Below the pieces are notes generated by a model. It did no database searches. It worked only from the letters and a program-made list of their open reading frames with translations, and was not told where the DNA came from. This document shows, in pieces, positions 1 through 64,000 of a stretch of 64,000 nt of DNA; position 1 is the stretch's first letter, and each line of letters opens with the position of its first letter. The stretch lies in the UHGV virus genome UHGV-0210596. The stretch is one strand, 5' to 3'. Origin of the DNA: a virus. A program made the translations under genes and the position numbers.

Positions 1-27
1 GTGGCCGAAACTTCAAAGCAATGTATT

Positions 28-468
28 ATGGCTTGTAATTGCAATCAAAACAAAATCCAGCCTGCGTCCATTACGCCTGTATTGGCCGTCGGGTCGGTGG
101 CTTCGCCGTACTTTGTGCAGGTGAACATCACACAACGTCTATGTTTCAGCACTTGCGTAGAGCAGACGCCCGTCTTTAATCCGCGTTTCAGCGTTAAATC
201 CGTTAGCAACGTCGGCACTAATCAGTACGTTATGACACTTCACGTCGAGGGTATAATATCCTATGTAGCGTGCAAGGGCGGATGCGGATGTACTAAGCAA
301 CAGCCGTTGTCGCAAGATTTCACTATTCCCGTGTACTCGACAACAACGCCGAATCTGACGCTGACGCAAGGCGCGACCGTCAATGCCGTTGCCGCAACGT
401 GCGGAAATCAATGCTCGCGCTCGTTTGTGAGTGAGACGCCGTTGACCTTAACAACGGCTGCGTCCTAA
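28..468 (+). CDS. Cys-rich hypothetical phage protein
   Basis: ORF starting MACNC at ATG 28; co-oriented with the next three ORFs. Confidence 0.7.
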   Translation: MACNCNQNKIQPASITPVLAVGSVASPYFVQVNITQRLCFSTCVEQTPVFNPRFSVKSVSNVGTNQYVMTLHVEGIISYVACKGGCGCTKQQPLSQDFTIPVYSTTTPNLTLTQGATVNAVAATCGNQCSRSFVSETPLTLTTAAS

Positions 469-478
469 ATCGTTTGTT

Positions 479-754
479 ATGGTGTGGGTAGCAATAGTGG
501 CGGCTCTCTGTTCGCTTTTGGCGCAGCACTTAGGCTTGGCCGAGGAAATCGCCAAGACCGCGCTTAGAATTGCGCAGTGTCCTAAGTGTACGACTATGTG
601 GGGAACACTCGCAGTCTTGCTCCTTTGCGGATATGATGTGTTCGCCGCTATTGCTCTTGCCCTACTTGCGGCCTATGCGTCGTTTTGGCTGGGGCTACCA
701 CTGATAATCTTACAGCGAATATATAACTGGTTATGGCAAAAACTAAACAAGTAA
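479..754 (+). CDS. Small membrane protein with CxxC
   Basis: Hydrophobic segments around CPKC. Confidence 0.7.
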   Translation: MVWVAIVAALCSLLAQHLGLAEEIAKTALRIAQCPKCTTMWGTLAVLLLCGYDVFAAIALALLAAYASFWLGLPLIILQRIYNWLWQKLNK

Positions 755-840
755 AAACAACGCAACCCGAACAGCCTACCACTTCTGATGGCGGATATAA
801 ACCGCTGCCGAAGTTTAACGGAGGTTGCCCGGGTTGCTGA
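733..840 (+). CDS. 35-aa hypothetical protein ending CPGC (not in ORF track)
   Basis: ATG 733 to TGA 840, fills the gap between flanking genes. Confidence 0.5.
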   Translation: MAKTKQVKTTQPEQPTTSDGGYKPLPKFNGGCPGC

Positions 841-857
841 CCGAAACAATAAAAACA

Positions 858-1349
858 ATGAAGTACAATGACTTAATAATCGAAGCACGCCGCAACGGTG
901 TTTGGAATGACGCCGCGATGGAAAAATCCGTGAAATCCGTTGACAGCCTTTTGCAGTACGTCAAAGACGTCAACAAGGAAGTCTATTGGGCATTTATGCG
1001 CCAACAGTGCGGTATCCTTTACGGACAGCATTACAACGAAACCTTTGCGACGTATGATGTGGGGCAAATGTGCAGTACCGACAAAGGCGGAAATACGCGG
1101 CGTGGTGCTTATTGGTCTGTGGCGCAAATAGAGGATGCAACGCGCGGCCTTGATTTTCCCGAAGGCGTAACCCAATGGGACAAATACGTGGCCTTTAACG
1201 CCATGTGGCACGATATGCGCGGCGACCTTGACGACAGCCAAATATTGGTAGCGGCATATAACTTCTACTTTGCGGACGAAGATTGCGATGACACGGCGAC
1301 AAAGATATGGCGGTATATGGCTTGTATGAACAAGCCGAGCGCCGTTTAG
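858..1349 (+). CDS. Hypothetical phage protein
   Basis: A-rich leader before ATG 858; converges on the minus-strand operon. Confidence 0.75.
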   Translation: MKYNDLIIEARRNGVWNDAAMEKSVKSVDSLLQYVKDVNKEVYWAFMRQQCGILYGQHYNETFATYDVGQMCSTDKGGNTRRGAYWSVAQIEDATRGLDFPEGVTQWDKYVAFNAMWHDMRGDLDDSQILVAAYNFYFADEDCDDTATKIWRYMACMNKPSAV

Positions 1350-1741
1350 AACGGGAGATTTTCGCCGTTAGGGTCTGATGCAGGTTGCAGGGGCGCAACG
1401 CCGATAGGCGGATGCGGAGCAATAGGTGCAGGCGGCGGTGTTTGGACTTGTGCTTGCGGAGCGCCGACTTGCAGTGTTGCACGCCAAACGGACGCCGACA
1501 TCCACCAACGACCGTTATACTCCTTTGTCTCGAAGTCTATGTCCAGTTCGTAAACGCCGCCCTCTTGAATATTGAGCGTGTCGATGCGGTCATTCATCAC
1601 TGCGAAAAGTATTGCTTTCGGGTATTTCGTGTTTGTCTCGTCATAGGTAACGATGTACTCGCGCTTGCGCCATAGGTTGTTGGTTTTGGTCATTCCCTTA
1701 ACTTCGGGGAAGGCCTTAGTTATCTTGCCAGTTAATTTCAT
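1346..1741 (-). CDS. DUF3127-like single-stranded DNA-binding protein
   Basis: MKLTGKI..W.K.EY..YPK..EYNGRWW pattern, Pro/Gln linker, SSB-like C-terminal LPF. Confidence 0.8.
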   Translation of the reverse strand: MKLTGKITKAFPEVKGMTKTNNLWRKREYIVTYDETNTKYPKAILFAVMNDRIDTLNIQEGGVYELDIDFETKEYNGRWWMSASVWRATLQVGAPQAQVQTPPPAPIAPHPPIGVAPLQPASDPNGENLPF

Positions 1742-2045
1742 CTTCTTTGGTGAGATTGAGTGTGTCTATAATATGTTCGTAATTCTCGCGTGCGGTGCGG
1801 ATATGGTTAATTTCCCATTCCGTTTGGGCTATGCCGTCGTTGACAAACTGTCCCGACCGTCTGATATAAAGTCCGATCCACTGATGGGTATGCGGAGTGA
1901 ACTTATACAAGACGTAAGCCAGCATCTTACGGGCGATGCTGCGAATATGTGAGCCGTTAGGTTGTCGCAGCTCTTCCAATGTGTATCCGTAGCATCCGCA
2001 AACCGTTTCGACAATGCGGTCTTCAAGCCTTTTTGTCGCGCCCAT
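1716..2045 (-). CDS. DnaA C-terminal-like helix-turn-helix protein
   Basis: IVETVC..YG.T.EEL...ARK..Y...IG..I.R pattern; similar to 63574..63882. Confidence 0.6.
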   Translation of the reverse strand: MGATKRLEDRIVETVCGCYGYTLEELRQPNGSHIRSIARKMLAYVLYKFTPHTHQWIGLYIRRSGQFVNDGIAQTEWEINHIRTARENYEHIIDTLNLTKEDEINWQDN

Positions 2046-2718
2046 AGACTTGTGTGTATTTATTTAGGAAGATTTGGCCGTTATCCGAAGCAACGAAGCC
2101 GCAAGAGGGGTGTTCGGAGCAAAGGCCGTTTCGATAGACGCATTGCGGCACGAGGTGTCGTGCTAAATCGCGGTCAACAGCGCCGACTTTGCGGTTTATC
2201 AATCCCACAACGTAAGTCGTGAGGTCGGAAGCCTTGAAGCACAAGCGTTTATGCGCCATATTTATAAGAGCTTCCGCGTTGATAAGGAACGATAAGTCGG
2301 TGGGTGAATATCGGTCGAACTCCTCGGGCATAGTGCGGATGTCCGTTGCGGCCTTTGCGAGAGCTTGGTGTTGGAGTTCCGAGTCGTCGCATTCGGCGGC
2401 GGCTTCGAGGTAGCCGCTGATGTTGGTGCATATATCCTCGAAGTCAGCGCCGCCACGGTCAGTGCGTTTGGAGCGCTGGAAGAATTGCACTCCCACGTGA
2501 GAACGCACGAGTTGCGATGCTACGAATAGGGGGATGTTTTTGCACTCGACCCAGAATAATTGGGTGCGCATAAGGCTGTGTCCGAGGGCGTAGGCGCGTT
2601 CAAGCGTTATCTGACTTTCGTGTCCGATTGTTACAGATGCCGCTCGACGCAATAGGTCGATGTCCGTCAACTTAACGGCGGACACCTCGATTTTGTCAGT
2701 TATCATTTTTTTGTTCAT
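2023..2718 (-). CDS. thyX: FAD-dependent thymidylate synthase-like protein
   Basis: GHS..R, VASQLVRSH....QRS.R, KRLC..AS, VPQCVYR.G.C.E motifs. Confidence 0.75.
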   Translation of the reverse strand: MNKKMITDKIEVSAVKLTDIDLLRRAASVTIGHESQITLERAYALGHSLMRTQLFWVECKNIPLFVASQLVRSHVGVQFFQRSKRTDRGGADFEDICTNISGYLEAAAECDDSELQHQALAKAATDIRTMPEEFDRYSPTDLSFLINAEALINMAHKRLCFKASDLTTYVVGLINRKVGAVDRDLARHLVPQCVYRNGLCSEHPSCGFVASDNGQIFLNKYTQVYGRDKKA

Positions 2719-2947
2719 GGTCGGTATGTTGTGTTATATAGTTGCGGTTGCGGCGGAATGAGACGTCAGCGCCGATGTCGCGCGCGGATCTACCTTTGCC
2801 GAACCGTTGCATAAAACGGTCTGAATTACGGATTGCTCTATCCACGAAGTCCATTTCAAATTTGCTGAAATGGAATCCGAGGGCATTGTGATAGTTCGGT
2901 TTTACTATTCTCGATTTTGCTTTTGTTTTGTGTACTTCATTTTCCAT
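2696..2947 (-). CDS. Hypothetical protein
   Basis: Overlap-coupled ORF in operon. Confidence 0.55.
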   Translation of the reverse strand: MENEVHKTKAKSRIVKPNYHNALGFHFSKFEMDFVDRAIRNSDRFMQRFGKGRSARDIGADVSFRRNRNYITQHTDHEQKNDN

Positions 2948-3594
2948 TGCTGAAACTCTATTTCTTTCTTTCGGGCGTCCATACGTTCGCCGAGTTCTAC
3001 TATTGGTTTATTTCCGTCAGACACTTCTGCAAGAATATCTTGTGCAGCTTTCTCGCCGCGTTTGGCGCGTTCTTTGAGCAATAACAGATATTCTTCCCAC
3101 CCGACCGCCGAAGTGTCTGTATTGGGCTTATTTTGCGCTTGCGTTTCGGCTTGGTCGGAGATGTCCATTGCAACGCTTGTCCGTTCGCACACATAGTCAT
3201 CGAACCACTCAATAACTATGTTATAATCCAACCGACCGAATATTTTAGAGCGCAAACCGCGTTTGAGTACGGCCTTGACCTCAACGGGCTTGAGAAAACC
3301 GTATTCATCGAGGATGTCGTTGGCGAGTTCGCCGATTTGCGCCTCTGTAAGATTGTTCTCGACGTTGATAAGCCGTGCCGTTTGCACAAGTGCGTTTACG
3401 AGAATCGCTATTGCTTTGACGCGGCCGAGGTGATTGCGAATTACCCAAAGGTTCGGCGTATCAGCCTTGACCATTGCCGGAACATCCGTAGGCGTCATTG
3501 CTGCATAGTATTGTAGCGGCTGCGCGTTCCAATGCTGCATAGCGGTCATCGCCGCTTCGGACAGCGGAATTATTGCGTTTGTCTTTTCGTTCAT
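2905..3594 (-). CDS. Replication-associated protein following Rep (possible helicase loader)
   Basis: 229-aa ORF overlapping the Rep 3' end; function inferred from position only. Confidence 0.6.
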   Translation of the reverse strand: MNEKTNAIIPLSEAAMTAMQHWNAQPLQYYAAMTPTDVPAMVKADTPNLWVIRNHLGRVKAIAILVNALVQTARLINVENNLTEAQIGELANDILDEYGFLKPVEVKAVLKRGLRSKIFGRLDYNIVIEWFDDYVCERTSVAMDISDQAETQAQNKPNTDTSAVGWEEYLLLLKERAKRGEKAAQDILAEVSDGNKPIVELGERMDARKKEIEFQQWKMKYTKQKQNRE

Positions 3595-4168
3595 CTTTGA
3601 GGGCGAATAAACCTTGATAGCCGTTGGCAATCGTGTTTTTGACGATTTCCAGTGCTTGCTTCGGGTCGTTGTTGGACTTCTTGATTAATTGTTCGTATCC
3701 GATGCGTTCCGATTTTTCCGATTTGTACGGGCGTTTGGTTTCCTTGCGGTAATCGAGCCAAAGTTGCCACGGCTCGGCAAATTCGGGGGCGACAAAATCG
3801 GCGTCAACACTTAAAGTATTAGTTGAGATTTTGGATGTAATGGTGTGCCCTTGACTGCGCCCCTTAGTGCGCCCCTGACTGCGCCCCGTTCCTTTGTATT
3901 GCTCTATGTCACATATTGTTAGGTGCGCCCCTAAGTGCGCCCTTTGGTGCGCCCCTCGTGTGATTTTACCGCATTGCTCGAAAGCATCAAGCGCTGTGCG
4001 AACTTGCTTATATGTAACGCCGTTTTCAAGGGCAAAAGTTCTGCATTTTATCAGTACCTCGCCGTTTTCGTCAGCGGCAAACAGCAACGCGAGCCATATC
4101 CGCAACCTTTCGGGAGAACGGAATGTCGGGTCGTTAACCGTTTCCCGATTTATCGTTATCGTGTCCAT
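3461..4168 (-). CDS. Phage replication initiator (Rep/O-like)
   Basis: N-terminal wHTH-like region, LTICD..QY motif flanked by 4-aa repeats, C-terminal W..WLDYRKE....YKS...IANGYQGLF domain. Confidence 0.8.
   Translation of the reverse strand: MDTITINRETVNDPTFRSPERLRIWLALLFAADENGEVLIKCRTFALENGVTYKQVRTALDAFEQCGKITRGAHQRAHLGAHLTICDIEQYKGTGRSQGRTKGRSQGHTITSKISTNTLSVDADFVAPEFAEPWQLWLDYRKETKRPYKSEKSERIGYEQLIKKSNNDPKQALEIVKNTIANGYQGLFALKDERKDKRNNSAVRSGDDRYAALERAAATILCSNDAYGCSGNGQG
3844..3954 (-). repeat. Iterons inside rep (putative replication origin)
   Basis: TGCGCCC (GGGCGCA on minus) at 3856, 3868, 3880 and 3924, 3936, 3948, variant at 3844; 12-bp period, 44-bp step between blocks. Confidence 0.8.
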
Positions 4169-4388
4169 TGTCGCGGTTCTTTAAGCGAAAGCCGTATTCA
4201 TTACCCCAAAGGTACAATTCTTCGATATAGCCTTGCTCGATAAGGTGTTGAATAGCGGCATCGAACTCGCCCTTGATGTCCACCCAAACATCGAATGTAG
4301 GGGCGTAACACTCGTCTTGTTGTTGCTGCGCGGCTTCGTTTTCGTGCCGTGCGATGCTGTGCAGTATGAATTTTTCAAGTTCCGTCAT
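4134..4388 (-). CDS. Hypothetical wHTH-like protein
   Basis: 84-aa ORF in operon. Confidence 0.6.
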   Translation of the reverse strand: MTELEKFILHSIARHENEAAQQQQDECYAPTFDVWVDIKGEFDAAIQHLIEQGYIEELYLWGNEYGFRLKNRDNGHDNDKSGNG

Positions 4389-4547
4389 TGTTTGTATTAT
4401 TTGAGTTTGTTTGAAATCCAGCGTGTGCCGTGGTAAATACCTAAAACAGCAGCTTCGCCGAGGAATTGCAGTGCCTTGAACGGCAACATAAGGATTATTG
4501 CGATAGCGTTTAGCGCTATGTCGAGAATTGTTTTGAGCTGTTTCATC

Positions 4548-4970
4548 TTATCTTCCTGTTGAACCGAAACCGTCGTTTCCGCGTTGTGTATCGCTAAGTT
4601 CATCAACTTCTTCTAAGTCGATTTGCGGCGTCGGCATTATCACGAGTTGCGCAATGCGGTCGCCTTGCTGTATTATCATCTTTTTGTCGGTGGTGTTGAA
4701 TGCCATTACGCCTATTTCGCCGCGATAGTCGCTGTCTATGAGTCCGAGCGCGACTAATAAGCCTCGCTTGATTGTGTTGCCGCTGCGTCCCATAACGAAA
4801 GCACCGTAACCTTGCGGAAGTTCAACACTTATGCCCGTGTATAATAAAGCGCGTTGACCAGGCTCTAAAATTTGGAGGTCGATAGCCGTAAGGTCAAGTC
4901 CGCTTGCGCCAGTAGAAGCGTATGCCGGAACTACGGCTGATTTGTTTGTTTTCTTGATTTTGACTTTCAT
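4548..4970 (-). CDS. dut: dUTPase
   Basis: SGLDL, GRSG, GLIDSDYRGEI, GDRIAQL, RG..GFGSTG motifs. Confidence 0.97.
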   Translation of the reverse strand: MKVKIKKTNKSAVVPAYASTGASGLDLTAIDLQILEPGQRALLYTGISVELPQGYGAFVMGRSGNTIKRGLLVALGLIDSDYRGEIGVMAFNTTDKKMIIQQGDRIAQLVIMPTPQIDLEEVDELSDTQRGNDGFGSTGR

Positions 4971-5242
4971 TGTATTGTTGGTTTAGTATTTAGTTGCTAT
5001 GCCCATATCTTGTAAGCGTTGGCGGTCGGCTACCGCGCCGAGCCAATTCTCTGCGTCTTTTCGGGACTTGAATCATTTGCGCAGGCGGACACATCCTCCT
5101 GCGTTAGCCGTCTGAATTTCGGCACGAATGCCATAGCGAATGCGTCCACTGCGCGTGCGTCCGTGATTGTCCGTATAAATGCAGCAATATGAGCCGTGCC
5201 GCATTCTTTTTGCGCCGCTGCCGATGATTTGAGTGTATTCTC

Positions 5243-5494
5243 TCATATCCCTATCAGTGCTAAGATTAGCGTTTGCAGGCCGAAGCCGAGAGTTCCGCCG
5301 AGGATAGTTATCAGCCAGTCTATCCAGTCCCATTTGCCGCCCCAACGGATGTCCTTAAATTCCAGTGCCGAAGCGGAGAGGATAACGGCGTAAGCGGCGC
5401 AATAAAGGCCGTCGGCAAATAAGCCGATAAGGGCGCCGCCGAGCAGGTGCAGGTGGCGATTGGATGTTGTAAGCCAAGTAATTAGTTTATTCAT
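5243..5494 (-). CDS. Small membrane protein
   Basis: Hydrophobic; SNRHLH...E.KD...GG.WDWIDW..T..GG. Confidence 0.7.
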   Translation of the reverse strand: MNKLITWLTTSNRHLHLLGGALIGLFADGLYCAAYAVILSASALEFKDIRWGGKWDWIDWLITILGGTLGFGLQTLILALIGI

Positions 5495-5569
5495 TCGTGT
5501 TAGTTGTTTGGAGTTTCCGAATAAGTTATTGTTTCAGTCGTTTAAGTAGTTAAGCAGGTTTGAACAGGC

Positions 5570-6016
5570 TTATTTGGAGTTGGTTGCATAGGGTAGACGT
5601 GGGGCTTCGCGTTCCATTTGGGCAACAGCAGCATTGACGGAAATGAATAAGGGAAGCATAGATCCTATTGCTCCTTCTTCATTTAGTGTACTGAAATTCT
5701 CTTTCCGAAAATAGATGTTCACCCCTGCACCCGTAAGCCGTTTAACGGTTTCCAGCATCTCAGAGGCTGAACGTCCAAGGCATGAAAGTTCGGGAACGAT
5801 AAGCGTATCAACGTGGTGAGCCTCGCAGTATTGCAGACACTCCGACAGGATAGGGCGCTTCACATCGCTTGTGGGTTCTATAAAAGGCAAGCGAGCAAAT
5901 ATGTAGCCGCGTTCATCGGCTATGGCAGCAAGTTCACACGCGAAACTCGCAGCATCTACGCGGTTCGTTTCAGGTGATCTACAGGCGTATACAACACAGG
6001 TCTGTTTCGTTTTCAT
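5570..6016 (-). CDS. Truncated, degenerate serine resolvase-like protein
   Basis: RP.L..C, DTLIV.ELS.LGRS..E, AQMERE; N-terminal YxRxS replaced by YACRS; no DNA-binding domain. Confidence 0.7.
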   Translation of the reverse strand: MKTKQTCVVYACRSPETNRVDAASFACELAAIADERGYIFARLPFIEPTSDVKRPILSECLQYCEAHHVDTLIVPELSCLGRSASEMLETVKRLTGAGVNIYFRKENFSTLNEEGAIGSMLPLFISVNAAVAQMEREAPRLPYATNSK

Positions 6017-6127
6017 TGGTTGTTTTATTTTTTCAGTTGTTTAAGCAGTTTTTTGATTTTCGTCCGCCGCTTTTTCGGGCCGCGGACAATCGCGCGGGAA
6101 CACATCGCCACAAGCAGCTCGATCATC

Positions 6128-6325
6128 TTAGTCTTGTCTACTTCCATTGCCGTTTATTTTGTCGGTGATTTTTTGATTGAGGCGGAAGATAACATCGCCC
6201 TCAAAACTCAGGCATACGACTTTGCAGCTCGTGTTGCTGAATGCACATCCTTGACAGCCAAGGAAATCTTTGTTCACAACCTCGTAGAATTTGCCGTCAA
6301 GGACAATGCCGTTTAGTTTGTTCAT
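6128..6325 (-). CDS. Small Cys-rich hypothetical protein
   Basis: NGI..DGKFYE..C..C.F...C...C. Confidence 0.6.
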   Translation of the reverse strand: MNKLNGIVLDGKFYEVVNKDFLGCQGCAFSNTSCKVVCLSFEGDVIFRLNQKITDKINGNGSRQD

Positions 6326-6359
6326 CTTTCATCTCTTTTAATCTGATTTGCAGACGTTT

Positions 6360-6644
6360 TCAGTTATTTTCGCGCTTGATTAGGACAAGACCAATTTCAT
6401 AATTGTTCAGTTTTAATTGCAGACGTTGTTTGTAGCGGATAAGGGCGTCATGGATTTCTTGTTGCGCGATGTCGTCTGTCTCGATTGAAATATTCGCCCA
6501 GTTGTCATCGCCATCCTCGTCCGAATACTCGATGTTGACTTCGCTTATCCTTGTGCTTTCGAGTTCAAGCGCAGCGCATTTGGAAAGGGCGAGGTGCAAA
6601 CGCCCAATCTCTAATATTTGTCTATCTTTTTGTTCTGTATTCAT
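6360..6644 (-). CDS. Hypothetical protein, paralog of 7887..8159
   Basis: Shared RLH..S.C..EL and DA.IRY.QRL. Confidence 0.65.
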   Translation of the reverse strand: MNTEQKDRQILEIGRLHLALSKCAALELESTRISEVNIEYSDEDGDDNWANISIETDDIAQQEIHDALIRYKQRLQLKLNNYEIGLVLIKRENN

Positions 6645-7114
6645 TGGTTGTCGTCTGATTTATTAGTGGGTTGATTGTCTTGTTTTGATTCGATGTTTTG
6701 TTTGTAGTCTTGCACGAACTTGTATATCGCGTCAAGAAAGTATTTTTTGAATGTGGCATCTTCGGTATAAAGCAACACTTGGTCCCTTTTGAGGCAATCC
6801 ATTTTTGCGTGTGAATTAAAGAAGGGTATGTTCATGCGGATACATGGTATACTCTCGGCATCAATATCCAACAACCGCATACACATAACAACTGTCTCTA
6901 AGTACTTCTTTCGATTAATAACATCTTCAAGTGTCATTTTCGTGATGTCCAGCAGTGTAAATGTGTATTTGGCTTCGTTGTCGTTGTTTGCTTTGTCGCT
7001 TTTGCTCGTCTCTTTGTCTTTGACTTTATTGCTGTCTTTGACAGCGATGCGTATGATTGCATAGACTGCGAAGCACACAGCAATTCCGCAAACATATCCT
7101 ATTGTAAACTCCAT
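6641..7114 (-). CDS. Hypothetical protein with N-terminal TM helix
   Basis: 157-aa ORF, overlap-coupled. Confidence 0.65.
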   Translation of the reverse strand: MEFTIGYVCGIAVCFAVYAIIRIAVKDSNKVKDKETSKSDKANNDNEAKYTFTLLDITKMTLEDVINRKKYLETVVMCMRLLDIDAESIPCIRMNIPFFNSHAKMDCLKRDQVLLYTEDATFKKYFLDAIYKFVQDYKQNIESKQDNQPTNKSDDNQ

Positions 7115-7293
7115 TTTATTGTTTTTATTAGTTTGTATGGTTTTTTTGATTCGAGATACTTATACACGCGGATTTCGGGGTATTGTTTGCGGTAATACTC
7201 GTCTTTGCGTATCGCATTGAGAGTCTTGCGTATCCCTCCTAAGATTTTGCCAGCCGGCTATGCCGTGTGATATTTCGAGTATGATGTATGCTT

Positions 7294-7533
7294 TCATCTC
7301 ATATCTTTTAAGAATTTATCAGTCACTTCTTTGCCGAGTTCGTAGACGTGGATGCAGACTTCGGTAATGCCGGCATCGGCAGCGTCTTGTTTGATTAGCG
7401 GTACAAGTATATGTACCTTGCCGACCGTGTCTTTCGCCTCGTAGAACGGTGTTGTTTCATCAACCACCCAATAAGAGTGATCTTTTAGTCCGTAACAATC
7501 GTAATAATTAGCAATAACTATGTATCGTTCCAT
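7294..7533 (-). CDS. Hypothetical protein, paralog of 32107..32331
   Basis: Shared YIV..NYYD..G, FYEAKD..GKV, VYELG..VTDKF. Confidence 0.75.
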   Translation of the reverse strand: MERYIVIANYYDCYGLKDHSYWVVDETTPFYEAKDTVGKVHILVPLIKQDAADAGITEVCIHVYELGKEVTDKFLKDMR

Positions 7534-7642
7534 ATTTTTGGTTTTTTTATCTTCATACTATCGCTATTATTTGCGGTTTGTCTGTGTTGACTGTAACTTT
7601 CGCTTGCGGTTTGCTTGGCATCCAATCTTCGATTATACGCCA

Positions 7643-7900
7643 TTACCGACCGCGTTGCGCCATAATCCATTTTTGTTTTAATTCGTTAAGACGGCCTTGC
7701 AGGCATTTGACGTATTCGGGACGGCCAATATATCCGTTAGAATCGCTATTTCCGCCCGTGTTGTCATAGTCGTATTCATCCTCATCTTCCCATTGAAGTT
7801 CCTTTATGACCTTTATGGCTTTTTCTATGGTTCTATAACGATTTTCTGTTGCGCAGTATTTTTGGTGGCGTAGGTAGTCGTCTATGTTAAACCTGAGCAT
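7643..7900 (-). CDS. Hypothetical protein
   Basis: ORF in operon. Confidence 0.55.
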   Translation of the reverse strand: MLRFNIDDYLRHQKYCATENRYRTIEKAIKVIKELQWEDEDEYDYDNTGGNSDSNGYIGRPEYVKCLQGRLNELKQKWIMAQRGR

Positions 7901-8159
7901 CTTGCAATTCGTTTATTTGGGAGATCAGACGTTGCCGATAACGAATAACAGCGTCGCGGACATCTCGTGCCAAAGTCTCATCGCTGTTTACAAGCAGCGT
8001 CCTTTGTTTTTGTTTATCGCCATCTTCCGAGATACTTCCCTCAATAGTTATATCTACGTGCGTGGGATTGTCTATTAGCTCCACTGTATAACACTCGCTG
8101 ATTAAGACGTGAAGCCGTATTGCCTCCTTGGTCTTTTCGGTTTCTGTCATTTTTTTCAT
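7887..8159 (-). CDS. Hypothetical protein, paralog of 6360..6644
   Basis: See 6360..6644. Confidence 0.65.
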   Translation of the reverse strand: MKKMTETEKTKEAIRLHVLISECYTVELIDNPTHVDITIEGSISEDGDKQKQRTLLVNSDETLARDVRDAVIRYRQRLISQINELQDAQV

Positions 8160-8488
8160 TTTTTTGGTTGTTGTCGATTGATGATTTGGGTTATGGTCAA
8201 GCGAATGATGTCCATAACCGAATAGCCCTTAGATGTCAGATTGACCATTTCGGACGAATGGGCGATGTCGTTTGCGATGTTTTCCATTCCTGCAAGGACG
8301 TCAATAGACAAGTCCTTTGCGCCGCATACGCGGTAGACGCCCGTCAGATACTCCATATTCGTATAACTTTTTACGCTTGGGCGGTGGCGAATATACCAGA
8401 TGCCGTCATTAAAGTAGTCCATATTGACTACTCGACCAAAAGGAACGTAGCGCCGCCCCTCTTTGCGGTAAACGTTTTCGTCTATCAT
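8156..8488 (-). CDS. Hypothetical protein
   Basis: YRK.GRRYVPFG...DGIWY pattern. Confidence 0.7.
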   Translation of the reverse strand: MIDENVYRKEGRRYVPFGRVVNMDYFNDGIWYIRHRPSVKSYTNMEYLTGVYRVCGAKDLSIDVLAGMENIANDIAHSSEMVNLTSKGYSVMDIIRLTITQIINRQQPKK

Positions 8489-8510
8489 AATTATTTAAGT
8501 TAGTGGTGAT

Positions 8511-8593
8511 TGGAAGCCGCAACAGGATACGACCCTGCATTTCCCCGAAAAACAGTCCTAAGAAACGGGGCGTCTTGCTTAGACGATGCGGCC
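8511..8593 (-). ncRNA. tRNA-like element A: cloverleaf with 18-nt anticodon loop and encoded CCA
   Basis: Acceptor GGCCGCA/TGCGGCT+T+CCA; D arm GTCT-AAGCA-AGAC; stem CCCCG/CGGGG; T arm GCAGG-GTCGTAT-CCTGT. Confidence 0.7.
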
Positions 8594-8693
8594 ATAGCGG
8601 TTTGGGCGCTTACACCCTCACGGGTCGGGCGCTTGGCATTGCCGCCGTGCCGGTCTTTTTGTCCAAATAGAACACTATCTGCGATTGCTTAGT

Positions 8694-8751
8694 TGTGCCG
8701 CAGATAGGTCGCGAGCCTATCGGACGACCGCTGTCGCTTCGTCACTGCGGC
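8694..8751 (-). ncRNA. tRNA-like element B (acceptor stem plus T arm)
   Basis: GCCGCAG/CTGCGGC+ACA; T arm ATAGG-CTCGCGA-CCTAT. Confidence 0.55.
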
Positions 8752-8841
8752 GTGAAGTCAGCCTATTCTCGCGAACCAGCCGACGGAATAATAAAATCCA
8801 AACAATTCAGTTCACTATGAAGAAATCGTACTTACTTTGTA

Positions 8842-9963
8842 TTAGTCAACACGCATCGGCATAACCAATACGCGGTATATTGTTTTATCGGCCTTTAAGG
8901 CAGGGACTAACAATATCGGGTGTGATGCGTCATTGGCACGCAATACTAATTCGCCTGCAAATGCGCTTAATGCGCAAGCAAGGTTTTTGTATGCGAAGTC
9001 AATGTCAAGTTCGTGGTTTGTCGTGCCGTATATCAGTTCGGAGGCATCTTGCGATGTGTCCTTATCCCTCGTAGAGACGTGTATTTGGCCGTTAGTGTCA
9101 ACGGATAAGTGAATACTCGGGATGCGGTCGTTGGCCAAAATAGCCACGCGCGAAAGCGTTGTGCGCAGTGTTGCGGCATCAACTCGCGCTTCGGTTTTGG
9201 TTTCGTTGGGGAATACGCGATTGGCATCGGGGTAATTTCCGGCAATAAGCGCGGAGGTAAATTCGACCGTTGCCGTTTTGAGTGTGACGGACTTTTCGGC
9301 TATTGTTATGGATGCTTCGCCGTTTTCGCAGTTGCATATATCCGCCATCATCTGTGCGTATCTTGTCGGGATTACGACAGCGGCGGTTTTAATGCTCGTA
9401 AAATCGGTAATGGATAATTGCGCCAATAAGCGTGTATCCGTAGCCGTGAATGTCAGAGACGAGTCGCCGAAGGCTATTTGCACGCCTTGTAGTTGAGCGT
9501 GGTAATCGGCTTCCGTAGCGGCTGCAAAGGCGGTTGCCTTGATGCCGCGAGCGATGTCTTCGGTGAGGACTTTGTATGTCGTCCCTGCGGCGTTGACCGC
9601 TTGCGGATAGATTGCTGCGTCATAAGCGTTTAGTCCATACTTGCCGTTGGGTGTGGTTATTTCCACCATATTTGTATCGTCATACGTTATCGTCATTGGC
9701 ATTTCGCCGATAGCGCGGACGAGTGCGCCGAGTTTTTTCGGGTCAACACATATCTTGCCGTTTCCGTCAACTTCTGTCGGATGCAGAGTTGCGGTTATAC
9801 GCGCTTCGGCATTAGAAGCCGTAAGGCGCATTGTTTGGTTGTCATCAACCTCCAATAGCAAGGAGGCTTGTGCAGTCAGTGTTTTGTTGAGGCTGCTGCT
9901 TGCGATTTTATCGAGCGTTTGGATTACGCCTAAATCTTTTGCGTTGATTGTGAATTTGAACAT
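8842..9963 (-). CDS. dnaN: DNA polymerase III beta sliding clamp homolog
   Basis: 373 aa; ATDTR.L, LIAGNYPD..RVFP, C-terminal VLVMPMR. Confidence 0.9.
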   Translation of the reverse strand: MFKFTINAKDLGVIQTLDKIASSSLNKTLTAQASLLLEVDDNQTMRLTASNAEARITATLHPTEVDGNGKICVDPKKLGALVRAIGEMPMTITYDDTNMVEITTPNGKYGLNAYDAAIYPQAVNAAGTTYKVLTEDIARGIKATAFAAATEADYHAQLQGVQIAFGDSSLTFTATDTRLLAQLSITDFTSIKTAAVVIPTRYAQMMADICNCENGEASITIAEKSVTLKTATVEFTSALIAGNYPDANRVFPNETKTEARVDAATLRTTLSRVAILANDRIPSIHLSVDTNGQIHVSTRDKDTSQDASELIYGTTNHELDIDFAYKNLACALSAFAGELVLRANDASHPILLVPALKADKTIYRVLVMPMRVD

Positions 9964-10080
9964 AAGATGTTTTATTTGCGCGGAAAATCCACGTTACTTA
10001 TAATGCTTTGTCTGTCAGCGAGTTTTTGTTCGCGGTTTGAGAGAAGAATGGGAGCGATGGGAATAATGCAGGTCTTATTC

Positions 10081-10110
10081 ACTTAGCTTACCCACTTAGC
10101 TTACCCACTT
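10081..10110 (-). repeat. 13-bp tandem repeat GGTAAGCTAAGTG
   Basis: acttagcttaccc x2 plus partial; near-identical to the 33288..33326 unit. Confidence 0.8.
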
Positions 10111-10159
10111 GGAATATTTTACTTTAATCGCCAAAGCTAAAATAAACGACTGCGTTATT

Positions 10160-10501
10160 TTACTTTCCGTTAGCTTCGTCAGCCACAGCGGCGATTTCGG
10201 CGCGTGCTTCGGCCTTGCAGGCTTCGGCAAAGTCGTTGTACTCGGCAAATTCTTCGGGCTTTGTGTCGCGCTGGCGAAGGATGCCCAGCTCGTCCGCAAC
10301 GGTGTATCGCTCGCGGATAAGACGCTCGACCGCAGCCTTGTAGGCTGACTCGTCAACGGTCACGGGCATTTCGTCCACTTCCTCGTAGTCGTCCGCGTTG
10401 TATGTCATTGCGGCTATGGCTGTGGCCGTCAAGCCGTCCGAGATGCGGCGCACGTACTTGCCGCTATCGCTCGTAATTCGATGGTTGTTGTATTGTATCA
10501 T
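10160..10501 (-). CDS. Tail fibre assembly chaperone-like protein
   Basis: LIRERY...DEL.I.RQ...EF.EY..F.E.CK motif; directly downstream of fibre gene. Confidence 0.65.
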   Translation of the reverse strand: MIQYNNHRITSDSGKYVRRISDGLTATAIAAMTYNADDYEEVDEMPVTVDESAYKAAVERLIRERYTVADELGILRQRDTKPEEFAEYNDFAEACKAEARAEIAAVADEANGK

Positions 10502-10513
10502 AATTGTTTGTGT

Positions 10514-12544
10514 TTATGCGCTTACAAATGTTACATATTTCGTCTCGGCTAATGTCAGAATATCTTCGGGCAGAACCGCAAACACGTCTGCATGCAGCGT
10601 CACGCTTATAGGCTTGGCAGCTGTAGCTCGGCTCTTTTCCACAAGATAGCGCAGGCAATCGACATTGATGTTGTTTGCCTGCGCAAATGTCTTGGTCAGC
10701 GATACGTACAAGTCCGAAATCCACAGGTATTTCAGCTTTGATTTGAACGGCGAAAAGATGCTGTTAAAAGCTACATCGCCCTGCTTTTCCACCTGCACCG
10801 CGCCGATGACCTCCTGTAAGCTGCTGGCATTATAGAAGCTAAACACACCTCTAATCCAGCACGCCCCAGTAGGTCGTTGTCCACGCAGACCTGCTGCAAC
10901 ACGAATTACCTGCACATCGTAGGAAGAAAAAACTTGCGCAGTATTTATTCCTCGGCCATTCTGACTGCCGCCGACATACGCTGCATAATCGCACATCATA
11001 TTGGTGCGTATCGCGTTAGTCTCGTATAGCGGCCTTGGATAAGGTCCGCAAGTTCGCATGTCATATATCTGCCTTGCTTCGGCATAGGATATTCCAGTAA
11101 TGCCGTTGATAAAGAAGCCCGGTGTTTCATGCCATTCAGGATAATATCCACCGTAGTCAAGCTGGAAATGCGAGCTGTCTTTAACATAACAATTACCGAG
11201 GTCATCACATGTGCCATACCAAGAGCCTTGTACGCCGCTGTCCGATATATATCCTCCTCTGCCGCCACCCATCATCGGACGGTAAATTGCGTCACGCCAC
11301 ATCTTAATAAACAGTGCCTTGCCTGCATCCGTTACGCATACGAGGTCTGCGCCGTATGTGTCTTTGCCATTGCCATTGTACGCGCTGATATATGCCTCGG
11401 TGTCGTATTTGTAGGTGTCTGCGCCCCACCGCCATGTGCGGTCAGTCCTCGCGGTGGTCGGCTTATTGTTGGTGATGATGTTGTATTCAGCATCTCCGTC
11501 AAAGCGCTCGGCGTAGGCTTTTTGCTCCTCCCAAAAGGCGTAAAAGCGCTTCTTCTCGCGCACGTAGATGATGTCCGCAACGCCGTCAGTGCGCGTCTTA
11601 GGCGTCAGCGGCAGTGTCGCCGCCGTGTAATCTGTGGGCAGGCTCTGCCGTATGCCGTGGAACACGTGTACCAGCATCGCGCCCACGTCCTCCTTATCAA
11701 GACGCAGCACCTTGTCGGCGTGCAGCCCATCGGCGTAAGCAGCGCCGCTGACAGTGAGATTGCCCACAATGCCGCTGTCGCCGTTGGCCATAATGCCCCA
11801 GCCTTTGGTAACGAGTTGGCCGTCAACTTCAAGGACGCCGCCGCTGCCCGTGCCGGGAACGATGGTGGTGGTCTTGACCGAGCCAAGTTCGGCTTCGCCC
11901 TGCACGTGGATGCCACCTCCAGCAACCGTTATGTCGGAGTTGTTCACCGTCAGGCCGTTGCCAACGGTTACGATATTGGCATTAAGCGTACCAGAGACGA
12001 CTAAGTCGCCGTTTATGGTGCCGCCCGTGTTGTCGGTGATTGTTCCCGTATCGCCTTTGTCGCCTTTATCGCCCTTGTCTCCCTTGACGCCTTGTATGCC
12101 TTGCAAGCCCTGCTCGCCACGGTCGCCCTTATCTCCCTTATCACCTTTTAGCGTAGGCAGGATAAATTCGGCTTCGATAGTGGGATATTCGATGGGGCAT
12201 TTGCCGTCAACGAGCTTGACGTCCAAACGGCGCTCGGCAACATCCTTGCGCGTGCCATCGGGGTATGACGCATCAGGGACATAAATCGTAAACGTCAGAA
12301 TTAGACGCCCGGGCTGCAATCCGTGGTTATCGAATTTGCAGACGATAACATCGTCATCATCGACATAGCAATTGGCCGTGCATTGATTTTCGGTACGGCC
12401 AAAGGTGTAGTTTACGCCGTTTGCGCCGCTTGTGATTACGCCCTCGAAGTCGTAGTTTTTCAGTGCGAGCGGCTTTTCGAGCATATCTTTGACGGATATG
12501 CGCAACGTAAAGTCGCTTCTGTAATCTATTTCCGTGATTTTCAT
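10514..12544 (-). CDS. Tail fibre / receptor-binding protein with collagen repeats
   Basis: N-terminal SDF...FDNHGL.PG.L...PD..YPDG attachment-like domain, (GDK)n collagen triplets, beta-rich repeats. Confidence 0.75.
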   Translation of the reverse strand: MKITEIDYRSDFTLRISVKDMLEKPLALKNYDFEGVITSGANGVNYTFGRTENQCTANCYVDDDDVIVCKFDNHGLQPGRLILTFTIYVPDASYPDGTRKDVAERRLDVKLVDGKCPIEYPTIEAEFILPTLKGDKGDKGDRGEQGLQGIQGVKGDKGDKGDKGDTGTITDNTGGTINGDLVVSGTLNANIVTVGNGLTVNNSDITVAGGGIHVQGEAELGSVKTTTIVPGTGSGGVLEVDGQLVTKGWGIMANGDSGIVGNLTVSGAAYADGLHADKVLRLDKEDVGAMLVHVFHGIRQSLPTDYTAATLPLTPKTRTDGVADIIYVREKKRFYAFWEEQKAYAERFDGDAEYNIITNNKPTTARTDRTWRWGADTYKYDTEAYISAYNGNGKDTYGADLVCVTDAGKALFIKMWRDAIYRPMMGGGRGGYISDSGVQGSWYGTCDDLGNCYVKDSSHFQLDYGGYYPEWHETPGFFINGITGISYAEARQIYDMRTCGPYPRPLYETNAIRTNMMCDYAAYVGGSQNGRGINTAQVFSSYDVQVIRVAAGLRGQRPTGACWIRGVFSFYNASSLQEVIGAVQVEKQGDVAFNSIFSPFKSKLKYLWISDLYVSLTKTFAQANNINVDCLRYLVEKSRATAAKPISVTLHADVFAVLPEDILTLAETKYVTFVSA

Positions 12545-12865
12545 TCGTGGTATTGTACTTAGGTGCTGCAATTTACGAATATTTTTCGAGATACGCGGCA
12601 AGACGTAAACGAATTTAATTGAGCTTAGCCCTTTCTGCCTTTATCATCTCGGCTGCCGCTATGATAGTGGTGGCAAACAGCTCATTTTCCTTTGCTACCA
12701 TAGAGATGGCTGCGATAATATACATATGATCTCCATCTATAGCTGTTTTAACAACGTTTTTATCTTGGGAGATAACAATAGATAATATCGCGGAATTTTC
12801 ACCCAAAACTTCTTCTTTGTTTAACCGTGTAATCCAGCGCTTCTCTTAATTCTTCGTAATTCATA

Positions 12866-13471
12866 TTAATTAAACCATTTAAGTGTTGTTTCTCCTTTAT
12901 AGCCAACCTCCCAGACAAACCACGCATATGCGGATGCACTGCTTGTGTACTTGCCGAAGTCTGCGTTTTTGGCGCATTGGATGCGCGATGACGATACCCA
13001 TACACGTATCGGCGGAAAGATGCGAAATAATTCCTTACGTCTTTTGCCTTCTAAGAAGTTGAGACGCAAGAACATGCAGACCTTATTGCCGGGCGCGGTA
13101 TGCGTAAGCGCGTGCATAACAAATTGCTCAGCGTAGCGGTATGGCGGATTGGTGATTATCGTGCCGTCAAAACAGAAGTTGTAGCCGCGAAACATCAGAA
13201 AGTCTTCGACTTGCACGTTTTCGGCACGCTTGACAATGTCGGTGGCTATCACCTTGTAGCCTGCGTTCTCGAACACGTCAGCGAGATGCCTTGCTCCTGC
13301 GGCACATTCCCATATCGGCTTATTCTTTGGTATATCCTCGACTTGCAGAAGTAGCTCCGCAGCTATCGGGTCGGTCGCATAATAATCTTGCGGCTGTCGT
13401 TGCTCGTCCGTGTGGTTTGATGCCCCGAGCTGTGCAAATACCGATTTAGAATTGCCCTTCCAGTCTTTCAT
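12866..13471 (-). CDS. Amino (N6A/N4C) DNA methyltransferase
   Basis: DYYATDP, WECAAG, IITNPPY, LNFLEG. Confidence 0.9.
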   Translation of the reverse strand: MKDWKGNSKSVFAQLGASNHTDEQRQPQDYYATDPIAAELLLQVEDIPKNKPIWECAAGARHLADVFENAGYKVIATDIVKRAENVQVEDFLMFRGYNFCFDGTIITNPPYRYAEQFVMHALTHTAPGNKVCMFLRLNFLEGKRRKELFRIFPPIRVWVSSSRIQCAKNADFGKYTSSASAYAWFVWEVGYKGETTLKWFN

Positions 13472-13833
13472 TAGAACAGTGTTTCGAGTGTAAATTCGAT
13501 GCGCGGATTGTCCTTGTCTATCAACTTCCGCGCGTGTATTTCGGCGCAATCTCTGTCGTTGCGAACAACCTTACACGCTTGTAGGCAATCGAGCGTTACT
13601 TTCAGCGCGTTGTCCAAGTCGGGGCGGTCGGACGCAAAATACACGTCAATATCCAGCTTGAAGCGTTGGTCTATCATCAGACCGCGCAAGCCGCACTGCA
13701 TAAAAAAGCTCTCCTCGTAGGCTTTGGTCTGTTTGGTCTTACACAGACTTCCGTGGCCGTGTAGCGTGATTACGCGATACGAATTGGACTTGCTTGGGGC
13801 TTGTCCCAGAATCGTTTGTTTGTCGTAAATCAT
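13471..13833 (-). CDS. rusA: RusA-like Holliday junction resolvase
   Basis: PSKSN, RPDLDN..K..LD.L, ND, NPRIE. Confidence 0.9.
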   Translation of the reverse strand: MIYDKQTILGQAPSKSNSYRVITLHGHGSLCKTKQTKAYEESFFMQCGLRGLMIDQRFKLDIDVYFASDRPDLDNALKVTLDCLQACKVVRNDRDCAEIHARKLIDKDNPRIEFTLETLF

Positions 13834-14292
13834 TCGGCGTAATGTGCTTAAAAAATGTGCTTAAAAACGGAAAAAAGGGCAAAGGCCGTCTAAGCCCATG
13901 CCCCTTTGCGTGTGGGTGGTTGGAACGCGTCAGTCCGCTTTTATTGTTGTCAAGTAAGCGGCAGCGCTTATCGCGGTTTCTTGCATGTCGATGATGTCGC
14001 CCAGCGTGTCGCGGTGTTTGCGAGCCACAGCGATAAGGCGCATTGCCTGTATGGACAGAGCCATTGCGAGCCTCTTTGCCTCGGCGGCTTGTTTCTTCTC
14101 GTTCATCGCAGTGCCTCCTCTCTATTTAGGAGTTGTTCTACAAGGTCGGCACACGAAAGCAGCGTCAGAAAGATTGCTTGTGTCTGTCTGTTTTCCGGCA
14201 TCGCGGACGTGAGGCCGAGGCATTGTTCAATGTCCTCGTACAATAGAAAAAGATCTGTTTGGTTCATTGAGTTTGTTATTTGACTATGAATA

Positions 14293-14537
14293 GCTTTCGG
14301 GTTGGCACGCAAAAAAAACGTGCCGCTACCCTTTGTCAAATGCCAAACTCGTGGAAAAGCACGGCCATGCCATTACAGCAATAGCCAAGGGGCGGCACGC
14401 TTTTGCGTGTATCCTGAATATGTGGGGATTAGCATAAAAAAATGCCTTCCCGGCGTTTGTGCGTGGAAAAGCAGTGCTAATCCACGAATTTGTTTTTTGA
14501 CGCCGCAAAGTTAAGGCATCCCACCCAATCATCCAAA
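14293..14537 (-). promoter_or_regulatory. Promoter and c4/CI-RNA-like structured leader
   Basis: TTTG 14534-37, N20, TAACTTTG 14506-13; repeated CGTGGAAAAGCA; leader complementary to downstream TCCACGAGTTTG/TTTGAC. Confidence 0.6.
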
Positions 14538-14546
14538 CATTCGCCG

Positions 14547-14858
14547 TTAATCATTGTTAATTATCTCTTTCCTAAATTCAACCCATGCGAATGTTTCCAA
14601 TATGTGCCACTCGGCATTAGCCTGAAAACGCTCTTTGGCTATCCCCGTAGCCTTGCATAATGCGTTAAGGCGTTCCTCTGTTACTTCCAGCGGTTTCAGC
14701 TCGCTTATCGGCACGTTGAACATCTTGACGCGGACGCCGTTGTCTGCGTAAGACAGATAAACGGCGTTCGGCATTATGCACTCAATACGGCATACTCGGT
14801 TGGGATACCGTTTAAGCGCAACGTGTGAGCCGATGCGCAGGTCTCTAATGTCAATCAT
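14547..14858 (-). CDS. Hypothetical protein
   Basis: IRDLRIG..V...LKPL..TEE.L pattern. Confidence 0.7.
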   Translation of the reverse strand: MIDIRDLRIGSHVALKRYPNRVCRIECIMPNAVYLSYADNGVRVKMFNVPISELKPLEVTEERLNALCKATGIAKERFQANAEWHILETFAWVEFRKEIINND

Positions 14859-15025
14859 TTGCTTACTTTTAACAATCGTTTAAGTCGCCGTAAATCCTCG
14901 CCTGCAAGCCGTTTGGCGTTGACGGCTTTGAGGTCGTCTCGCGGCACGGTGCAGCGCTCGGCCAGTATACCGTAGTGCCGCAGGATGTTGGCAAGGACGT
15001 ATTCAGATACAGGTATTTTCATTGG

Positions 15026-15871
15026 TTATACAATAGCATCCTTTGCTTTACGGACGTTAAAACCATTGTCATGCAACGCGTGGATGAAGCGCCGTCCGCG
15101 TTCGTTCCAAACGGTATACATTGACGACCCGATACTTCCGTCAGACCGCGTATAGGTCTGTGTGCGTGTCGCGGATAAATTCCAGCTTGCATAAGGTTGT
15201 TTCAGCATCCACATTCCCGATTGACGGAAGATTACGCCGGCTTGTTTAAGTTGTTTGTTGAGGCTGTGCGCGTCCATTCCCAATTCCTTTGCAATTTGGG
15301 TTGTGGTCATAGTGTTTACACTTTGCAGCGTGGTGTCGTAGTAGTTCACCTTTGGTGCTTGCTCTAAGATGGTTTGTTCGTTACGCGTGTTGGTGTTTTC
15401 GAGTTGTTGCAGTCTTGACTATTGTCGTGCAAGGGTGGCTTGGGCTATTTGCAGCGCCTTTGCCATTATCACCTCGGGCGAGTCATCGTCCTTAGCGGCG
15501 ATATATCCACCGGTCATTCGGATTTCGCGTAGAATCTTCTTGACGCCTTTCTTAAACAGTTTGGCTGTTGGTTTGCGGCTCTGCATAAGAACTTCGTACA
15601 AACCATTCTCTGTCAGCATCCATACGTTTCGATTTTGACCTGACACAAACATTGTTTGGGTCAGCTTTTCGTCATCATCCACCGTCTGCATCATCATAGA
15701 CACATCAGAGTGCCCAATAAAAGTTGCAACGTCTTTCGCCTTGAACAATGATTCTTCGGGTGTTCCGTAGATAATGAACGACTGCCCTACCACTTCCACT
15801 TCTTTAAGTGGCTGCACCGCCTTTGTTTCGTTTGTTTCCGGCATAAATAAATTGTCGATATTGTTTATCAT
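15026..15871 (-). pseudogene. BRO-N / KilAC antirepressor split by one in-frame TAG
   Basis: BRO-N (LTENGLYEVLMQSRKP) and KilAC (TTTQIAKELG) ORFs share a frame; TAG at 15419-21 is the only stop between them. Confidence 0.8.
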
Positions 15872-15928
15872 TTTGTTTTATGTTTATGGGGGTAGTTTGA
15901 AAATCATTGCTTGTCAACTCGGCGATTT

Positions 15929-16792
15929 TCATAGAAGCCTCAATGCAAAGCCGTCTCCACCGAACAATTTGTGGAGAAAGGCCAAACCTTTTTGAGTACA
16001 GTATGTGGTTATAGGGATGAACATCCGTCCGTCCGAACGTTGTATGGGTGCGCCCTCGACCACGGTAAAATATCCGGCATTTACGTATTTCTGTGCAGGT
16101 TCGTTGCTATGACGGAAAAGGATGCCGTGTTCGCGCAGTTTCTTGAACAATGTATTGCGGCCAAAATCGAGTTTGAGAATTTTAGCGGCTTGCGACATCG
16201 ATACGAGCGTGTCTGCGTTAAACGCGGTGTCGGCAAAATCTGCTTTGGGTTTGAGTTTGGCGATGGTGCGCTCCTGCTGCCGGTTGGAGGTTTCAAGTTT
16301 TTCTATTTGCCTCGCTTGGTCTGCCGCAAGTTGCAACGCCTCGGCAAACGATGTCGGGACTGCAAAGCCACCGTTTAGTTTTTCTTTTTCGAGTTCCTCC
16401 CAGCGATCTATGATTTTGGCGCGTAGGATTACATCATACCCGCTTGCCAGTAAGAAACACGCCTTTTTGTTTAAGTTGTACATGGAACGTGCTTCTCCTT
16501 TTGCATCGACGTAAGATGTTTCTGTGATTTGGTACTGGTTCGTGCCATTCCCAAAAGCAAAGTCAAGAATGGTTTTTTGAGAGCGTTCTGACAAATACTT
16601 ATATTGCGTTCTGTCTCCTCGATGATACTCTCCGTCAACCAATCCACATGTGGATTGGTTGGATTTGTTAATGGATTCCACCATCTTACGGATGTCTCGC
16701 ATAACATGTGCGTGTTGTTTGCCTGTAATCTCGGCGATTTGGAGACTGCTCATAGTTTGGGCGACCCCTGCAAGCGATTTCTCGTTTAGCAT
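15929..16792 (-). CDS. Rha-family / KilAC antirepressor
   Basis: MSSLQIAEITGKQHAHVMRDIR, SYVD, PTSFAEALQLAA, GRNTLFKKLR. Confidence 0.9.
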   Translation of the reverse strand: MLNEKSLAGVAQTMSSLQIAEITGKQHAHVMRDIRKMVESINKSNQSTCGLVDGEYHRGDRTQYKYLSERSQKTILDFAFGNGTNQYQITETSYVDAKGEARSMYNLNKKACFLLASGYDVILRAKIIDRWEELEKEKLNGGFAVPTSFAEALQLAADQARQIEKLETSNRQQERTIAKLKPKADFADTAFNADTLVSMSQAAKILKLDFGRNTLFKKLREHGILFRHSNEPAQKYVNAGYFTVVEGAPIQRSDGRMFIPITTYCTQKGLAFLHKLFGGDGFALRLL

Positions 16793-16865
16793 AATTTGAT
16801 TATGTGTTTGATTATTATTGGCTAAAAAAAGCGGCCAACGCAAATGCGTCAGTCGCTTAGAGAAT

Positions 16866-16894
16866 AAAAAAAGGGCAGGAATAATATCCTGCCC
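16866..16894 (-). terminator. Intrinsic terminator closing the repeat-containing transcript
   Basis: GGGCAGGA-TATTAT-TCCTGCCC then T7 on minus strand. Confidence 0.8.
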
Positions 16895-16932
16895 TCGGCG
16901 AAAGGAAAATTAAATCCTACTTTGCTTATCGC

Positions 16933-16964
16933 GTTTCAATTCACGCAACCCCGAAGGGCGCGAC
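16933..16964 (-). CRISPR. Solitary type I-C CRISPR repeat
   Basis: GTCGCGCCCTTCGGGGTTGCGTGAATTGAAAC; 32 nt, I-C layout GTCGC..hairpin..GCGTG.ATTGAAAC. Confidence 0.85.
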
Positions 16965-16978
16965 ACTTCCGCCTTTTT

Positions 16979-16997
16979 ATCTACAATAGTAGAAATT
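16979..16997 (-). CRISPR. Solitary type V-A (Cas12a) repeat handle
   Basis: AATTTCTACTATTGTAGAT, matching the 19-nt mature Cas12a handle pattern AATTTCTAC-N4-GTAGAT. Confidence 0.88.
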
Positions 16998-17041
16998 TTC
17001 TTGGCGACAAAAGACTCGCGTCAATTGCCGTTTGGATGCCG

Positions 17042-17073
17042 CAAATTTAATGGTTTGCATCTTGCCAAACAAA
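17042..17073 (-). promoter_or_regulatory. Bacteroidetes-type promoter driving the repeat transcript
   Basis: TTTG 17070-73, N20, TAAATTTG 17042-49. Confidence 0.75.
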
Positions 17074-17106
17074 TAATGGCGTATTTTTTAAGAAATATTA
17101 ACTTTA

Positions 17107-17206
17107 TGTGGGACAGGCGCGAGTTGAACGCGCTTACGGCTGTATTCAGCAACACCACGACAGATAATGGCGTCTCGTAGGCTTCCGTGTCTACGACTTC
17201 TGTCTC
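17107..17206 (-). ncRNA. tRNA-like element I
   Basis: GAGACAG/CTGTCCC+ACA; T arm GCGCG-TTCAACT-CGCGC; non-canonical middle. Confidence 0.6.
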
Positions 17207-17313
17207 ATTAAAAAAGCAACCTATTCTCACGAACCGGGCACCCTAAGAAAACTAAAATAAACCTAAATTGTTTTCATCAACATAATCAACTTCAGTATAT
17301 AAACATCATGCGT

Positions 17314-17390
17314 AGTGGACGCAAGCGGAGTCGAACCGCATATACACCCTTGGAAACGCCGACAAAACAAGGGGTATCACCGTGGCGTCC
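17314..17390 (-). ncRNA. tRNA-like element C
   Basis: GGACGC/GCGTCC+A; T arm GCGG-TTCGACT-CCGC; CCCTTG/CAAGGG stem with long loop; no D arm. Confidence 0.6.
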
Positions 17391-17467
17391 ATATAAAACC
17401 GCGCTATCTTCACAGACGACGCGGAAAAAGTGTCTAAAAAACTATTCCAGTCCACATGAGTAGTCAT

Positions 17468-17530
17468 TGGCGATGCGGCAGGACTCGAACCTGTCCGCTG
17501 ATAAGCGGCATCCCAAGCGAACACCGCACC
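17468..17530 (-). ncRNA. tRNA-like element D with encoded CCA
   Basis: GGTGCGG/CCGCATC+G+CCA; T arm CAGG-TTCGAGT-CCTG. Confidence 0.6.
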
Positions 17531-17547
17531 GCTTGTAGAATCCTCGC

Positions 17548-17718
17548 TTATTTGGCAGCTTCGACGGATACCTTGCGGAACTCTTTCAGTGCTTTCTCGA
17601 TTTCGAGGGAGGCCTTGCGAGCGCGTACGCCGGCAGCTTTGTTCCCACCTTGTGCCTTTGCGGCGTTGGTGGAAAAGTCCTCGAACAATGCCGAGATTTT
17701 TACAATCAATTCTTTCAT
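17548..17718 (-). CDS. Histone H1-like (Hc1-type) small basic protein, 56 aa (not in ORF track)
   Basis: MKELIVKISALFEDFSTNAAKAQGGNKAAGVRARKASLEIEKALKEFRKVSVEAAK. Confidence 0.85.
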   Translation of the reverse strand: MKELIVKISALFEDFSTNAAKAQGGNKAAGVRARKASLEIEKALKEFRKVSVEAAK

Positions 17719-17748
17719 AAACTTAAAACTAAATTAAACAATGGTAAT

Positions 17749-17853
17749 TGGAAGGCGTGTCGGGGTTTAATCCCGAATCTGCACACAGCTTATTCAGTGG
17801 CCTAATCTGTGAGTTGACTATCTTGTGTGCCGTCTTGTTTAGACCACACGCCC
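17749..17853 (-). ncRNA. tRNA-like element E: cloverleaf with about 36-nt insert at the anticodon loop and encoded CCA
   Basis: GGGCGTG/CACGCCT+T+CCA; D arm GTCT-AAACA-AGAC as in element A; GCACACA/TGTGTGC stem; T arm TCGGG-ATTAAAC-CCCGA. Confidence 0.7.
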
Positions 17854-17920
17854 ATTCATAGCATTTAGGCGTCTCGAGCGGAATGCGCTTTTCGCGCTCT
17901 CTTGCGCAGGGATTTCAACC

Positions 17921-18838
17921 TTAGTTTATTTCTTCGTATTGCACTTCGCCGTCCTCATCGAAGTCGGCGTTTGTGCGTTTGCTCGTTTGCTTCTGACGTG
18001 CGACCCAGTCTTGCTCGGCCTTTTCGTCATAATCGAACACGGCCTCGATAACCTTAATGCGGTCATCGCTGATAGCGCCTTTGGGCAGGGATTTGAAGCC
18101 GCGCCTTAAAATCGTTTTCCGGCACATAGCCAGATAGTCACTATCCCACGGCGAGGACTTCTTTCCGGCAACGGACGGCGACCGCATCTTGATTTGGTCG
18201 ATTTCCGCTTTGGTCATATTGTCGAACAGCTTCGTGTCGTCGGCAAGTGTAGCTATCCAATAGCCGCCGAGCAACGTCTTTTCGGAGCGTTCGCCCCACG
18301 GATTGGGCTTGTGAATAAGGCTTTCTTGTGTTCCGTGCGTCATCGAGAACTCATCGCCCTCGAATACGAGAAACGCCTCTATCTTCTTGATGTGGCCGTT
18401 GTTGCTAAGCAAATCAACCATACCCATATAGGAGGGCATAAAGGTTACGCGACCCTTAAACGGCACAAGATAGCCTTGTTTGAGCGTCGGATTAAGTGAT
18501 AGTCCGCTAAGCGCAACGTTTTTCAGCGCGTTTACGAAGTCTTGCGGATACTTTGCGGCGCAGTCTATCAGATAGTTGTTGGCGACCATAGCCTGCGCGG
18601 CGTAGGTAATCTCGCGTTGCATTGTGCGGTCTGCCTCCTTAGCGTCCGCAAACGCGGCGCGGAAACTTTCCCATGGCTGGGCGAACAGATTACGTATGCC
18701 CTGCAATTCGGCAGGTAGGCGCTTAATTGCTTCTGCCGTGCGCTCGGGTGAGGCGTCTTTCTTGACGGCCACCGCTTGTGTTTGCGGCTGTTCTTGCGGC
18801 TGCTCTGCCGCTTGTGTGGTTGTTTCTTCTTCTGTCAT
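17921..18838 (-). CDS. recT: RecT-family ssDNA annealing protein
   Basis: GLSLNP....YLVPF....SYMG, V.EGDEF, SPW..DY..M..KT. Confidence 0.9.
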   Translation of the reverse strand: MTEEETTTQAAEQPQEQPQTQAVAVKKDASPERTAEAIKRLPAELQGIRNLFAQPWESFRAAFADAKEADRTMQREITYAAQAMVANNYLIDCAAKYPQDFVNALKNVALSGLSLNPTLKQGYLVPFKGRVTFMPSYMGMVDLLSNNGHIKKIEAFLVFEGDEFSMTHGTQESLIHKPNPWGERSEKTLLGGYWIATLADDTKLFDNMTKAEIDQIKMRSPSVAGKKSSPWDSDYLAMCRKTILRRGFKSLPKGAISDDRIKVIEAVFDYDEKAEQDWVARQKQTSKRTNADFDEDGEVQYEEIN

Positions 18839-19782
18839 ATCTCATCTATATACTTTCGTGTAACGTAGGATGGCGGCTGGATGTTCAGCACGGGAGACTC
18901 GCCATCCTTTCTCTCGATAAAGACTTCGGCGGTAGGATAAACACCGCTCTTGGTGCATTGTATGTGCAGGTCGCGAAGTTTTGCGAACTCGTAAGCGCCC
19001 GGCCCTAATACCGTATATTCAGCCTCGGGGACATACCTGTAAGCCCAATCGTCCATACAGACAATTATGCTGTCGTGCGGCGCTTGCTTACTTACAAGCA
19101 CTAAGTAAAACGACTTCCACTCGCCCGTAATCTCGTGAACAAGCCACTGATACATTGCGGCGCTTATGTGGTAGCCGTATTTAAGCATCACGCGGTTGAT
19201 GCTGTCTTCATCGAAGATGTCGATGTTTGTGGTTTTCCAATCCACAATTTTTTTGCGTGTTTCGAGGTCGGGGCGGCACTTGAATTTGCAACCGTCGTAC
19301 TCAACGAAGTGGCTTACTTCGGATTTGCCCCATTTGAGTAGCTTTCTGACGGCTTTTCCCGTTTCGGTTTGCTCGCTTAGCAACGCTAAGGCCATATCGC
19401 GGATAAGTTGCAAGTCTGCGCTCGATGCAATCTGCCTATCGATGTTGTTAAGCAAGAATGTATCGTATGCGTCCGCATAACGCTTTGTGGCCGCGCCAAA
19501 GGGCTGTCCCGTCTTTTCGTTTACGGGCGGTTCAAAGACTGCGATGTTAGCGCACCACGCGTCTAAGTCCTGACCCCCTGCGAGACTTGCAAGGCAGTCG
19601 TGGAACAGCGAACCGAATATCAGCGCCGCATTACTCTCGTCATCGGGATGCTCTCGATGCCATTTTGCGTAAGCCGGGGACTTAGCGTAGTCTTTTAATT
19701 GACTACTGCTAAGATAGTCGCAATACGGCTCGCCACGGTGGTAACTGCCATTCGGCAAGCCGTAAATCGTGCTCTCTATCAT
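18835..19782 (-). CDS. PD-(D/E)XK exonuclease (RecE/ExoVIII-like)
   Basis: LSSSQLK, GSLFH, KCRPD, VDWKTT, YGYH.SAAMY. Confidence 0.88.
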   Translation of the reverse strand: MIESTIYGLPNGSYHRGEPYCDYLSSSQLKDYAKSPAYAKWHREHPDDESNAALIFGSLFHDCLASLAGGQDLDAWCANIAVFEPPVNEKTGQPFGAATKRYADAYDTFLLNNIDRQIASSADLQLIRDMALALLSEQTETGKAVRKLLKWGKSEVSHFVEYDGCKFKCRPDLETRKKIVDWKTTNIDIFDEDSINRVMLKYGYHISAAMYQWLVHEITGEWKSFYLVLVSKQAPHDSIIVCMDDWAYRYVPEAEYTVLGPGAYEFAKLRDLHIQCTKSGVYPTAEVFIERKDGESPVLNIQPPSYVTRKYIDEI

Positions 19783-20048
19783 AGGTCGTCCATTTGCTCG
19801 CGCAAGCCGTCAAGACATTGCTCAACGGCGTTAACGATTTCTTCGAAAGACCCGTAAAGCTCGCTGTCGTATTTGACAACGATTTTTTCGTTACCGTCGC
19901 CATCGTCCATGCGCACTGTGTATGTTATGCTGTCGGGATAAAGGCATATCCCGTCGATTTTACCGCGATGACCGCGTAGTTTGCGTAGTTTTCTGTCCTC
20001 TAACCAATAAACCGTTTGGCCGAGGTCAAATTTTGTTTCTACTTTCAT
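19779..20048 (-). CDS. Hypothetical protein
   Basis: MKVETKFDLGQTVY start pattern. Confidence 0.7.
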   Translation of the reverse strand: MKVETKFDLGQTVYWLEDRKLRKLRGHRGKIDGICLYPDSITYTVRMDDGDGNEKIVVKYDSELYGSFEEIVNAVEQCLDGLREQMDDL

Positions 20049-20049
20049 A

Positions 20050-20400
20050 TTATTGATTATTAATTGGTTGGTATGTTGATTGTCGTCTTTTGCTATATCC
20101 CATTTCGTGTAAATTTCGATAGAGCGCGCGGCGGCTCACTCTCAAGAAGCGTTCTATAAACGCGACGCTTACATGCTTGTAGTTTGCCGCAAGCCAATCT
20201 TTTTCCTGCTGTGTGAACTTCCGTTGCAGGTGGACATTGCGGCGTATCTTTCTGGACAACTGCACCCCTGCCAATTTCGCTCGGTAGCGAAGTTGCCACG
20301 AGTGTTCCAAGCCGAGTGCTATGCGCATTTCACGCGAGGACTTGGTGGCAACGTTCTCACGGATATACGCGAGTTCGGCTTCGGTTATTGGTCTCCACAT
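20050..20400 (-). CDS. Tandem HTH protein
   Basis: Two T..E..(Y/W)..N repeats; basic. Confidence 0.65.
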   Translation of the reverse strand: MWRPITEAELAYIRENVATKSSREMRIALGLEHSWQLRYRAKLAGVQLSRKIRRNVHLQRKFTQQEKDWLAANYKHVSVAFIERFLRVSRRALYRNLHEMGYSKRRQSTYQPINNQ

Positions 20401-20492
20401 AATTATCTTAAAAAACGGCGAACGGGCGGACTAACTAACCCTATAACAACGTCCGCCCATAAGCCGGAAAAACAAAACTATTTATGAATTGC

Positions 20493-20568
20493 TGTGGAAG
20501 ACTCGGGAGTCGAACCCGAGAGAGCGCAAAGCCGCAGTCGCACACTATCAAGTTGCCGTCAGTCTTGC
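20493..20568 (-). ncRNA. tRNA-like element F
   Basis: GCAAGAC/GTCTTCC+ACA; T arm TCGGG-TTCGACT-CCCGA. Confidence 0.55.
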
Positions 20569-20705
20569 ACGGGCATCCGTTATCCGTACTTTAATCTTCC
20601 GTAAGAACTTGACTATCTTCACAGACGGTCAAGCCGATATGAGTCTTCTTCTCTCGTTAATAAAAACTAATGGCCTTTGATTGCCTTTATAATTATAAAT
20701 ACGCT

Positions 20706-20792
20706 TGTGGGCATTATCGGAGTTGAACCGATAACAGCGCTGTTCTACGTTATAGCGGACTGTTCTCCGCAGCGCTGTGGTCTGCCATGCCC
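20706..20792 (-). ncRNA. tRNA-like element G
   Basis: GGGCAT/ATGCCC+ACA; T arm ATCGG-TTCAACT-CCGAT; ACAGCGCTG/CAGCGCTGT stem. Confidence 0.6.
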
Positions 20793-20874
20793 GATAAACG
20801 GTGCTACTCTCACGAGCAACACCGGTCAAACCAATAATTTGGGATCAATCACACATTTTATGTAGAAATTAGCA

Positions 20875-21084
20875 TTACATATCATCTTCTTTGAGGTCGG
20901 GGAAGATTATCTCTCCTAAGTCTTTGCTTTTGCCGCAGCATTTAGCTATAATCCACGGCGCGGCTATCAGTACAAGACCACCGACGATAAACCGATAGTC
21001 TTGTCTTTCCCAGCCGTAGGCGAACGACATAAAAAAGCCGCACACGGATGTCAGTATCGCGGCGGTCGCAATTAACGTTTTCAT
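20875..21084 (-). CDS. Small two-TM membrane protein
   Basis: Two hydrophobic segments. Confidence 0.65.
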   Translation of the reverse strand: MKTLIATAAILTSVCGFFMSFAYGWERQDYRFIVGGLVLIAAPWIIAKCCGKSKDLGEIIFPDLKEDDM

Positions 21085-21107
21085 AATTAATTGATTATTA
21101 GTTGTTT

Positions 21108-21222
21108 TGTCCCTCGTTGCGGAGTCGAACCGCGTAGCGTGGCCATGGGTTAGAAAGCACCGCCATTCGGCGGCATCGCAATATCCTATGCGCGGCTATC
21201 CTATCGCGCATTCTTTCGAGGG
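21108..21222 (-). ncRNA. tRNA-like element H
   Basis: CCCTCG/CGAGGG+ACA; T arm GCGG-TTCGACT-CCGC; long middle. Confidence 0.5.
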
Positions 21223-21904
21223 TGGTCGGGGTTGGTCGGCCTTAGCGCCGCAGTAGGTTCTGATGGGGTCTCAACGCCTGCGCGAACTGCGGCTATATAA
21301 TAGAAACTAATATAGAGTAGTTTCCTATCTTTGTCAATACCTCGGCGGCAAGGGCTGTACCTCGCCATTGACGTCTTTTTATGCCGCCGTGTCATCGCGG
21401 AGACGCTACTCTCCGCACATTTGCCCCGGATGCTGTCGGCGGACATGTCAACGCCTATTGCTCTGTTCCGGTATCTTTCGCCTCTCCCTATGTCGTGCCG
21501 CTCGGTATTGTAGCGGCTTGGCTTGTCGGTTCACTTATAAGCCGTCATTTGGCTTCAAGGAGCGCCGACCTCGGCGGAGCTTTCGGGTGCTACCCGTACT
21601 GTATGCTCATCAGCAGGCACTATCGCAGTCTCTGTATCTCGCTATTCGCGAGTCCCGCGTGGCAACCGTAAGGCCGTTGCCTCTCCTCGGACTTAGTGTT
21701 CGCGCCAGAAGCGCTTGACCTCAGCCCCGGACACTTTTAGTCGGCGGCAGCGTTGAGCTGCGTCCATTCCGCCGTCCTATCGTCCGCGTTTTAATGCTCT
21801 GCGCACGGTCTGTTGGCTTACGCCTAAGACCTTAGCGGCTTGTAAAACCGTCATAAGCGCATTGTCGCGGATGTCAGGCTGATAAATCGTCATAACTTAA
21901 TAAC

Positions 21905-22102
21905 TTATCCAACCGCGCTGCACGTCAGTGTTAGCGTCAGCGTCTTAGAATCACGCTGAACTCGCACATTCGTGTTTTGACGCTCGCGCCGTCCACGGTA
22001 CGCGGTTTGTTGTGCGGCGTTCAGCTCATCCACGCTTTCGCAGTGGATGGACAGCGTCTGCCCCGGCATCAAGTTGCGTACTATGTCTTGCGTTAGCTTC
22101 AT
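21905..22102 (-). CDS. Small regulator in Cro position
   Basis: First gene of the leftward operon, opposite the repressor. Confidence 0.55.
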   Translation of the reverse strand: MKLTQDIVRNLMPGQTLSIHCESVDELNAAQQTAYRGRRERQNTNVRVQRDSKTLTLTLTCSAVG

Positions 22103-22126
22103 TTTGCGGTTAATTATAGTTAATAA

Positions 22127-22263
22127 TTTGGCGAACTCGTTTGAACGGCGTAAATTTGCCTTTGAACATATTGAGGTGGCGTTTTATACGCTGTCCGCCC
22201 TCGTTTTGCCTGTTAGTTTCGATTTCGAGGGCAAAGTTACCATACTTTACTGAACTATGCAAA
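22127..22263. promoter_or_regulatory. Face-to-face promoters of the lysis/lysogeny switch
   Basis: Plus: TTTG 22127-30, N20, TAAATTTG 22151-58; minus: TTTG 22260-63, N20, TAACTTTG 22232-39. Confidence 0.7.
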
Positions 22264-22293
22264 CAATACAGAAATATTTAACTATATTTAACA

Positions 22294-22848
22294 ATGGACA
22301 CCACTAAGAGCCGCTTACAACACTTTGCTGCAACTCTCGGACTATCAATGCTGCAACTGGAAAAAGAGTGTGGCATAAAATATGGTGTGGCAAGTCGCAT
22401 TACGGAAAAAAGCTATCCTAAGACCTTTGAGAAAATCCGTCAGCGCTTCCCGATTCTCAATATCGAGTGGTTGAAAACGGGCGAGGGCGATATGCTTCTG
22501 CCTGAACATCCTGCAATCACCGATAGCAACGAGATTAACATCCGTGGTGGCGTTGCCCATTCGGCCGTTAACAACGGAAGCGGCTCGGCGTCTTATACCG
22601 CTAAAAGCAAAAGCGACCAAAACCTAATGCGAACACTTATCCGTAAGGTCGAGGCGTTATCAGTGGAGATAAAAGAAAAAGACGAACAGATTTCTCGCCT
22701 TTTAGCCATCATTGAGGGATTTGCCGGTATTGCAGGACGCTTCAAGCCTCGCGCCGAAGAAGAGCGACAAAAGAAAGAGGAACTAAAAGAAGCGATGAGG
22801 CGCAGGCGAGCGGAAGCAAAGGCTGCGAAAAAAGACGAAGCGAAATAA
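22294..22848 (+). CDS. CI-like HTH repressor
   Basis: RL..F...GLS...EKECG, FP.LN.EWL.TGEGDM; C-terminal coiled coil EKDEQI.RLL. Confidence 0.85.
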   Translation: MDTTKSRLQHFAATLGLSMLQLEKECGIKYGVASRITEKSYPKTFEKIRQRFPILNIEWLKTGEGDMLLPEHPAITDSNEINIRGGVAHSAVNNGSGSASYTAKSKSDQNLMRTLIRKVEALSVEIKEKDEQISRLLAIIEGFAGIAGRFKPRAEEERQKKEELKEAMRRRRAEAKAAKKDEAK

Positions 22849-22981
22849 GCCGTTTTCAGCGCGTTTGCAACCCTCGGATGATAATTTATACCTGCGAGTG
22901 GTTTAGCGCGAAAATAGGGCGGTTTATGGACGCCACAGAGGTATGTCTGAATATTTACTCCAATCACATAAACAACAAACA

Positions 22982-23761
22982 ATGAAAAAGTCGATTTTAG
23001 TAGCGCTTTTAGCGCTGATGTCGTGCATCTCGGTTTACGCGATAGAGATAGACGAGATAGATATGCGCGACACAATCCGCCGTGATGGATTTACCAAAGA
23101 GTTGTATATGCGCGTGATTAAGGAAAAATGGACAAAGGCTTGGTTTTTTTACAGTCCGCGCGTCAGAAACGAAAACATCGAGACGGGCGAGATGACAATA
23201 TCCCTTCGAGGAAAAGAAATGCCCAATTTATTAGAGCCGCTCCTCCCCTTAAACGTCAGTACAGGTATGCTTGCCGCCCAAATGCACATAATACTTGATT
23301 TTACTTGTTCGGATAGCGCTTGTGTTGTCCGGGTAACACAAGCCACGTGCGATTTCCACCCAACAAATGAGGATGCAGACGCAGCGGCTACGGCTTATAC
23401 CCTTGCTTGCATCGAGAGTGGCATGGACGACCTTTTCAAAATCACACAAGACGAGTTAAAGGTGCTGATAGATTACAAGAAAAAATACGGTACTCCTTTT
23501 GATTGCACGGACAAAAGAATTGCGGCAAGAGCTTCCTTGTTAAACAACAAACTCACTAAACTGGGAAATGCCGCCGACAGAGCCAAAACGAAAAAAGAGA
23601 AAGCATACGCAGAAAGAATGCAGGAACGTTTTCTCAAAACCAATAGAGCGGAGTTGACTATATGCTCTACCATTCACTATTCAGCACCGTTAATCTGGGC
23701 TGTCATGATGTACGACGAAAAAAAAGGGCTTAAACACCTTGTCGAGGCATACGAGATTTAG
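22982..23761 (+). CDS. Exported protein co-oriented with the repressor (lysogenic cargo)
   Basis: Signal peptide MKKSILVALLALMSC. Confidence 0.7.
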   Translation: MKKSILVALLALMSCISVYAIEIDEIDMRDTIRRDGFTKELYMRVIKEKWTKAWFFYSPRVRNENIETGEMTISLRGKEMPNLLEPLLPLNVSTGMLAAQMHIILDFTCSDSACVVRVTQATCDFHPTNEDADAAATAYTLACIESGMDDLFKITQDELKVLIDYKKKYGTPFDCTDKRIAARASLLNNKLTKLGNAADRAKTKKEKAYAERMQERFLKTNRAELTICSTIHYSAPLIWAVMMYDEKKGLKHLVEAYEI

Positions 23762-24345
23762 CGCGACTTTTGACCGCAAAATCGAGTTTTCGCGACAAAA
23801 ATTTTCGAGTTTTTGAGTTTTGAGTCTTTTTAGAGAGTATATCAAGTATAATTTCGTCTTGCTTACGCGCACACACGCACGCACACGTGTAAGGTATACA
23901 GAGTCTAAGGAAACAAACCACTCCCGGTGGGGAGGAGGTGGGGGCGGACTGGGTATAGTCTGCCCAAGGGAGGTCAGCAGAAAAAACCGACAGAAGTCGG
24001 CGACTGCAAAACCTCGGGCAGACTATCCTGCGGAAACACTCCCGTCCGGGTTATCGGCGTACGGCGTTTACCGGGGCGAGGCAACGGGCAATCGCCCTCG
24101 CTTGACTGATGTAGCATTGCCGCTATGTAAGCGCGTCAGTCTTTCGTCTCGCGTCTCGGCTGTCTTACAATCCCATAGTAACCGAGTTTCGTATCACCGC
24201 GCCCTACCGTAGGCTATCCCGACGACGCGGCTTTTTTGATATTCGGCGGCGAAGTTATATAAAAAAACTGTATCATCCAAACGAGACGGAATCAGTATGT
24301 TAACCGAATTAACAATTCTGACACACAGAACAGCATAAAACGCAT

Positions 24346-24588
24346 CAAATGTTTCAGCAGACAATTTGCCTCATACATAATAACCTACATTTCAAACGGT
24401 TAAGAGCGGATGCTATTTTTGCAGTCCCAAACATTCCGCTCAAAAGTCGGATTTTGCGGTTAATTAAGTATATGGCAGAAAATCAAATATTTACACCTTG
24501 ATAAACCCAATGCCTGACATATCCATAAGCGCACTAAAACACCCAAAAAATAACAAATGTTTCAGCAGATTTTCCGTTTGCTGAAACA
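24346..24588. repeat. Putative attP with integrase arm-type sites
   Basis: CAAATGTTTCAGCAGA at 24346 and 24554; inverted TGCTGAAACA at 24579; directly upstream of integrase. Confidence 0.6.
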
Positions 24589-24627
24589 CGAATTTTTAAG
24601 ATTATTTAACATTAAACGCATAATGAT

Positions 24628-25794
24628 ATGATAACAACCAAGCTCGTTTCCGATGCTCGACGCTGCAATGCGGTGCGCATCCGTATCACCAACAACCGTC
24701 GCAAGGCCGAAATAACGACCGATATGTACCTTTCGCCGTTAGACCTCGACCTTGCCTTATCACCCAATCCGCCTAAGCGCTTACAGCGGCAGGCTAATGT
24801 GCTGGCCTACTGGCAGAAGCAACTTGCCGACCTAAAAATGGAAATCTATCAGGAGGGTGGTCGATATATGGATGTCGGCGAAATCAAGGAGCGTGTCGCA
24901 GAAAAGCTATTCGGGGAGGTCCGCATGGGCGAAGAATGCCGCTTCGGTGTTCTGTATCGCGACTTTGCAGAACGTAGGCGCAGGGCATCGACTCGTAGAG
25001 TATACATTGCTGAACTCGAAGTACTTAAACGATTCGACTCAAGAGTGGAAGATATGCCGATAACCAATATTGACTATAAATATCTTCGGCGTTATTTAGA
25101 TTGGCTATACGCACAAGGGTATAGTTCTGGGACTATAAACAACTATATGATGGCTATCCATGCCGTTATCCGCGAGGCTATCCGCAATGAGATACTTGAC
25201 CGCGACCCGTTTATGAAGTTGGATAAGTTGCCGCGGTCGCCGAAGCGCAAACGGTCATTGTCGGTCGATGCTCTGCGAGAGCTGTTTGCATTCAAGCCTA
25301 AATATAATAGCACGGCTGTTGCCTTAGATTTTTTTCGCTTATCGTTTATGCTTATTGGCATCAATACAGCTGATTTACTTAGTCTTGCCAATATAGTTGA
25401 CGGACGCATCAACTATGAGAGACATAAGACGCGTAAGCAATACAGTATCAGGGTTGAGCCGGAAGCGCTGGAAATAATAAATCGCTATAAGTCTGATAAG
25501 CGCGGTCAGTTGTTGACGTTTGCGGATAAATGGACGTTGCGGAACTCGGCTTGCAAGGCTGTAACCAAGGCACTGCGACGCGTGTCAGGACGCGACGACC
25601 TGACGCCATATTGGGCGCGTCACACGTGGGCGACCATAGCATACAGCATCGGCATACCCAAGGATGTTATAAGTCAGGCGTTAGGACACTCATTCGGCGT
25701 TGCGGTCACGGATGTATATATCGACTACGACAACGACAAGGTAGATGCGGCTAATCGCAAGGTCTTAGACTGGGTACTTTACGGTAAGCGGTAG
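24628..25794 (+). CDS. int: Tyrosine integrase
   Basis: SAM-like domain, YERHKT, YWARHTWAT, ALGHS, TDVY; GIN..DL at the usual catalytic Arg position. Confidence 0.93.
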   Translation: MITTKLVSDARRCNAVRIRITNNRRKAEITTDMYLSPLDLDLALSPNPPKRLQRQANVLAYWQKQLADLKMEIYQEGGRYMDVGEIKERVAEKLFGEVRMGEECRFGVLYRDFAERRRRASTRRVYIAELEVLKRFDSRVEDMPITNIDYKYLRRYLDWLYAQGYSSGTINNYMMAIHAVIREAIRNEILDRDPFMKLDKLPRSPKRKRSLSVDALRELFAFKPKYNSTAVALDFFRLSFMLIGINTADLLSLANIVDGRINYERHKTRKQYSIRVEPEALEIINRYKSDKRGQLLTFADKWTLRNSACKAVTKALRRVSGRDDLTPYWARHTWATIAYSIGIPKDVISQALGHSFGVAVTDVYIDYDNDKVDAANRKVLDWVLYGKR

Positions 25795-25801
25795 TTGCGA
25801 G

Positions 25802-26026
25802 GGGCGCACCAAAGGGCGCAGTCAAGGGCGCACCTAATCACTTATAGCACAATGCGCTGCAAAGGAGTTGGGCGCACTTAGGGGCGCACCTAAGGGCGCA
25901 CCCCGAAAGCGGTTGCCGTGCGCCTAATAACACAAACGACAACACAAACGATAACACAATTAACGCACATATAGACAGCGCATTGTCGCGAAGTGCAACA
26001 CATGGAGCAACACAAGCTGCAACACA
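25802..26026 (+). repeat. Two intergenic iteron-like modules
   Basis: GGGCGCA at 25802/14/26 and 25870/82/94; AACACA at 25929/41/53 and 25997/26009/26021. Confidence 0.85.
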
Positions 26027-26110
26027 CGAAAATTGCCGCTACCAGAGGCACAAATTCGGCACGGTCTACCAGTGAGGTGCAACGCAAGCAGCAACGCAAC
26101 TTTCAGGCAT

Positions 26111-26156
26111 AAAATTAGCCGCCGTTACCGGAACAGATAACGGCGGCTTGATTTTA
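26111..26156. terminator. Bidirectional terminator between integrase and serine recombinase
   Basis: AGCCGCCGTTA/TAACGGCGGCT stem with A- and T-rich flanks. Confidence 0.7.
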
Positions 26157-26161
26157 CGGCA

Positions 26162-26911
26162 TCAGACTCGTAGGATGTTTTTTTCGCGCCACCAATCGTA
26201 GAATGTCGATAGGCTTATGCGTCCACCTGACTGTTTGCAGAACGTTTCGGGTGCAACGTCCATCAGCCGCTCCAATTCTTCGTAGGCCGATTTTACGGTC
26301 TTACCCGCGGCCTTTTGCTCCATTGTCCAGCGATAAGCCGGGGATGCCTCTCGCCATCGCTGTGCGTTTTGAGCACGCGCGATTAGGCTGGCCTGCACCG
26401 CCGGTGTCATATCCGTACCCGGCTTATTGCCGATGTGCGTTTGGATGTTTCCGGCCTTGGTTACGCGATAGCCTTTGGCTGCGATTTCTTTGCGGTGTGC
26501 CTCCACCGTGTTTTTCGCGCGGTGCTTGATGCGCATCCTTTCGTCCTCATCAAGGATAGCAAGGACGGATAGGGTGATGCGACTGCCTATGTCGTCGGCG
26601 TCCAGCCGTAGGCCGTTTTTGCAGGCAACGATGCCGATGCCTGCCTCTTTTGCATTAATCATAAGCCGCACCATGTCCATTTGAGAACGGCCTATACGGC
26701 TTGTGTCGCCAACGTAGATTGTATCTCCACGCTTACACTTGCCAAGGAGTGTTTGCAGTTGCCTGTCTTCGTAGGACACGCCACCGCTTTCGTGTTCCTC
26801 GACGATGCCGTCAACGCGCTTAGGGTCAACGCCATAGCGCTTTATGTCCTCCAATTGTTGCGCGTAATCTTGATTACGCGTAGACACGCGCAAATAGATA
26901 TATTCTGCCAT
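26162..26911 (-). CDS. Serine recombinase (resolvase/invertase family)
   Basis: YLRVST..Q, E.ESG, GDTI.V...SRIGRS, ER..I..R. Confidence 0.9.
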   Translation of the reverse strand: MAEYIYLRVSTRNQDYAQQLEDIKRYGVDPKRVDGIVEEHESGGVSYEDRQLQTLLGKCKRGDTIYVGDTSRIGRSQMDMVRLMINAKEAGIGIVACKNGLRLDADDIGSRITLSVLAILDEDERMRIKHRAKNTVEAHRKEIAAKGYRVTKAGNIQTHIGNKPGTDMTPAVQASLIARAQNAQRWREASPAYRWTMEQKAAGKTVKSAYEELERLMDVAPETFCKQSGGRISLSTFYDWWREKNILRV

Positions 26912-27174
26912 TACGGATTGTTTTTGCTTACCTGAATGATAACAAACGGTATGCAGATTATGATTATTATTGGAATTAGGATATTTTCCAAGCACCAGTC
27001 GAATATGAGCTGCAAGAATTCGGGCAGCTCGTTATGGAAGCCCAAGTCAGTAACCCATATAAGCAATAGGGTTACGAGGCCGGGCATAACGAAGTAGTAC
27101 ACAATAAACGCTATCCAGAAGTGCTTGTCGATAAGCCAGTCCATAAGCCGGCCTATTTTTTTATGCAGTTTCAT
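26911..27174 (-). CDS. Small membrane protein
   Basis: Two hydrophobic segments. Confidence 0.6.
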   Translation of the reverse strand: MKLHKKIGRLMDWLIDKHFWIAFIVYYFVMPGLVTLLLIWVTDLGFHNELPEFLQLIFDWCLENILIPIIIIICIPFVIIQVSKNNP

Positions 27175-27734
27175 CGGCGCGTGTATTTTTCAAGGTGTCC
27201 ACGCGGTGCGCCTAAGCATACGCGCGTGGTCAATTGCCCGTTGACCAGTACGGGCGTATCGAACACAGCCGTTGCGGCTATCTTGCCGTTTCCGCAGTCG
27301 TAGCGGTTTACGGAGTAGCCAACCGCGAATTGCGGTAACGGCCATGCGCAATTATGCTGCACGCTTAGCAATAAGTTGCGGATGTTGTTTTCGGTCGGCG
27401 CGATTGCTCCGGCCTTTTCGACCTCGGCAAGACGCAAACGCGCCTCGATTGCGGCTGCATTTTCTTTGGCCGCGTCCACGGCCTTTTGGGCGGCTCTCTC
27501 GGCCTTTGCGGCGGCTTCGGCGGTTAATCGTGCCTCGGCTTCCTCGGGCGTGATTAGACGCGCCCTAAACGCGTCTAAACCGCCAGCGGATTTTACCGCG
27601 CTCGCCACGTTTGTGTACGGTACGCGGCTGTACGGTTTGAAGTTGCGGTTATAGTTTGCGATTACAGTACCATCCGCATTCTCGACGATATACCATAGCT
27701 GGCTGTTGGACCAGTAGATTTTGTAGTTTATCAT
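27171..27734 (-). CDS. Hypothetical early protein
   Basis: 187-aa ORF with A-rich leader. Confidence 0.75.
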   Translation of the reverse strand: MINYKIYWSNSQLWYIVENADGTVIANYNRNFKPYSRVPYTNVASAVKSAGGLDAFRARLITPEEAEARLTAEAAAKAERAAQKAVDAAKENAAAIEARLRLAEVEKAGAIAPTENNIRNLLLSVQHNCAWPLPQFAVGYSVNRYDCGNGKIAATAVFDTPVLVNGQLTTRVCLGAPRGHLEKYTRR

Positions 27735-27752
27735 TGTTGCTTTATTTGTTTG

Positions 27753-28079
27753 TTAGCAGTATTCTTTTCGGGTACACTCCCCGTCCGAATACTCGTATCG
27801 GATAAACGATATTGTTTCGGTGTAGTCCTCGCATATGAGGTTTCCACATTCGTCTGCCTTGCCAACCTGTCGGTTTACGGCAATTTCGGCATATGTGATG
27901 TTGCCCTTCGCCACTTTGGATAACCTCGCGAAGGTGTCTTTTGGATCTCGCCATTCATCCATAAGTGCTTCGATTGCCGAGTCTTCAGAATCATAAAACT
28001 CCCAGTCGTAATTGTCGCTTACGTCCTGCCCTTTTTCATTAAGGACGTAGAAATCAATAAAATACCATTCTGTTTTCAT
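27753..28079 (-). CDS. Acidic hypothetical protein
   Basis: D/E-rich, 108 aa. Confidence 0.7.
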   Translation of the reverse strand: MKTEWYFIDFYVLNEKGQDVSDNYDWEFYDSEDSAIEALMDEWRDPKDTFARLSKVAKGNITYAEIAVNRQVGKADECGNLICEDYTETISFIRYEYSDGECTRKEYC

Positions 28080-28510
28080 CGTTGAATTAATTTACGGTTG
28101 ACGTTGAACGGAGCACTGAAGCTTCTGAGGACAATCTCTCGAGCTTCTTCTATGTCCGAGTAGAGTTCTTCTGCATCAGGCGCGAAGTAGAATACTTGGT
28201 CAATAGCTTCGCTTAGATCATAATCGGCGGCTGTTTTTCCGATTATTTGGAGGGGGGCAAGAAATGCCTCCATGTCTTTGTCCGTTGCGCAACAAACGAA
28301 AGTGTCTTCGATGTCCTCGATGACACCAAAATTGTCTTCGAAGATGCCATTACACCAGCCGTCGATCGTCGTCTCAGTCTCAGAGTCATCTGCTTGGTTT
28401 GCCCAAGCGATGTATGCTGCGACGACACCGCTTCCGTATTGAGACTCTATTTGTTCGTATTTGGAGGGGTTTTCTTTTTTTACGGCCTCCGCTAATTCCT
28501 TGCAGGTCAT
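28076..28510 (-). CDS. Acidic hypothetical protein
   Basis: D/E-rich, 144 aa. Confidence 0.7.
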   Translation of the reverse strand: MTCKELAEAVKKENPSKYEQIESQYGSGVVAAYIAWANQADDSETETTIDGWCNGIFEDNFGVIEDIEDTFVCCATDKDMEAFLAPLQIIGKTAADYDLSEAIDQVFYFAPDAEELYSDIEEAREIVLRSFSAPFNVNRKLIQR

Positions 28511-28579
28511 TATCGTTTTATTAGTTGTTGTTTGTATTTTTTTCGGCGCGGTTGCGAGTTTACCGCGCCGAATGGTGAA

Positions 28580-28891
28580 TTATCGTATAGCCGCCTCTTT
28601 GATTACGGCCAGCGGTCGGATTATGCCGGCCTCTTCGATAGCAGCGTCATAGTCGCCATCATTGATAAAGTGGATGTTGGCCGCGAAGTCAATATATCTA
28701 CCCTCGTTTGTTTTGACGTCGGCCAGTACGCAGTCTGTGTCGGATACCGCGTATTTAAGTACCACGGGAATATGCCCTTGCAATACGCTGTTTATGTGGA
28801 CGTATGTGTATTTACGTCCTTTTTGCACGAAGATATAGCGACTTCGTGTTTCGGCGGTGTAGTCTAAGTAAATTGTTTCCATTGTTTCCAT
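28580..28891 (-). CDS. Hypothetical protein
   Basis: Start reassigned to METMET behind an A-rich leader. Confidence 0.6.
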   Translation of the reverse strand: METMETIYLDYTAETRSRYIFVQKGRKYTYVHINSVLQGHIPVVLKYAVSDTDCVLADVKTNEGRYIDFAANIHFINDGDYDAAIEEAGIIRPLAVIKEAAIR

Positions 28892-28989
28892 CGATTTTGA
28901 TTTTGATTTTTCCCACAAATATACAACCGTGTGGGCTTCGGTTTGTTGCCCGTCAGCGTTAAAGTTTGTTAAACACTGACGGGCGGCGG

Positions 28990-29391
28990 TTACTTTTCGC
29001 ACGCCAAAAAACGGCGCCTTGTTTCGGTTAGGAGTTTGTAAAGGTTCTCGGGTGTGGCTTCCAGCACCCACGCGAAATCAAGCTCTCGGCCGCGTGTTTG
29101 AGGATCGTATTTATGACATTCGCTTGTGACGCTGTCGAATACGACTGGGTGGATAAACCAGTATGTATCCAGCCGCGTGGAGGTGTCCCCGTTTTTATGC
29201 CACAGAGTCGGGAGACTCTGTGCGCCGCCGGGGTCGGTGCAGTGAGACATACATACGGTTAGCCTCTCGCCCTCGGCGTTGCGCGTGGGATGCTCCACAA
29301 GCGCGGAGGTTTCTCCTCTTGCTCGGGTTGCTATAAACCCGGCTTGTTCGATTGCGGCAACCATAGCCGCGTTGTCTGTAATTTTGTTCAT
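28990..29391 (-). CDS. Hypothetical protein
   Basis: SLP.LW.K.G...L..YW...YDP...F.WVLEATPEN motif. Confidence 0.7.
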   Translation of the reverse strand: MNKITDNAAMVAAIEQAGFIATRARGETSALVEHPTRNAEGERLTVCMSHCTDPGGAQSLPTLWHKNGDTSTRLDTYWFIHPVVFDSVTSECHKYDPQTRGRELDFAWVLEATPENLYKLLTETRRRFLACEK

Positions 29392-29446
29392 TTCGTTTGT
29401 GGTTTGTATAGGCAAGCCGTTACGGCCTGCCTATGGAGGTTGTTAT

Positions 29447-29632
29447 TCAGTCTATTATCTCGATGCACTCCTCTGTCAGGTGTGCTATTTCGGCGCGGAT
29501 TTCAGCCGGTGCGCGGAGTGTAAACTCAACGCCGCCAAAGTAGGAGGGGTTGATCTCTGTGATACATTCGCCGTAATTAGCGGCGAAAAGTTCGGCGTTG
29601 CAGCCGATACTATATACTGTAAATATCTGCAT
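29447..29632 (-). CDS. Hypothetical protein
   Basis: 61-aa ORF in early cluster. Confidence 0.5.
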   Translation of the reverse strand: MQIFTVYSIGCNAELFAANYGECITEINPSYFGGVEFTLRAPAEIRAEIAHLTEECIEIID

Positions 29633-29757
29633 GGTGTTTATATTTTAGTGGTTAGTGTTTGTAGCGCTTTTTGAGGCCGTTTTTAGCCACTTTCGCGGCG
29701 TGCGTGGTAAATTGTTCCACCGCGCCCCGAAAGCGCGTTAAAACGGCTTATTTCGGC

Positions 29758-29958
29758 CTACATTTCGGCCATGTCTGCCAGCAAGCAGAAGTAGGCTATT
29801 ACGCCTATCATTGCGGCATATATCAGGAGGCTACACGCGGCTGCAACCAGCCACGGCCTAAACGCCGCCCCAAAGCGGCTTCGGTTGCTTTTGCGTGCCG
29901 CAAAAGGCACGCCTAAAAGCGCTATTGTAGCGCAGGAAAGTAAGCAATTTATTAGCAT
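29758..29958 (-). CDS. Small two-TM membrane protein
   Basis: Two hydrophobic helices. Confidence 0.55.
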   Translation of the reverse strand: MLINCLLSCATIALLGVPFAARKSNRSRFGAAFRPWLVAAACSLLIYAAMIGVIAYFCLLADMAEM

Positions 29959-30049
29959 AGTAGGATATGTTTATGTTACACAACCGGGCGGATAATCCGC
30001 CCACGCACCCGGCCTAATGCCTGTTTATAGTCGCCGGGCCGACCTTTGT

Positions 30050-30262
30050 TCAGTTGCTAAGCGCCCAATTTATAGCATGTCTCGCCTTTTCCTTTGTTAG
30101 GTAGTAGTTCGCCGTGGAGTCCCACGTAAAACCGCGTTGCCGAGCGCGAACCGCGCTATCGGCGGAAGCGAATGTTACCGTTACCTCTTGCGGCTCCTGA
30201 TCTGTTATAATTTGGCCGCCCGTGGTCTGCACAGACCACATTTTAAGCGTTATTTTGTCCAT
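30050..30262 (-). CDS. Hypothetical protein
   Basis: 70-aa ORF in early cluster. Confidence 0.55.
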   Translation of the reverse strand: MDKITLKMWSVQTTGGQIITDQEPQEVTVTFASADSAVRARQRGFTWDSTANYYLTKEKARHAINWALSN

Positions 30263-30715
30263 GGTTATATATATTTGCTTTGGATCATTTCTCTACTTTG
30301 CTTGATTGTTTCGGCGTTGACTGTTTTGGGAAAGCATCCGCCGTTGACGGTTTTTGCTAATGTTACTATCATTTGATTTTTTGATTTTGTGCAAAGGCCG
30401 AAACATCGTACCTTTACAGTGATTTAATTTTATGATTAGCCCCGGCGCCGGCTGTGATAGTTAGCGCCGGGGCGTTTTTTTAGAGCGTATAATCATAGTG
30501 GCTTGTGTGGTTTCCACTTCGAAGCCTCCACGTATACCCTCCATCGGCGGTATATATACGACGGTATACGGTTGCATAAGATAGCGACAGCGTACCTTCT
30601 TGCGCTTTTTGGGCTGCATACAACATGACTGCTGCCTCTTTACGTGTGTACTTTTTCATCTTTATTTAATTTTATAATTCAACTTATAGGGCTTATTTCG
30701 TTCCCTTTCTACATG

Positions 30716-30747
30716 CAAAGGTAAGGACTATTTTTCATTAAGTCAAG
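30716..30747 (-). promoter_or_regulatory. Promoter of the leftward early cluster
   Basis: CTTG 30744-47, N20, TACCTTTG 30716-23. Confidence 0.7.
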
Positions 30748-32106
30748 CATTTAAGCAATTATTTTCGGGCAATTTCACATTATTTAACTAATAGACAAAA
30801 ACAGACATAGACAGCCCAATTTTGCGTATAATACACGCAAACACACAACCCGGCAATATCAACGCTTTGCGTAATTTTTACACATAATTAATCCACTGAA
30901 CAACCCTCAATAACTTTGCGTAATTTTCACGCAAAAAAAATAATAGCAGCTGTAAAGTTGATTTTGGCAAATGCAGATCACAGATACAAAATAAGAAATT
31001 GATAATGAGAGCGCCGGGAATATCATTTATACGTAAAAAACACGCAAAAACACGTAACTGCCTGATTTTCAGGTAGTTACAAATACGATTCGGAACGGAG
31101 TGGCGTTGGACACTTTGCGGCAAATTAATTGATTTATAGACAGTTACGGCGGTAAACCCCGAAAATAGGGGTGCCGGGGGTTGAAAATAGGGGTTTGGGC
31201 GAGGGGGAGGTGCGACCACTCCAATTTTTTTTTATTTTTTTAGAATCCTCGACTTGTAATCAATTCATTTTCAGCGCATTGTATCATAATGGGTAGTAGA
31301 ATGGATAAACGGGTATGAAAATGAGTATGGGGTTGCCGGGAGTAAACGGGGCTAAGCGGGAATGGGGTTGATGACGGATGGGGTGTTTGTGAAAAAAGGG
31401 GGAGTGAGAGAAAGCGGTGCTGAACAAATTGATTAGTGTGTAATGAAATCAAGATTTATAATGGGGGAAATGAGTAGATGCGGGGTAAGCGAGAAAGGGA
31501 TGGGGACGGTGGTTTTTTGGTTAAAAAGGGGGTGTTTTTGAGTCGAAAAATCGGGATATTTAGGGTAAAAACGGGTGATTTATGTACACGAAAACGGGTA
31601 AAAACGGGGTATCTACACAACGAACTACACACATCTAAATATTTAGTTTGTAATATTTTATATAGTGAATATGTAGGTGTGTATTATTTTTCGGGGAAAA
31701 GTTCTCGCCTTAAAAAAAATTTTAAGGAAAAGGCGAGAAACTATCCTAACTATATACATAGTTAGTATAGTATATTATAGTATTATAGTATTATAAATAT
31801 AAATAAGGAAATGAAATTTAGAAAATTTGGATGTTTGGATATTTGATAATTGGTTTTTGATTATTAATTTTGTCAGAGCCGTGTTGGTTTGTTTATTAGC
31901 TGACGGGGTTATTTTGAATGGTTATGCTTGATTTAATCCGGAATATTTATGGATGCTGATTGGTTAAATTGGTTGATTTGTGGTTTGGGCGTGGTTTTTT
32001 CTTCTTTTGTGGGGGGAGAGGGGGAGTTGGTGATGAAGTTGGTTGAGTAGTTTGTTTATAGGAAAAAGGGTTTTAGAGTAATAAAAAGAAATAAATAGTT
32101 TATAAT

Positions 32107-32331
32107 ATGGATTATATAGTAAAAGTTAATTATTATGATTGGGATGGAATGCCTAAATATAATAGTTGTTATGTAATTGACGATGCACATACCTTTTATG
32201 AAGCCAAAGACTCAGAAGGTAAAGTAAAAGAGCTTATTGGTGAAATCAATAAAATTGAAGATGACGCAGTTTCAAGAGTTGATATAAACGTTTATGAGCT
32301 TGGTAATAAAGTGACAGATAAATTTATATGA
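32107..32331 (+). CDS. Hypothetical protein, paralog of 7294..7533
   Basis: Shared motifs; AT-rich. Confidence 0.75.
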   Translation: MDYIVKVNYYDWDGMPKYNSCYVIDDAHTFYEAKDSEGKVKELIGEINKIEDDAVSRVDINVYELGNKVTDKFI

Positions 32332-32570
32332 AACTAACATATACTGATGGTTGTATGGCATATAACCTGGATATTGATAATAGAAAGATTGAAGATTTTA
32401 CTTTACAAGAGCAAAAAGACATACTTAAATCTTTAATTGACAAATATGGGGACAACTCAAATATTCAAAATATGATTATTGATTTCCTTGAATTAAATGG
32501 GAATGCTGAATTTATAGGTCATTGTGATGAATGTGGTGATGATATTTACAAATACACATTAACAATATAA
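32328..32570 (+). CDS. Acidic hypothetical protein with C-terminal CxxC
   Basis: CDECGD. Confidence 0.7.
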   Translation: MKLTYTDGCMAYNLDIDNRKIEDFTLQEQKDILKSLIDKYGDNSNIQNMIIDFLELNGNAEFIGHCDECGDDIYKYTLTI

Positions 32571-32582
32571 ACTATTAGAGAT

Positions 32583-32810
32583 ATGACGTATATAATTCTT
32601 TATGCAGCATTAGAGGGCAACGATTATGTGCCGTTTTATAGTGTGGCACTTTCAAAGGAAGATATTCCTTATATAATCAAGTTCGCTAAAGATAATTATT
32701 TAGCCTGTAATTTTTTGATTTTTGAAATGGGCAAAGAAGTAACAAAAGAGTTCGTTGACATTAAATTTGGTAAAGAAACAATAAAAGAGTTCATTGATAA
32801 CAAGAAATAA
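32583..32810 (+). CDS. Hypothetical protein
   Basis: FEMGKEVT resembles the C-terminus of the 7294/32107 family. Confidence 0.65.
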   Translation: MTYIILYAALEGNDYVPFYSVALSKEDIPYIIKFAKDNYLACNFLIFEMGKEVTKEFVDIKFGKETIKEFIDNKK

Positions 32811-32820
32811 AATAATTAAT

Positions 32821-33129
32821 ATGATAATTCCAAAAGAAATAACAATTTTCAAGCATCGAATTAAAGTTAGTTTTGTAAGGACTTTGGATGATGCGTTTGG
32901 TAAATTTGACCCTGTTAAATTCGAAATAAAAATTGCTCAAAATGCACTTTCAAAAGATGAGGTAGTTGCTTTATCTGAGATACAAATACTCCATACATTC
33001 TGGCACGAGGTCTTTCATGTCTTCCAATGGTTTTATGAGGGAGAGTATAGTGAAGGTCAATCTCAGACCTATGCGGGGTTTATGTTAGAGGTTTTTGATG
33101 CAATAGAGAAAATAAGCAAAGATGTATGA
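32821..33129 (+). CDS. Small HExxH metallopeptidase-like protein
   Basis: TFWHEVFH followed by E. Confidence 0.65.
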   Translation: MIIPKEITIFKHRIKVSFVRTLDDAFGKFDPVKFEIKIAQNALSKDEVVALSEIQILHTFWHEVFHVFQWFYEGEYSEGQSQTYAGFMLEVFDAIEKISKDV

Positions 33130-33287
33130 TGTTCTTGACAGGGTTTGTTATATCTTCTCGGTGTTATGAAGCTAAAAGGCGTAAACCGTTATTGATTTAG
33201 TGGTTTAGGTCGGGATGGTTTGATTTTTAGCATGGGATGATTGGTTTCAGTTGTTAGGTTCAGCCGGTAAGCTTTGTTGTTTGAGGT

Positions 33288-33326
33288 GGTAAGTTAAGTG
33301 GGTAAGTTAAGTGGGTAAGTTAAGTT
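33288..33326 (+). repeat. 13-bp tandem repeat GGTAAGTTAAGTG x3
   Basis: Directly upstream of helicase ATG. Confidence 0.85.
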
Positions 33327-33333
33327 GTTTAAG

Positions 33334-34737
33334 ATGGTAAGTTCGGTAGTATATGATTATGTTGCTTCGCATTTTGCGGGGGAGTTGAAAGATGTTATTT
33401 GTCCTTATTTCGGGGGCAAGGATAGCTTTGTGAATAAGTCTAAGGTTGCGCGGTTGGCGGATGCTTTCGGGACGGTTATGCGTGATGTGAAGCAGCCGTT
33501 GGTTTATTTCGGGGATTCGGGACAGGCGCATGTGTTTAACGGGCGTTTTTTCGAGGATGTGGGGAGTGCCGTTCCGTTTTTCTCGGAGGTTTTTCGCCGG
33601 GCGATGGTGATGTTGAAGGTTCGGTCTGTGTATTGTTGTTATGCGCCGAAGGATGTTGCGAGGGTTTGTATTGAGTCGGTGTCGTCGATGAGCGAGTTTG
33701 CGTATAGACCCGATAGGCGTTACTTGATATTCGTCAACGGCGTATTTGACACGAAAGACGGCAAGCTGAAAGACTTCTCGCGGCGATATGTAAGCGACAT
33801 TGTGATTGATATGGATTACAACCAGCGGGCGTCCTCGTTGCTTTGGGATAGGAAGCTCAAAGAGATTATCCCCGATAAAGATTTCAGGGACGCTTTTCAG
33901 TTGTTTTGCGGCTCGTTGTTGATAAACCGTAATGATGTGCGCATCGAGTACGTGTGCTATCTTGTCGGGCCGGGGTCTAACGGCAAGAGCGTTTTGGCCG
34001 GGGCTATCGAGGGGGTTTTTGGCGAGCGCTATTTTTCGCGGTTTACGCCCAGGCAGTTGTTCAAGGACAGTGATGCGAGGGTGAATATTGCCGCATTGCG
34101 CGGTAAGATAGCCAATTTAGTTGGTGACTTGAATGAGAAAGATATAAGCGGTGGCGATTTCAAGCGGTTTGTAAGCGGTGAGATGTTTCAGGGGCGCAGG
34201 AACTACGGCGACCCCATACAAGTGCCTGCACCGCCGCTATTGTGCTGTACGAATGCTTTGCCCGAGAGTGCCGATGACAGTTACGGGTACCACAGGCGAC
34301 AGTTGCCCGTGTACACTACGCGCAGGCAATGGACGGAAGAAGATAAAGACCCGTTTTTGACCAAGAAGTTGACTGAGACCGAGTCTCGTCAAGCCATATT
34401 CAACTGGATATACGCAGGGTATAAGAAAGTGATGAATAACGGCGGCAATATCGAGTTGGGTAAAGACGTGCGCGAAGCTATGGATGCTATGCGAGATGAT
34501 AGCAATCCGCAGCGCCGTTGGTGGCGTGATTGTCGCTATACCACTGCGAGCGACGAAACGGGTGTTTGGATGCCGCTTAAAGAAGTGTATGCGGACTATA
34601 TGCGATATTGTGAAGATACGGGGGAGGAAGTTCTCGGTGCGCGAGAGATTTCCGCGTTGTTAAGAAACCTCGGGGTAGAGCAGCGTCGTTCTCGCGGCGG
34701 CATGCAGTTCTTGCTGGGGAAGAAAGATAGTGAGTGA
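33334..34737 (+). CDS. D5/P4-family SF3 helicase (C-terminal part of primase-helicase)
   Basis: FVNGVFD D5_N-like region, Walker A GPGSNGKS, FK..VSGE, TN.LP...D.S.G..RR. Confidence 0.9.
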   Translation: MVSSVVYDYVASHFAGELKDVICPYFGGKDSFVNKSKVARLADAFGTVMRDVKQPLVYFGDSGQAHVFNGRFFEDVGSAVPFFSEVFRRAMVMLKVRSVYCCYAPKDVARVCIESVSSMSEFAYRPDRRYLIFVNGVFDTKDGKLKDFSRRYVSDIVIDMDYNQRASSLLWDRKLKEIIPDKDFRDAFQLFCGSLLINRNDVRIEYVCYLVGPGSNGKSVLAGAIEGVFGERYFSRFTPRQLFKDSDARVNIAALRGKIANLVGDLNEKDISGGDFKRFVSGEMFQGRRNYGDPIQVPAPPLLCCTNALPESADDSYGYHRRQLPVYTTRRQWTEEDKDPFLTKKLTETESRQAIFNWIYAGYKKVMNNGGNIELGKDVREAMDAMRDDSNPQRRWWRDCRYTTASDETGVWMPLKEVYADYMRYCEDTGEEVLGAREISALLRNLGVEQRRSRGGMQFLLGKKDSE

Positions 34738-34913
34738 GGTGTATCAAAGGCAACGCGAGTAACTCAACAAAGCGTACCGAAAAGCTGTTCGTTCCGAGGG
34801 GTCAGTATGAGCAAGCAGCGCTAAGCGGACAAATGAGATTGGAAATATGAAACGTTTGCAAAAACGTGAACTTTAATAGATATACTTAATGTTAAACTTA
34901 AAAAAAGAGAAAT

Positions 34914-35537
34914 ATGGGGATTAGCTTAAAGAAGATTTTCAAGGCGAACAAGTGCGCATGCAAGAGTCGCAAGGAAGGCGAGAAACCGCTGTTTGAGTAC
35001 AGCTTCGGCAACGGCGCAATAGATGTGAAGATATATTACAACAAGGGCGATTTCACGGGGTCGCGCGTGGAGATACGCGGTTATGACGGCATTTTCACGA
35101 TGACGATAGACTCGCGACTGCCTGCATACGCATACTTACTTGCCGCCGCAGGGCAGGAGCGCACGGACTACATCGAGGGCTTCGGCACACTGATGTATCA
35201 GACGCTAAGTTGCATAACGCAAGATAAGGGCTTTGCAGACGATTTGCAGCGCGCCTTGGGCAAATACTTCAAGCGCACAATGCAACGCGCAGAAAAGGCC
35301 GCTGAAAGCGTTACAAGCACCGAGGAACTCGGGTCGCAAGCGTTAATGGAGGAAGCGGTGGAACGCGGCGAGGCTTATGCCAAGGGAAAGCGCTCGGCAC
35401 GCCGTGCGCAAAAGCGTTCGCGCAAAGAGATGAGAGACATCATGGCGGAAGATGGGATAATAACCGATAAAACGGGAGGAGAAAGTGAGTTGGGAGAGCG
35501 CGAAGCCGATAACATGGAAGGGACAGGGCGCGATTAG
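34914..35537 (+). CDS. Hypothetical protein
   Basis: 207-aa ORF. Confidence 0.7.
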   Translation: MGISLKKIFKANKCACKSRKEGEKPLFEYSFGNGAIDVKIYYNKGDFTGSRVEIRGYDGIFTMTIDSRLPAYAYLLAAAGQERTDYIEGFGTLMYQTLSCITQDKGFADDLQRALGKYFKRTMQRAEKAAESVTSTEELGSQALMEEAVERGEAYAKGKRSARRAQKRSRKEMRDIMAEDGIITDKTGGESELGEREADNMEGTGRD

Positions 35538-36240
35538 TCCCCTAAATCGCGGATTTGTAACCCGTCAGACAATTCGCGGAATGATTTCGTTGCTGGACTA
35601 CGTATATAAACTCGGGGTGTCGGATGCGCGAGATGTGGAAGATGAGGGGTTATGCCGTCAATTTCTGCTAAACCACGTAGAGCCGGGGCAATTCGGGTTT
35701 ATCACTGACGGCTATGACGTCGAGGAACTCGAATGGCAACTGCGTTTGAGTATGCGGTCGCGTTTACAGCGTCAGTATGGTGCAATGCAGACCTTGTTTA
35801 TGTCGATGCGGCGCTTTAAGGCCAATTTCCTTAGTTGTTTTTTGCCCGTGGCACAACGGTTTTACAATAAGGGCATTAAAGACTATAACGACGCCCCTGC
35901 CGATTGCGACTTCAACGCCTTTTGCAACCGCAGCCGCATATGGTGGACATCCAAGGGCATTAAGAATATCACGCCGCAAGAGTATGTCGATACAATACAA
36001 CTGATGTGCTTCGACTTGCGCCGCAGAGATATGAAATATCTTTTGAGCGACGTTGAGGATTGGCGTAATGTGGACGGCACGATAAGCTACGAACAGGCGG
36101 AATTATTTAATGAGCGGCGTAGGCACTGCCTGAAACCAGCTCAATACGAGAGTTTTATCTGTGCGGTAGGTTTGTCGTTGCAGTCGTACAAAATGGCTAA
36201 ATGGGAAAAGGAATGTCGGCAGAGGGGTCTGAAAAGATAA
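35485..36240 (+). CDS. Hypothetical protein
   Basis: 251-aa ORF. Confidence 0.7.
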   Translation: MSWESAKPITWKGQGAISPLNRGFVTRQTIRGMISLLDYVYKLGVSDARDVEDEGLCRQFLLNHVEPGQFGFITDGYDVEELEWQLRLSMRSRLQRQYGAMQTLFMSMRRFKANFLSCFLPVAQRFYNKGIKDYNDAPADCDFNAFCNRSRIWWTSKGIKNITPQEYVDTIQLMCFDLRRRDMKYLLSDVEDWRNVDGTISYEQAELFNERRRHCLKPAQYESFICAVGLSLQSYKMAKWEKECRQRGLKR

Positions 36241-36569
36241 ACGTCAGGCACATACTGCCGTCCGAGGGGTGCTTGCTTGCGATGTTGCCTATCGGTTTAT
36301 ATTGCAACAGCCGTTTGCGCAACGCCCCGAGCGGCGCACTCTTAGAGTTTTGGAATGACTGGCGGCATAGTAAGTACACGCTTGTACAGAAATGCGAAGT
36401 GCCTACTGCGTCGTCAGCCTTCACTTTTCTATGCAAAGCCATATACGGCAATGAGATGAAGTATGAAACGTTGTGCCGCAAGTGGGAGGCCGATTGCATT
36501 GTCGAGGGCTTGGGGCGCAACGGCTTCGACAGAGATAAAGTATTGGTAATCCAAGTAAAAGCGATATAG
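36201..36569 (+). CDS. Hypothetical protein
   Basis: ORF in operon. Confidence 0.6.
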   Translation: MGKGMSAEGSEKINVRHILPSEGCLLAMLPIGLYCNSRLRNAPSGALLEFWNDWRHSKYTLVQKCEVPTASSAFTFLCKAIYGNEMKYETLCRKWEADCIVEGLGRNGFDRDKVLVIQVKAI

Positions 36570-36572
36570 AGA

Positions 36573-36932
36573 ATGCCAGAGAGACGAAAGCTGGAATACG
36601 GCGATTTAGTAGAAGTTAAAGACTCCGAATTGTGGATAAACGGATGCAGCCGTCCGCGTGTCCACAAATACGGACGCGGCATAGTGATACGCGGCGAGAG
36701 CGACATATTCGAGGATGTTGTGCTTGTGGCGTTTAGAAGCGGCGTTCTGTGCGACATAATGGATGTTGCAAACCTTAACTATGTCGGACACGTTGACGAT
36801 GTCCGCAGAACAGTTATGGCCGCAATCGAGGATGTGATACGCGGCTACGGCATAAGACACGAAGTTATTAAAAACGTAGGCAACGAACTGACCCTGCGAC
36901 TCGTTTTCCCTAATAAGACGAAAAAGCAATGA
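36573..36932 (+). CDS. Hypothetical protein
   Basis: ORF in operon. Confidence 0.6.
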   Translation: MPERRKLEYGDLVEVKDSELWINGCSRPRVHKYGRGIVIRGESDIFEDVVLVAFRSGVLCDIMDVANLNYVGHVDDVRRTVMAAIEDVIRGYGIRHEVIKNVGNELTLRLVFPNKTKKQ

Positions 36933-37498
36933 CCGAGTTCCTGCCTATCAAGCCCGAGGGCGACGAAAAATGGCGTGATGTGCCGGTGAATGACCGCGAC
37001 TGCATGAACTACTACGTTGCGTTTAACACCACCTGCGAAATTGCCTTTAAGCGCTTCTTTCCGATGTATCTCGGCATAGACGGCAATCTGACCCAAGCAG
37101 GGAAAGAGTCGTGCAAACAATTCTTTGCCTACAAAAAACACAAAGACTACATCGAGGCCTACAAGCGGACACTGACCAAGCTGATAAAGAAAGGGAAAGA
37201 AGTACAAAGCGGCATCGAAGTCAGCGGAACGCGCAAAGAGAGGGTGATGAAGAAATTTGCAAACGACGTTGCCACAAGCGTAGAGACCAATACCAATACA
37301 GATGCCGAGATACTAAAAGACCAAGCCGATTTGCTGAAAAAGGTCGGCTATCTGAAAGAGGACGAAATCAAAATCGAAGCACCGCGCCGATACCTGCCCG
37401 TGCGATGCTCCGAGTGTGCCTACAAGATATTTATAGACGAGCAGGTTAAATTAGGTAATATAAAGAAAGACGATGAAACCGTTAAGGAACAACGATAA
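36929..37498 (+). CDS. Hypothetical protein, possible terminase small subunit
   Basis: 189 aa, helical, C-terminal CxxC; near packaging genes; function speculative. Confidence 0.5.
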   Translation: MTEFLPIKPEGDEKWRDVPVNDRDCMNYYVAFNTTCEIAFKRFFPMYLGIDGNLTQAGKESCKQFFAYKKHKDYIEAYKRTLTKLIKKGKEVQSGIEVSGTRKERVMKKFANDVATSVETNTNTDAEILKDQADLLKKVGYLKEDEIKIEAPRRYLPVRCSECAYKIFIDEQVKLGNIKKDDETVKEQR

Positions 37499-37824
37499 GA
37501 TTGAGTACTACGTCAGATTGCGTGCGCGTTGGCGTGGTATCTTTGTGTGTCGCAGCTATATGTATTGCCACGGGTATATCAAGGCAACCAAGCGCGACAT
37601 CTTCGGGACGTATTATATTGTCAAAAACGCCAAAGATGAACGCGTTGACGTAGTAAGACCGTGTCGAGTGCTCGGCAGAGTTTGACACACAGACAGATAT
37701 GATAAACAGAAAAGCCACCTAACCTCACAGTCGGGTGGCTTCGCCATTTCAAAAGACTTATCCCAAAATGATTTAGAACATAAATCAACAATAATTAAAC
37801 CAAAAGCACAAGAAAAAACATTCG

Positions 37825-39567
37825 TCAGTGTACAGGTTCGCGGTTCACGTTGTTGTCAACGTTGGCCGTGTATGCGTTTTCGTCCGATTGAGACTTCTCC
37901 GATTTCGCTCGTTTATCGTTTGCCGTTTCCGTGTCGGCATCCGAGTTTCCGACGATAATGTCATTAGCGACATCCGCGATTCCGAACTTTCTTTCGGCGT
38001 CATACTTAGCTTTCAGCGGCGTATAAGCCTTTTGGTACAGCTCCCTTTCCGTTTCGCCGTAAACGATATTCAGATCATCCGGATAATTAATATCCAGTTC
38101 GTGTCGGGCGTTTTCGCGCGATAGCACTCCTGCATAGACCAATTTGGTTGCATTCTCCACTGCTTCGCTAACGTTATTCGGCGTCCAAATGTTCATACCC
38201 ACCGATACGCGCAGCGATGCGTATTCGGGGTCTTTCTCCACTTTGGCGACGATAGCTTTCAGAGCGTTAGTAAGTTGTTGCAGCGGCTTATAGAATTGCG
38301 GTTGCATAGCCATGCACCACTTCACCTCGTCATTAAAGCACAGGCGCATAGCGCTTGACGAGTCAGCGCCGCTGCGCAGCACATCAGGGTCGAGAATAAC
38401 CGACATTGACGAATGAAGAATGCTCTCCTTTTTCTCTTTGAGGTCGATAGTAGCCACGTCCGATATGTTGCTTGGGGGTAGGCGTTTAGCGTCAGATGCT
38501 TTAAGCTCCTCCACATTGCCCGTTACGCCGATAACGCCTCCGAAAGAGCCGACTTCGGGGAGATTTTTGATATTGGTAGCCTTGATAAACAGCGTATCGA
38601 AAGCCGCAGCCTTGACGCCCTCGGCCACATAGCTTGCCGAGCGTTCGAGGGCTTCGATGTCCTCCTGCACTATGCCGCTGGGGATGTCGTCAACGCGGAA
38701 ATAGACACAAGCGTTGACGATGCCACCCGTTTGTGTTTTACGTTGGCTTATGCGAGTCCATCCGTCCTCCGATAAAGCGAAATCGTGCGACTTGAACCAT
38801 CCGCGAATTTGTGTAAACCACTTATTGACGGTAGACTTACCCTTATCCGACACATCCGCATTAACCCAAGTTTCGATGTACTCCGCGCCGAAGATGTCCA
38901 CCGCGCGTTGACCTTTGAGCGTGTACAAGCGATAAAGCACCGGGAAATGATTTTCGTCATAATCAGGAAAAAGCACATCCCCCTTGTTGAACGAAAACAC
39001 CTCGTAAGCGATGCTATTTCCGTCCTGATACAGATATATAGCACCATCGCCCGAGGTGAAGCACGACTTTACGACCTCAACAAACGCCATATCAAGGCCT
39101 GCGATGTCTCGCCACGAACACAGCGTGTCATATCGGCTATGCGCCGTTTCCGACTTATCCGTTTGCTCGTTGTAGATGCCCCATCCGTTGCCTGCGAAAT
39201 GCGCCGTTTTGCACATAGCGAAGCGGTATTGCAACCCATATCGGGTAGTTTCGAGGTCGTCATATCCCACGGTTCGCCACTCCTGCACCGGGTTTCCGTC
39301 CTTATCGAGTACGGGGTTCCCATCCGCGTCAAGTTTGGGGAAAGCCTCGCGTATAGGCCGCGCCGACTGATATAGAGAATTGATATTGTGTGCCGACACG
39401 CTGATTTCGTTTGCAAAATCATCCTGAGTAAGGTCTCGGCGATTGATATGCGGCAACCTTTCGGGGATTGCGTAAAACTCAGGATTTGTCGGCGGTGGCG
39501 GTGTTTTGTCACCGACCCAACGTCTATGCCAAAAATCCTTTTTAAGGTGTTCCGATATGTTTATCAT
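37825..39567 (-). CDS. Portal protein (SPP1 gp6-like)
   Basis: TSGDGAIYLY, V.FP.YD, SSSAMRL, P.N..E...L...GVLSRE; follows terminase. Confidence 0.8.
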   Translation of the reverse strand: MINISEHLKKDFWHRRWVGDKTPPPPTNPEFYAIPERLPHINRRDLTQDDFANEISVSAHNINSLYQSARPIREAFPKLDADGNPVLDKDGNPVQEWRTVGYDDLETTRYGLQYRFAMCKTAHFAGNGWGIYNEQTDKSETAHSRYDTLCSWRDIAGLDMAFVEVVKSCFTSGDGAIYLYQDGNSIAYEVFSFNKGDVLFPDYDENHFPVLYRLYTLKGQRAVDIFGAEYIETWVNADVSDKGKSTVNKWFTQIRGWFKSHDFALSEDGWTRISQRKTQTGGIVNACVYFRVDDIPSGIVQEDIEALERSASYVAEGVKAAAFDTLFIKATNIKNLPEVGSFGGVIGVTGNVEELKASDAKRLPPSNISDVATIDLKEKKESILHSSMSVILDPDVLRSGADSSSAMRLCFNDEVKWCMAMQPQFYKPLQQLTNALKAIVAKVEKDPEYASLRVSVGMNIWTPNNVSEAVENATKLVYAGVLSRENARHELDINYPDDLNIVYGETERELYQKAYTPLKAKYDAERKFGIADVANDIIVGNSDADTETANDKRAKSEKSQSDENAYTANVDNNVNREPVH

Positions 39568-39583
39568 TATCAACGTATTAAGG

Positions 39584-42355
39584 TTATCTAAGTAAATTCT
39601 TGTTCCAACGGTTTTTAGCCGCATAAGCAAATGCCGAATACAGATTATTGTATACAAACGGAGACGCTGTCGGCAGCGGTGCCTTCTTCGGTCGAGCGTC
39701 AAGCTCGAAAACCGCACGCAGGCAAATAGCGTCCATTAAGTCCGGTGAATGTCGGAACTTAGCACGATACTCATCCTTAGAGCGGTAGTATATACGTTTG
39801 TTTCGCGTTGTAGTTGCAAACACGTTAATTTCGTCATACAGAATATCGCGGATAGTTCGTGTTGCCCCACCCTTTGCGTAAGGGATACGCAAATCTGGAG
39901 ATAATGAGCAAGCAATATCGCCTCGTTTAATCATCACCTCCGTTCGACCGAGCAATTGCGAGCGGCAATTAAAATAATCATCCCGAGTTACGGCGTTTCC
40001 GAACTCGTCAACCTCCTGTATCGCCCGTTTGTTAGCCGTAACCGCCACGCCGTTAGTCAGCCCCTGCATCCAATATCCGTGTCCCGTAGCGTCATAAGCG
40101 AAGCGTGTAACGTCAACGCCGTAAGCGTTAAGTTTAGTTTTAATCCATCCCGCTATTTCGTTAGGTTCGCCCGAGAACAGCTCGACCCCGACAATTTGCA
40201 GTCCGCGCCATATCACCATAGGCGACTTATCGTTATCCGCCTTACCCGAGGAAATGTCCATGGTAGCGTACATGTTGACGTCATCGCTTACGGGGTTTAG
40301 CCACAGATTGTTAATCATTTCGCGCGACACGTTGATTTCCTCCGTTTCCACTTCGCCGAAATATCCCTCGCCCACAATTTGGCGTTGCTCCGCGCCCGTA
40401 GCGTGTAGATTTGCGACAGATTGTCCACCCGTAGCGTTCACCAATTCGCGGTTAGAAGCGGCAGTACCCGTCAGCACCGTAAACGACTTCACGTAATCCA
40501 AACGCGAGATACCTGCGGCCAAATCGTCGGGTCGGTCGATAAGGCCTGCTGCGTCCGCTACTTCCTCGCGAGAGTCCCCCCAAACGATTTCGGCAGGAGA
40601 TTTACCCTTATTATACCAATATCGGACTTTGCCAATCATATCCTTACGCAGATACCAATCAGCGCCGATGTAGCCTGCATCGCATAGCATTTGAGTAGTC
40701 CAATGGTCGTGAGACGGGTTAAAGGATAATACCATTTGCGGTGTCATTCCCGAGCTGTCGCGGTTACGGCTAAACCAATATGCGAACATCTTAAACTCCT
40801 TCATTTCCGTAGCCTCGTCCACCATTATCAGAGACGCCTGCACTTTCTTAGCGTAATCTTGGAACTGTTCCCATTCCGCGGGGTTGTTTACATTAAAATT
40901 AGAGTGAATAAGTTGCAGCGAGCTATTCCATTGCGGCCACGAGAAAGTCGGGTAATCCGCCGAATTATACTCGCAGTTAGCGAAATTGCCGCATACCGTA
41001 ACACCGTCACGGAACATCGAGCCGCCCTTTTTGCTATCCTGCAAGCGGACGGAAATCAGTTTAGCCGCAAAGCCATAGTGCGTAACTCCCTGTAAAGCAT
41101 TGAGATACATTGCGAAAGTGTTGTGCGTAACGATAAAGTCGTCAGTCACATACAGATGCTCGGCGCCCGAAACCATAATGCAGCGGCATTGTTTTTTGCC
41201 GACATACTCACATTCTTTGAGCGTATGCCGCAATGTCCCCTTTCCGCGCCTAAACCCATCAAAAGTGCGAGACCGTTTAGAAGTCAGTCGGCACAAGTCG
41301 GTATTATGTTCCGTGTTGATACTTAAAACATAACACAGTTGACCCTCCTTCCTTTCGCCATTGTAAACATAGTGGGGGCGTTTAAGGGTAATATGACATC
41401 TGCCGCCGAGAGACCTCACAATCCATTGAACATCAGTGGCTAATTGATGACTGACCGTGTAGTAAAATATGTGTCCGTTCTTATCAACCGTACCGTCAGT
41501 GTCAATCAAACCCTGTAATAAAGCACGCCGAGATACTATATCTGAATACTTATAAATTTCGGGAATAAACTTTTCGTTAGAAAGTTTATGAGCCAATCCT
41601 AATTCACGAATATGCCTCACCAGCCCTTGTCCGCTGACCCGATAATCGCAATTATCGCCACTTAACTTGGCCGCTTTGTAGCCTGCGGCACGTACTGCGG
41701 CGATGATTTCATCTTCGGGGTTTGATAAAAAGGTTTGATATTTGCGGAAATGTCCGTCACCGAGCAATATGCCCAGTATATATGGGTCTATTGGCAGCGC
41801 CTTTGCGGCGAAATCAATTTCAGAGCAAAACGGAATGGCAACCTTACGACCTGCCTTAAACTTCGCCAATACATCTTCGAGTCGTTCCACTTTCCAGTCG
41901 CTATAATTGTTGTGGGCGGACTTGTATTGCACTTTCCAAAGATGGTTTTTGCAGCATTCCGTTTGTGCGCCGTCATCGAAAGTCAAGCGCCAAACGTCTA
42001 TTTCGCCTTGTTCGAAGATGTTTAGCACCCTTTGTGTTGAATTATCGGGGGCAAGGATTGCATCTCCGATGTTAAGCGACCCCATTTCGACAAATCCGTT
42101 AGGGGTTAAGACCTTGCTTGTATATGGTTGCGCCTTTCCTGACGTTGCTTGACCGCAGATAAAAACGAGGTTAGCTTCGCTTTGGCAGAGTTGTTCTTGC
42201 AGTCCCGGTTGTGGGATGAGGTCAATTTGGTTAGGTCGCAACTCGTATCCGTCCACCAGCGTTCGGCTTTTGCTTTTGGAGGTCGCAAGGATGCGTTCCG
42301 CTTCGGGATAAAGCGGCGGAAAGACCAATCCTTTTTTTGCGAGTGTGAATTTCAT
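39584..42355 (-). CDS. terL: Terminase large subunit with intein
   Basis: PQPGLQ, Walker A GQATSGK/T, Walker B IMVDEA, SFNP, nuclease MD.S...D and SPDLMDA. Confidence 0.9.
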   Translation of the reverse strand: MKFTLAKKGLVFPPLYPEAERILATSKSKSRTLVDGYELRPNQIDLIPQPGLQEQLCQSEANLVFICGQATSGKAQPYTSKVLTPNGFVEMGSLNIGDAILAPDNSTQRVLNIFEQGEIDVWRLTFDDGAQTECCKNHLWKVQYKSAHNNYSDWKVERLEDVLAKFKAGRKVAIPFCSEIDFAAKALPIDPYILGILLGDGHFRKYQTFLSNPEDEIIAAVRAAGYKAAKLSGDNCDYRVSGQGLVRHIRELGLAHKLSNEKFIPEIYKYSDIVSRRALLQGLIDTDGTVDKNGHIFYYTVSHQLATDVQWIVRSLGGRCHITLKRPHYVYNGERKEGQLCYVLSINTEHNTDLCRLTSKRSRTFDGFRRGKGTLRHTLKECEYVGKKQCRCIMVSGAEHLYVTDDFIVTHNTFAMYLNALQGVTHYGFAAKLISVRLQDSKKGGSMFRDGVTVCGNFANCEYNSADYPTFSWPQWNSSLQLIHSNFNVNNPAEWEQFQDYAKKVQASLIMVDEATEMKEFKMFAYWFSRNRDSSGMTPQMVLSFNPSHDHWTTQMLCDAGYIGADWYLRKDMIGKVRYWYNKGKSPAEIVWGDSREEVADAAGLIDRPDDLAAGISRLDYVKSFTVLTGTAASNRELVNATGGQSVANLHATGAEQRQIVGEGYFGEVETEEINVSREMINNLWLNPVSDDVNMYATMDISSGKADNDKSPMVIWRGLQIVGVELFSGEPNEIAGWIKTKLNAYGVDVTRFAYDATGHGYWMQGLTNGVAVTANKRAIQEVDEFGNAVTRDDYFNCRSQLLGRTEVMIKRGDIACSLSPDLRIPYAKGGATRTIRDILYDEINVFATTTRNKRIYYRSKDEYRAKFRHSPDLMDAICLRAVFELDARPKKAPLPTASPFVYNNLYSAFAYAAKNRWNKNLLR
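41120..42133 (-). mobile_element. 338-aa class 3-type intein with LAGLIDADG homing endonuclease
   Basis: Begins AQPY, ends VTHN/T; HLW, CRCI, LGILLGDG and LQGLIDTDG motifs. Confidence 0.9.
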
Positions 42356-42372
42356 ACAACCGTGGTTTTGTG

Positions 42373-42442
42373 CAAAGGTACGAATTTTTATTAAAGTTTT
42401 ACTCAAAATATTTGTTGTAATCAATTAGGTGTATTATATTTG
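42373..42442. promoter_or_regulatory. Divergent promoters for packaging and head-tail operons
   Basis: Minus TACCTTTG 42373-80; plus TTTG 42411-14, N20, TATATTTG 42435-42. Confidence 0.7.
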
Positions 42443-42452
42443 CGGCGTGAAA

Positions 42453-42635
42453 ATGAATGTATTGAGATGCCCCTTGTGCGAGGAACGCGGACGAAAAGGC
42501 GCTATACTCGCGAAACTGGCGGTAGATAACGGCCAAATAGAGTTGTGGTGCAGAAAATGCCGCAAGCCGATAGAGGTTGTCGTCAGTGAGGGGCGAATAA
42601 GATTTAAGGACGTTCAGAGGAAGTCCGATTATTAG
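42453..42635 (+). CDS. Com-like zinc-ribbon regulator
   Basis: LRCPLC...LAK...IELWCRKC. Confidence 0.7.
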   Translation: MNVLRCPLCEERGRKGAILAKLAVDNGQIELWCRKCRKPIEVVVSEGRIRFKDVQRKSDY

Positions 42636-42706
42636 TTGGTGAATAAATAAGAGCCATAGAGCCGTTAGCGTAAAATGCTTTCGGCTCTATGTTTTTTAGG
42701 ATAATA

Positions 42707-42779
42707 TGCGGTGTGGAGCAGTTGGTAGCTCGGCGGGTTCATTCCCCGCAGGTCGCAGGTTCGAGTCCTGCCGCCGCCA
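42707..42779 (+). tRNA. tRNA-Met(CAT), initiator-like
   Basis: Full cloverleaf, CAT anticodon, GGG/CCC anticodon stem, unpaired 1:72, TTCGAGT T loop. Confidence 0.9.
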
Positions 42780-42798
42780 CAGGTTTTAATAACTCCAA

Positions 42799-43536
42799 AT
42801 GAAAGAAATGAAAGATAAGATTAAGGCTTCGCTGCAACAAGGGTACAAGAACTTGGGGCTAAGCGATGAGGTGTTTGAACGGGTCGCCCAAGCCGCGCAA
42901 ACGTTCATTACGGAAGAAGCACAGATTGAGCCGTTTGTAAGCGGAGCGAAGTCCATGCTTCAACTGTATCAGAGTGAGGCAGATAAAGTTCGGACAGCGT
43001 TAAGCGACAAGATTAAGAGCTTAGAGGCTGACAAATCCGAATTAGAAGCCAAGCTCAAAGAGAGCAGTGCAGAACCTGCCGACGAGCAGAGCGGCAACGA
43101 AGGAGCATCGTCAGACAATGCCGCAGTATTAGCCGAATTAGTAGCCAATGCGGTAGCCAAGGCCGTAGAGCCGTTACAGACCAAGCTCAGTGCCTTTGAG
43201 AGTGCCGAGGCGCAGAAAGGGGCGGTAGCGACCGCCGTAGCCAATATAGACGCATGGGATTACGCCAAGGCCTATCCCAAAGAGCGCCAACGCGCCCAAA
43301 AGACGGCTATGGAGCTATACGAAGCCTACGGCAAGAAATGGACGGCAGCCGAGTTAGAAGCCAAAATCCGCGAGAAATTCACGGACGAAGTTTCCGACCG
43401 CGGCATAGACGTTACCAAGCCCATTAAAGGCGATGGCGCGGGCGAAACGGCCAAGATAGACTTCTCCGACCAAATCGCGATGCTCGAAAAACAGGGAGTT
43501 GTTCTGCACGACCAAGAGAGCGGAAAACAAAACTAA
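42799..43536 (+). CDS. Capsid scaffold protein
   Basis: Acidic coiled-coil protein upstream of capsid genes. Confidence 0.7.
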   Translation: MKEMKDKIKASLQQGYKNLGLSDEVFERVAQAAQTFITEEAQIEPFVSGAKSMLQLYQSEADKVRTALSDKIKSLEADKSELEAKLKESSAEPADEQSGNEGASSDNAAVLAELVANAVAKAVEPLQTKLSAFESAEAQKGAVATAVANIDAWDYAKAYPKERQRAQKTAMELYEAYGKKWTAAELEAKIREKFTDEVSDRGIDVTKPIKGDGAGETAKIDFSDQIAMLEKQGVVLHDQESGKQN

Positions 43537-43554
43537 CCTTAAATCCGGGAAAAG

Positions 43555-43926
43555 ATGAAAACCCATTACGGAAATTCTTTTAATCACGGCAGTGAGGATT
43601 ATAGCGTAGGCTCGGTATCCCTATGGGCGCGAGTAGACGAGATAATGCCCTGCGGTGCGTTTGTTCCTGTGGACACGACCAACACCGTAGGCAAGCTGAT
43701 ACCTGCCGGGACAGCCGTATCTATCGACAAGATAGGCGGCACTACCACATTGGGCGGCGAAGCGCCGCAAGGATTGACACTCGAAGATGCCTATGTAGGC
43801 GCTGACGGGTGTTCGCTTACAGTAGTAACCCGTGGCCAAATCAACGAAAGTCTTTCGACGCTTACGTATACCGCTAAGCAGAAAGCTGCGCTGCAAGGCC
43901 GCATATTGTTTGTAAAGGAGGGCTAA
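43555..43926 (+). CDS. Head decoration-like protein
   Basis: IPAGT.V, GL..ED, VV..G.I; position before capsid. Confidence 0.65.
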   Translation: MKTHYGNSFNHGSEDYSVGSVSLWARVDEIMPCGAFVPVDTTNTVGKLIPAGTAVSIDKIGGTTTLGGEAPQGLTLEDAYVGADGCSLTVVTRGQINESLSTLTYTAKQKAALQGRILFVKEG

Positions 43927-43929
43927 GCG

Positions 43930-45168
43930 ATGAAAAGATTTAGCGGACTTGACACCCTTATGGCGTCCAACTCAATCACGAGCAACACCAGCTTTGAGGC
44001 TTACTACAAGCAGGTGCTAAGCGCGATTGAGAGCCAAGGCGAGAACTTCGAAGGCTTTGAATGGGCGCCGCAGCAGATTGATTTCACCTATGAGATGCTT
44101 GAAGCCGAGGCACAGATAGAAGTTATGGCCAGCTATGTTGACCTTAACTCCCCTGCGCTTCCTGCCGGAAATTCCACCAAGTTGACCAAACTTACGGGCA
44201 GCATACCGCGTCATAAATACACCGTAGTACGTGGTGAGAACGACTATCGCAAGCAATTGATACTGTTGAACGAGATACGTTCCGTAGCCAACTTCAACAA
44301 CACCAACGAAAGTGTAGCCGTAAGCGAGTATTTAGCCAAGGCGTTATTTGATGTTACGAGCGCCATTCCTGCCGCCCACAAGAACACCCTGAACTATCAA
44401 ATCGGGCAGATGAAATCTTTGGGCAAGCTGACCCTTACCGACAACAACAACCCTCGCGGCTCGTTGCGTACCACCTTTACAGCCCAAGTTCCGACCGGCA
44501 ACTACATGGACAAGAAATGGTGGGAAAGCGACACCACCGCCGGGACAGTTACGGCGGTAGGCGACCCCATCGGCGACCTGCGCGACTTTATTCGCGAGCT
44601 GCGGATGAAAGCCAACGGTTATCAGAATGTATGTGTCGAGATGAACGAAAAGACGTTCTACAAGCTCACCAAGCACGATGCCGTACTGACCGCTATCGGT
44701 TACGCGTTGACGGGTATCGGTTTGCGTTACACCAAAGCCAATGACGACAATGCCAAAGCCGTAGCCAAAGGCTCGACCCTTGAAGCCCAGAAAGAAGCCT
44801 TCAAGCGCCTTATCGAGGCAGACGAAGTAATCTACAACAAGACCGTTTGCGGTGTTGAGAAAATCAATACCACCAACCATAACTTCGACCGTACCCTTGT
44901 AGACGCCTTTGAGCAAGACGTGATACTCATTCGTCCGACAGGTCTTATCGGTGTGATTAAGAACGTAGTTCCGATGCGCCCCGACAGCAGCGCCATTTCC
45001 GCCTTTATGTACGGCGGTCGCGGCTTGATAGAATACCTCTACAACGCCGACACCCGCACACAAGAATGGCGAAGCGAGCTTACGGCACTTGCCGTACCGA
45101 CCCGTCCTCGCGACCTGTATTACTTCAAGAACTTGACGCAGGAGAAAGCCGCCTCCGTTGGCGGTTGA
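43930..45168 (+). CDS. Major capsid protein
   Basis: 412 aa; MASYVD..S, G.IPR, DPIGDL, E..ALAVP; position. Confidence 0.8.
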   Translation: MKRFSGLDTLMASNSITSNTSFEAYYKQVLSAIESQGENFEGFEWAPQQIDFTYEMLEAEAQIEVMASYVDLNSPALPAGNSTKLTKLTGSIPRHKYTVVRGENDYRKQLILLNEIRSVANFNNTNESVAVSEYLAKALFDVTSAIPAAHKNTLNYQIGQMKSLGKLTLTDNNNPRGSLRTTFTAQVPTGNYMDKKWWESDTTAGTVTAVGDPIGDLRDFIRELRMKANGYQNVCVEMNEKTFYKLTKHDAVLTAIGYALTGIGLRYTKANDDNAKAVAKGSTLEAQKEAFKRLIEADEVIYNKTVCGVEKINTTNHNFDRTLVDAFEQDVILIRPTGLIGVIKNVVPMRPDSSAISAFMYGGRGLIEYLYNADTRTQEWRSELTALAVPTRPRDLYYFKNLTQEKAASVGG

Positions 45169-45221
45169 TAGCGTAGCAGCCACGACCTTAATACTTATTA
45201 GCACATAGCCATAATACAGCA

Positions 45222-45659
45222 ATGACGGTAGAAGCATATTTGAGGGCGCAAGTACCCGGTTATCCCTTCGAAGCGGCAGTGATAGAGCATGCGGCGGTCT
45301 CGCCGTTGTTTGCCCGTCCCGAAGCGCTATGTCCGTTGAACACAAACGAAGTAGTAGAGGACAATGCCGATGACGGAGGATGGGTCAAGAGCCTCAAATA
45401 TGCTACGTCAACGCTGTTTTACAGTGCGGCGGGGGTTTTCAGCGGCGGTAGTCGCAGCGAGCAAGTGGGGGATGTACACGCGAGTCAAAGCGGATTTACC
45501 ATAACCCAGAGCGATCGCGAATACTATCGCAAAGTAGCGGACAAATTGCGCGGCGAGATAGGTGCTGAAATCGAAGAAAACGTAAACGAAAGTGCGGGAG
45601 CTTTTGATGCCACCGGCAAGCGCAACAGGACGAGCAAAAGCGGTTGTAAATGGAACTGA
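45222..45659 (+). CDS. Head-tail adaptor
   Basis: Size and position after capsid; MTVE.YL. Confidence 0.6.
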   Translation: MTVEAYLRAQVPGYPFEAAVIEHAAVSPLFARPEALCPLNTNEVVEDNADDGGWVKSLKYATSTLFYSAAGVFSGGSRSEQVGDVHASQSGFTITQSDREYYRKVADKLRGEIGAEIEENVNESAGAFDATGKRNRTSKSGCKWN

Positions 45660-46000
45660 TACACTTTGATGACCATTGCGAGATAATCCGCAATATCACA
45701 GACGACGGCGGGAGCATCGATTTAGACTCTTACGATGAGCCTGTTGAAATCGAGACGATATACAGCGGCAAATGCTGTTATCAGTCGGGCGGGCAGACCT
45801 ATCAGAGCGTCAGTGTACGCAATGATGCGGTTTACTTGCCGGGCAGTGCCGTAATGGTGATGGAGGGCGACACGGTGAAAATACGCGCCAAGAGCGGGCG
45901 TTTACGCACCGGCATAGTCAAGACCGTCAGGGACATAGAGATGCCGTTGACCCATGCCTTATACACGAAAATCGAGTTAAAGCAAAGTATCGGAGAATAA
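45650..46000 (+). CDS. Head closure protein
   Basis: D.C.I.R...IY.GKC; position. Confidence 0.6.
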   Translation: MELIHFDDHCEIIRNITDDGGSIDLDSYDEPVEIETIYSGKCCYQSGGQTYQSVSVRNDAVYLPGSAVMVMEGDTVKIRAKSGRLRTGIVKTVRDIEMPLTHALYTKIELKQSIGE

Positions 46001-46521
46001 TGGCGGTATCATATGCACATAACAACGAGATGGTTATCCGCGTGGGGATAGAAGAATTTCTTCGCAGGGTTGTTCGTCCGCGAATTATTGCGATGTGCAA
46101 CGCCGTTGCGCAGCGCATGGTGCAGTATATCGACAACGGCTTTGTGATGCCCGACGGCACTACCCAATTTCCCGTAGACACCGCCAACTTGCACGATGCC
46201 ACGGGAGTCGGGGTATTTGAGGACGGCGTAATGAAGACCTACATTCCGACCAAGCGAGCCACCAAGAAGGCACGCACCGGTTTAGGTTCGCCCAAGACCG
46301 GCATAGACGGTACAACGCTTTTGCAGACCGCATTGAGTGATGCCGCAGGCATATACTCTCGCGGCATATGGATAGTATTATTCAGCACCGTACCCTACGC
46401 CTATTACATCGAGACCATGGGGTCGAAGATAGGGCGCGGTGCGGGATATTTCCGCAATTTGGAGAATGTGCTGTTTAACGAAGTGATGACAGGTTTAGCC
46501 CCGATAGCTCCGATAGTATGA
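46000..46521 (+). CDS. Neck / tail completion protein (HK97 gp10-like)
   Basis: PVDT.NL, PYA.Y.E. Confidence 0.7.
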   Translation: MAVSYAHNNEMVIRVGIEEFLRRVVRPRIIAMCNAVAQRMVQYIDNGFVMPDGTTQFPVDTANLHDATGVGVFEDGVMKTYIPTKRATKKARTGLGSPKTGIDGTTLLQTALSDAAGIYSRGIWIVLFSTVPYAYYIETMGSKIGRGAGYFRNLENVLFNEVMTGLAPIAPIV

Positions 46522-46985
46522 AGATTACCGAATTAAACCCCGACAAAGTACTTGCCGAATGGATGGACAACAGGCTGTTTGTTCAGACATCGGCAACCTC
46601 ACCCAAGCGCGGTGTGCGTGTATATGCGCAAGGCGAGCAGCCTCAAACCGGTTTAGGCGATGAATTTATGACGGTGAGTTACAACGGAGTCATTCAGAGC
46701 AAGACCTATCCCATAGGCGTGATGCGCGGCAATCTTGCGTTGAGCATCAACAGCAAGGCTGTCAGCGGCGTAATAGCGCGGCGCAAGCGTCTTGCGTTAT
46801 TAGCCGAGCAATCAGCGGGTCATATCGACCGCAGAGTTATCGGCGGATATTACTATGAGATAGACCTCTTGAATCCGATAGTGCAGCCCACGGTCAACCT
46901 TACGAGCGGCTATGCGACAATGGTATTGAACATATCGTGGCATACCACAGACGAGATACACAACAACAAAAGTAGAACCATCTAA
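46518..46985 (+). CDS. Tail terminator-like protein
   Basis: Position and size. Confidence 0.55.
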   Translation: MKITELNPDKVLAEWMDNRLFVQTSATSPKRGVRVYAQGEQPQTGLGDEFMTVSYNGVIQSKTYPIGVMRGNLALSINSKAVSGVIARRKRLALLAEQSAGHIDRRVIGGYYYEIDLLNPIVQPTVNLTSGYATMVLNISWHTTDEIHNNKSRTI

Positions 46986-46998
46986 TACAGAATAAACA

Positions 46999-47580
46999 AT
47001 GCCAAAGATTACAAAGGCCGATGTAACCAAGATTTTTAACGGCCAAAGCGACATCGTGGTATTTGATGCGCCGACCAGCGGTTATTCGAGTACTACCACT
47101 CTTGCCAACATAGTTTCGTCAGGTGTGAGCCTGGGGCAGATTGTAGGCGACTCCACCTCGTGGGAGGGCGAAGATGCGACCTTCGACAACACCGTAGACG
47201 AGCAGGGCAATGTTATTGTGGCCAAATCCACTGCGGGAACATTCGGGTTCTCGTGCGAGATGGCCTCCGTGAGCAAAGAGAACGCCGTACTGTTTCTGCG
47301 CGGCGTAGCCGTAACGCCTGCCGGGACACCCGTGAGCATCACCAATATCACCAATCTCATCAAGGCAGGTACGGCAATACCCGTAATTACGCGTCCCATA
47401 GCCATATTCAATGACGAGGCCAACAGATACATTCTGTTTCCCAAGGCGCGTATAATCTCCAACCTTTCGATGGAAGATAAGCTCGTGCGCATCAAGCTCA
47501 CCGTTACCGCCGAATTTATCGACACCGCCGAGTTGGGAACATTTATGCTTGGCGACGGCACACCCGCTTACGCCTCCTAA
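46999..47580 (+). CDS. Major tail tube protein
   Basis: 193 aa, beta-rich, followed by terminator hairpin near 47607-47650. Confidence 0.7.
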   Translation: MPKITKADVTKIFNGQSDIVVFDAPTSGYSSTTTLANIVSSGVSLGQIVGDSTSWEGEDATFDNTVDEQGNVIVAKSTAGTFGFSCEMASVSKENAVLFLRGVAVTPAGTPVSITNITNLIKAGTAIPVITRPIAIFNDEANRYILFPKARIISNLSMEDKLVRIKLTVTAEFIDTAELGTFMLGDGTPAYAS

Positions 47581-47670
47581 GCAGACAGCGTAAGACATCG
47601 ACATACGGGCGTGGGCGGTACGGCAGACAAGCCGCCGTCCACGCCGTTTTTATAAACCACACAAAAAGAC

Positions 47671-48228
47671 ATGGAGCAAGAACAGACACCGCAGATAGAC
47701 GAAGCTGCAATGGTTGGCACGGCCAACGACATTATAAAAGGGCGTTCCACCGAGATAGAGATAGGCGGCAAGAGATGGAAATTGCGGCGCATAAGCAATG
47801 CGCAGGCAGCGAAGATAGGCGAGTATGCGCAAGAGGCACGACAGATACAGGCCGAGCAGAAGCGCGAGGGGTTGAGCGAGCGCAAGCAGAAGCGCTTGTA
47901 CAAACGTTTTCGGCAGATACCTGCGAAGATAGCGGCGCGGTATATACTCGGGCTTCGGCGTTGTTGGATACCGTTTGCGACCGCGTATATGTGGCGGCGT
48001 TTGTGGTTTGCGAGCGAGGAATTGAGTATGACCATCAATATAAACAAGACCTTGCAGCGCGAAGAAGAGTCTTTTTTTACCGCCAACTTGGAAGTTATAA
48101 GCTATCTACTCGCGCTCTCTATGAAGCAGGTTGGCGACGTCGCAAAGCAATGGCTCGAAAGAAAGGAGAGTGCGGAAAATATGTTGGACGAGGACGCTTT
48201 GCCGAAAAAGGAGGAGGACAGCAAGTAG
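47671..48228 (+). CDS. Tail assembly chaperone (G-like)
   Basis: Between tail tube and tape measure. Confidence 0.7.
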   Translation: MEQEQTPQIDEAAMVGTANDIIKGRSTEIEIGGKRWKLRRISNAQAAKIGEYAQEARQIQAEQKREGLSERKQKRLYKRFRQIPAKIAARYILGLRRCWIPFATAYMWRRLWFASEELSMTININKTLQREEESFFTANLEVISYLLALSMKQVGDVAKQWLERKESAENMLDEDALPKKEEDSK

Positions 48229-48587
48229 GCAGTGCCTTTTCGGTAAGCGAGACAGACGAGCGCATTAAAGCGCTGTACGGCAATTACGGGTTTTGGTCGT
48301 GGTTAAGGTATTGGTATTTAGACAATTCCGACAAGACATTATTGATGCTTATGGACAAAGGATATTATGACTACGATTATGCCGAAGTTGAGGGAAAAGA
48401 GCAAGAAGAAATACGTCCGCCGCGAGAACAGGCGGCAATGCAGGACATCTTCACACGCTTTAGCTGGGGCAAAGTCAAGACCTTAAAAGACGAGAGTGGT
48501 AATGGCGTAACCACGTGTGTAGAAAGCGTACAAGCGGCAGCAATGCGAAAATTACAGAACAACAAAAAGAAATGCAATGAACAATAA
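48070..48587 (+). CDS. Tail assembly chaperone -1 frame extension (T-like)
   Basis: Open -1 frame overlapping the G-like 3' end and reaching the tape measure start; start coordinate approximate. Confidence 0.55.
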
Positions 48588-51500
48588 TCTAAGATACGGG
48601 GTAAATTTCGACCTTGACAAGGGGGCGAAACATGCGTATGAGGACGCGGCGAAGTTCCTGCGTCAACTGGAACTTATGTTCAAGGCGCGACCATTGGCGA
48701 TTGACTTAAAGGTCAACAGCGATGCTGTTTCCAAGGGTATTCTTGATGACGAGGGCAAACTCAAGCACAAGGCAGGTTCCATTGACGCACTAAACGCACG
48801 CATCAAGCAGCTTAGCGATGCATGGAACGCTATGGCAGAGAGCGAGCGTATTGCCAACAAGGCTACCGGGGAGCTGACAGCCGAAGCCAGTAAAAACAGG
48901 GATGAGTGGGCTCGGCTAAACGCAATGTTGAAAACCACTCACCAAACACTTGCCCAGCTACAACAGGCGTCAGACGCCAAAGACAAATCAGACCAAAAGG
49001 CAAAGGTCGAAGGCTTCCGCGCTGTGGCGCGCGCCGCACAGGACTTCGCAAAGACTTTGAGCGAGGTAGCGGCAGCGGAACGCAAATACCAGCAGGAAAC
49101 CGCAAAGGAAATTGACAAAGCATACAAGCAGCGGCAAAAGCAGATAAACGAAAAAATTAGCCAGCTGCACCGCGAAGCCGAGGCTGAGAATCAGATGCGA
49201 GCAGCGCAGACAAAGAGTGTGTCTGTCGGATATGCCGACTTGCAAAAGCGCATTGAGGCAGTCAAGGTGCTGCGTTCACAATACGAGGCACTACTGCCCT
49301 CCCTTAACGCGATGGCACAAAAGCGCGTGTCTATCAAAATGGAGATAGACAAACGCTTTGAGGGAGAAATACAGCGCATCCAATCCGAAATAAACAAGCT
49401 TGGTCGCAAAATGTCCAGCGTTGGAGGTGCGGGCGGCAACATTCAGCCGTACCTTAGTGCAATAAACCAACTGCGCGGCGAAATCGACAAGATAAACCAG
49501 CACAAAATAGAACTATTCAACAACAACGCCATACAGGGGCAGTTCTCGCGTCTGCGCAGCGAGGTATCAAAAGTCTACACAGACATGCAGACAGCGGAGC
49601 GCTGGCTTGCATCAGACAACAGCCTAAATGTCGCCCTTGACAAACAATCACAGAAAATTGTTGAGTTGCACCAGCAGATAGCCAAGCTTGACGCGGAATT
49701 TGCTCGGCTTAATTCAAGCGGAAAAGCATACAACACAGACGGCAGTTTTACCACACAGGCAAACGCTCTCCTGCAACAGCGCATTGCCTTGACAAGACAG
49801 CTTGAAACTGCGTCTATAAGTGCGGCAGACGCACAGCGGCAGAGAGAGGAGCAACTAAGTGCGGCTGAACGTAAACGGCTCAACGAACTGCGCGAGGCAC
49901 AGGTCGCAGCAGAGCGGCAAGCCAAGGCGGAAACGGATGCGCGTCAAAAACGCATTGCCGCACTAAACGCCGAGAACCAAGCAAACCAAAAGGCGTATAA
50001 CGACAAAAAACGGCAAGGTTTAGAGATACAACGGGCACTAAAAGCCGAAGAAAACAGCATCTCTGCGATTACCGCCAAACTGCAAATCCAACAGCAGCGG
50101 TTGCAGAACGCTAAATTCGGTTCTTCGCAGTTCAACAAGATTGCCGAGGAGGTAAGACGCCTAAGTGCGGAACTTGATAAGGCGCGAGCAAAAGTAAGTT
50201 CGCTGACCAAATCGGGGGAGTCTTCTACCAAACTTGAACGAGCCGCCAAAGGCTGGAACGGTGTCAACGGTGCGATGCAAAAGCAAGAAACCTACTTATC
50301 GCGCTTGATAAAGCGTATGGCCGTATACTACTCCGTAAGTTCGGTATTCAACTTTATCTCGAAGATACGCGAGGTTACGGCAGAATTTGAGTTGCAGCGC
50401 ATATCGTTAGGAGCTATAATCCAAGACCAAACGAGGGCGAATGCGTTGTTTGCCGAGATTAAGACATTTGCATTACAATCCCCCGTAAGTGTACTCGATT
50501 TGACAAAGTACACTAAGCAACTTGCGGCGTACAAGATAGGCATAGACGACCTTTTCGACACCACCAAACGCCTGACTGACGTATCTGTCGGCCTCGGTGT
50601 AAGCATGGACAGAGTAGTGTTGGCCTATGGCCAAATTCGCGCCGCGAGTTACCTGCGAGCCAGTGAGGTGAGGCAATTGACAGAAATGGGAGTGCCTATC
50701 ATTGAGGAACTTGCGAAGAAATTAAGTGCCGCCAACGGTGAACTTGTCAAGGCGTCCGATGTAATGGATATGATAAGTAAGCGTCAGATTTCGTTTGACA
50801 TGGTCAAAGAAGTGTTTGAGGACATGACCAATAAAGGCGGAATCTTCTACGACATGCAGATAAAGCAGGGCAATACCCTATACGGTTTATGGGCTAAATT
50901 AGGTGATGCCGCTTCGATGATGTATGACGAGATAGGGCGCACGGGCTGGGTCAATGACCTGATGAAAGGCTTGATTAAGACCATTACCAATCTGATGCGC
51001 AACTGGGAAAGTGTGGCCGGTTCGATAGGGAGCGTTGCGATAGCTTTCGGCGCGTTCAAACTTGCGGCGATGAGTGCGCGAGCTTCGGCAATGTTGTTCA
51101 CCGTGGCGGGCAAAGAGCAGATGATAAAAGCCACGCAGAGAGTTACGGCATTGCAGCGAGAAGCCGAGGCGATGGAAAAATCGGGGCGTATGGCGCGTTT
51201 ATACCAAAAGCAGCAGATAGGGATAGCGGTGGCGCAGATGCGAGCAACGCAGGCGACCAACCTATTTACCAAGAGTTTGTACAAGCTCAAAGCGGTGTTT
51301 TTGAGTAATCCCTTGGGATGGGCGGTATTGGCGATAACCGCGATGATAGAGATATTCAGTAAAGCGGCGGATGCGGTAGACAAGCTGCAAGCCAAGTTTG
51401 CAGAAATAGAAACAACGTATGCCGACAAGAACACGTTTGACAGGAGCAACTTCAAGAAACTGGCAGACGAAGCTGTAAACTCCGTAAACGGCAGTAAGAA

Positions 51501-54500
51501 GCAGAAAGACGCCCTTGACGACTTGAACCGCACCTACGGGAACATCGTAGACAGTCAAAACCTCCAAATAGAAAAACTGCGCGAGTTGAACGGCGAGTAT
51601 GCTTCGCTGACCCAGATGGTAGAGGCGTACAACGAAAAGCAGAAGCACAGCGAGAAAGAAGCGGCTATTAAAGAAGCCTATGGTCAGCGGCTTAAAACGC
51701 AGAGCGAAGAATTGCTTAACCAAATCAACGACTTCGAAGAACGCGGCGAGTTGACCGTGCGCGGAGTTGAAGCCATAAGGGAATATATCACCGACCTTAT
51801 CAATGCAGGAAAATGGGATATAGATTGGTCTAAGATAAAGGACTTTAAGTTTGATAAGGAAGGGAATATATCCAATATTGTTCTATCCGACGGTGATGTA
51901 AAAGAGGCAGAGCGTTATAAGGAAGTACTCAACGACATACTGACGTTGATGACACAATACGGCTATCAATCAAAAGAGTACTTTTGGCTTGCCGGGGGTT
52001 CGGGGACTAAAGGCGCTTTGACAAGATTTATGGAAATTATCGATGCTGCCGGAGAATACAACACCACAATCAAAGCGCAAAATGAGTCTTTGGCAGATAA
52101 TGACACGAAATACAAAAATGCCATAGACAGCCTTAATGCGTATGCTGCGGCGATAGACCGCATACAGGAGGCTATTGCAAACGGCGATTGGTCATACCCC
52201 GAGATGATTAACGCCAATGCCAAAGCCGGAATGTTAGGCACGGGAGACTCAACCTTTGACGTCAGCAACGTAATTTATGACCCGTCCAAAGTCGAGGGCG
52301 AGTACGCCAAGTATGTAGAGCAGATAAACGCGCAGTTGCAGGTGATGTACAATAACCTTGCGGCCATGGCGGCGAGAGAGGGTATAAACCTGCCCAAAGA
52401 GTACTTCACGGCGGCGGCCTCGTGGGCGGACGCGCATAAGACCGAATTTTCGCTGATAAACTGGGAAGAAGTAGAGAGAGCCTTTGCCGAGGGTTCGCCT
52501 AAGCTGATAGCCGCAGGTAACTCGATGAAAAAGTTGCAAGAGACCATAGCGTCAACCGACCCTGCCGTGCGACAGATACAGCAGCACTTGATAGTGACGG
52601 CAGAGAACACGGGTATTGTAGGCAAGGCCTTTGGCAGGCTGAAACAATATCTATGGGACGGCAACAACAACCTTAAAGAGCATGTCAAGGCGTTAGATGA
52701 AGCCATAGCGGGATACGAGGCAGACATCAAGCGATGGTCGCGAGCCGTACAAGTTGGCGGATGGCTTGCGCAGCAGATGTATGCGCAGAAGATAGCCGAC
52801 ACGCAAGAGCTTGTCAAGGCGCTTAAAGAGCAGGCCAAATTCGAGCGCACGTATCTACCTGCGGACGACAAGAAGAAAAAAGGAAGCAAGAGCGACACCA
52901 CCTTGCAGGAATTGCGAGAGATATACGACAAGCGCATAGAGATTTACAAGAAGTACGAGTCACTGGTCAAAAAAGAGGGTAAAACGGCGGCAACGAAGCA
53001 TATAGAGCAGATGTACGGAGGGACGCTGAAACGTCTAAACGACATGGGTAAGCGCTTCGGTTTGTCGTTTAAGATGTCCGATATTCTCGACATTAAAGAA
53101 CTGGAAAAAGGCAGCCAAAAGATTATCAAGATAATAGACACGCTCAAACAGAAGGGAGCTAAGGAATTGGCGCTTGAACTGCAATTGATGCTGGACAATC
53201 TAAAGCTCGACCTGTTGGCCGAACAGATAAAAAAGCAACTTAAAGAGGTGGCCGACCGAATAAGCCGCAGTAAAGAGATGCAGGAGTTTTACGACAAGAT
53301 ATTTGACCTGACGGGCAGCAGAGCGCGAGCCGAAGACCTGACCAAGTCAATCTTCGGCGGCACGGGGTCAGACCTGCAAGCGCTTATGGCCGACGAAATC
53401 CGTCAGATAGTCGGCAGTGTCAAGGCCGTCAAACTGCCCAAAGGGATAATCAATGCCGATGACCTTGTGAATTTCAATGAGTTGCGCAAATTTGCCGAAG
53501 AAAACAAGGACGAACTCGGCGAGATGTATGACAAGTTGATAAAGATAGCCGACGACGGGCAGAAGCAACTTGCCAACAGCTATCAAGGCTACCTTAACGA
53601 CCTCAAAGTTGCCGAGACGTATGCCGACAAGCGCGTGAAACTTGCGCGTGAAACCGCGGAAAAGATAGCCAAAATAAACCAAGACGCGGCAATGGGGCGT
53701 ATCTCGAAATCGGAAGCATCGACACTGACCGAGGGCTATAAACGCCGCGAGCAAAAAGAAACCGCCAACCTTGAATGGGAGGCGTTTAAGAATATGCCCT
53801 ACTACGTTGCGATGTTTGACGACTTAGACAATGCAAGCACCGATATGTTGAAGCGAATGCGCGGCAGTTTGATAGAATTGAAATCTCTATGGGGGTCAAG
53901 CCTGAATCCGACCGAGTTAAAGGAGTTGCAATCAAGATTGAAAGAGCTTGACAAGCAACTTACCAAAAAAAATCCGTTTAAGGCACTTGCCGATGCGATT
54001 AAGACGTATCGCGATATGCGCAAGAACGGCGACGCTCTCGGCAGCAAGACCAAAGAAGAAGCGGATTTGAAGGTTGCAAATGCCGAACACGAGCAAAAAA
54101 TGGCTTACAACCGTTTGAAGCTTGCACAGGAATACGGCGAAGCCATAATAGAGGCCGCAAAGGAACGCGGTTCGAAAGCCGCGATGGACGCCGCAAAGAA
54201 ACAAGCCGAGGTTGTGATAAAAGCCGCAAAGGAGCAAGCCGAAGCCGCCGATGAGGGCGTGGAGAAAACGCAGAACGCCGCGCTGTCTTGGAAGAAAGTG
54301 GGCGACCAACAGAGAATGGCAGGTGAGCAGGCGAGCGAGTTCATTAAGGACATGGGCAAGGTCGCACACGGCATAGCCGACGTTACAGGCGCGTTAGGCG
54401 GCAGCGAAGAAGATGTGCAATTTTGGAACGACATAGCCGACGGCTTAGACCAAGTGGGCGGCGCGGTAGACGATATAATAAAATCCGTAGCCTCGGGCAA

Positions 54501-55593
54501 TGTCTTAGGCATCGTCAAGAGTGCCGTAAGCGCGATACCCAAGCTGATAGTCGGTTTTAGCAGCATCTTCAATGCCGGCAGGATACGGCGAGCCAACAAA
54601 GAAATCAAGCGTCAAAAGAACCTGTTAGAGCAGTTGCAATACACGTATGACAGGTTGAACAATGCCGCCGACAAACTATTTGGGCGCGACTACATCAGCA
54701 ACTACAATACCCAAATGGCCAATCTGAAAGCCCAGCAAAATGCCTATTTGAAGCAAGCCGAAGCCGAGAATAGCAAGGGCAAAAAGAAAGACAAAGACGC
54801 CTACGAGGGGTATCTGAAAAGTGCGCAGGAGACCGCCGATAAGATACGCGAGTTGCAGGACGATATGGTGTCGCGAATGATGGGCAGCGACCGAGCCAGT
54901 GCCGCCAAAGAATTTGCGCAGAGTTGGTTAGAAGCCAAAGCATCGTTCGCAAACACCTCCGACGCCATCAAGAGCAAATACAAGGATATGATTAAGAGTA
55001 TGATAATCGAGGGAGCAGCCGCCAAGCTGATAGACTCGATACTCGCGCCGATGTGGAAGCAGGTGCAATCACTACTCGAAAACAATCCCAACGACACGAT
55101 GAAGGCCGTAGACTACGTGGCCAAGAACCTTGACGCGTTTACCAATCAAGCCAATAGTGCCATGGAGACGTTGTGGCGAGCCTTAGAAGCGCGAGGATAC
55201 GACCTAAAAGAATTGATAGGCGACACCGACAGCAAGAGCACCGGCATAGCCAAGAGTGTGGCGAGTGCCACAAGCGAAGAAATCAACGCCTTGACCGCAG
55301 CGATAAATACCGCGTTCTACTATTTCAGTCCGATACCGCTGATAGCCGAGAATGTGGCTGCGATACGGGCGCAGATAGTAGGCGCGACAAGCGCGACACA
55401 AACGATAACGGGCGGAGGTACGGTAGACGCCGATACCCTTGTGCAACAGCATTTGGCTTGTCTGCCCAATATCGAAGCCAACACCGCGATGACCGTGCAG
55501 AAAATGCAAGAAGCGATAAACGCGCTGAACCGTGTAATCAGCCCCAAGGGCACTACAAGCACACACGGCGTGAATGTATATCTGCGTAATTAG
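48577..55593 (+). CDS. Tape measure protein
   Basis: 2338 aa, coiled coil, tape-measure core (FALQSP, KQLAAY, AYGQI...EVRQLTE.G.PI). Confidence 0.93.
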   Translation: MNNNLRYGVNFDLDKGAKHAYEDAAKFLRQLELMFKARPLAIDLKVNSDAVSKGILDDEGKLKHKAGSIDALNARIKQLSDAWNAMAESERIANKATGELTAEASKNRDEWARLNAMLKTTHQTLAQLQQASDAKDKSDQKAKVEGFRAVARAAQDFAKTLSEVAAAERKYQQETAKEIDKAYKQRQKQINEKISQLHREAEAENQMRAAQTKSVSVGYADLQKRIEAVKVLRSQYEALLPSLNAMAQKRVSIKMEIDKRFEGEIQRIQSEINKLGRKMSSVGGAGGNIQPYLSAINQLRGEIDKINQHKIELFNNNAIQGQFSRLRSEVSKVYTDMQTAERWLASDNSLNVALDKQSQKIVELHQQIAKLDAEFARLNSSGKAYNTDGSFTTQANALLQQRIALTRQLETASISAADAQRQREEQLSAAERKRLNELREAQVAAERQAKAETDARQKRIAALNAENQANQKAYNDKKRQGLEIQRALKAEENSISAITAKLQIQQQRLQNAKFGSSQFNKIAEEVRRLSAELDKARAKVSSLTKSGESSTKLERAAKGWNGVNGAMQKQETYLSRLIKRMAVYYSVSSVFNFISKIREVTAEFELQRISLGAIIQDQTRANALFAEIKTFALQSPVSVLDLTKYTKQLAAYKIGIDDLFDTTKRLTDVSVGLGVSMDRVVLAYGQIRAASYLRASEVRQLTEMGVPIIEELAKKLSAANGELVKASDVMDMISKRQISFDMVKEVFEDMTNKGGIFYDMQIKQGNTLYGLWAKLGDAASMMYDEIGRTGWVNDLMKGLIKTITNLMRNWESVAGSIGSVAIAFGAFKLAAMSARASAMLFTVAGKEQMIKATQRVTALQREAEAMEKSGRMARLYQKQQIGIAVAQMRATQATNLFTKSLYKLKAVFLSNPLGWAVLAITAMIEIFSKAADAVDKLQAKFAEIETTYADKNTFDRSNFKKLADEAVNSVNGSKKQKDALDDLNRTYGNIVDSQNLQIEKLRELNGEYASLTQMVEAYNEKQKHSEKEAAIKEAYGQRLKTQSEELLNQINDFEERGELTVRGVEAIREYITDLINAGKWDIDWSKIKDFKFDKEGNISNIVLSDGDVKEAERYKEVLNDILTLMTQYGYQSKEYFWLAGGSGTKGALTRFMEIIDAAGEYNTTIKAQNESLADNDTKYKNAIDSLNAYAAAIDRIQEAIANGDWSYPEMINANAKAGMLGTGDSTFDVSNVIYDPSKVEGEYAKYVEQINAQLQVMYNNLAAMAAREGINLPKEYFTAAASWADAHKTEFSLINWEEVERAFAEGSPKLIAAGNSMKKLQETIASTDPAVRQIQQHLIVTAENTGIVGKAFGRLKQYLWDGNNNLKEHVKALDEAIAGYEADIKRWSRAVQVGGWLAQQMYAQKIADTQELVKALKEQAKFERTYLPADDKKKKGSKSDTTLQELREIYDKRIEIYKKYESLVKKEGKTAATKHIEQMYGGTLKRLNDMGKRFGLSFKMSDILDIKELEKGSQKIIKIIDTLKQKGAKELALELQLMLDNLKLDLLAEQIKKQLKEVADRISRSKEMQEFYDKIFDLTGSRARAEDLTKSIFGGTGSDLQALMADEIRQIVGSVKAVKLPKGIINADDLVNFNELRKFAEENKDELGEMYDKLIKIADDGQKQLANSYQGYLNDLKVAETYADKRVKLARETAEKIAKINQDAAMGRISKSEASTLTEGYKRREQKETANLEWEAFKNMPYYVAMFDDLDNASTDMLKRMRGSLIELKSLWGSSLNPTELKELQSRLKELDKQLTKKNPFKALADAIKTYRDMRKNGDALGSKTKEEADLKVANAEHEQKMAYNRLKLAQEYGEAIIEAAKERGSKAAMDAAKKQAEVVIKAAKEQAEAADEGVEKTQNAALSWKKVGDQQRMAGEQASEFIKDMGKVAHGIADVTGALGGSEEDVQFWNDIADGLDQVGGAVDDIIKSVASGNVLGIVKSAVSAIPKLIVGFSSIFNAGRIRRANKEIKRQKNLLEQLQYTYDRLNNAADKLFGRDYISNYNTQMANLKAQQNAYLKQAEAENSKGKKKDKDAYEGYLKSAQETADKIRELQDDMVSRMMGSDRASAAKEFAQSWLEAKASFANTSDAIKSKYKDMIKSMIIEGAAAKLIDSILAPMWKQVQSLLENNPNDTMKAVDYVAKNLDAFTNQANSAMETLWRALEARGYDLKELIGDTDSKSTGIAKSVASATSEEINALTAAINTAFYYFSPIPLIAENVAAIRAQIVGATSATQTITGGGTVDADTLVQQHLACLPNIEANTAMTVQKMQEAINALNRVISPKGTTSTHGVNVYLRN

Positions 55594-55657
55594 GAAATGC
55601 CGTTGATAATCACTATCTTTGCGATTGAAAAACACACTCAAAAACGGTTGTAAAGAA

Positions 55658-56086
55658 ATGCGAAGCATAGACAAGATTATCGTGCATTGCAGCGCAAGCT
55701 GCCAATCCGCCAAGGCACGGGACATAGTGGCATACCACCTGCGTCCCGTAAACCTTGGCGGACGCGGCTGGCGCGTTGCGGGGTATCATTACATTATTGA
55801 AGCCGATGGCAAAGTAGTAAACACCGTAGACGAGGCACAAGTGAGCAACGGCTGTTACGGGCAGAACCAACGCGCCATAAACGTATGCTATGTAGGTGGC
55901 GTAGACACAAGTAAAAAAAGCCTGCCGCCCATTGACAATCGCACACCGCAGCAAAAAGCCGCGTTACTGACGCTATTGAAACAACTGAGGCGGAAATATC
56001 CCCAAGCCAAGATATACGGGCACAGGGACTTTGCGAGCAAAGCCTGTCCGAGTTTTGACGCCAAAACCGAATATAAAGACCTATGA
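55658..56086 (+). CDS. Endolysin, N-acetylmuramoyl-L-alanine amidase (T7 lysozyme-like)
   Basis: IIVHCSA, GYHY, ICYVGG-like, GHRD, KACPSF; own TATCTTTG element at 55614. Confidence 0.93.
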   Translation: MRSIDKIIVHCSASCQSAKARDIVAYHLRPVNLGGRGWRVAGYHYIIEADGKVVNTVDEAQVSNGCYGQNQRAINVCYVGGVDTSKKSLPPIDNRTPQQKAALLTLLKQLRRKYPQAKIYGHRDFASKACPSFDAKTEYKDL

Positions 56087-56517
56087 AAGATAGATTTGCG
56101 AGAATAGGATGTTTGTTGCTTACGGCAGTGTACGCCTTAGCCATTGCCGGGCTTGCGGCGTTGCTGTCGGGGTGCAAAACAAAGATAGAATACGTGCCTG
56201 TCGAGAGTGTTCGCACCGAGTATAAAGACCGCATAGTCAAAGAATTGCATACAGACACGGTAAACAACACTCGTTTTGTGTACGTTAATGGCGATACCAT
56301 AATAGACTATCGCGAGAAAGAGCGCATCAAGGTAGTACATCAGACAGACACCCTTATAATCATAAAGACCGACACCATAAGCAAGATTGTGCCTGTCGAG
56401 CGCAAGCTAAGCCGATGGGAGAAAACCAAGATGGATGTCGGCGGAATAGCTATGGGCGTCTCCTTCGTATTACTATGTGCGGCAGTATGGTGGCTTGTTA
56501 AAAAATTCAAGAAATGA
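56083..56517 (+). CDS. Lipoprotein with C-terminal TM (unimolecular spanin-like)
   Basis: Lipobox LSGC, beta-rich DT repeats, C-terminal TM. Confidence 0.7.
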   Translation: MKDRFARIGCLLLTAVYALAIAGLAALLSGCKTKIEYVPVESVRTEYKDRIVKELHTDTVNNTRFVYVNGDTIIDYREKERIKVVHQTDTLIIIKTDTISKIVPVERKLSRWEKTKMDVGGIAMGVSFVLLCAAVWWLVKKFKK

Positions 56518-56987
56518 GCGAGTTAAGAGACATATTGATACGCCAAGCGAGAGAGCGCGGAGTGTGTGTTGATGGTTACGGGCGTCTTAGCAGCTTAGAC
56601 CGCAATGCGCTATTAGAATATTATAAAGTCATGGTTGACTGGTGTTTAGAACACCACTACCCCGACCTTGCGGTGATAGAAGAATACTTTTCGGACTGCG
56701 GAGACAGCGGCATATACGTAGGCAAGACCTTTCGCGGCGAGACGCTAAGCGGCGATGTTTACGTATTTCACAACTGCAAAGGTTGGGTACGGGTAGCCAT
56801 GGACTACAACAAATGCGTGATACCGATGCTATACTTCGGCAACGGCAGTAAAATGAGAGTAAAATGCGACCAGCGGCGCAATATCGGCAATCCGATATGT
56901 GTACCGTTGTATATTTATGATGCGCGAGTCGAGGCCGATGACGGCGAATACGCCACTTACAGACGAATCGACCGCGATACAAGATAG
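56514..56987 (+). CDS. Hypothetical protein
   Basis: A...G.C..G...DWCLE..YP pattern. Confidence 0.7.
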   Translation: MSELRDILIRQARERGVCVDGYGRLSSLDRNALLEYYKVMVDWCLEHHYPDLAVIEEYFSDCGDSGIYVGKTFRGETLSGDVYVFHNCKGWVRVAMDYNKCVIPMLYFGNGSKMRVKCDQRRNIGNPICVPLYIYDARVEADDGEYATYRRIDRDTR

Positions 56988-56991
56988 ATGA

Positions 56992-57471
56992 ATGGAAACG
57001 ATTTTAGGTATATTAAGTGCGATTTTAGGGTGTTCTACACTATTGAGTTGGATGTTGTATCGCGGGGCGAACAAACGCATCAAAGACGCCGAGGCCGACA
57101 AAGCCAATGCCGAGGCCGATGCCGTCCAATGGGACTTGTACGAGAAGCGGATAGAAGCTACGCACAAGAGTATAGACATACTCAATGCGCAGCTTGAAGC
57201 ACAGATAAAACTTGCCGCACGCAAAGAAGATATTATCGAGGACAAGACACAGGCCATCCGCAAGCTGCAAGAAGCCATGAACACGTTACAGAACGAGCGC
57301 TTGAAAGACGCCAACGAGATCGGCGAATTAAAGCAAGAGCGAGACTTTTACAAGATGTGGCATTGTCAGCGCGAGTTCGGTACAAGCCGAGAAGAATGTG
57401 TGCGTCGTCAACCGCCGCAGAAAGTGGCATTGAAGTATACACCATATAAGGATAAGGCACAAGAGCAATGA
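56992..57471 (+). CDS. N-terminal TM plus coiled-coil protein (holin/antiholin-like)
   Basis: TM helix, coiled coil, C..C..R.PP end. Confidence 0.6.
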   Translation: METILGILSAILGCSTLLSWMLYRGANKRIKDAEADKANAEADAVQWDLYEKRIEATHKSIDILNAQLEAQIKLAARKEDIIEDKTQAIRKLQEAMNTLQNERLKDANEIGELKQERDFYKMWHCQREFGTSREECVRRQPPQKVALKYTPYKDKAQEQ

Positions 57472-58655
57472 TTAGGGCAAGAATACAGATAGGTAAAGGA
57501 GAGGTATACGATGCCTACGACAAATACGGGTTTGTGTATCTCGATGCGGATGAGCGCACCGCGCCCGATATACAAGACTATACCTCGACCAAGTATGTTG
57601 AGGATGCCGAGGAGCACGTAGACCCACGCACTATCGAGGTTGCCTTTGACTACAAAATCAAGTTCCTTGTAGAAGCGCCAAACGGCAATTATAAGAGCGT
57701 CAACAATAAGGTCGATGATTTTAATACGTTGCTGTTTACGCGCGATGACAGCGGCGTCCTAAACGCGCAGAAGATTACGATATACAACGACTTGAACCGC
57801 GTAAAAGTTGTCGGTTATCCCAAGCCGATAAGCGAGCCGACCGAGGTTTTCCATACAGATAGTTACGGCGGCTCGGACTGGATAGCCCTCGAATTGACGG
57901 TACACGTAAGCAATCCTAAAGAGTGTGTTTGGGCAACAGAACGATACACTGACGGCATGGCCGAGGTGGTTTACAACGCCACCGATGCCGAGCAAGGGGC
58001 GTATGGCTTGACGATATTAGCGGAGAACCTGCCCGTTGTGTTGCCCGACGGCTCGACCAAAGGCAGGGCGTTTACGCACGACTATCTGCATTACATTACC
58101 GTGCCGCTAAACAGGGGAGATAGTGTAACGGGAAAAACAATGGCTTACGGCAATGCGTGTCATTGGATAGTTACCGATGCGAGCGGCAATGCCTTAGCGT
58201 ACAAACAGCCGCGCACAGACACTTATGAGCCGTTTGTTTATTTGTCGGAGTATGACGACACGGTGTACTTCACTTTTAATATACGCGGCAACGATAGCGA
58301 ATATTATGCCGTCGTCAAGAAAGATGTCGATAAGGTACGCTTTGAGACGGTTGACGGCACTATCGGCGTAATGGGCGCAAACGGCGCAGTGCAGGCGCAC
58401 GACAAAGTGCGTATGATAACAATTCCACTGTGCAAAGGCGATAGTGTAAGCGGCACAACACAAGCCTTTGGTAACGCGCCTTATTGGGTGATAAAAGATG
58501 ACACGGGCAAAGTTACCGACAGCCAAGGGGCAGATGAAGATACCCCCATGCCGATAACCTATACTTCTACCGTAGCCGAGGGCAAGGTGGAGTATATGAC
58601 ATTCAACCTTCGCGAAAATTCCAACTCATACGTAGAGGTAACACGCGCAAAATAA
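57468..58655 (+). CDS. Distal tail-like protein with duplicated C-terminal domain
   Basis: Two IT.PL..GDSV.G.T.A.GNA..W repeats. Confidence 0.65.
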   Translation: MIRARIQIGKGEVYDAYDKYGFVYLDADERTAPDIQDYTSTKYVEDAEEHVDPRTIEVAFDYKIKFLVEAPNGNYKSVNNKVDDFNTLLFTRDDSGVLNAQKITIYNDLNRVKVVGYPKPISEPTEVFHTDSYGGSDWIALELTVHVSNPKECVWATERYTDGMAEVVYNATDAEQGAYGLTILAENLPVVLPDGSTKGRAFTHDYLHYITVPLNRGDSVTGKTMAYGNACHWIVTDASGNALAYKQPRTDTYEPFVYLSEYDDTVYFTFNIRGNDSEYYAVVKKDVDKVRFETVDGTIGVMGANGAVQAHDKVRMITIPLCKGDSVSGTTQAFGNAPYWVIKDDTGKVTDSQGADEDTPMPITYTSTVAEGKVEYMTFNLRENSNSYVEVTRAK

Positions 58656-58658
58656 ATA

Positions 58659-61600
58659 ATGGAGCAAGTCAAGATAATAACACTGCCTGCCGATATAGCG
58701 CTGACGGGCGAAATCAAGGTTAGTTGCGCGGATATGGGAGAAAAAACCATAACCGCGACAGCGTCAATAAATTATCAGTCAGACGAGCCGATTGTGCCGT
58801 ATGATTGGGAATTGGAGTATCGCGGCGAAAAATATATAATGCCGTTGCGAGAGCCTGGGCTAAGCAAGGGAAACACCGCGTTTGACGTTTCGGGGGAAAT
58901 GACCTTTCATCACTGGGCGATATATCAGTTGAAGCGCAAATACTTCACCACGATACAGCCCACCGACACGGGGACAGCCGTTGCGGATAAGTATCTTGCC
59001 AGTGTTTCGCTTGGCCTTAAAGACTTTTGCGACCTACTCGGGCAGGTATTGCAGCGCAACTTCGGCGAACAAATTAAGGTAGATGTAAACACTACCGAAG
59101 CCGCTAAACACACAGACGCCGTAACCGTAAGTATCAGCTACTCGCACATTTGGGATGTAATAACCAAAATCTATGAACTTTACGGCGTACGCTGGACGAT
59201 CGAAGCCGCAAGCGACAACGACAATTACGCAAAAGGCGGCGAGCGCTATGTTATCAAGGTGGGCTATGCCGCCACCGAATTAGACCATATTTTCCAATAC
59301 GGTTTTGACGGCGGCCTGCTGAAAATAGAGCGGCAAGTGCAGGATGATAGTCTATACAATATCCTATTAGGGCGCGGTGGAGAGAATAATCTTCCGTTGC
59401 GTTACTTTAAGGATATTGACAGCGGCAATCCCGACTATCGTCCCGACCCTGACTGGATACCCGAATTGGCCAATATGACCTTTGACGCGCTTATGGACTA
59501 TAACTTCCGTTGTTACGTGCAGGGCTGGAAAACCAATGGAAACCGACAGCTGACCGACCTAAACGGCAAAGCCATAATCGACAAGAGTACAAAAAAAGCC
59601 ATATCCGTAGAGACTTATGACGCAACGCGCGGCGAGAGCGATTGGGCATACAAGAAAGGCCATACAGACACCAAATTCGACCCCGTGGAGTACGTCAAAG
59701 ACGATGAAAGCATAGAAAAATACGGAGAGCTGTGGCACGGGCTGGAAAACGCCACCGACATATACCCGACCATACAAGGCATAATTGTAGACCCTTACGG
59801 GCGCATAGATGAAGCCGTCTACATCGAGCAAGTAACGACAGACGACTATAAAGACGCTGCCAAGGCCGAAGCGCAGCTTGTAAACCTAAGCGACCCCAAA
59901 AGCGTAACCCTAAGCGACCTGCCCGCCACAGCGACCAAGAGCGTCATGATACGCAGCAACGGCACATTTAGCGTACCGCAGGGCAAGACCGCCAATTTGG
60001 AAATTACGCCCAAGGTGGTACGAGTAAGAGACTCGACCTTGTACGCATTACTAAGAGACTGGGACGACAAGGCGGCAGACCTCAATATAGCCACAAGCGC
60101 ACAGATAACAGATTATGTAATAAAGTGTTATCCAGCGGGCGGCGGTGCAGAACATAGCGCAGGCGGATTGACCGCAGGCGAGTGGTACTATGAATGTACC
60201 GTGTCCGTAACCTCGTTGGTTAAAGACAAGGCCATAACCGTAGATGTCGGTATTACGAGCGGACAGCTCACCATAGCCGACGATGCCGATAACGGTTGGG
60301 GCAACACCTTTGACGTATGGGTTAAGAACATTTGGGGCAGCACCAAACAAACGGGCGAATCGGACACTGAATATTCCGAGCGCGTATGGAAACCCATATT
60401 AGGCGACAGAACGGGCAGCGAAGCCAAGATGATGTTCACGGACGGGGCGCTGGCTATCAGCGATGACTACGAATTTGTGATAACCAAGTACCCCGTTTAC
60501 GATACGAGTAAGACCCTAAACGGCGTATCGAGTCATTGGCGCATAACGCTGGCCAAGAGTGATGCAGACTTAGAGAGTACGGGGATGTACATCCCGAACA
60601 CAAAACAGCAAGGCAAGGCAGGCGACCACTTTGTGTTTATCGGCACGGAGATGACGCACGACTACACCCTATGGGCGGAAAAGCGGCTACGTCAATACAA
60701 GGAAGAAAAACTCAAAGATACGGCCAATACTAAGCCCACGTGGGTTATAACGACTGACAAGGTTAAGATGAATGAGTACGGCCAAGCAGACGTATTGTTC
60801 GACAAAATCTGCGAGGGATGCACGTTGCGTTTGCGCGACCCCAAGCTGATAATCGACAAGTCGTATGAGACGCTGTACATACAGAGCATCACCAAGACCT
60901 TTAACGTTGACGGCAGTCCGTTGCCCGATTTAGAGATTGTGTTGAGCGACAAATACGAGACTTCGGCAAGCAGTGTGGCAATGCTAAGCGACAGCGTGGA
61001 TGAGATACAGAAACGTCTCGGGTCGTTGGGTAATACCGAACAGATTGTACGCGCCATAGGAGATAAACTCTATCTGCGTAAAGACGGTGTACGCGACATA
61101 AGCATTTCGCCGACACAATTTGCCTCCTTGCTTACGAGCGACGACTTTCGCAAGGGCAACGTTGACGGCACGGGCTGGGGTTTTTATAAAAACGCCAACG
61201 GCGAATGGGTTTTAGAGGCCGACAATATTGTAACGCGGCGAGAATTAAAGGTTAACACACTTGTTATCAATCAAATAACGGCGCGTGGCGGTACAATCAT
61301 AGAAAGTGCGGCCAATATGGAAGTATACTCCGTGGTCAAGAGCGGCAGCGATTACATATGCTACTTTGACCAGCGAAGCGGCAGTGTGGCCAATCTTTTT
61401 GAGGTTGGCGATGTAGCCTATTGCACGCGCTATGATGCGCAGAATAATGCGGTCAAGGTCTATAAGCGCAAAGTGACAGCCGTAGGGTTGGACAATCTGA
61501 CCCTATCTGGGACAATCACCAACGGCACGGGCATTCCGAGTGCGGGCGACACGCTTGTACAATACGGCAACTATACCAATGCCGAGCGTCAGTACGTCAA

Positions 61601-63437
61601 AGTTCGAGACGTTATCGGCGGCGGCTATGAGCGCTATTTGGAGGGGCTTAACAGCGTCGATGCAGTCGGAGTGGAGTATTTCTATGTCGGGCGGCAAACG
61701 GGCGTTTACGGCGGCAAACCGCGCTTCTTTATCGGCAATAAGGATGACCAGTATCTGGAAATGCTGGACGGCAAGATAACGACAAATTGCACGCTTGAAG
61801 TAACGAGTAAAGTCGGCGACCAAAGCATAGGTGACTATGTATACGACAATGCTCCGTATGTCGGCGAGAATATGCTGTATAACTCCGCATTTGAGGGCGG
61901 CGGCAAAGGATGGACGAGCCACGGCAATATTGCGACCGTAATAACCGATAAGGCATACAAGCACAACGGATACAACAGCGTAAAACTCAGCGCGAGCGGA
62001 AACACGTCCGATAAATATTACGGCATGGTACAGTTTAATTGGTACACGCCCGACACGTTGACTGCAAAGCCCGGAGAGCAATTTACTGCAAGCGCGTATG
62101 TGCGTTGTGATGACTTAACGTCAATAGATTATAACGTCGATATGATTGTCGGCTCGACTACGGCGGAATATGCAAACGCAGGACTTGTCTATATGCAGAT
62201 TAAACCCAAACTCATCAAAGGCGAATGGGTGTATGTAGAGCAAACCTTTACGGCAGCCGCAAATGCCACAGCGGTATTTATGCAAGTGTATCTGCAGCGC
62301 AACGGCACGGTATACATCTCGCAGCCCAAGATAGAAAAAGGCAAGAAAGCGACAGCGTGGTGCCCCAACAATCATGACAGCGCCGACCGCGTAACCGATA
62401 TGGACTATATCACCAAGGCGTTGGGACAAAGCACAACGGTAAGCGGTGGTTTGGTACTGTCATCCTTGATACAAGTCGGCGAAAAGACGACAAGCGGTTA
62501 TACCGTCAGGGCAGGCATAAACGGCCTTTGGGGCGGCGACGGCACTATTATGCTATGGGCAGGCGGTGTTATGGAAGATGCCGCCAAGCCCACGGCATCG
62601 GCCAATGCGGCCAAATTTCTTGTGCGAGCCGACGGCACGGCCTACGCCGCCAATAACACCGTCCGTTTCGGAGTAAACACTATGGAAGTAGGCAAGAACG
62701 TCATTCTGGACGATGAAGGGCTGAAACTGCAAGACATCGATACGGGCGACACCCTGTTGCGTATCACCAATCAGAGCATCGGGGACGATGTTACGAGTGA
62801 GAGCCAAAGCAGTGTAAGCCTCAATCAGACTAAGACCGTATCAGTCTCATATAAGCGAGTGGAAAACTCAGGTGATATGGGGTCAATCGCATTGCCCGAT
62901 GGAGCATACCTTGATAATAAAACGCTTACGACTATTGCGGTCGGCGACCAGCCGCTCACGGCGGGTTCGGCCATTTCGGCGTCCATAACCCTTGATATAC
63001 CGATGCCCGACACTATTATGTCCGGTGCTGTCGTTGCGCGAATTACGCGAGACGGTCAGCTATACAAAGAGCGCATGTTGCAATTAACCAAGAACGGCGA
63101 TTCGTATCGTGCGGCCTGTTCGTTTAGCGAAGTTGTAAGCAGTGCCGGGACATACGCGATAATCCTTGCGACCACAGCCGCGACCATACCCACGAGCAGT
63201 TTTACGGAGCAGCTTACGCCGTCAACGCTGAACGTCAAAGGCTACGGGCGCTACGGAGAGTCTCCCGGCAACAACATAGGTAATGACGGAGTGCGTTTCA
63301 CGTGGGGAACTACAACGTTCCTCTGCAAGGAGGGCAAACTTGTGATGAGAGCAGGCAACTTCGGGCTAAAAGTGGATGCCACGGGCATCTATAAGTTTGA
63401 CGAAACAACCAAACAATGGGTTACCGCTGACATTTAA
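58659..63437 (+). CDS. Large tail tip / hub protein with carbohydrate-binding-like insert
   Basis: 1592 aa; GG..NLP.RY, DIYPTI, NMLYNS.F...QPKIEKG.KATAW CBM-like domain. Confidence 0.8.
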   Translation: MEQVKIITLPADIALTGEIKVSCADMGEKTITATASINYQSDEPIVPYDWELEYRGEKYIMPLREPGLSKGNTAFDVSGEMTFHHWAIYQLKRKYFTTIQPTDTGTAVADKYLASVSLGLKDFCDLLGQVLQRNFGEQIKVDVNTTEAAKHTDAVTVSISYSHIWDVITKIYELYGVRWTIEAASDNDNYAKGGERYVIKVGYAATELDHIFQYGFDGGLLKIERQVQDDSLYNILLGRGGENNLPLRYFKDIDSGNPDYRPDPDWIPELANMTFDALMDYNFRCYVQGWKTNGNRQLTDLNGKAIIDKSTKKAISVETYDATRGESDWAYKKGHTDTKFDPVEYVKDDESIEKYGELWHGLENATDIYPTIQGIIVDPYGRIDEAVYIEQVTTDDYKDAAKAEAQLVNLSDPKSVTLSDLPATATKSVMIRSNGTFSVPQGKTANLEITPKVVRVRDSTLYALLRDWDDKAADLNIATSAQITDYVIKCYPAGGGAEHSAGGLTAGEWYYECTVSVTSLVKDKAITVDVGITSGQLTIADDADNGWGNTFDVWVKNIWGSTKQTGESDTEYSERVWKPILGDRTGSEAKMMFTDGALAISDDYEFVITKYPVYDTSKTLNGVSSHWRITLAKSDADLESTGMYIPNTKQQGKAGDHFVFIGTEMTHDYTLWAEKRLRQYKEEKLKDTANTKPTWVITTDKVKMNEYGQADVLFDKICEGCTLRLRDPKLIIDKSYETLYIQSITKTFNVDGSPLPDLEIVLSDKYETSASSVAMLSDSVDEIQKRLGSLGNTEQIVRAIGDKLYLRKDGVRDISISPTQFASLLTSDDFRKGNVDGTGWGFYKNANGEWVLEADNIVTRRELKVNTLVINQITARGGTIIESAANMEVYSVVKSGSDYICYFDQRSGSVANLFEVGDVAYCTRYDAQNNAVKVYKRKVTAVGLDNLTLSGTITNGTGIPSAGDTLVQYGNYTNAERQYVKVRDVIGGGYERYLEGLNSVDAVGVEYFYVGRQTGVYGGKPRFFIGNKDDQYLEMLDGKITTNCTLEVTSKVGDQSIGDYVYDNAPYVGENMLYNSAFEGGGKGWTSHGNIATVITDKAYKHNGYNSVKLSASGNTSDKYYGMVQFNWYTPDTLTAKPGEQFTASAYVRCDDLTSIDYNVDMIVGSTTAEYANAGLVYMQIKPKLIKGEWVYVEQTFTAAANATAVFMQVYLQRNGTVYISQPKIEKGKKATAWCPNNHDSADRVTDMDYITKALGQSTTVSGGLVLSSLIQVGEKTTSGYTVRAGINGLWGGDGTIMLWAGGVMEDAAKPTASANAAKFLVRADGTAYAANNTVRFGVNTMEVGKNVILDDEGLKLQDIDTGDTLLRITNQSIGDDVTSESQSSVSLNQTKTVSVSYKRVENSGDMGSIALPDGAYLDNKTLTTIAVGDQPLTAGSAISASITLDIPMPDTIMSGAVVARITRDGQLYKERMLQLTKNGDSYRAACSFSEVVSSAGTYAIILATTAATIPTSSFTEQLTPSTLNVKGYGRYGESPGNNIGNDGVRFTWGTTTFLCKEGKLVMRAGNFGLKVDATGIYKFDETTKQWVTADI

Positions 63438-63573
63438 CGAATAAACCCCACAACGCAGCGCTTTGCGTCATAGGGCTTACCCACATTATACCAACTAAGA
63501 CTATGTGTGTAATTCCTTAACGCAGGGCGCTGCGCCTTTGTTTGTGCCGCGTCCGCTATTTAACACATTGATA

Positions 63574-63882
63574 ATGACGAACGCAGAAATAATTAATGCG
63601 GTGATAGCAGCAACAGCAGACGCAACCGAGATAAGCGAGACTGAAATACAATCCAAATCACGGATGCGCGAAACAGTGGATGCTCGGCATATCGCGATTA
63701 AGGTTATACACGATATGGGTATATATGTATCGCGCATAGCCGCACATTTGCATGTCACCGAACGGAATGTACATTACGCGCTTACAGCCTTTGAGGAACG
63801 CTTGCGCGGCAATCCGCTTATGAGAAACAATTACGAAATAGTGAGGAATAAGGTGCGAAAGTGGTTGGAAACGAGTAATTGA
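63574..63882 (+). CDS. DnaA C-terminal-like HTH protein
   Basis: I.SK.R..E.VDAR.I......G.Y...IA. Confidence 0.7.
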   Translation: MTNAEIINAVIAATADATEISETEIQSKSRMRETVDARHIAIKVIHDMGIYVSRIAAHLHVTERNVHYALTAFEERLRGNPLMRNNYEIVRNKVRKWLETSN

Positions 63883-64000
63883 CCACGCGTTAAGAGTGCG
63901 CTACCTTTGCAGCGTGAGGTCAATGTTGACCGCACTTAAAAAATCTCGCTATGGAAAACAATTTTATAACTTCGGGCGACCTCGCTATGTGGGATACCGC

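Follow-up and report, generated by a model that had tools for sequence, protein, structure and literature searches.

Why should a temperate phage keep, among its early genes, a series of tRNA-like elements that lack a canonical anticodon loop? The DNA analysed here (UHGV-0210596; the window, 64,000 nucleotides) belongs to a LoVEphage-like temperate phage whose host order is likely Bacteroidales, and it carries nine tRNA-like elements (E1-E9) among the early genes, all on the minus strand and outside probable genes. The original prediction had proposed nine such intergenic elements, and all of them were found at or near the proposed positions (Table 1). Their limits were largely correct, with two exceptions: the element drawn at 20493-20568 in fact starts at 20600, giving E3 a length of 106 nt from this start to the discriminator, and the element drawn at 17468-17530 starts at 17531. 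Measured to the discriminator, the elements are 56-113 nt long. An 81-aa open reading frame over the 5' end of E1 (21201-21446) was not counted as a gene, because a 2-nt indel shifts its frame in both relatives.

Table 1. Elements, leader hairpins and associated features in the window.
Feature	Position	Strand	Description
E1 tRNA-like element, positions 1-76	21107..21222	-	6+6 bp top half, D-like arm with GGA loop, variable middle; discriminator to ATG of 69-aa ORF, 26 nt
GYGA-loop leader hairpin preceding E2	20799..20824	-	
E2 tRNA-like element	20705..20792	-	D arm reduced to 2 bp; long covarying helix replaces anticodon arm
GYGA-loop leader hairpin preceding E3	20607..20634	-	
E3 tRNA-like element, 5' end corrected	20492..20600	-	6-bp D-like arm and two more short arms; three double-sided changes in top half
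Conserved two-hairpin motif at RecT stop	17890..17921	-	Marks site of tRNA-Leu, E4-type or minihelix in relatives
E4, full cloverleaf outline	17749..17853	-	4-bp D arm, 7-bp covarying anticodon-like stem, loop grown to about 35-40 nt; discriminator to Hc1 ATG, 34 nt
Hc1 gene (histone H1-like, PF07432)	17548..17718	-	Between E4 and E5
E5, shrunken cloverleaf	17467..17531	-	4-nt loop replaces anticodon loop; G-1 opposite C73 in 3/3 lineages
GYGA-loop leader hairpin preceding E6	17399..17424	-	
E6 tRNA-like element	17313..17390	-	Without D stem; single long hairpin mid-element
GYGA-loop hairpin preceding E7	17215..17242	-	With T run
E7 tRNA-like element	17106..17206	-	Three internal arms; missing from lineage L005
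GCGA-loop leader hairpin preceding E8	8758..8784	-	
E8, smallest element	8693..8751	-	Acceptor and T arm separated by a single hairpin; T loop deviant
GYGA-loop hairpin preceding E9	8606..8632	-	Within longer conserved structured stretch
E9, tRNA-Glu-like cloverleaf	8511..8593	-	18-nt loop replaces anticodon loop; CCA encoded; discriminator to ATG of 110-aa ORF, 26 nt

As predicted, each element has an acceptor stem on a T arm with a 7-nt loop, and 10-12 of the 12 positions of this top half (7-bp acceptor plus 5-bp T stem) are paired in all 24 copies. The chance level was estimated from 200 dinucleotide shuffles of the 12.9-kb region. Under the strict filter, six of the nine elements pass, compared with a mean of 0.035 and a maximum of 1 in the shuffles; under the relaxed filter, which was chosen after the elements were known, eight pass (shuffles: mean 0.08, maximum 2). 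The opposite strand of the region gives no match, and the remainder of the window contributes only the real tRNA-Met under the strict filter, with one extra hairpin under the relaxed one. E8 fails both filters owing to its deviant T loop, and its top half is 12/12 paired both here and in the copy of one relative. The T-loop consensus is matched by six window elements and is deviant in E4, E8 and E9. Folding energy has no discriminating power for the elements (z from -0.7 to -5.4). In E5 the T arm is missing from the lowest-energy fold, lying 4.7 kcal/mol above the minimum, and the T arms of E5 and E1 are weakly predicted, with scores as low in 10 of 19 host tRNAs.

None of the elements looks like a decoding tRNA. 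A 5-bp anticodon stem with a 7-nt loop and U33 occurs in none of the nine (constrained folds and alignments), and neither ARAGORN at default settings nor Rfam including RF00005 calls any of them, which is the outcome expected for ARAGORN; at a 90% threshold, ARAGORN calls E9 alone, as tRNA-Glu. The canonical anticodon loop is the part absent from every element, and most elements retain more than the top half. The original description, in which the D and anticodon regions are missing, enlarged or replaced, holds for the loop; D-like arms and anticodon-stem-like helices often remain and covary. Other readings would be decoding tRNAs that escape notice through an intron or an unusual anticodon arm, and att integration sites. 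The former is favoured by the ARAGORN call of E9 and by LoVEphage, which encodes RtcB and whose comparable element carries a joined-tRNA annotation. However, removing the insert from E4 or E9 restores no conserved canonical loop by eye: E4 lacks U at position 33 in 3/3 lineages, and the E9 loop differs between lineages (unconserved, 2/2). E5 and E8 are too short to hold an anticodon arm. The core of an att site is expected to match the 3' half of a host tRNA, and no such match exists among the tRNAs compared. We disfavour both readings as highly improbable. Assignment of parent tRNAs also failed, except weakly for E9 (Glu), and none of the 178 tRNAs compared is close to any element (13-20 of the 25 3' positions identical at best).

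The 3' ends carry the mark of the probable host group. Three CCA and five ACA ends had been counted, and their reading was revised: CCA at positions 74-76 is encoded only by the elements starting at 17853 (E4) and 8593 (E9), and that of E4 is not conserved in relatives. The apparent CCA of E5 is C73-C74-A75, with G at -1 facing C73, and the five ACA ends consist of the discriminator A73 followed by C74-A75, as in the phage's own tRNA-Met. Such A73-C74-A75 ends are the ordinary trailer of Bacteroidales tRNA genes. In one Bacteroidales genome (G003, which may not be the host), C74 is present in 29 of 29 tRNAs read and CCA is encoded by 4 of 29, among 30 of 45 matches; in canonical tRNAs of Bacteroidales phages, the C74 trailer occurs in 66 of 69. 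The elements have AT-rich trailers. C74 is present in all 24 copies, and its neighbours are more variable, positions 73 and 75 each differing in 5 of 15 window-relative comparisons.

The acceptor and T stems covary across the three independent lineages with direct homologues. Covariation across related phages had been proposed as a check. In the relatives, pairing is seen at 167 of 180 stem positions, and 11 changes are double-sided. When the same 43 substitutions were placed at random 5000 times, 142.7 +/- 3.5 positions were paired, with a mean of 1.2 double-sided changes (maximum 6). These counts, although limited by the relatedness of the copies, argue together with the kept C74 for selection rather than decay, as originally suggested. 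Decaying tRNA pseudogenes could still retain their top half if an uncut or misfolded remnant harmed downstream genes and clean deletion were harmless. Several observations would fit: canonical tRNAs stand at syntenic sites, the middle parts have drifted to 66-70% identity (close to fourfold sites), the T loops of E4, E8 and E9 are eroded, and clean losses occur in L005, which lacks E7, and in L060 and L061, where E8 and E9 have collapsed into a short stub. Judging from these losses, the elements are dispensable, a point that also weighs against the processing role discussed below. However, the compensations in the stems and the invariant C74 speak against decay, and the elements are old yet intact, because none is close to any of the tRNAs compared; their form also recurs in many unrelated phages. 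We therefore consider decay quite unlikely. Most likely, the elements derive from tRNA genes and have lost their decoding role.

Acceptor stem plus T arm is what RNase P, 3' tRNA-processing nucleases and CCA-adding enzyme recognise. RNase P RNA was detected in four of the five Bacteroidales genomes searched, and an RNase Z-like gene in all five (above the family cut-off in two). The site after the post-RecT motif is occupied by a canonical tRNA-Leu in L004, by an E4-type, anticodon-expanded element in the window, L001 and L002, and by a bare 31-nt minihelix (11-12 bp and T loop, then G-C-A) in L008, L027 and L028, its equivalence being based on motif and position and not on alignment of descent. 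Canonical tRNAs also lie within the same early interval of L010, L012, L013, L017 and L030. With the host-type trailer and the bare minihelices, processing signals, as first suggested, appear to be the best fit, and we hold it somewhat probable that the elements are tRNA-derived cassettes kept as predicted substrates of RNase P and 3' trimming, through which message ends would be set and small RNAs released. The elements would be transcribed together with the early genes. RNase P would cut at position 1 and so fix where the RNA upstream ends; the Hc1 mRNA, for instance, would end at E5, which starts 17 nt past the Hc1 stop. RNase Z or exonucleases would trim the 3' side, so that the message downstream of E1, E4 or E9 gains a new 5' end about 25-35 nt ahead of the start codon, and the RNA set free would have its CCA completed. 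Neighbouring early messages would probably profit by being stabilised and translated separately.

The suggestion that the elements cut the early transcript into units fits only some of them. Three of the nine (E1, E4 and E9) end 26-34 nt upstream of a start codon, and similar elements end within about 30 nt of one in the isolated phages BS-TP2 (3/3 found), PV4-TP1 (one) and LoVEphage (one). The other six are not directly before a gene, most early gene junctions have no element, and one cut per gene is too simple because several elements stand in tandem without a conserved gene between them (20792/20600, 17531/17390/17206 and 8751/8593). These tandem copies may be remnants of an ancestral tRNA array kept cleavable, or may themselves be the products. 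A probable internal promoter near 17040, presumed from its consensus, also divides the region.

A GYGA-loop hairpin precedes six elements and also leads real phage tRNA genes, standing before canonical and deviant tRNAs in other phages. These leader hairpins are terminator-like, several have T runs, and in many relatives the hairpin also lies 13-21 nt upstream of start codons. It is thus conceivable that the elements act uncut, with stable folds and hairpin pausing or terminating transcription or stopping exonucleases. However, for such action there would be no need of the 7+5 bp geometry, of the T-loop consensus or of C74, and the hairpin also stands before canonical tRNAs without a T run, so that we judge this very unlikely. 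When GYGA hairpins were compared to see whether they are terminators only where no tRNA follows, the mean T count was 3.7 (n=54) against 4.5 (n=42), the classes being noisy. A general host terminator was rejected, since the 11-mer exceeds its reversed control in only one of five Bacteroidales genomes, and a theta-ribozyme reading of 8600-8655, from by-eye comparison with the layout of such ribozymes, was dropped.

The released RNAs could instead be the product, acting in trans as CCA-tailed tRNA mimics that soak up host enzymes or defence toxins binding the tRNA acceptor end or elbow. Tandem arrays without intervening genes, nine distinct acceptor sequences, gain and loss among close relatives, and T4 rnaC, a stable RNA from a tRNA cluster that ends in a perfect T arm, would suit such a role. 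The conserved D-like arms and middle helices would preserve the L shape, and they exceed the needs of a minimal cut mark, which counts against the processing reading. On the other hand, the equivalent site in relatives is filled by bare minihelices, discriminators differ among homologues so that no single synthetase identity is kept, and PADLOC matches none of 15 neighbouring proteins. The original idea of decoys for tRNA-targeting nucleases is a poor fit for anticodon nucleases, because PrrC reads mainly the anticodon stem-loop (PMC3014915), which the elements lack; enzymes of the acceptor end would still be candidates. Overall, we regard trans mimicry as rather unlikely. A broader proposal would be that, in temperate Bacteroidales phages, domesticated tRNA genes make up a large and uncatalogued family whose non-decoding RNAs range from the full cloverleaf down to the 12-bp minihelix. 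Such RNAs would be excised, CCA-tailed and used as trans decoys that protect translation from host defence toxins directed at the tRNA acceptor end, while also segmenting the early message; this we offer as a speculation with the odds clearly against it.

If cleavage by host enzymes is the right reading, phages would use the tRNA shape beyond decoding and host tRNA-processing enzymes would set phage message ends, a logic so far mapped in organelles. It would also explain the 'undetermined' tRNA calls of LoVEphage-like genomes, and would bear on why phages carry tRNAs and on the role of T4 rnaC. Sharp predictions follow from the natural gradation between tRNA-Leu and minihelix and from the invariant C74, and testing is practical because the isolated phages BS-TP2 and PV4-TP1 carry such elements. 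Literature searches, mainly outside subscription journals and without supplements, in which large structured-RNA catalogues could include them, yielded no paper on such anticodon-less elements of Bacteroidales phages and none on the leader hairpin. RecT profile searches over two sets of 401 genomes, one taken by order and one by family, recovered only genomes known beforehand, one and two respectively. Element-specific pattern scans gave 15 and 4 stretches, nearly all chance, with one and two from the known relatives and one a phage tRNA-Glu.

Compared with known systems, the elements have several distinguishing features. Canonical tRNA cassettes of Bacteroidales phages share the same leader hairpin, C74 trailer and genomic interval, and the elements differ from them in having no 7-nt anticodon loop. 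The tRNA-like domain of tmRNA likewise consists of acceptor stem and T arm with no anticodon; tmRNA was not called in the elements by ARAGORN or Rfam, and G3-U70 occurs only in window E5 (one of three E5 copies) and is absent from its homologues. Three elements lie upstream of an antirepressor gene, and C4 antisense RNA is linked with antirepressor; the elements have no Rfam match to C4/CI antisense RNA at E <= 1. Host RNase P acts on phage C4 RNA (P1/P7) and M3 RNA (PMC11143913), whereas our elements carry true T arms and tRNA trailers. T4 rnaC and rnaD (species 1 and 2) are small phage RNAs without an assigned role that come from a tRNA region (PMC12685909, PMC9697503, PMC3014915). T4 is lytic, and its two RNAs count as late and stand next to eight real tRNAs; the window has nine elements among early genes with no real tRNA adjoining. 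T4 rnaC has no anticodon call, and blastn of 16800-21750 (without E8 and E9) against 50,697 phage records gave no match to rnaC or rnaD, the only matches being coding genes of Dulem virus 40. Plant mitochondrial t-elements (PMC1920247) are non-decoding, non-canonical cloverleaves with a conserved T arm at mRNA boundaries, and are proposed substrates of RNase P and RNase Z with C/CC additions observed on their 3' ends. The phage elements resemble them in the tRNA-like fold, the conserved T arm and the lack of decoding capacity. The RNA ends of t-elements have been mapped, whereas the phage elements are known here from sequence. In the phage, many of the elements follow one another in tandem, and they come with a leader hairpin and a C74 trailer of the Bacteroidales type.

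A repressor-like gene faces the long minus-strand early region of this temperate phage, most of whose genome lies in the window (Table). The early genes encode exonuclease VIII-like protein, RecT, Hc1, three antirepressor-domain proteins, RusA, methyltransferase, beta clamp, dUTPase and replication initiator. A Bacteroidales bacterium is the likely host, because RecT is 58% identical to that of Dulem virus 40 and 47% to that of LoVEphage, and genomes with close RecT copies carry Bacteroidales or Porphyromonadaceae in their titles. The only tRNA found in the window by ARAGORN and Rfam was tRNA-Met, whose T-arm region resembles that of E5. None of the nine tRNA-like elements (E1-E9) was called, as the original prediction had anticipated for ARAGORN. 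Using a custom scan for a T arm and then an acceptor strand pairing upstream, six elements were recovered by strict rules and eight by relaxed rules picked only after the elements had been seen, compared with means of 0.035 (maximum 1) and 0.08 (maximum 2) in 200 shuffles. E8 failed because of its loop, yet retains 12/12 pairs in two lineages. E3 starts at 20600, not at 20568 as first placed.

Table. Features of the window.
Feature	Position	Strand	Bases 73-76	GYGA hairpin ahead	Description
E1	21107..21222	-	ACAA	no	Several arms in middle
E2	20705..20792	-	ACAA	yes	Single main middle hairpin
E3	20492..20600	-	ACAG	yes	Several arms in middle
E4	17749..17853	-	TCCA	no	Full cloverleaf, greatly enlarged anticodon loop
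E5	17467..17531	-	CCAA	no	Shrunken cloverleaf, 4-nt loop
E6	17313..17390	-	ACTA	yes	Single main middle hairpin
E7	17106..17206	-	ACAT	yes	Several arms in middle
E8	8693..8751	-	ACAA	yes	Single main middle hairpin
E9	8511..8593	-	TCCA	yes	Full cloverleaf, greatly enlarged anticodon loop
Between E8 and E9	8600-8655	-			Conserved structured stretch, 83% identity in L005, covarying hairpins
Tail-fibre-like gene	10160-12601	-			Collagen repeats; within early region, strand opposite to main tail genes
Antirepressor leader	16845-16980	-			Conserved motif and terminator-like hairpin, 79% in L005; possible attenuator
Cas12a-repeat-like sequence	16979-16997	-			Lone 19-nt sequence
Post-RecT motif	17890-17921	-			Two hairpins at RecT stop; 13 sequences aligned, two double-sided changes; no Rfam match
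Non-coding island	21225-21720	-			Excisionase-like gene to E1; probably a larger structured RNA; 95% and 86% identity in two lineages; no Rfam match; loosely similar stretch in L007
Repressor-like gene	22294	+			Faces early region
Pistol ribozyme	29979-30044	-			59.9 bits
GYGA-like hairpin	37728				Beyond the element region
Terminase large subunit	39584-42424	-			LAGLIDADG/homing-endonuclease insert, probably an intein; with next gene, opposite to head and tail genes
tRNA-Met(CAT)	42707-42780	+			Initiator-like; between divergent terminase and head genes

Judged from their homologues, the elements are a real, selected feature. Two lineages were compared, L005 (with L021 and L023), which has eight of the nine, and L006 (with L022), which has seven; L020, near-identical to the window, was left out of the counts. 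Among 108 stem positions, 83 were invariant; both sides had changed in 8, where every copy stayed paired, one side had changed in 8, and 9 had an unpaired copy. Relative to the window, 167 of 180 pairs were kept with 11 double-sided changes, whereas the same 43 substitutions placed randomly kept 142.7 +/- 3.5 pairs and, over 5000 runs, never gave more than 6 double-sided changes. This covariation above random placement, together with C74 (tRNA numbering) in 24/24 copies, supports the earlier proposal of selection instead of decay. Identity was 85-90% in stems and 66-70% in the distal middle (gapped alignment), against 48-66% at fourfold sites of RecT, exonuclease and Hc1, a yardstick weakened by phage mosaicism (in L006 a promoter stretch close by shows 99% identity), which leaves the compensation test unaffected. 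Tolerated decay is improbable beside this compensation; E7 is lost in L005, and E8 and E9 have shrunk in L060 and L061 to a short stub, apparently by deletion between acceptor sequences common to both.

The middle region is distinct in every element. The original prediction of missing, enlarged or replaced D and anticodon regions holds in that no canonical anticodon loop was found in any of the nine, and hidden decoding, like an att site, is highly improbable; however, most elements retain more than the top half (acceptor stem and T arm), because D-like arms and anticodon-stem-like helices frequently covary. A hairpin with a GYGA loop and a 4-bp stem, in most cases with a mismatched A beneath, precedes six elements by a few to about 12 nt; beyond the region, three weaker ones occur besides that at 37728. 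It was absent from all 29 canonical tRNAs examined in the Bacteroidales genome G003.

At the 3' ends, three CCA and five ACA had been reported, but in tRNA register only two elements encode CCA, and "ACA" is the discriminator (position 73) plus C-A. By sequence comparison the 3' trailer is host-like: C74 occurs in 29/29 canonical tRNAs of G003 (from 30 of 45 tRNA matches; CCA encoded in 4) and in 66/69 canonical phage tRNAs (CCA encoded in 1). Differences occur at position 73 and at position 75 in 5/15 comparisons each. The fixed C74 with a variable discriminator points to 3'-end maturation, not to charging by a single synthetase, and an uncut structural role is distinctly improbable. E5 is an exception, with G-1 opposite C73 in 3/3 lineages, the pair that marks histidine identity.

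In more distant relatives, the corresponding early interval has anticodon-expanded forms next to canonical tRNAs, of which L012 carries five, L010 two, and L013, L017 and L030 one each. Scanning a viral collection for the hairpin and a T arm 55-85 nt later, without a control pattern, gave at least 120 loci and an estimated 1000 stretches. These loci held 142 distinct T-arm elements, 69 canonical and 73 other by a crude filter, which puts a few genuine tRNAs and chance hairpins in the wrong class, and the leader hairpin preceded both kinds. In relatives, the post-RecT motif is found again as far as 1.3 kb downstream of RecT. It is followed by a canonical tRNA-Leu in L004, by E4-type elements in the window, L001, L002, L020 and L021, by an 11-12 bp T-loop minihelix and then G-C-A in L008, L027 and L028, by similar hairpins with deviant loops in L007, L030, L033 and L034, and by other hairpins in L013 and L025, these sites being equated by motif and position, not by alignment of descent. 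Further downstream, several relatives have an AT-rich stretch and a GYGA hairpin ahead of a start codon. Isolated phages carry elements of this kind too: BS-TP2 has three, PV4-TP1 and LoVEphage have one apiece, and all of them end about 30 nt or less from a start codon. In LoVEphage, the element annotated as "tRNA-Undet" spans 162 nt and has an enormously enlarged anticodon region (L003 19715-19880; L247 12698-12864), and its PV4-TP1 copy has a double-sided acceptor-stem change. An additional ORF containing short repeats has entered L006 immediately behind E1 (7310-7700), suggesting that insertions occur at the 3' ends of elements.

RNase P, RNase Z and CCA-adding enzyme recognise the parts conserved here (PMC1920247, PMC11143913). 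RNase P RNA was found in 4/5 and an RNase Z-like gene in 5/5 Bacteroidales genomes searched. We lean towards a tRNA-derived processing cassette, in which excision from the transcript would fix the ends of adjoining mRNAs. The predicted cutting of the early transcript into units fits E1, E4 and E9, which end 26, 34 and 26 nt from an ATG with trailers of 70-82% A+T, and E4 and E5, which flank Hc1. However, a pure punctuation role is disfavoured, because the remaining elements are arranged in tandem, without a conserved gene separating them, and most early junctions have no element. The released RNAs may be important in themselves, and a decoy acting in trans, which might be directed at acceptor-end enzymes, is rather unlikely. 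Of the originally suggested decoys for tRNA-targeting nucleases, those for anticodon nucleases are unlikely, given that PrrC recognises chiefly the anticodon stem-loop (PMC3014915).

Near the elements, the 19-nt sequence is identical to the 3' end of the Prevotella Cas12a repeat arm given in 10.1101/2023.07.03.547467. It lies after a probable promoter and before a Rha-KilAC antirepressor, is present in L006 but not L005, and has near-identical copies in L143 and L183. It is a candidate RNA anti-CRISPR or regulatory crRNA and could also be an operator palindrome; the 20 nt downstream have no good match within the window (best 16/20).

Compared with known RNAs, canonical tRNA, tmRNA and Rfam C4 RNA were ruled out by ARAGORN, Rfam and stem and end comparison. 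The literature searched contained no account of these Bacteroidales elements, which supplementary lists might include. The nearest phage precedent is T4 rnaC, a small RNA of unknown role within a tRNA cluster (PMC12685909, PMC9697503); its 3' end is a perfect T arm, without sequence match to the elements. Plant mitochondrial t-elements are closest in working, although they are defined by mapped RNA ends and ours by sequence. We regard the elements as a putative novel variety of tRNA-like processing signal, directly testable thanks to the C74 signature, the series from tRNA to minihelix and the isolated phages.

Follow-up and report, generated by a model that had tools for sequence, protein, structure and literature searches.

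The window analysed here, a stretch of 64,000 nucleotides of the virus genome UHGV-0210596, belongs to a temperate tailed phage with genes for an integrase, RecT, a tape measure protein, terminase and a major head protein. Because the named homologues of its RecT and Hc1 proteins come from Bacteroidales (Muribaculaceae, Bacteroides, Odoribacter, Parabacteroides and Dysgonomonas), we infer a Bacteroidales host. A Pfam scan of 65 of its ORFs found no cas family, in line with the earlier note on this DNA, which had recognised no cas gene. The unit studied here is intergenic and lies on the minus strand, ~7.5 kb from the integrase gene, with an Hc1 histone-H1-like gene upstream (17548..17718, minus strand; Pfam PF07432) and a Rha/KilAC antirepressor gene downstream (15929..16843, minus strand; Pfam). 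No Acr family was found among its neighbours with Pfam, PHROGs or NCBIfam, and most of these neighbours belong to no known family. Since the flank on the antirepressor side differs in the relatives G001, L056 and G002, we place the Rha/KilAC gene outside the unit. Within 15026-16843, the Rha-ANT gene separates the unit from a Bro-N gene; it is missing at this site in G001 and is therefore a variable insert. Protein searches returned eight loci for Rha (31-54% identity) and only G001 and G002 for RecT.

Several further features were observed in the same genome. Three tRNA-like small RNAs lie upstream of the unit on the minus strand (17468-17532, 17314-17390 and 17108-17206). They combine an acceptor-like stem with a T-loop arm, lack a normal cloverleaf and were missed by ARAGORN; the first gives a weak tRNA-Sec match (E 0.008, below gathering). 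G001 keeps their stems with paired changes, and G002 is without the third copy. A Pistol ribozyme (29979-30044, minus strand) scores above the Rfam gathering score, and the terminase large subunit gene (39584-42424, minus strand) contains an internal LAGLIDADG homing-endonuclease region that is likely an intein. Two clusters of short G+C-rich repeats, mutually inverted and near resolvase genes (3843-3955 and 25802-25902, the latter directly after the integrase), are possibly recombination or inversion sites.

The earlier note had described a promoter, a Cas12a handle, a 14-nt linker, a type I-C repeat, a 38-nt segment and a terminator on the minus strand, and all of these elements were recovered where it had placed them. 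The promoter (17042..17073) consists of TTTG at -33, 20 nt and the -7 box TAAATTTG, an arrangement (TTTG-N20-TAnnTTTG) that we take to be the Bacteroidota promoter form. Seven sites of the type TTTG-N18-22-TAnnTTTG occur in the window, this one among them, against 1.36 expected. Transcription of the unit would start near 17037, followed by a 5' leader hairpin (17005..17030, minus strand; 6 bp, a 2x2 U loop, 3 bp and a tetraloop) that possibly protects the RNA end. The 19-nt Cas12a (type V-A) crRNA handle (16979..16997, minus strand), assigned by motif match and stem probability, stands alone in the window, with no further match when up to three mismatches are tolerated (chance mean 0.04). It is followed by the 14-nt pseudo-spacer of the Cas12a unit (16965..16978, minus strand), which comprises five A and then the 5' arm of a helix termed P1 (16966-16973).

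Next on the same strand comes a type I-C-like repeat of 32 nt (16933..16964), with a stem containing one bulged U, a UUCG loop and an 11-nt 3' handle (16933-16943). It is the sole match in the window to a degenerate I-C pattern with one mismatch (0/100 shuffles); its stem has one extra U relative to G002, and it is identical at 26/32 positions to the repeat of a real I-C-type array (L064). Neither repeat of the window reached a family in an Rfam search. The 38-nt pseudo-spacer of the I-C unit (16895..16932, minus strand) holds the 3' arm of P1 (16897-16904), and an intrinsic terminator with a T run (16866..16896, minus strand; stem called at 16871-16896) closes the unit. A second conserved hairpin with a T run lies 3' of the terminator (16823..16857, minus strand) and was found both in the consensus fold and as a terminator call. 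Sequencing run X18, flagged as probably DNA, extends beyond the terminator and speaks neither for nor against expression. Each repeat type is present in a single copy in the window, with the V-A and I-C repeats 14 nt apart.

The region of the unit folds better than 200/200 shuffled sequences (z -3.7). The stem of the Cas12a handle has a probability of 0.89-0.99 in the window. The leader hairpin reaches 0.49 in the window precursor and shows one two-sided change in the consensus fold; in a variant contig of wastewater run X1, positions 17027 and 17008 change together and preserve the leader pair. Predicted helix P1 pairs 16966-16973 with 16897-16904 and thus joins the 14-nt linker to the 3' end of the 38-nt segment, spanning guide positions 6-13 of the Cas12a unit. 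Its probability is 0.43 in the window precursor, ~0.9 after the Cas12a cut and 1.0 in G002, and a change at 16969 in contig X9 converts a P1 G-U pair to A-U. Positions 16897-16904 also have an alternative partner, closing a hairpin on nt 1-8 of the I-C segment, and in both the window and G002 the I-C segment, once released, is predicted to be able to fold back on itself starting with its first nucleotide. The two predicted products co-fold at -48.1 kcal/mol versus -40.3 kcal/mol apart. The canonical I-C stem has a probability of 0.08-0.26 in the window precursor and 0.9 in G002, and it is present in the consensus fold. A pairing of the leader with the 14-nt linker, still the lowest-energy fold of the precursor, was abandoned because the variants favour two distinct elements, the leader hairpin and P1.

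The earlier note had proposed looking for the cassette in related phages, and the two-type unit is indeed found there. It is complete in G001, a complete genome of 65.8 kb with 87% mean identity to the window, and also in L056 and in contigs of wastewater runs X1-X4. The Cas12a handle is lacking in G002 (77% identity), L039 and L047, which retain the promoter, the leader hairpin, the I-C repeat with the 25 nt that follow it and the terminator; in G002, the -7 box and terminator are preserved despite changes. Between such relatives, the handle behaves as a precise ~20-nt module that sits between short direct repeats in some of them and is missing in others. In the pig-gut contig X9 (depth 9.4), a change at 16992 disrupts the handle stem. 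The X1 variant contig, to which a contig in X4 is similar, has no substitutions in 16850-16997 versus nine in 16998-17049 (Fisher p=3e-6), so that conservation sets in precisely where the mature handle begins, although this boundary could instead be a recombination junction. None of the relatives seen differs in nucleotides 1-20 of the I-C segment, not even at 77% identity between the phages, and no compensatory change was seen there.

To survey viral contigs more widely, we used two scans. The first searched for the Cas12a handle plus one A, blind to any I-C repeat, and gave 76 loci, dominated by one family of 30. An I-C-type repeat adjoins the handle in 38/76 of these loci versus three matches in 741,564 flanking bases; it precedes the handle in 37 and follows it in one (G001). 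Counted by flank cluster, the I-C repeat stands beside the handle in 4/33. The second scan was designed for the order I-C then V-A, the reverse of the window, and gave 63 loci, of which 30 lie on contigs of the first; after these duplicates had been removed by contig name, both scans comprised 109 distinct contigs. Sixteen of the 33 new contigs of the second scan are without an I-C stem and were left out (the L204 group of nine, L221/L230/L238, L253/L261, L259 and L265). By a strict rule, I-C then V-A is found in 51/109 distinct contigs (81 loci before de-duplication), and in 54/109 with three added by eye. These units fall into eight flank clusters and the pair L223/L242; the two-type pairing thus recurs across at least eight unrelated gene neighbourhoods.

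The units share their architecture with that of the window: a -7 box lies within 60 nt of the I-C repeat in 62/81 loci, and the linker has the window's length of 14 nt in 56/81. Five phages of the family, several with incomplete records, have 0-5 proteins in common with the window or with each other and carry one unit each; the window's capsid protein has no match in the four of them tested. Profile searches, one of them with PF09704, found no cas12a or cas5 in the family phages tested, while their positive controls were recovered. In five contigs (L211, L262, L256, L242 and L223), a third, I-B-like repeat lies inside the same promoter unit.

The make-up of the family varies. In the three-type units, the I-B-like repeat lies inside the closing helix, followed by I-C and then V-A, with two I-B-like copies in L211 and L262. 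The copy in L242 is identical by eye at 25/28 positions to an I-B row of the Racr table (PMC10651486) and gives a weak Rfam match to CRISPR-DR2 (E 0.067). L221, L230 and L238 (the family-B locus) carry a permuted variant: a 3' piece of the I-B-like repeat, 8 nt, the Cas12a handle and then the 5' piece. Members of family C (L134, L208, L212, L220, L237, L244 and L246) have two I-C-like repeats before the handle. In L140, L131, L158, L160, L155 and L162, single-type versions of the same design, a lone Cas12a handle, mostly at a Bacteroidota promoter, is followed immediately by a hairpin; in L002-L005, a lone handle lies just downstream of a tRNA-like T-loop sequence. An AT-rich phage group (L204, L207, L210, L217, L226, L241, L243, L249 and L264) carries ATTGAAAT 28 nt before a Cas12a-like handle, possibly by chance, without the I-C stem. 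A 3-bp GUC/GAC helix with a 2x2 U loop occurs at window 17005-17030 and, permuted, in the closing helix of L211, L242 and L256, a likeness that is weak because 111/7054 control windows show it too.

Across the family, the pseudo-spacers are kept as structure. Among 13 distinct linkers of at least 12 nt, 11 differ in sequence yet fold into a hairpin of 4-5 bp that begins at base 1, while the same test on 14-nt slices of real spacers gave 0/36; the two linkers without the hairpin include that of family C. In an alignment of 15 units, the covariation score of 0.26 (versus 0.12) is reached by 0/500 shuffles, although this control is inflated because the aligned sequences are related. The repeat stems of both types are 100% paired in these units, and the handles are nearly invariant in most members. 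Two-sided changes affect 3/5 pairs of the I-C stem and 2/4 pairs of the linker, where pairing is only 63% because of loop-length misalignment. When the 24 nt after the Cas12a handle were folded, 14/16 representatives reached -4 kcal/mol or lower; 7/36 real spacers reached -3 kcal/mol or lower in the same test. Insertions make the A-run of the seed longer in some close relatives than in others; such changes, which a guide would presumably not tolerate, would fit decoys. An ensemble measure of seed accessibility does not separate the products of the window from real crRNAs (I-C: 0.32 versus a real median of 0.41, n=185; V-A: 0.45 versus 0.55, n=36). The I-C segment of the window itself does not covary but is invariant, a pattern that is compatible with a guide as well.

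No target combining a PAM and a seed match was found in the window, G001 or G002. For the I-C segment, viral contigs contained no targets beyond chance: 18 viral loci with TTC plus the seed show no meaningful extension past the 15 positions searched (best 23/38 overall). A search of 50,697 phage records gave no spacer match beyond chance; for the V-A segment, the target search covered the window, G001, G002 and the phage collection. Host copies resembling CreR were sought in two scans. The genome scan, for the handle with the first 7 nt of the segment, gave one unrelated array only, and the metagenome scan gave 81 loci, namely three phage relatives and otherwise unrelated arrays or chance matches. 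These scans looked for repeat-plus-spacer copies, as opposed to host promoters. BLAST against plasmids and phages gave chance matches only, and the two cas12a plasmids found are both from Butyrivibrio.

The known RNAs closest to the unit are Racrs, RNA anti-CRISPRs derived from solitary repeat units, among them RacrIC1 and RacrVA1-3. Experiments have shown that individual Racrs of types I-C and V-A inhibit their respective systems and compete with crRNAs (PMC10651486). Like these, the unit is a promoter-driven repeat mimic on a phage, intergenic and away from cas genes, and both of its types have been tested as Racrs. It differs in joining two repeat types (three elsewhere in the family), in its hairpin-locked pseudo-spacers and in having no known acr gene next to it. 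Because its two repeats are only 14 nt apart, it is also not solitary in the Racr sense of having no other repeat within 100 bp, and the published Racr finder, as described there, discards full matches at most 100 bp apart as arrays. In the Racr table, neither the I-C copy of the window nor those of the family were found, and only two unrelated V-A rows were (PMC10651486).

Cracrs consist of a pseudo-repeat, a short pseudo-spacer and a terminator, a form that the unit shares. Cracr arrays also place several units on one transcript, include V-A and I-C types and compete with crRNAs, but all Cracrs within an array are stated to be directed at variants of a single type, and the hosts listed belong to Pseudomonadota, Bacillota and Actinomycetota (10.1101/2024.10.29.618823). 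Cracrs also require a PAM-flanked promoter match, with at least nine PAM-proximal bases that match a cas or creT promoter or recur in a host CreR or CreA. The unit, in contrast, mixes V-A with I-C and keeps its pseudo-spacers as structure, and no match of this kind came from the scans, which sought repeat-plus-spacer copies. Host crlRNAs (CreR, CreA and the I-C CRISIS regulators; 10.1101/2024.12.27.630466, PMC10120712) resemble the I-C half in their single I-C repeat, 11-nt 5' handle and segment ending in a 3' hairpin. These RNAs are encoded within cas loci and match a promoter close by, whereas the unit is phage-borne and of mixed type, with no target found. Viral CRISPR mini-arrays (PMC11656645) likewise have few repeats and no cas genes. 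The repeats of the window are of different types; no two like repeats enclose a spacer with a match in another virus, and the searches above yielded no protospacer. rAcrIIA1 (10.64898/2026.06.03.729762) and vsgRNAs (10.64898/2026.06.01.729453) are also phage RNAs that fuse two CRISPR RNA parts, but there the parts are the crRNA and tracrRNA of one system (Cas9), whereas the unit joins different systems and classes. The earlier note knew of no tandem hybrid of this kind. A literature search, whose reach mostly excluded subscription papers, showed no multi-type RNA anti-CRISPR: described RNA anti-CRISPRs and arrays address one CRISPR type, and a multi-type unit is apparently new.

The best reading, which we hold to be somewhat more likely than not, is that Cas12a and Cas5c process a single RNA into a pair of non-targeting decoys. 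The unit would be transcribed from ~17037 to 16866 as one RNA of ~170 nt. Host Cas12a would cut just before 16997, as suggested by the 19-nt handle of CracrVA1 (10.1101/2024.10.29.618823), and Cas5c would cut between 16944 and 16943, leaving an 11-nt handle as in the I-C crlRNAs of 10.1101/2024.12.27.630466. The expected products of 54 nt (16997-16944) and ~78 nt (16943-16866), possibly still paired through P1, would both occupy Cas proteins without offering a usable guide and compete with real crRNAs, so that the phage would be protected in a host with either system. With a hairpin right after the I-C handle, little room would be left for a Cas7 backbone, and mainly Cas5c may be trapped. That some relatives have the handle and others lack it would fit a module whose value depends on the CRISPR type of the host. 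The earlier note had claimed such a dual decoy, and this claim is strengthened by the recurrence of the I-C/V-A pairing in unrelated phages with structure-conserved, sequence-variable pseudo-spacers, while for the I-C half a guide reading, which the note had not considered, still stands beside it.

In that reading, which we regard as unlikely, at least the I-C half acts as a Cracr-type guide that steers host Cascade to bind, and not cut, the promoter of a host cas, toxin or defence gene, with the Cas12a half serving either as a decoy or as another short guide. A layout of a single repeat, a brief spacer and a terminator is described for phage Cracrs of both V-A and I-C type (10.1101/2024.10.29.618823); nt 1-20 of the segment are invariant, and the segment read backwards resembles the region of a Bacteroidota -7 box. 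Pairing, however, largely explains the invariant bases, the pseudo-spacers of the wider family covary as hairpins and shift by indels, and neither the genome scan nor the metagenome scan found a host CreR-like copy. It is less probable still that only one system is addressed and that the second repeat aids maturation or stability, a host nuclease trimming or protecting the other decoy. I-C-only forms (G002, L039 and L047) and V-A-only forms (L129, L140, L158 and L160) exist, and the I-C stem of the window folds weakly, but most members retain every recognition feature of both repeats, both repeat orders occur and five contigs add a third type.

That the locus is a DNA-level relic or recombination substrate, with repeats captured for integration into arrays or without function, seems very improbable to us. 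The handle does behave as a precise ~20-nt module between short direct repeats, and PMC10651486 names integration into arrays as a further role for repeats of this kind. Against this stand the unit's own promoter and terminator, the covariation of its RNA structure, its distance of ~7.5 kb from the integrase and its presence in unrelated phages. The prospect of a mini-array aimed at competing phages through host Cas proteins we consider most remote of all: no second flanking repeat of either type is present, segments that are only 14 nt long or locked in a hairpin do not suit cleavage, and the searches gave, for the I-C segment in viral contigs, those 18 loci without meaningful extension and, in the phage records, no match beyond chance.

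Returning to the two decoys, the unit is one member of an apparently undescribed multi-type family. We see an even chance that Bacteroidales phages share modular "poly-Racr" RNAs, in which two or three repeat types (I-C, V-A and I-B-like), stacked on a single short transcript and each followed by a hairpin-locked dummy spacer, disarm both classes of CRISPR system together; the window would then represent the reverse-order form, with products possibly tethered by P1. If this is true, such a compact natural RNA, active against class 1 and class 2 immunity at the same time, would be to RNA anti-CRISPRs what broad-spectrum inhibitors are to the other anti-CRISPRs. Its design rule, a handle followed by a hairpin-locked dummy spacer, could serve to switch off tools based on Cas12a and Cascade, and the dozens of natural variants provide built-in controls that make the idea cheap to test. 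For the phages themselves, such RNAs would explain how gut Bacteroidales phages manage when the CRISPR type varies from host to host.

Follow-up and report, generated by a model that had tools for sequence, protein, structure and literature searches.

A non-coding AACACA iteron block behind the integrase of a Bacteroidales-type temperate phage, a possible relic of an earlier initiator specificity

The integrase end and its repeat modules

The stretch of DNA analysed here, referred to as the window, is the 64,000-nucleotide virus sequence UHGV-0210596. It holds most of the genome of a temperate tailed phage, with genes for integrase, resolvase, RecT, a PD-(D/E)XK nuclease, RusA, terminase, capsid and tape measure proteins, and about 1.3 kb of the circle is apparently absent from it by comparison with the complete sibling genome G005 (65.8 kb). 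Bacteroidales are the source of the related integrases, and the phage is here called Bacteroidales-type. The terminase large subunit gene (39584-42424, minus strand) contains an internal LAGLIDADG/Hom_end domain, probably an intein, and the DNA polymerase III beta clamp gene (8842-9963, minus strand) has its three domains complete, with 93-95% identity in siblings. A second resolvase-domain gene lies at 5570-6016 (minus strand), and three neighbouring antirepressor-type genes (ANT, Bro-N and Rha-ANT) occupy 15026-16843 (minus strand). The segment 31000-34737 shows low GC and a strong GC skew; a 13-bp tandem repeat at 33288 directly precedes the gene of a D5-like primase-helicase (33325-34737), and the segment may be a second replication module.

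The 322 nt from the integrase stop codon to a terminator-like hairpin are filled by a repeat cassette, which starts 7 nt past the stop (Table 1). The attachment site attP would lie upstream of int, judging by comparison with related prophages, and the word repeated upstream of the integrase in the window is also found upstream of the integrase of a sibling, G001.

Table 1. Features of the integrase end and of the initiator gene, in window coordinates
Feature	Position	Strand	Remarks
Replication initiator (Rep), lambda-O/DnaD-like, predicted N-terminal winged helix	3461..4168	-	phrog_678, 270, 186
In-gene GGGCGCA iterons, probable primary origin	3856..3954	-	Spacing 12,12,44,12,12, then a 65% A+T stretch
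Repeated TGTTTCAGCA words 5' of the integrase, probable arm-type sites near the putative attP	24337..24589		Direct repeat D9
Tyrosine integrase	24628..25794	+	Pfam Phage_int_SAM_5 and Phage_integrase; phrog_1
Module 1, self-type, six GGGCGCA cores	25802..25900	+	Spacing 12,12,44,12,12; copy of the rep iterons
Module 2, six AACACA cores	25929..26026	+	Spacing 12,12,44,12,12; non-coding, probably copied from a rep origin with non-self specificity
Module 3, two CAACGCA cores	26079..26099	+	Similar to the latter half of a rep origin of the AACGCA class; 20-nt exact match in the rep of L062/G002
Terminator-like hairpin, end of cassette	26117..26148		Between the convergent integrase and resolvase genes; stem the same in G005
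Serine resolvase/invertase, convergent with the integrase	26162..26911	-	PF00239; phrog_125

A sequence-only reading of this DNA had described six AACACA words with the architecture of the self-type module. The description is exact, as both the positions of the words (25929, 25941, 25953, 25997, 26009 and 26021) and their spacing were reproduced, and the partial third set that it reported is likewise real, with GCAACGCAA at 26079 and 26091 and a 20-nt exact match in a sibling rep gene. A 6-mer recurring at offsets 0,12,24,68,80,92 is found at three places in the 64 kb window, namely the rep gene and modules 1 and 2, and was found in none of 200 mononucleotide shuffles of the window. A scan of the window with a 12-bp period showed AACACA triplets to be confined to module 2; in the complete sibling G005, 12-bp-paired CAACACA occurs in the cassette only and paired TAACACA is absent throughout. 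Hence the claim that no gene here carries these iterons holds, with no AACACA iteron set outside the cassette in either the window or G005.

Other short elements lie within and around the modules. A perfect 11-bp inverted repeat (25849-25859 / 25976-25986; 10/11 in G005) links the spacers of modules 1 and 2, and an inverted self-type site at 25918-25927 is absent from G005. Between modules 2 and 3 (26047-26063), GGCACA and GGCACG stand 11 bp apart, possibly as a decayed fourth block; the GGCACA word is GACACA in G005.

Iteron classes of initiator genes and the derivation of the modules

The structure predicted for the initiator of the phage shows an N-terminal helix-turn-helix with a wing and a likeness to winged-helix proteins; a Foldseek search with this model gave no structure match at E<=0.001. 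Back-translation of the window Rep and 15 full-length homologues assigned the iterons to GGCGCA (5), AGCGCA (3), AACGCA (4) and GACACA (4; n=16), and DNA confirms three of these four classes, GGGCGCA (L060), GCGACAC (L061) and CAACGCA (L062). None of the 16 back-translated Reps (0/16) falls into an AACACA class. The start of the predicted recognition helix varies with the iteron class (K, S, Q and mostly R), and this joint variation of word and helix speaks for an earlier specificity as the source of the AACACA block. The four sibling classes all fit RRCRCA, GGCGCA and AACACA are separated by G-to-A transitions only, and AACACA is one transition from two sibling classes. The layout in two groups is general in the initiator superfamily, since the codons of a conserved strand fall between the groups. 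Many distant initiators (L333-L412) have two iteron groups of 11- or 12-bp period and diverse words around the codons of this ITICNY strand.

The close kinship of the words allows modules 2 and 3 to be read as low-affinity sites of the own initiator, which would fill module 1 first and the other two at higher concentration, as a graded buffer or a longer roadblock. The common RRCRCA form and the purely transitional path from GGCGCA to AACACA agree with this, as do the GGGCGCA-type rep of all the sources with an intact module 2 (3/3) and the many imperfect units in strict phase of the rumen arrays described below. However, 3/6 positions differ between the two words, the recognition-helix residue changes with the word, and six identical non-self cores would be unnecessary for weak self-binding, which leaves this reading unlikely.

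AACACA iterons do exist in other initiator genes. Viral contigs were scanned for AACACA words in this arrangement, with 59 stretches returned, of which 7 were inspected, the remaining 52 being of other spacings; the inspected ones are four rep genes, one sibling cassette and two unrelated stretches. The sequence-only reading had proposed a search of Bacteroidales phage rep genes for AACACA iterons of 12-bp period with a 44-bp step, and such genes were found: three initiator genes (L025, L056, L059) carry exactly this arrangement, and a fourth (L031) has four plus four units with a 45-bp step. A narrower in-gene AACACA pattern had two matches, L031 again and one chance match. The phage of L031 (G003) is syntenic with the window, as 35 window ORFs of at least 100 aa, among them the integrase and the resolvase, are matched in it, mostly at 30-58% identity; the phage of L056 (G004) shares none of the window ORFs of at least 100 aa. 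Among annotated phages, no match to the cassette was found. Module 2 thus has the phased direct repeats of an iteron origin in the word and layout of an initiator gene, but the cognate initiator that such an origin has in its own genome is not there, the own rep being of the GGGCGCA type.

The spacers link the modules to the rep genes of the family. The module 2 spacer is identical to sibling rep spacers at 19/37 (L061), 17/37 (L062) and 15/37 (self) positions and to those of distant AACACA Reps at 10/37 and 12/37, and the module 1 spacer matches the own rep spacer at 21/37. By these matches, modules 1 and 2 were copied long ago from segments of rep genes in the family, with cores that have stayed uniform and spacers that have drifted, and the greater closeness of the module 2 spacer to the close family than to the distant AACACA Reps favours a relic. 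Against a relic stands that the donor allele is unsampled, AACACA being absent from the iteron types of the 16 close sibling Reps. Sequence comparison supports module 2 as a copy of an origin segment with non-self specificity. Its spacer has an in-frame stop codon and lacks a conserved cysteine codon. Gene conversion from a silent cassette into rep was ruled out by this stop codon and by the absence of the recognition helix from the cassette.

The A+T content after the modules is 36% over 28 nt for module 1 and 45% over 44 nt for module 2, and that after the in-gene rep iterons is 65% over 43 nt; by composition, no AT-rich unwinding element adjoins module 1 or module 2. This bears on the idea of a borrowed origin or sensor, in which a foreign initiator would start replication at module 2 or trigger the integrase end, with replication or excision when a relative infects, after the logic of P4 crr and of satellites. 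The crr element of P4 holds iterons of the alpha protein. It lies beside the int region and is a requirement for replication (bioRxiv 2026.03.30.715334); the cassette resembles it in its place by int/att as a second cis element, and the two-triplet origin geometry of module 2 is complete. On the other hand, module 2 is not followed by an AT-rich unwinding region, the phage has an intact initiator of its own, and the block seems dispensable in siblings; a borrowed origin is therefore improbable. P4 crr itself differs from the cassette in being indispensable and in having a primase-helicase as its reader; the cassette is absent from siblings and matches an initiator of the lambda-O/DnaD type.

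Variation among siblings and arrays behind related integrases

The cassette is known in three full-sequence states (window; G005/L166; G001/L167/L168) and two partial contig layouts, X1 and X2; contig layouts were obtained from 4 of 13 sequencing runs, with X3 and X4 uninformative. All three modules are present in G005 and L166, with a fourth unit in module 2 that in G005 belongs to the first triplet. Contig X2, with a GGGCGCA-type rep, retains the cassette with one unit fewer in the first triplet of module 2, and in contig X1 the segment 25914-26091 is missing and module 1 is kept. In G001, L167 and L168 (integrase 69% identical) only a decayed tail of module 2 is left, directly 3' of the integrase stop, which makes module 2 look old. 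G001 has a GACACA-type Rep and no self-type array, and G003 has no array of any kind; hence the cassette does not appear to be essential. The lack of a self array in G001, L167, L168 and G003 would, if these phages are viable, also speak against a need for the cassette in cis of the P4 crr kind. The extra blocks are likewise probably dispensable, judging from siblings that do without them.

The window and G005 are 90% identical in the cassette, 87% in the resolvase and 70% in the integrase. Over all modules, with the variable junction excluded, changes were counted at 0/92 core positions versus 15/203 others (p=0.003), and the cores of module 1 are the same at 42/42 positions. Module 2 alone gives 0/36 versus 3/62 (p=0.25), the value of 0/36 versus 9/89 (p=0.04) obtained with the variable junction included being inflated; modules 2 and 3 together give 0/50 versus 8/120 (p=0.057). 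In a pure relic with about 7% background divergence, all 36 core bases of module 2 would be unchanged with P of about 0.06, and those of modules 2 and 3 with P of about 0.02. Ongoing selection on the foreign blocks is thus suggested at a borderline level.

Such selection would be expected of an active decoy with several specificities. Here, modules 2 and 3 would be retained for their ability to bind or handcuff initiators of related phages, whether in a lysogen or during mixed infection, and would thereby slow the replication of these phages, as a natural, built-in PER or incompatibility device. The exact match of module 3 to a sibling rep, the syntenic relative with an AACACA initiator, the single transition between AACACA and two sibling classes and the unchanged cores of modules 2 and 3 are in keeping with a decoy; so is the loss of the block in the lineage with a GACACA-type Rep, as expected if the own Rep would be trapped. 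PER shares with this idea the interference in trans of origin DNA with the replication of an incoming phage. However, PER depends on copy number and requires a replicating, multicopy origin, for example that of Sfi21 in Streptococcus thermophilus (PMC6356513), whereas module 2 has six sites in single copy and, by sequence, no unwinding region. Likewise, in a study on lambda, iterons alone were insufficient for the inhibition phenotype, and multicopy lambda origin plasmids without oop left plating unreduced (PMC3349717). Module 2 is also deleted in X1, its cores taken alone show no significant conservation, and the rumen arrays look like degenerate forms of one self word. The decoy is therefore regarded as a rather doubtful reading. 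This applies equally to a polarised library of modules that temperate Bacteroidales phages would keep behind the integrase, in which the newest would match the own initiator and older ones be kept to trap or handcuff those of related phages, as a protein-free, sequence-encoded incompatibility system driving the switching of initiator specificity within the family.

Arrays are also found behind other integrases. Periodicity of 12 bp within 300 nt past the integrase stop was seen at 29/150 distinct loci versus 39/1293 background segments, and other periods (8-11 and 13-19) at no more than 2/150 integrase loci. By counts from a tree of 133 integrases, arrays occur in the clade of the window and, separately, in 23/42 members of a rumen-prophage clade, with two scattered cases. 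The rumen elements are integrated at tRNA genes, and a complete example of 66 kb codes for terminase, head protease, tape measure, initiator and loader. The longest of their arrays has about 17 units. The units keep strict register, and the arrays are found on either side of the terminator hairpin and look like degenerate variants of one word.

Initiators were located in 12 of the 22 genomes searched. Seven integrase-initiator pairs of rumen prophages, joined by a duplicated tRNA end (att-linked), were ranked against 151 arrays for the Rep signature, with a linker window that was set after the motifs had been inspected. The own array took rank 1, 1 (tied), 2, 3 and 4 of 151 in 5/7 pairs, with four different words, though for two of these five (G006, G022) the Reps are nearly the same; the remaining two of the seven pairs (G010, G017) scored zero. 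In a same-genome pair without att evidence the own array ranked 4, and a same-contig prophage pair of G030 gave a weak match. The ranks of the att-linked pairs indicate that a self-type array is the usual case behind the integrase. The sequence-only reading had recommended a survey of integrase-downstream regions for variable module sets; the long arrays found after related integrases are mostly self-type. Three apparent mismatches of initiator and array (L248-L316, L281-L322 and L263-L314) were discarded, as their att sites show different elements. Related prophages stand in tandem at the same tRNA-Pro gene in G020 (L246, L328, L280, L321), G017 (L327, L266) and G030 (67096). Every one of them has an initiator word of its own, and cross-talk between initiators would find a natural place here.

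Phased repeats of 12 bp but of other words were seen in the stretch from the tRNA att core to the start of the integrase gene (L221, L258, L267, L248, L306, just 5' of the integrase, and L315:447-475). They recur near the opposite prophage end and are probable arm-type sites. The probable arm sites of this integrase family thus share the 12-bp recurrence, from which it could be argued that the cassette consists of integrase arm or directionality-factor sites, or that it forms an RNA structure in the 3' untranslated region of the integrase gene. However, the words of the arm-like repeats are not those of the arrays, and the geometry and spacer of the modules derive from rep genes. For an RNA structure one may cite the 11-bp inverted repeat that joins the two spacers and the fold of the window cassette (z = -2.68), but the G005 cassette gives z = -0.21, no Rfam family was matched at gathering score, and the rumen arrays lie on both sides of the terminator hairpin. 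RNA structure was rejected for want of an Rfam match and a conserved fold, and sites other than those of an initiator are, as a whole, highly improbable.

Module 2 as a proposed relic and the known counterparts of the cassette

Given the repeat geometry, the homology to rep segments, the existing AACACA rep genes, the loss and decay in siblings and the self-type arrays after related integrases, the preferred reading, with a probability of about one half, sees in the AACACA block the relic of a former initiator specificity, inside a cassette at which the own initiator would find a second binding locus. The own initiator would bind module 1, which, being without an unwinding region, would not fire and may rather buffer the initiator or stall forks, as has been suggested of SPP1 gp38 on oriR. 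After a change in the recognition helix, a block that fits the altered initiator would arise beside the integrase stop, and the earlier ones (AACACA, then AACGCA) would remain until lost by deletion. Module 2 would then be the predecessor of module 1, from a time when the lineage had an AACACA-reading initiator. The sequence-only reading had offered three functions for the foreign block, and among these a record of past rep swaps fits best. A weapon against other phages and the borrowing of their Rep have so far no support: the block occurs once, no AT-rich unwinding region adjoins it, X1 has lost it, the G001 lineage keeps a decayed form of it, and its signs of current selection are borderline.

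Second binding loci of an initiator are known from several systems. In SPP1, gp38 binds repeats in its own gene and in a distant non-coding oriR, and gp38-bound oriR has been proposed to stall forks and to bring about the switch to concatemer replication with the exonuclease, recombinase and resolvase of the phage (gp34.1, gp35 and gp44; PMC6316719). The window is similar in having one repeat cluster in the initiator gene and another far off in non-coding DNA, and module 1, though not module 2, is such a second cluster of the repeats of the own initiator outside its gene. Its RecT, exonuclease and RusA are counterparts of the switch proteins (PMC6316719). However, SPP1 oriR has its own AT-rich unwinding element, which the window modules do not have, and SPP1 is lytic, whereas the site in the window adjoins the integrase of a temperate phage. 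Two of the window blocks are non-self, while the consulted text on SPP1 describes no blocks of foreign specificity (PMC6316719).

A second type of comparison is with the incompatibility sites of plasmids and chromids. The incA locus of P1 has extra iterons that titrate or handcuff the initiator. For the RctB sites of Vibrio ori2-inc, titration of the initiator and handcuffing have been described (PMC6090056). P1 incA, F incC and Vibrio ori2-inc resemble the window modules in having extra initiator-type repeats in variable number, without an unwinding region and dispensable. The window modules have each of the three marks of the incA type, with extra iterons, no unwinding region and a dispensability that siblings suggest. 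In contrast, those sites are self-specific and lie next to the plasmid or chromid origin, whereas the window modules belong to a temperate phage, lie at a distance of 22 kb and include two non-self blocks.

A full-text search, with most subscription journals outside it, found no literature on initiator arrays behind Bacteroidales integrases, stacked specificities or decoy origins. Second initiator-binding loci as such are already known; it is the arrays behind Bacteroidales integrases and the stacks of several specificities that were not found described. The sibling initiators offer a natural series of four or five binding words that vary together with one residue of the recognition helix, and their specificity is directly testable. 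The non-self blocks, if functional, would be a protein-free form of interference between phages. The array word tracks the own initiator in two or more separate branches of the Bacteroidales prophages, which points to a link between replication and the prophage end, possibly by fork stalling, buffering or licensing after excision.
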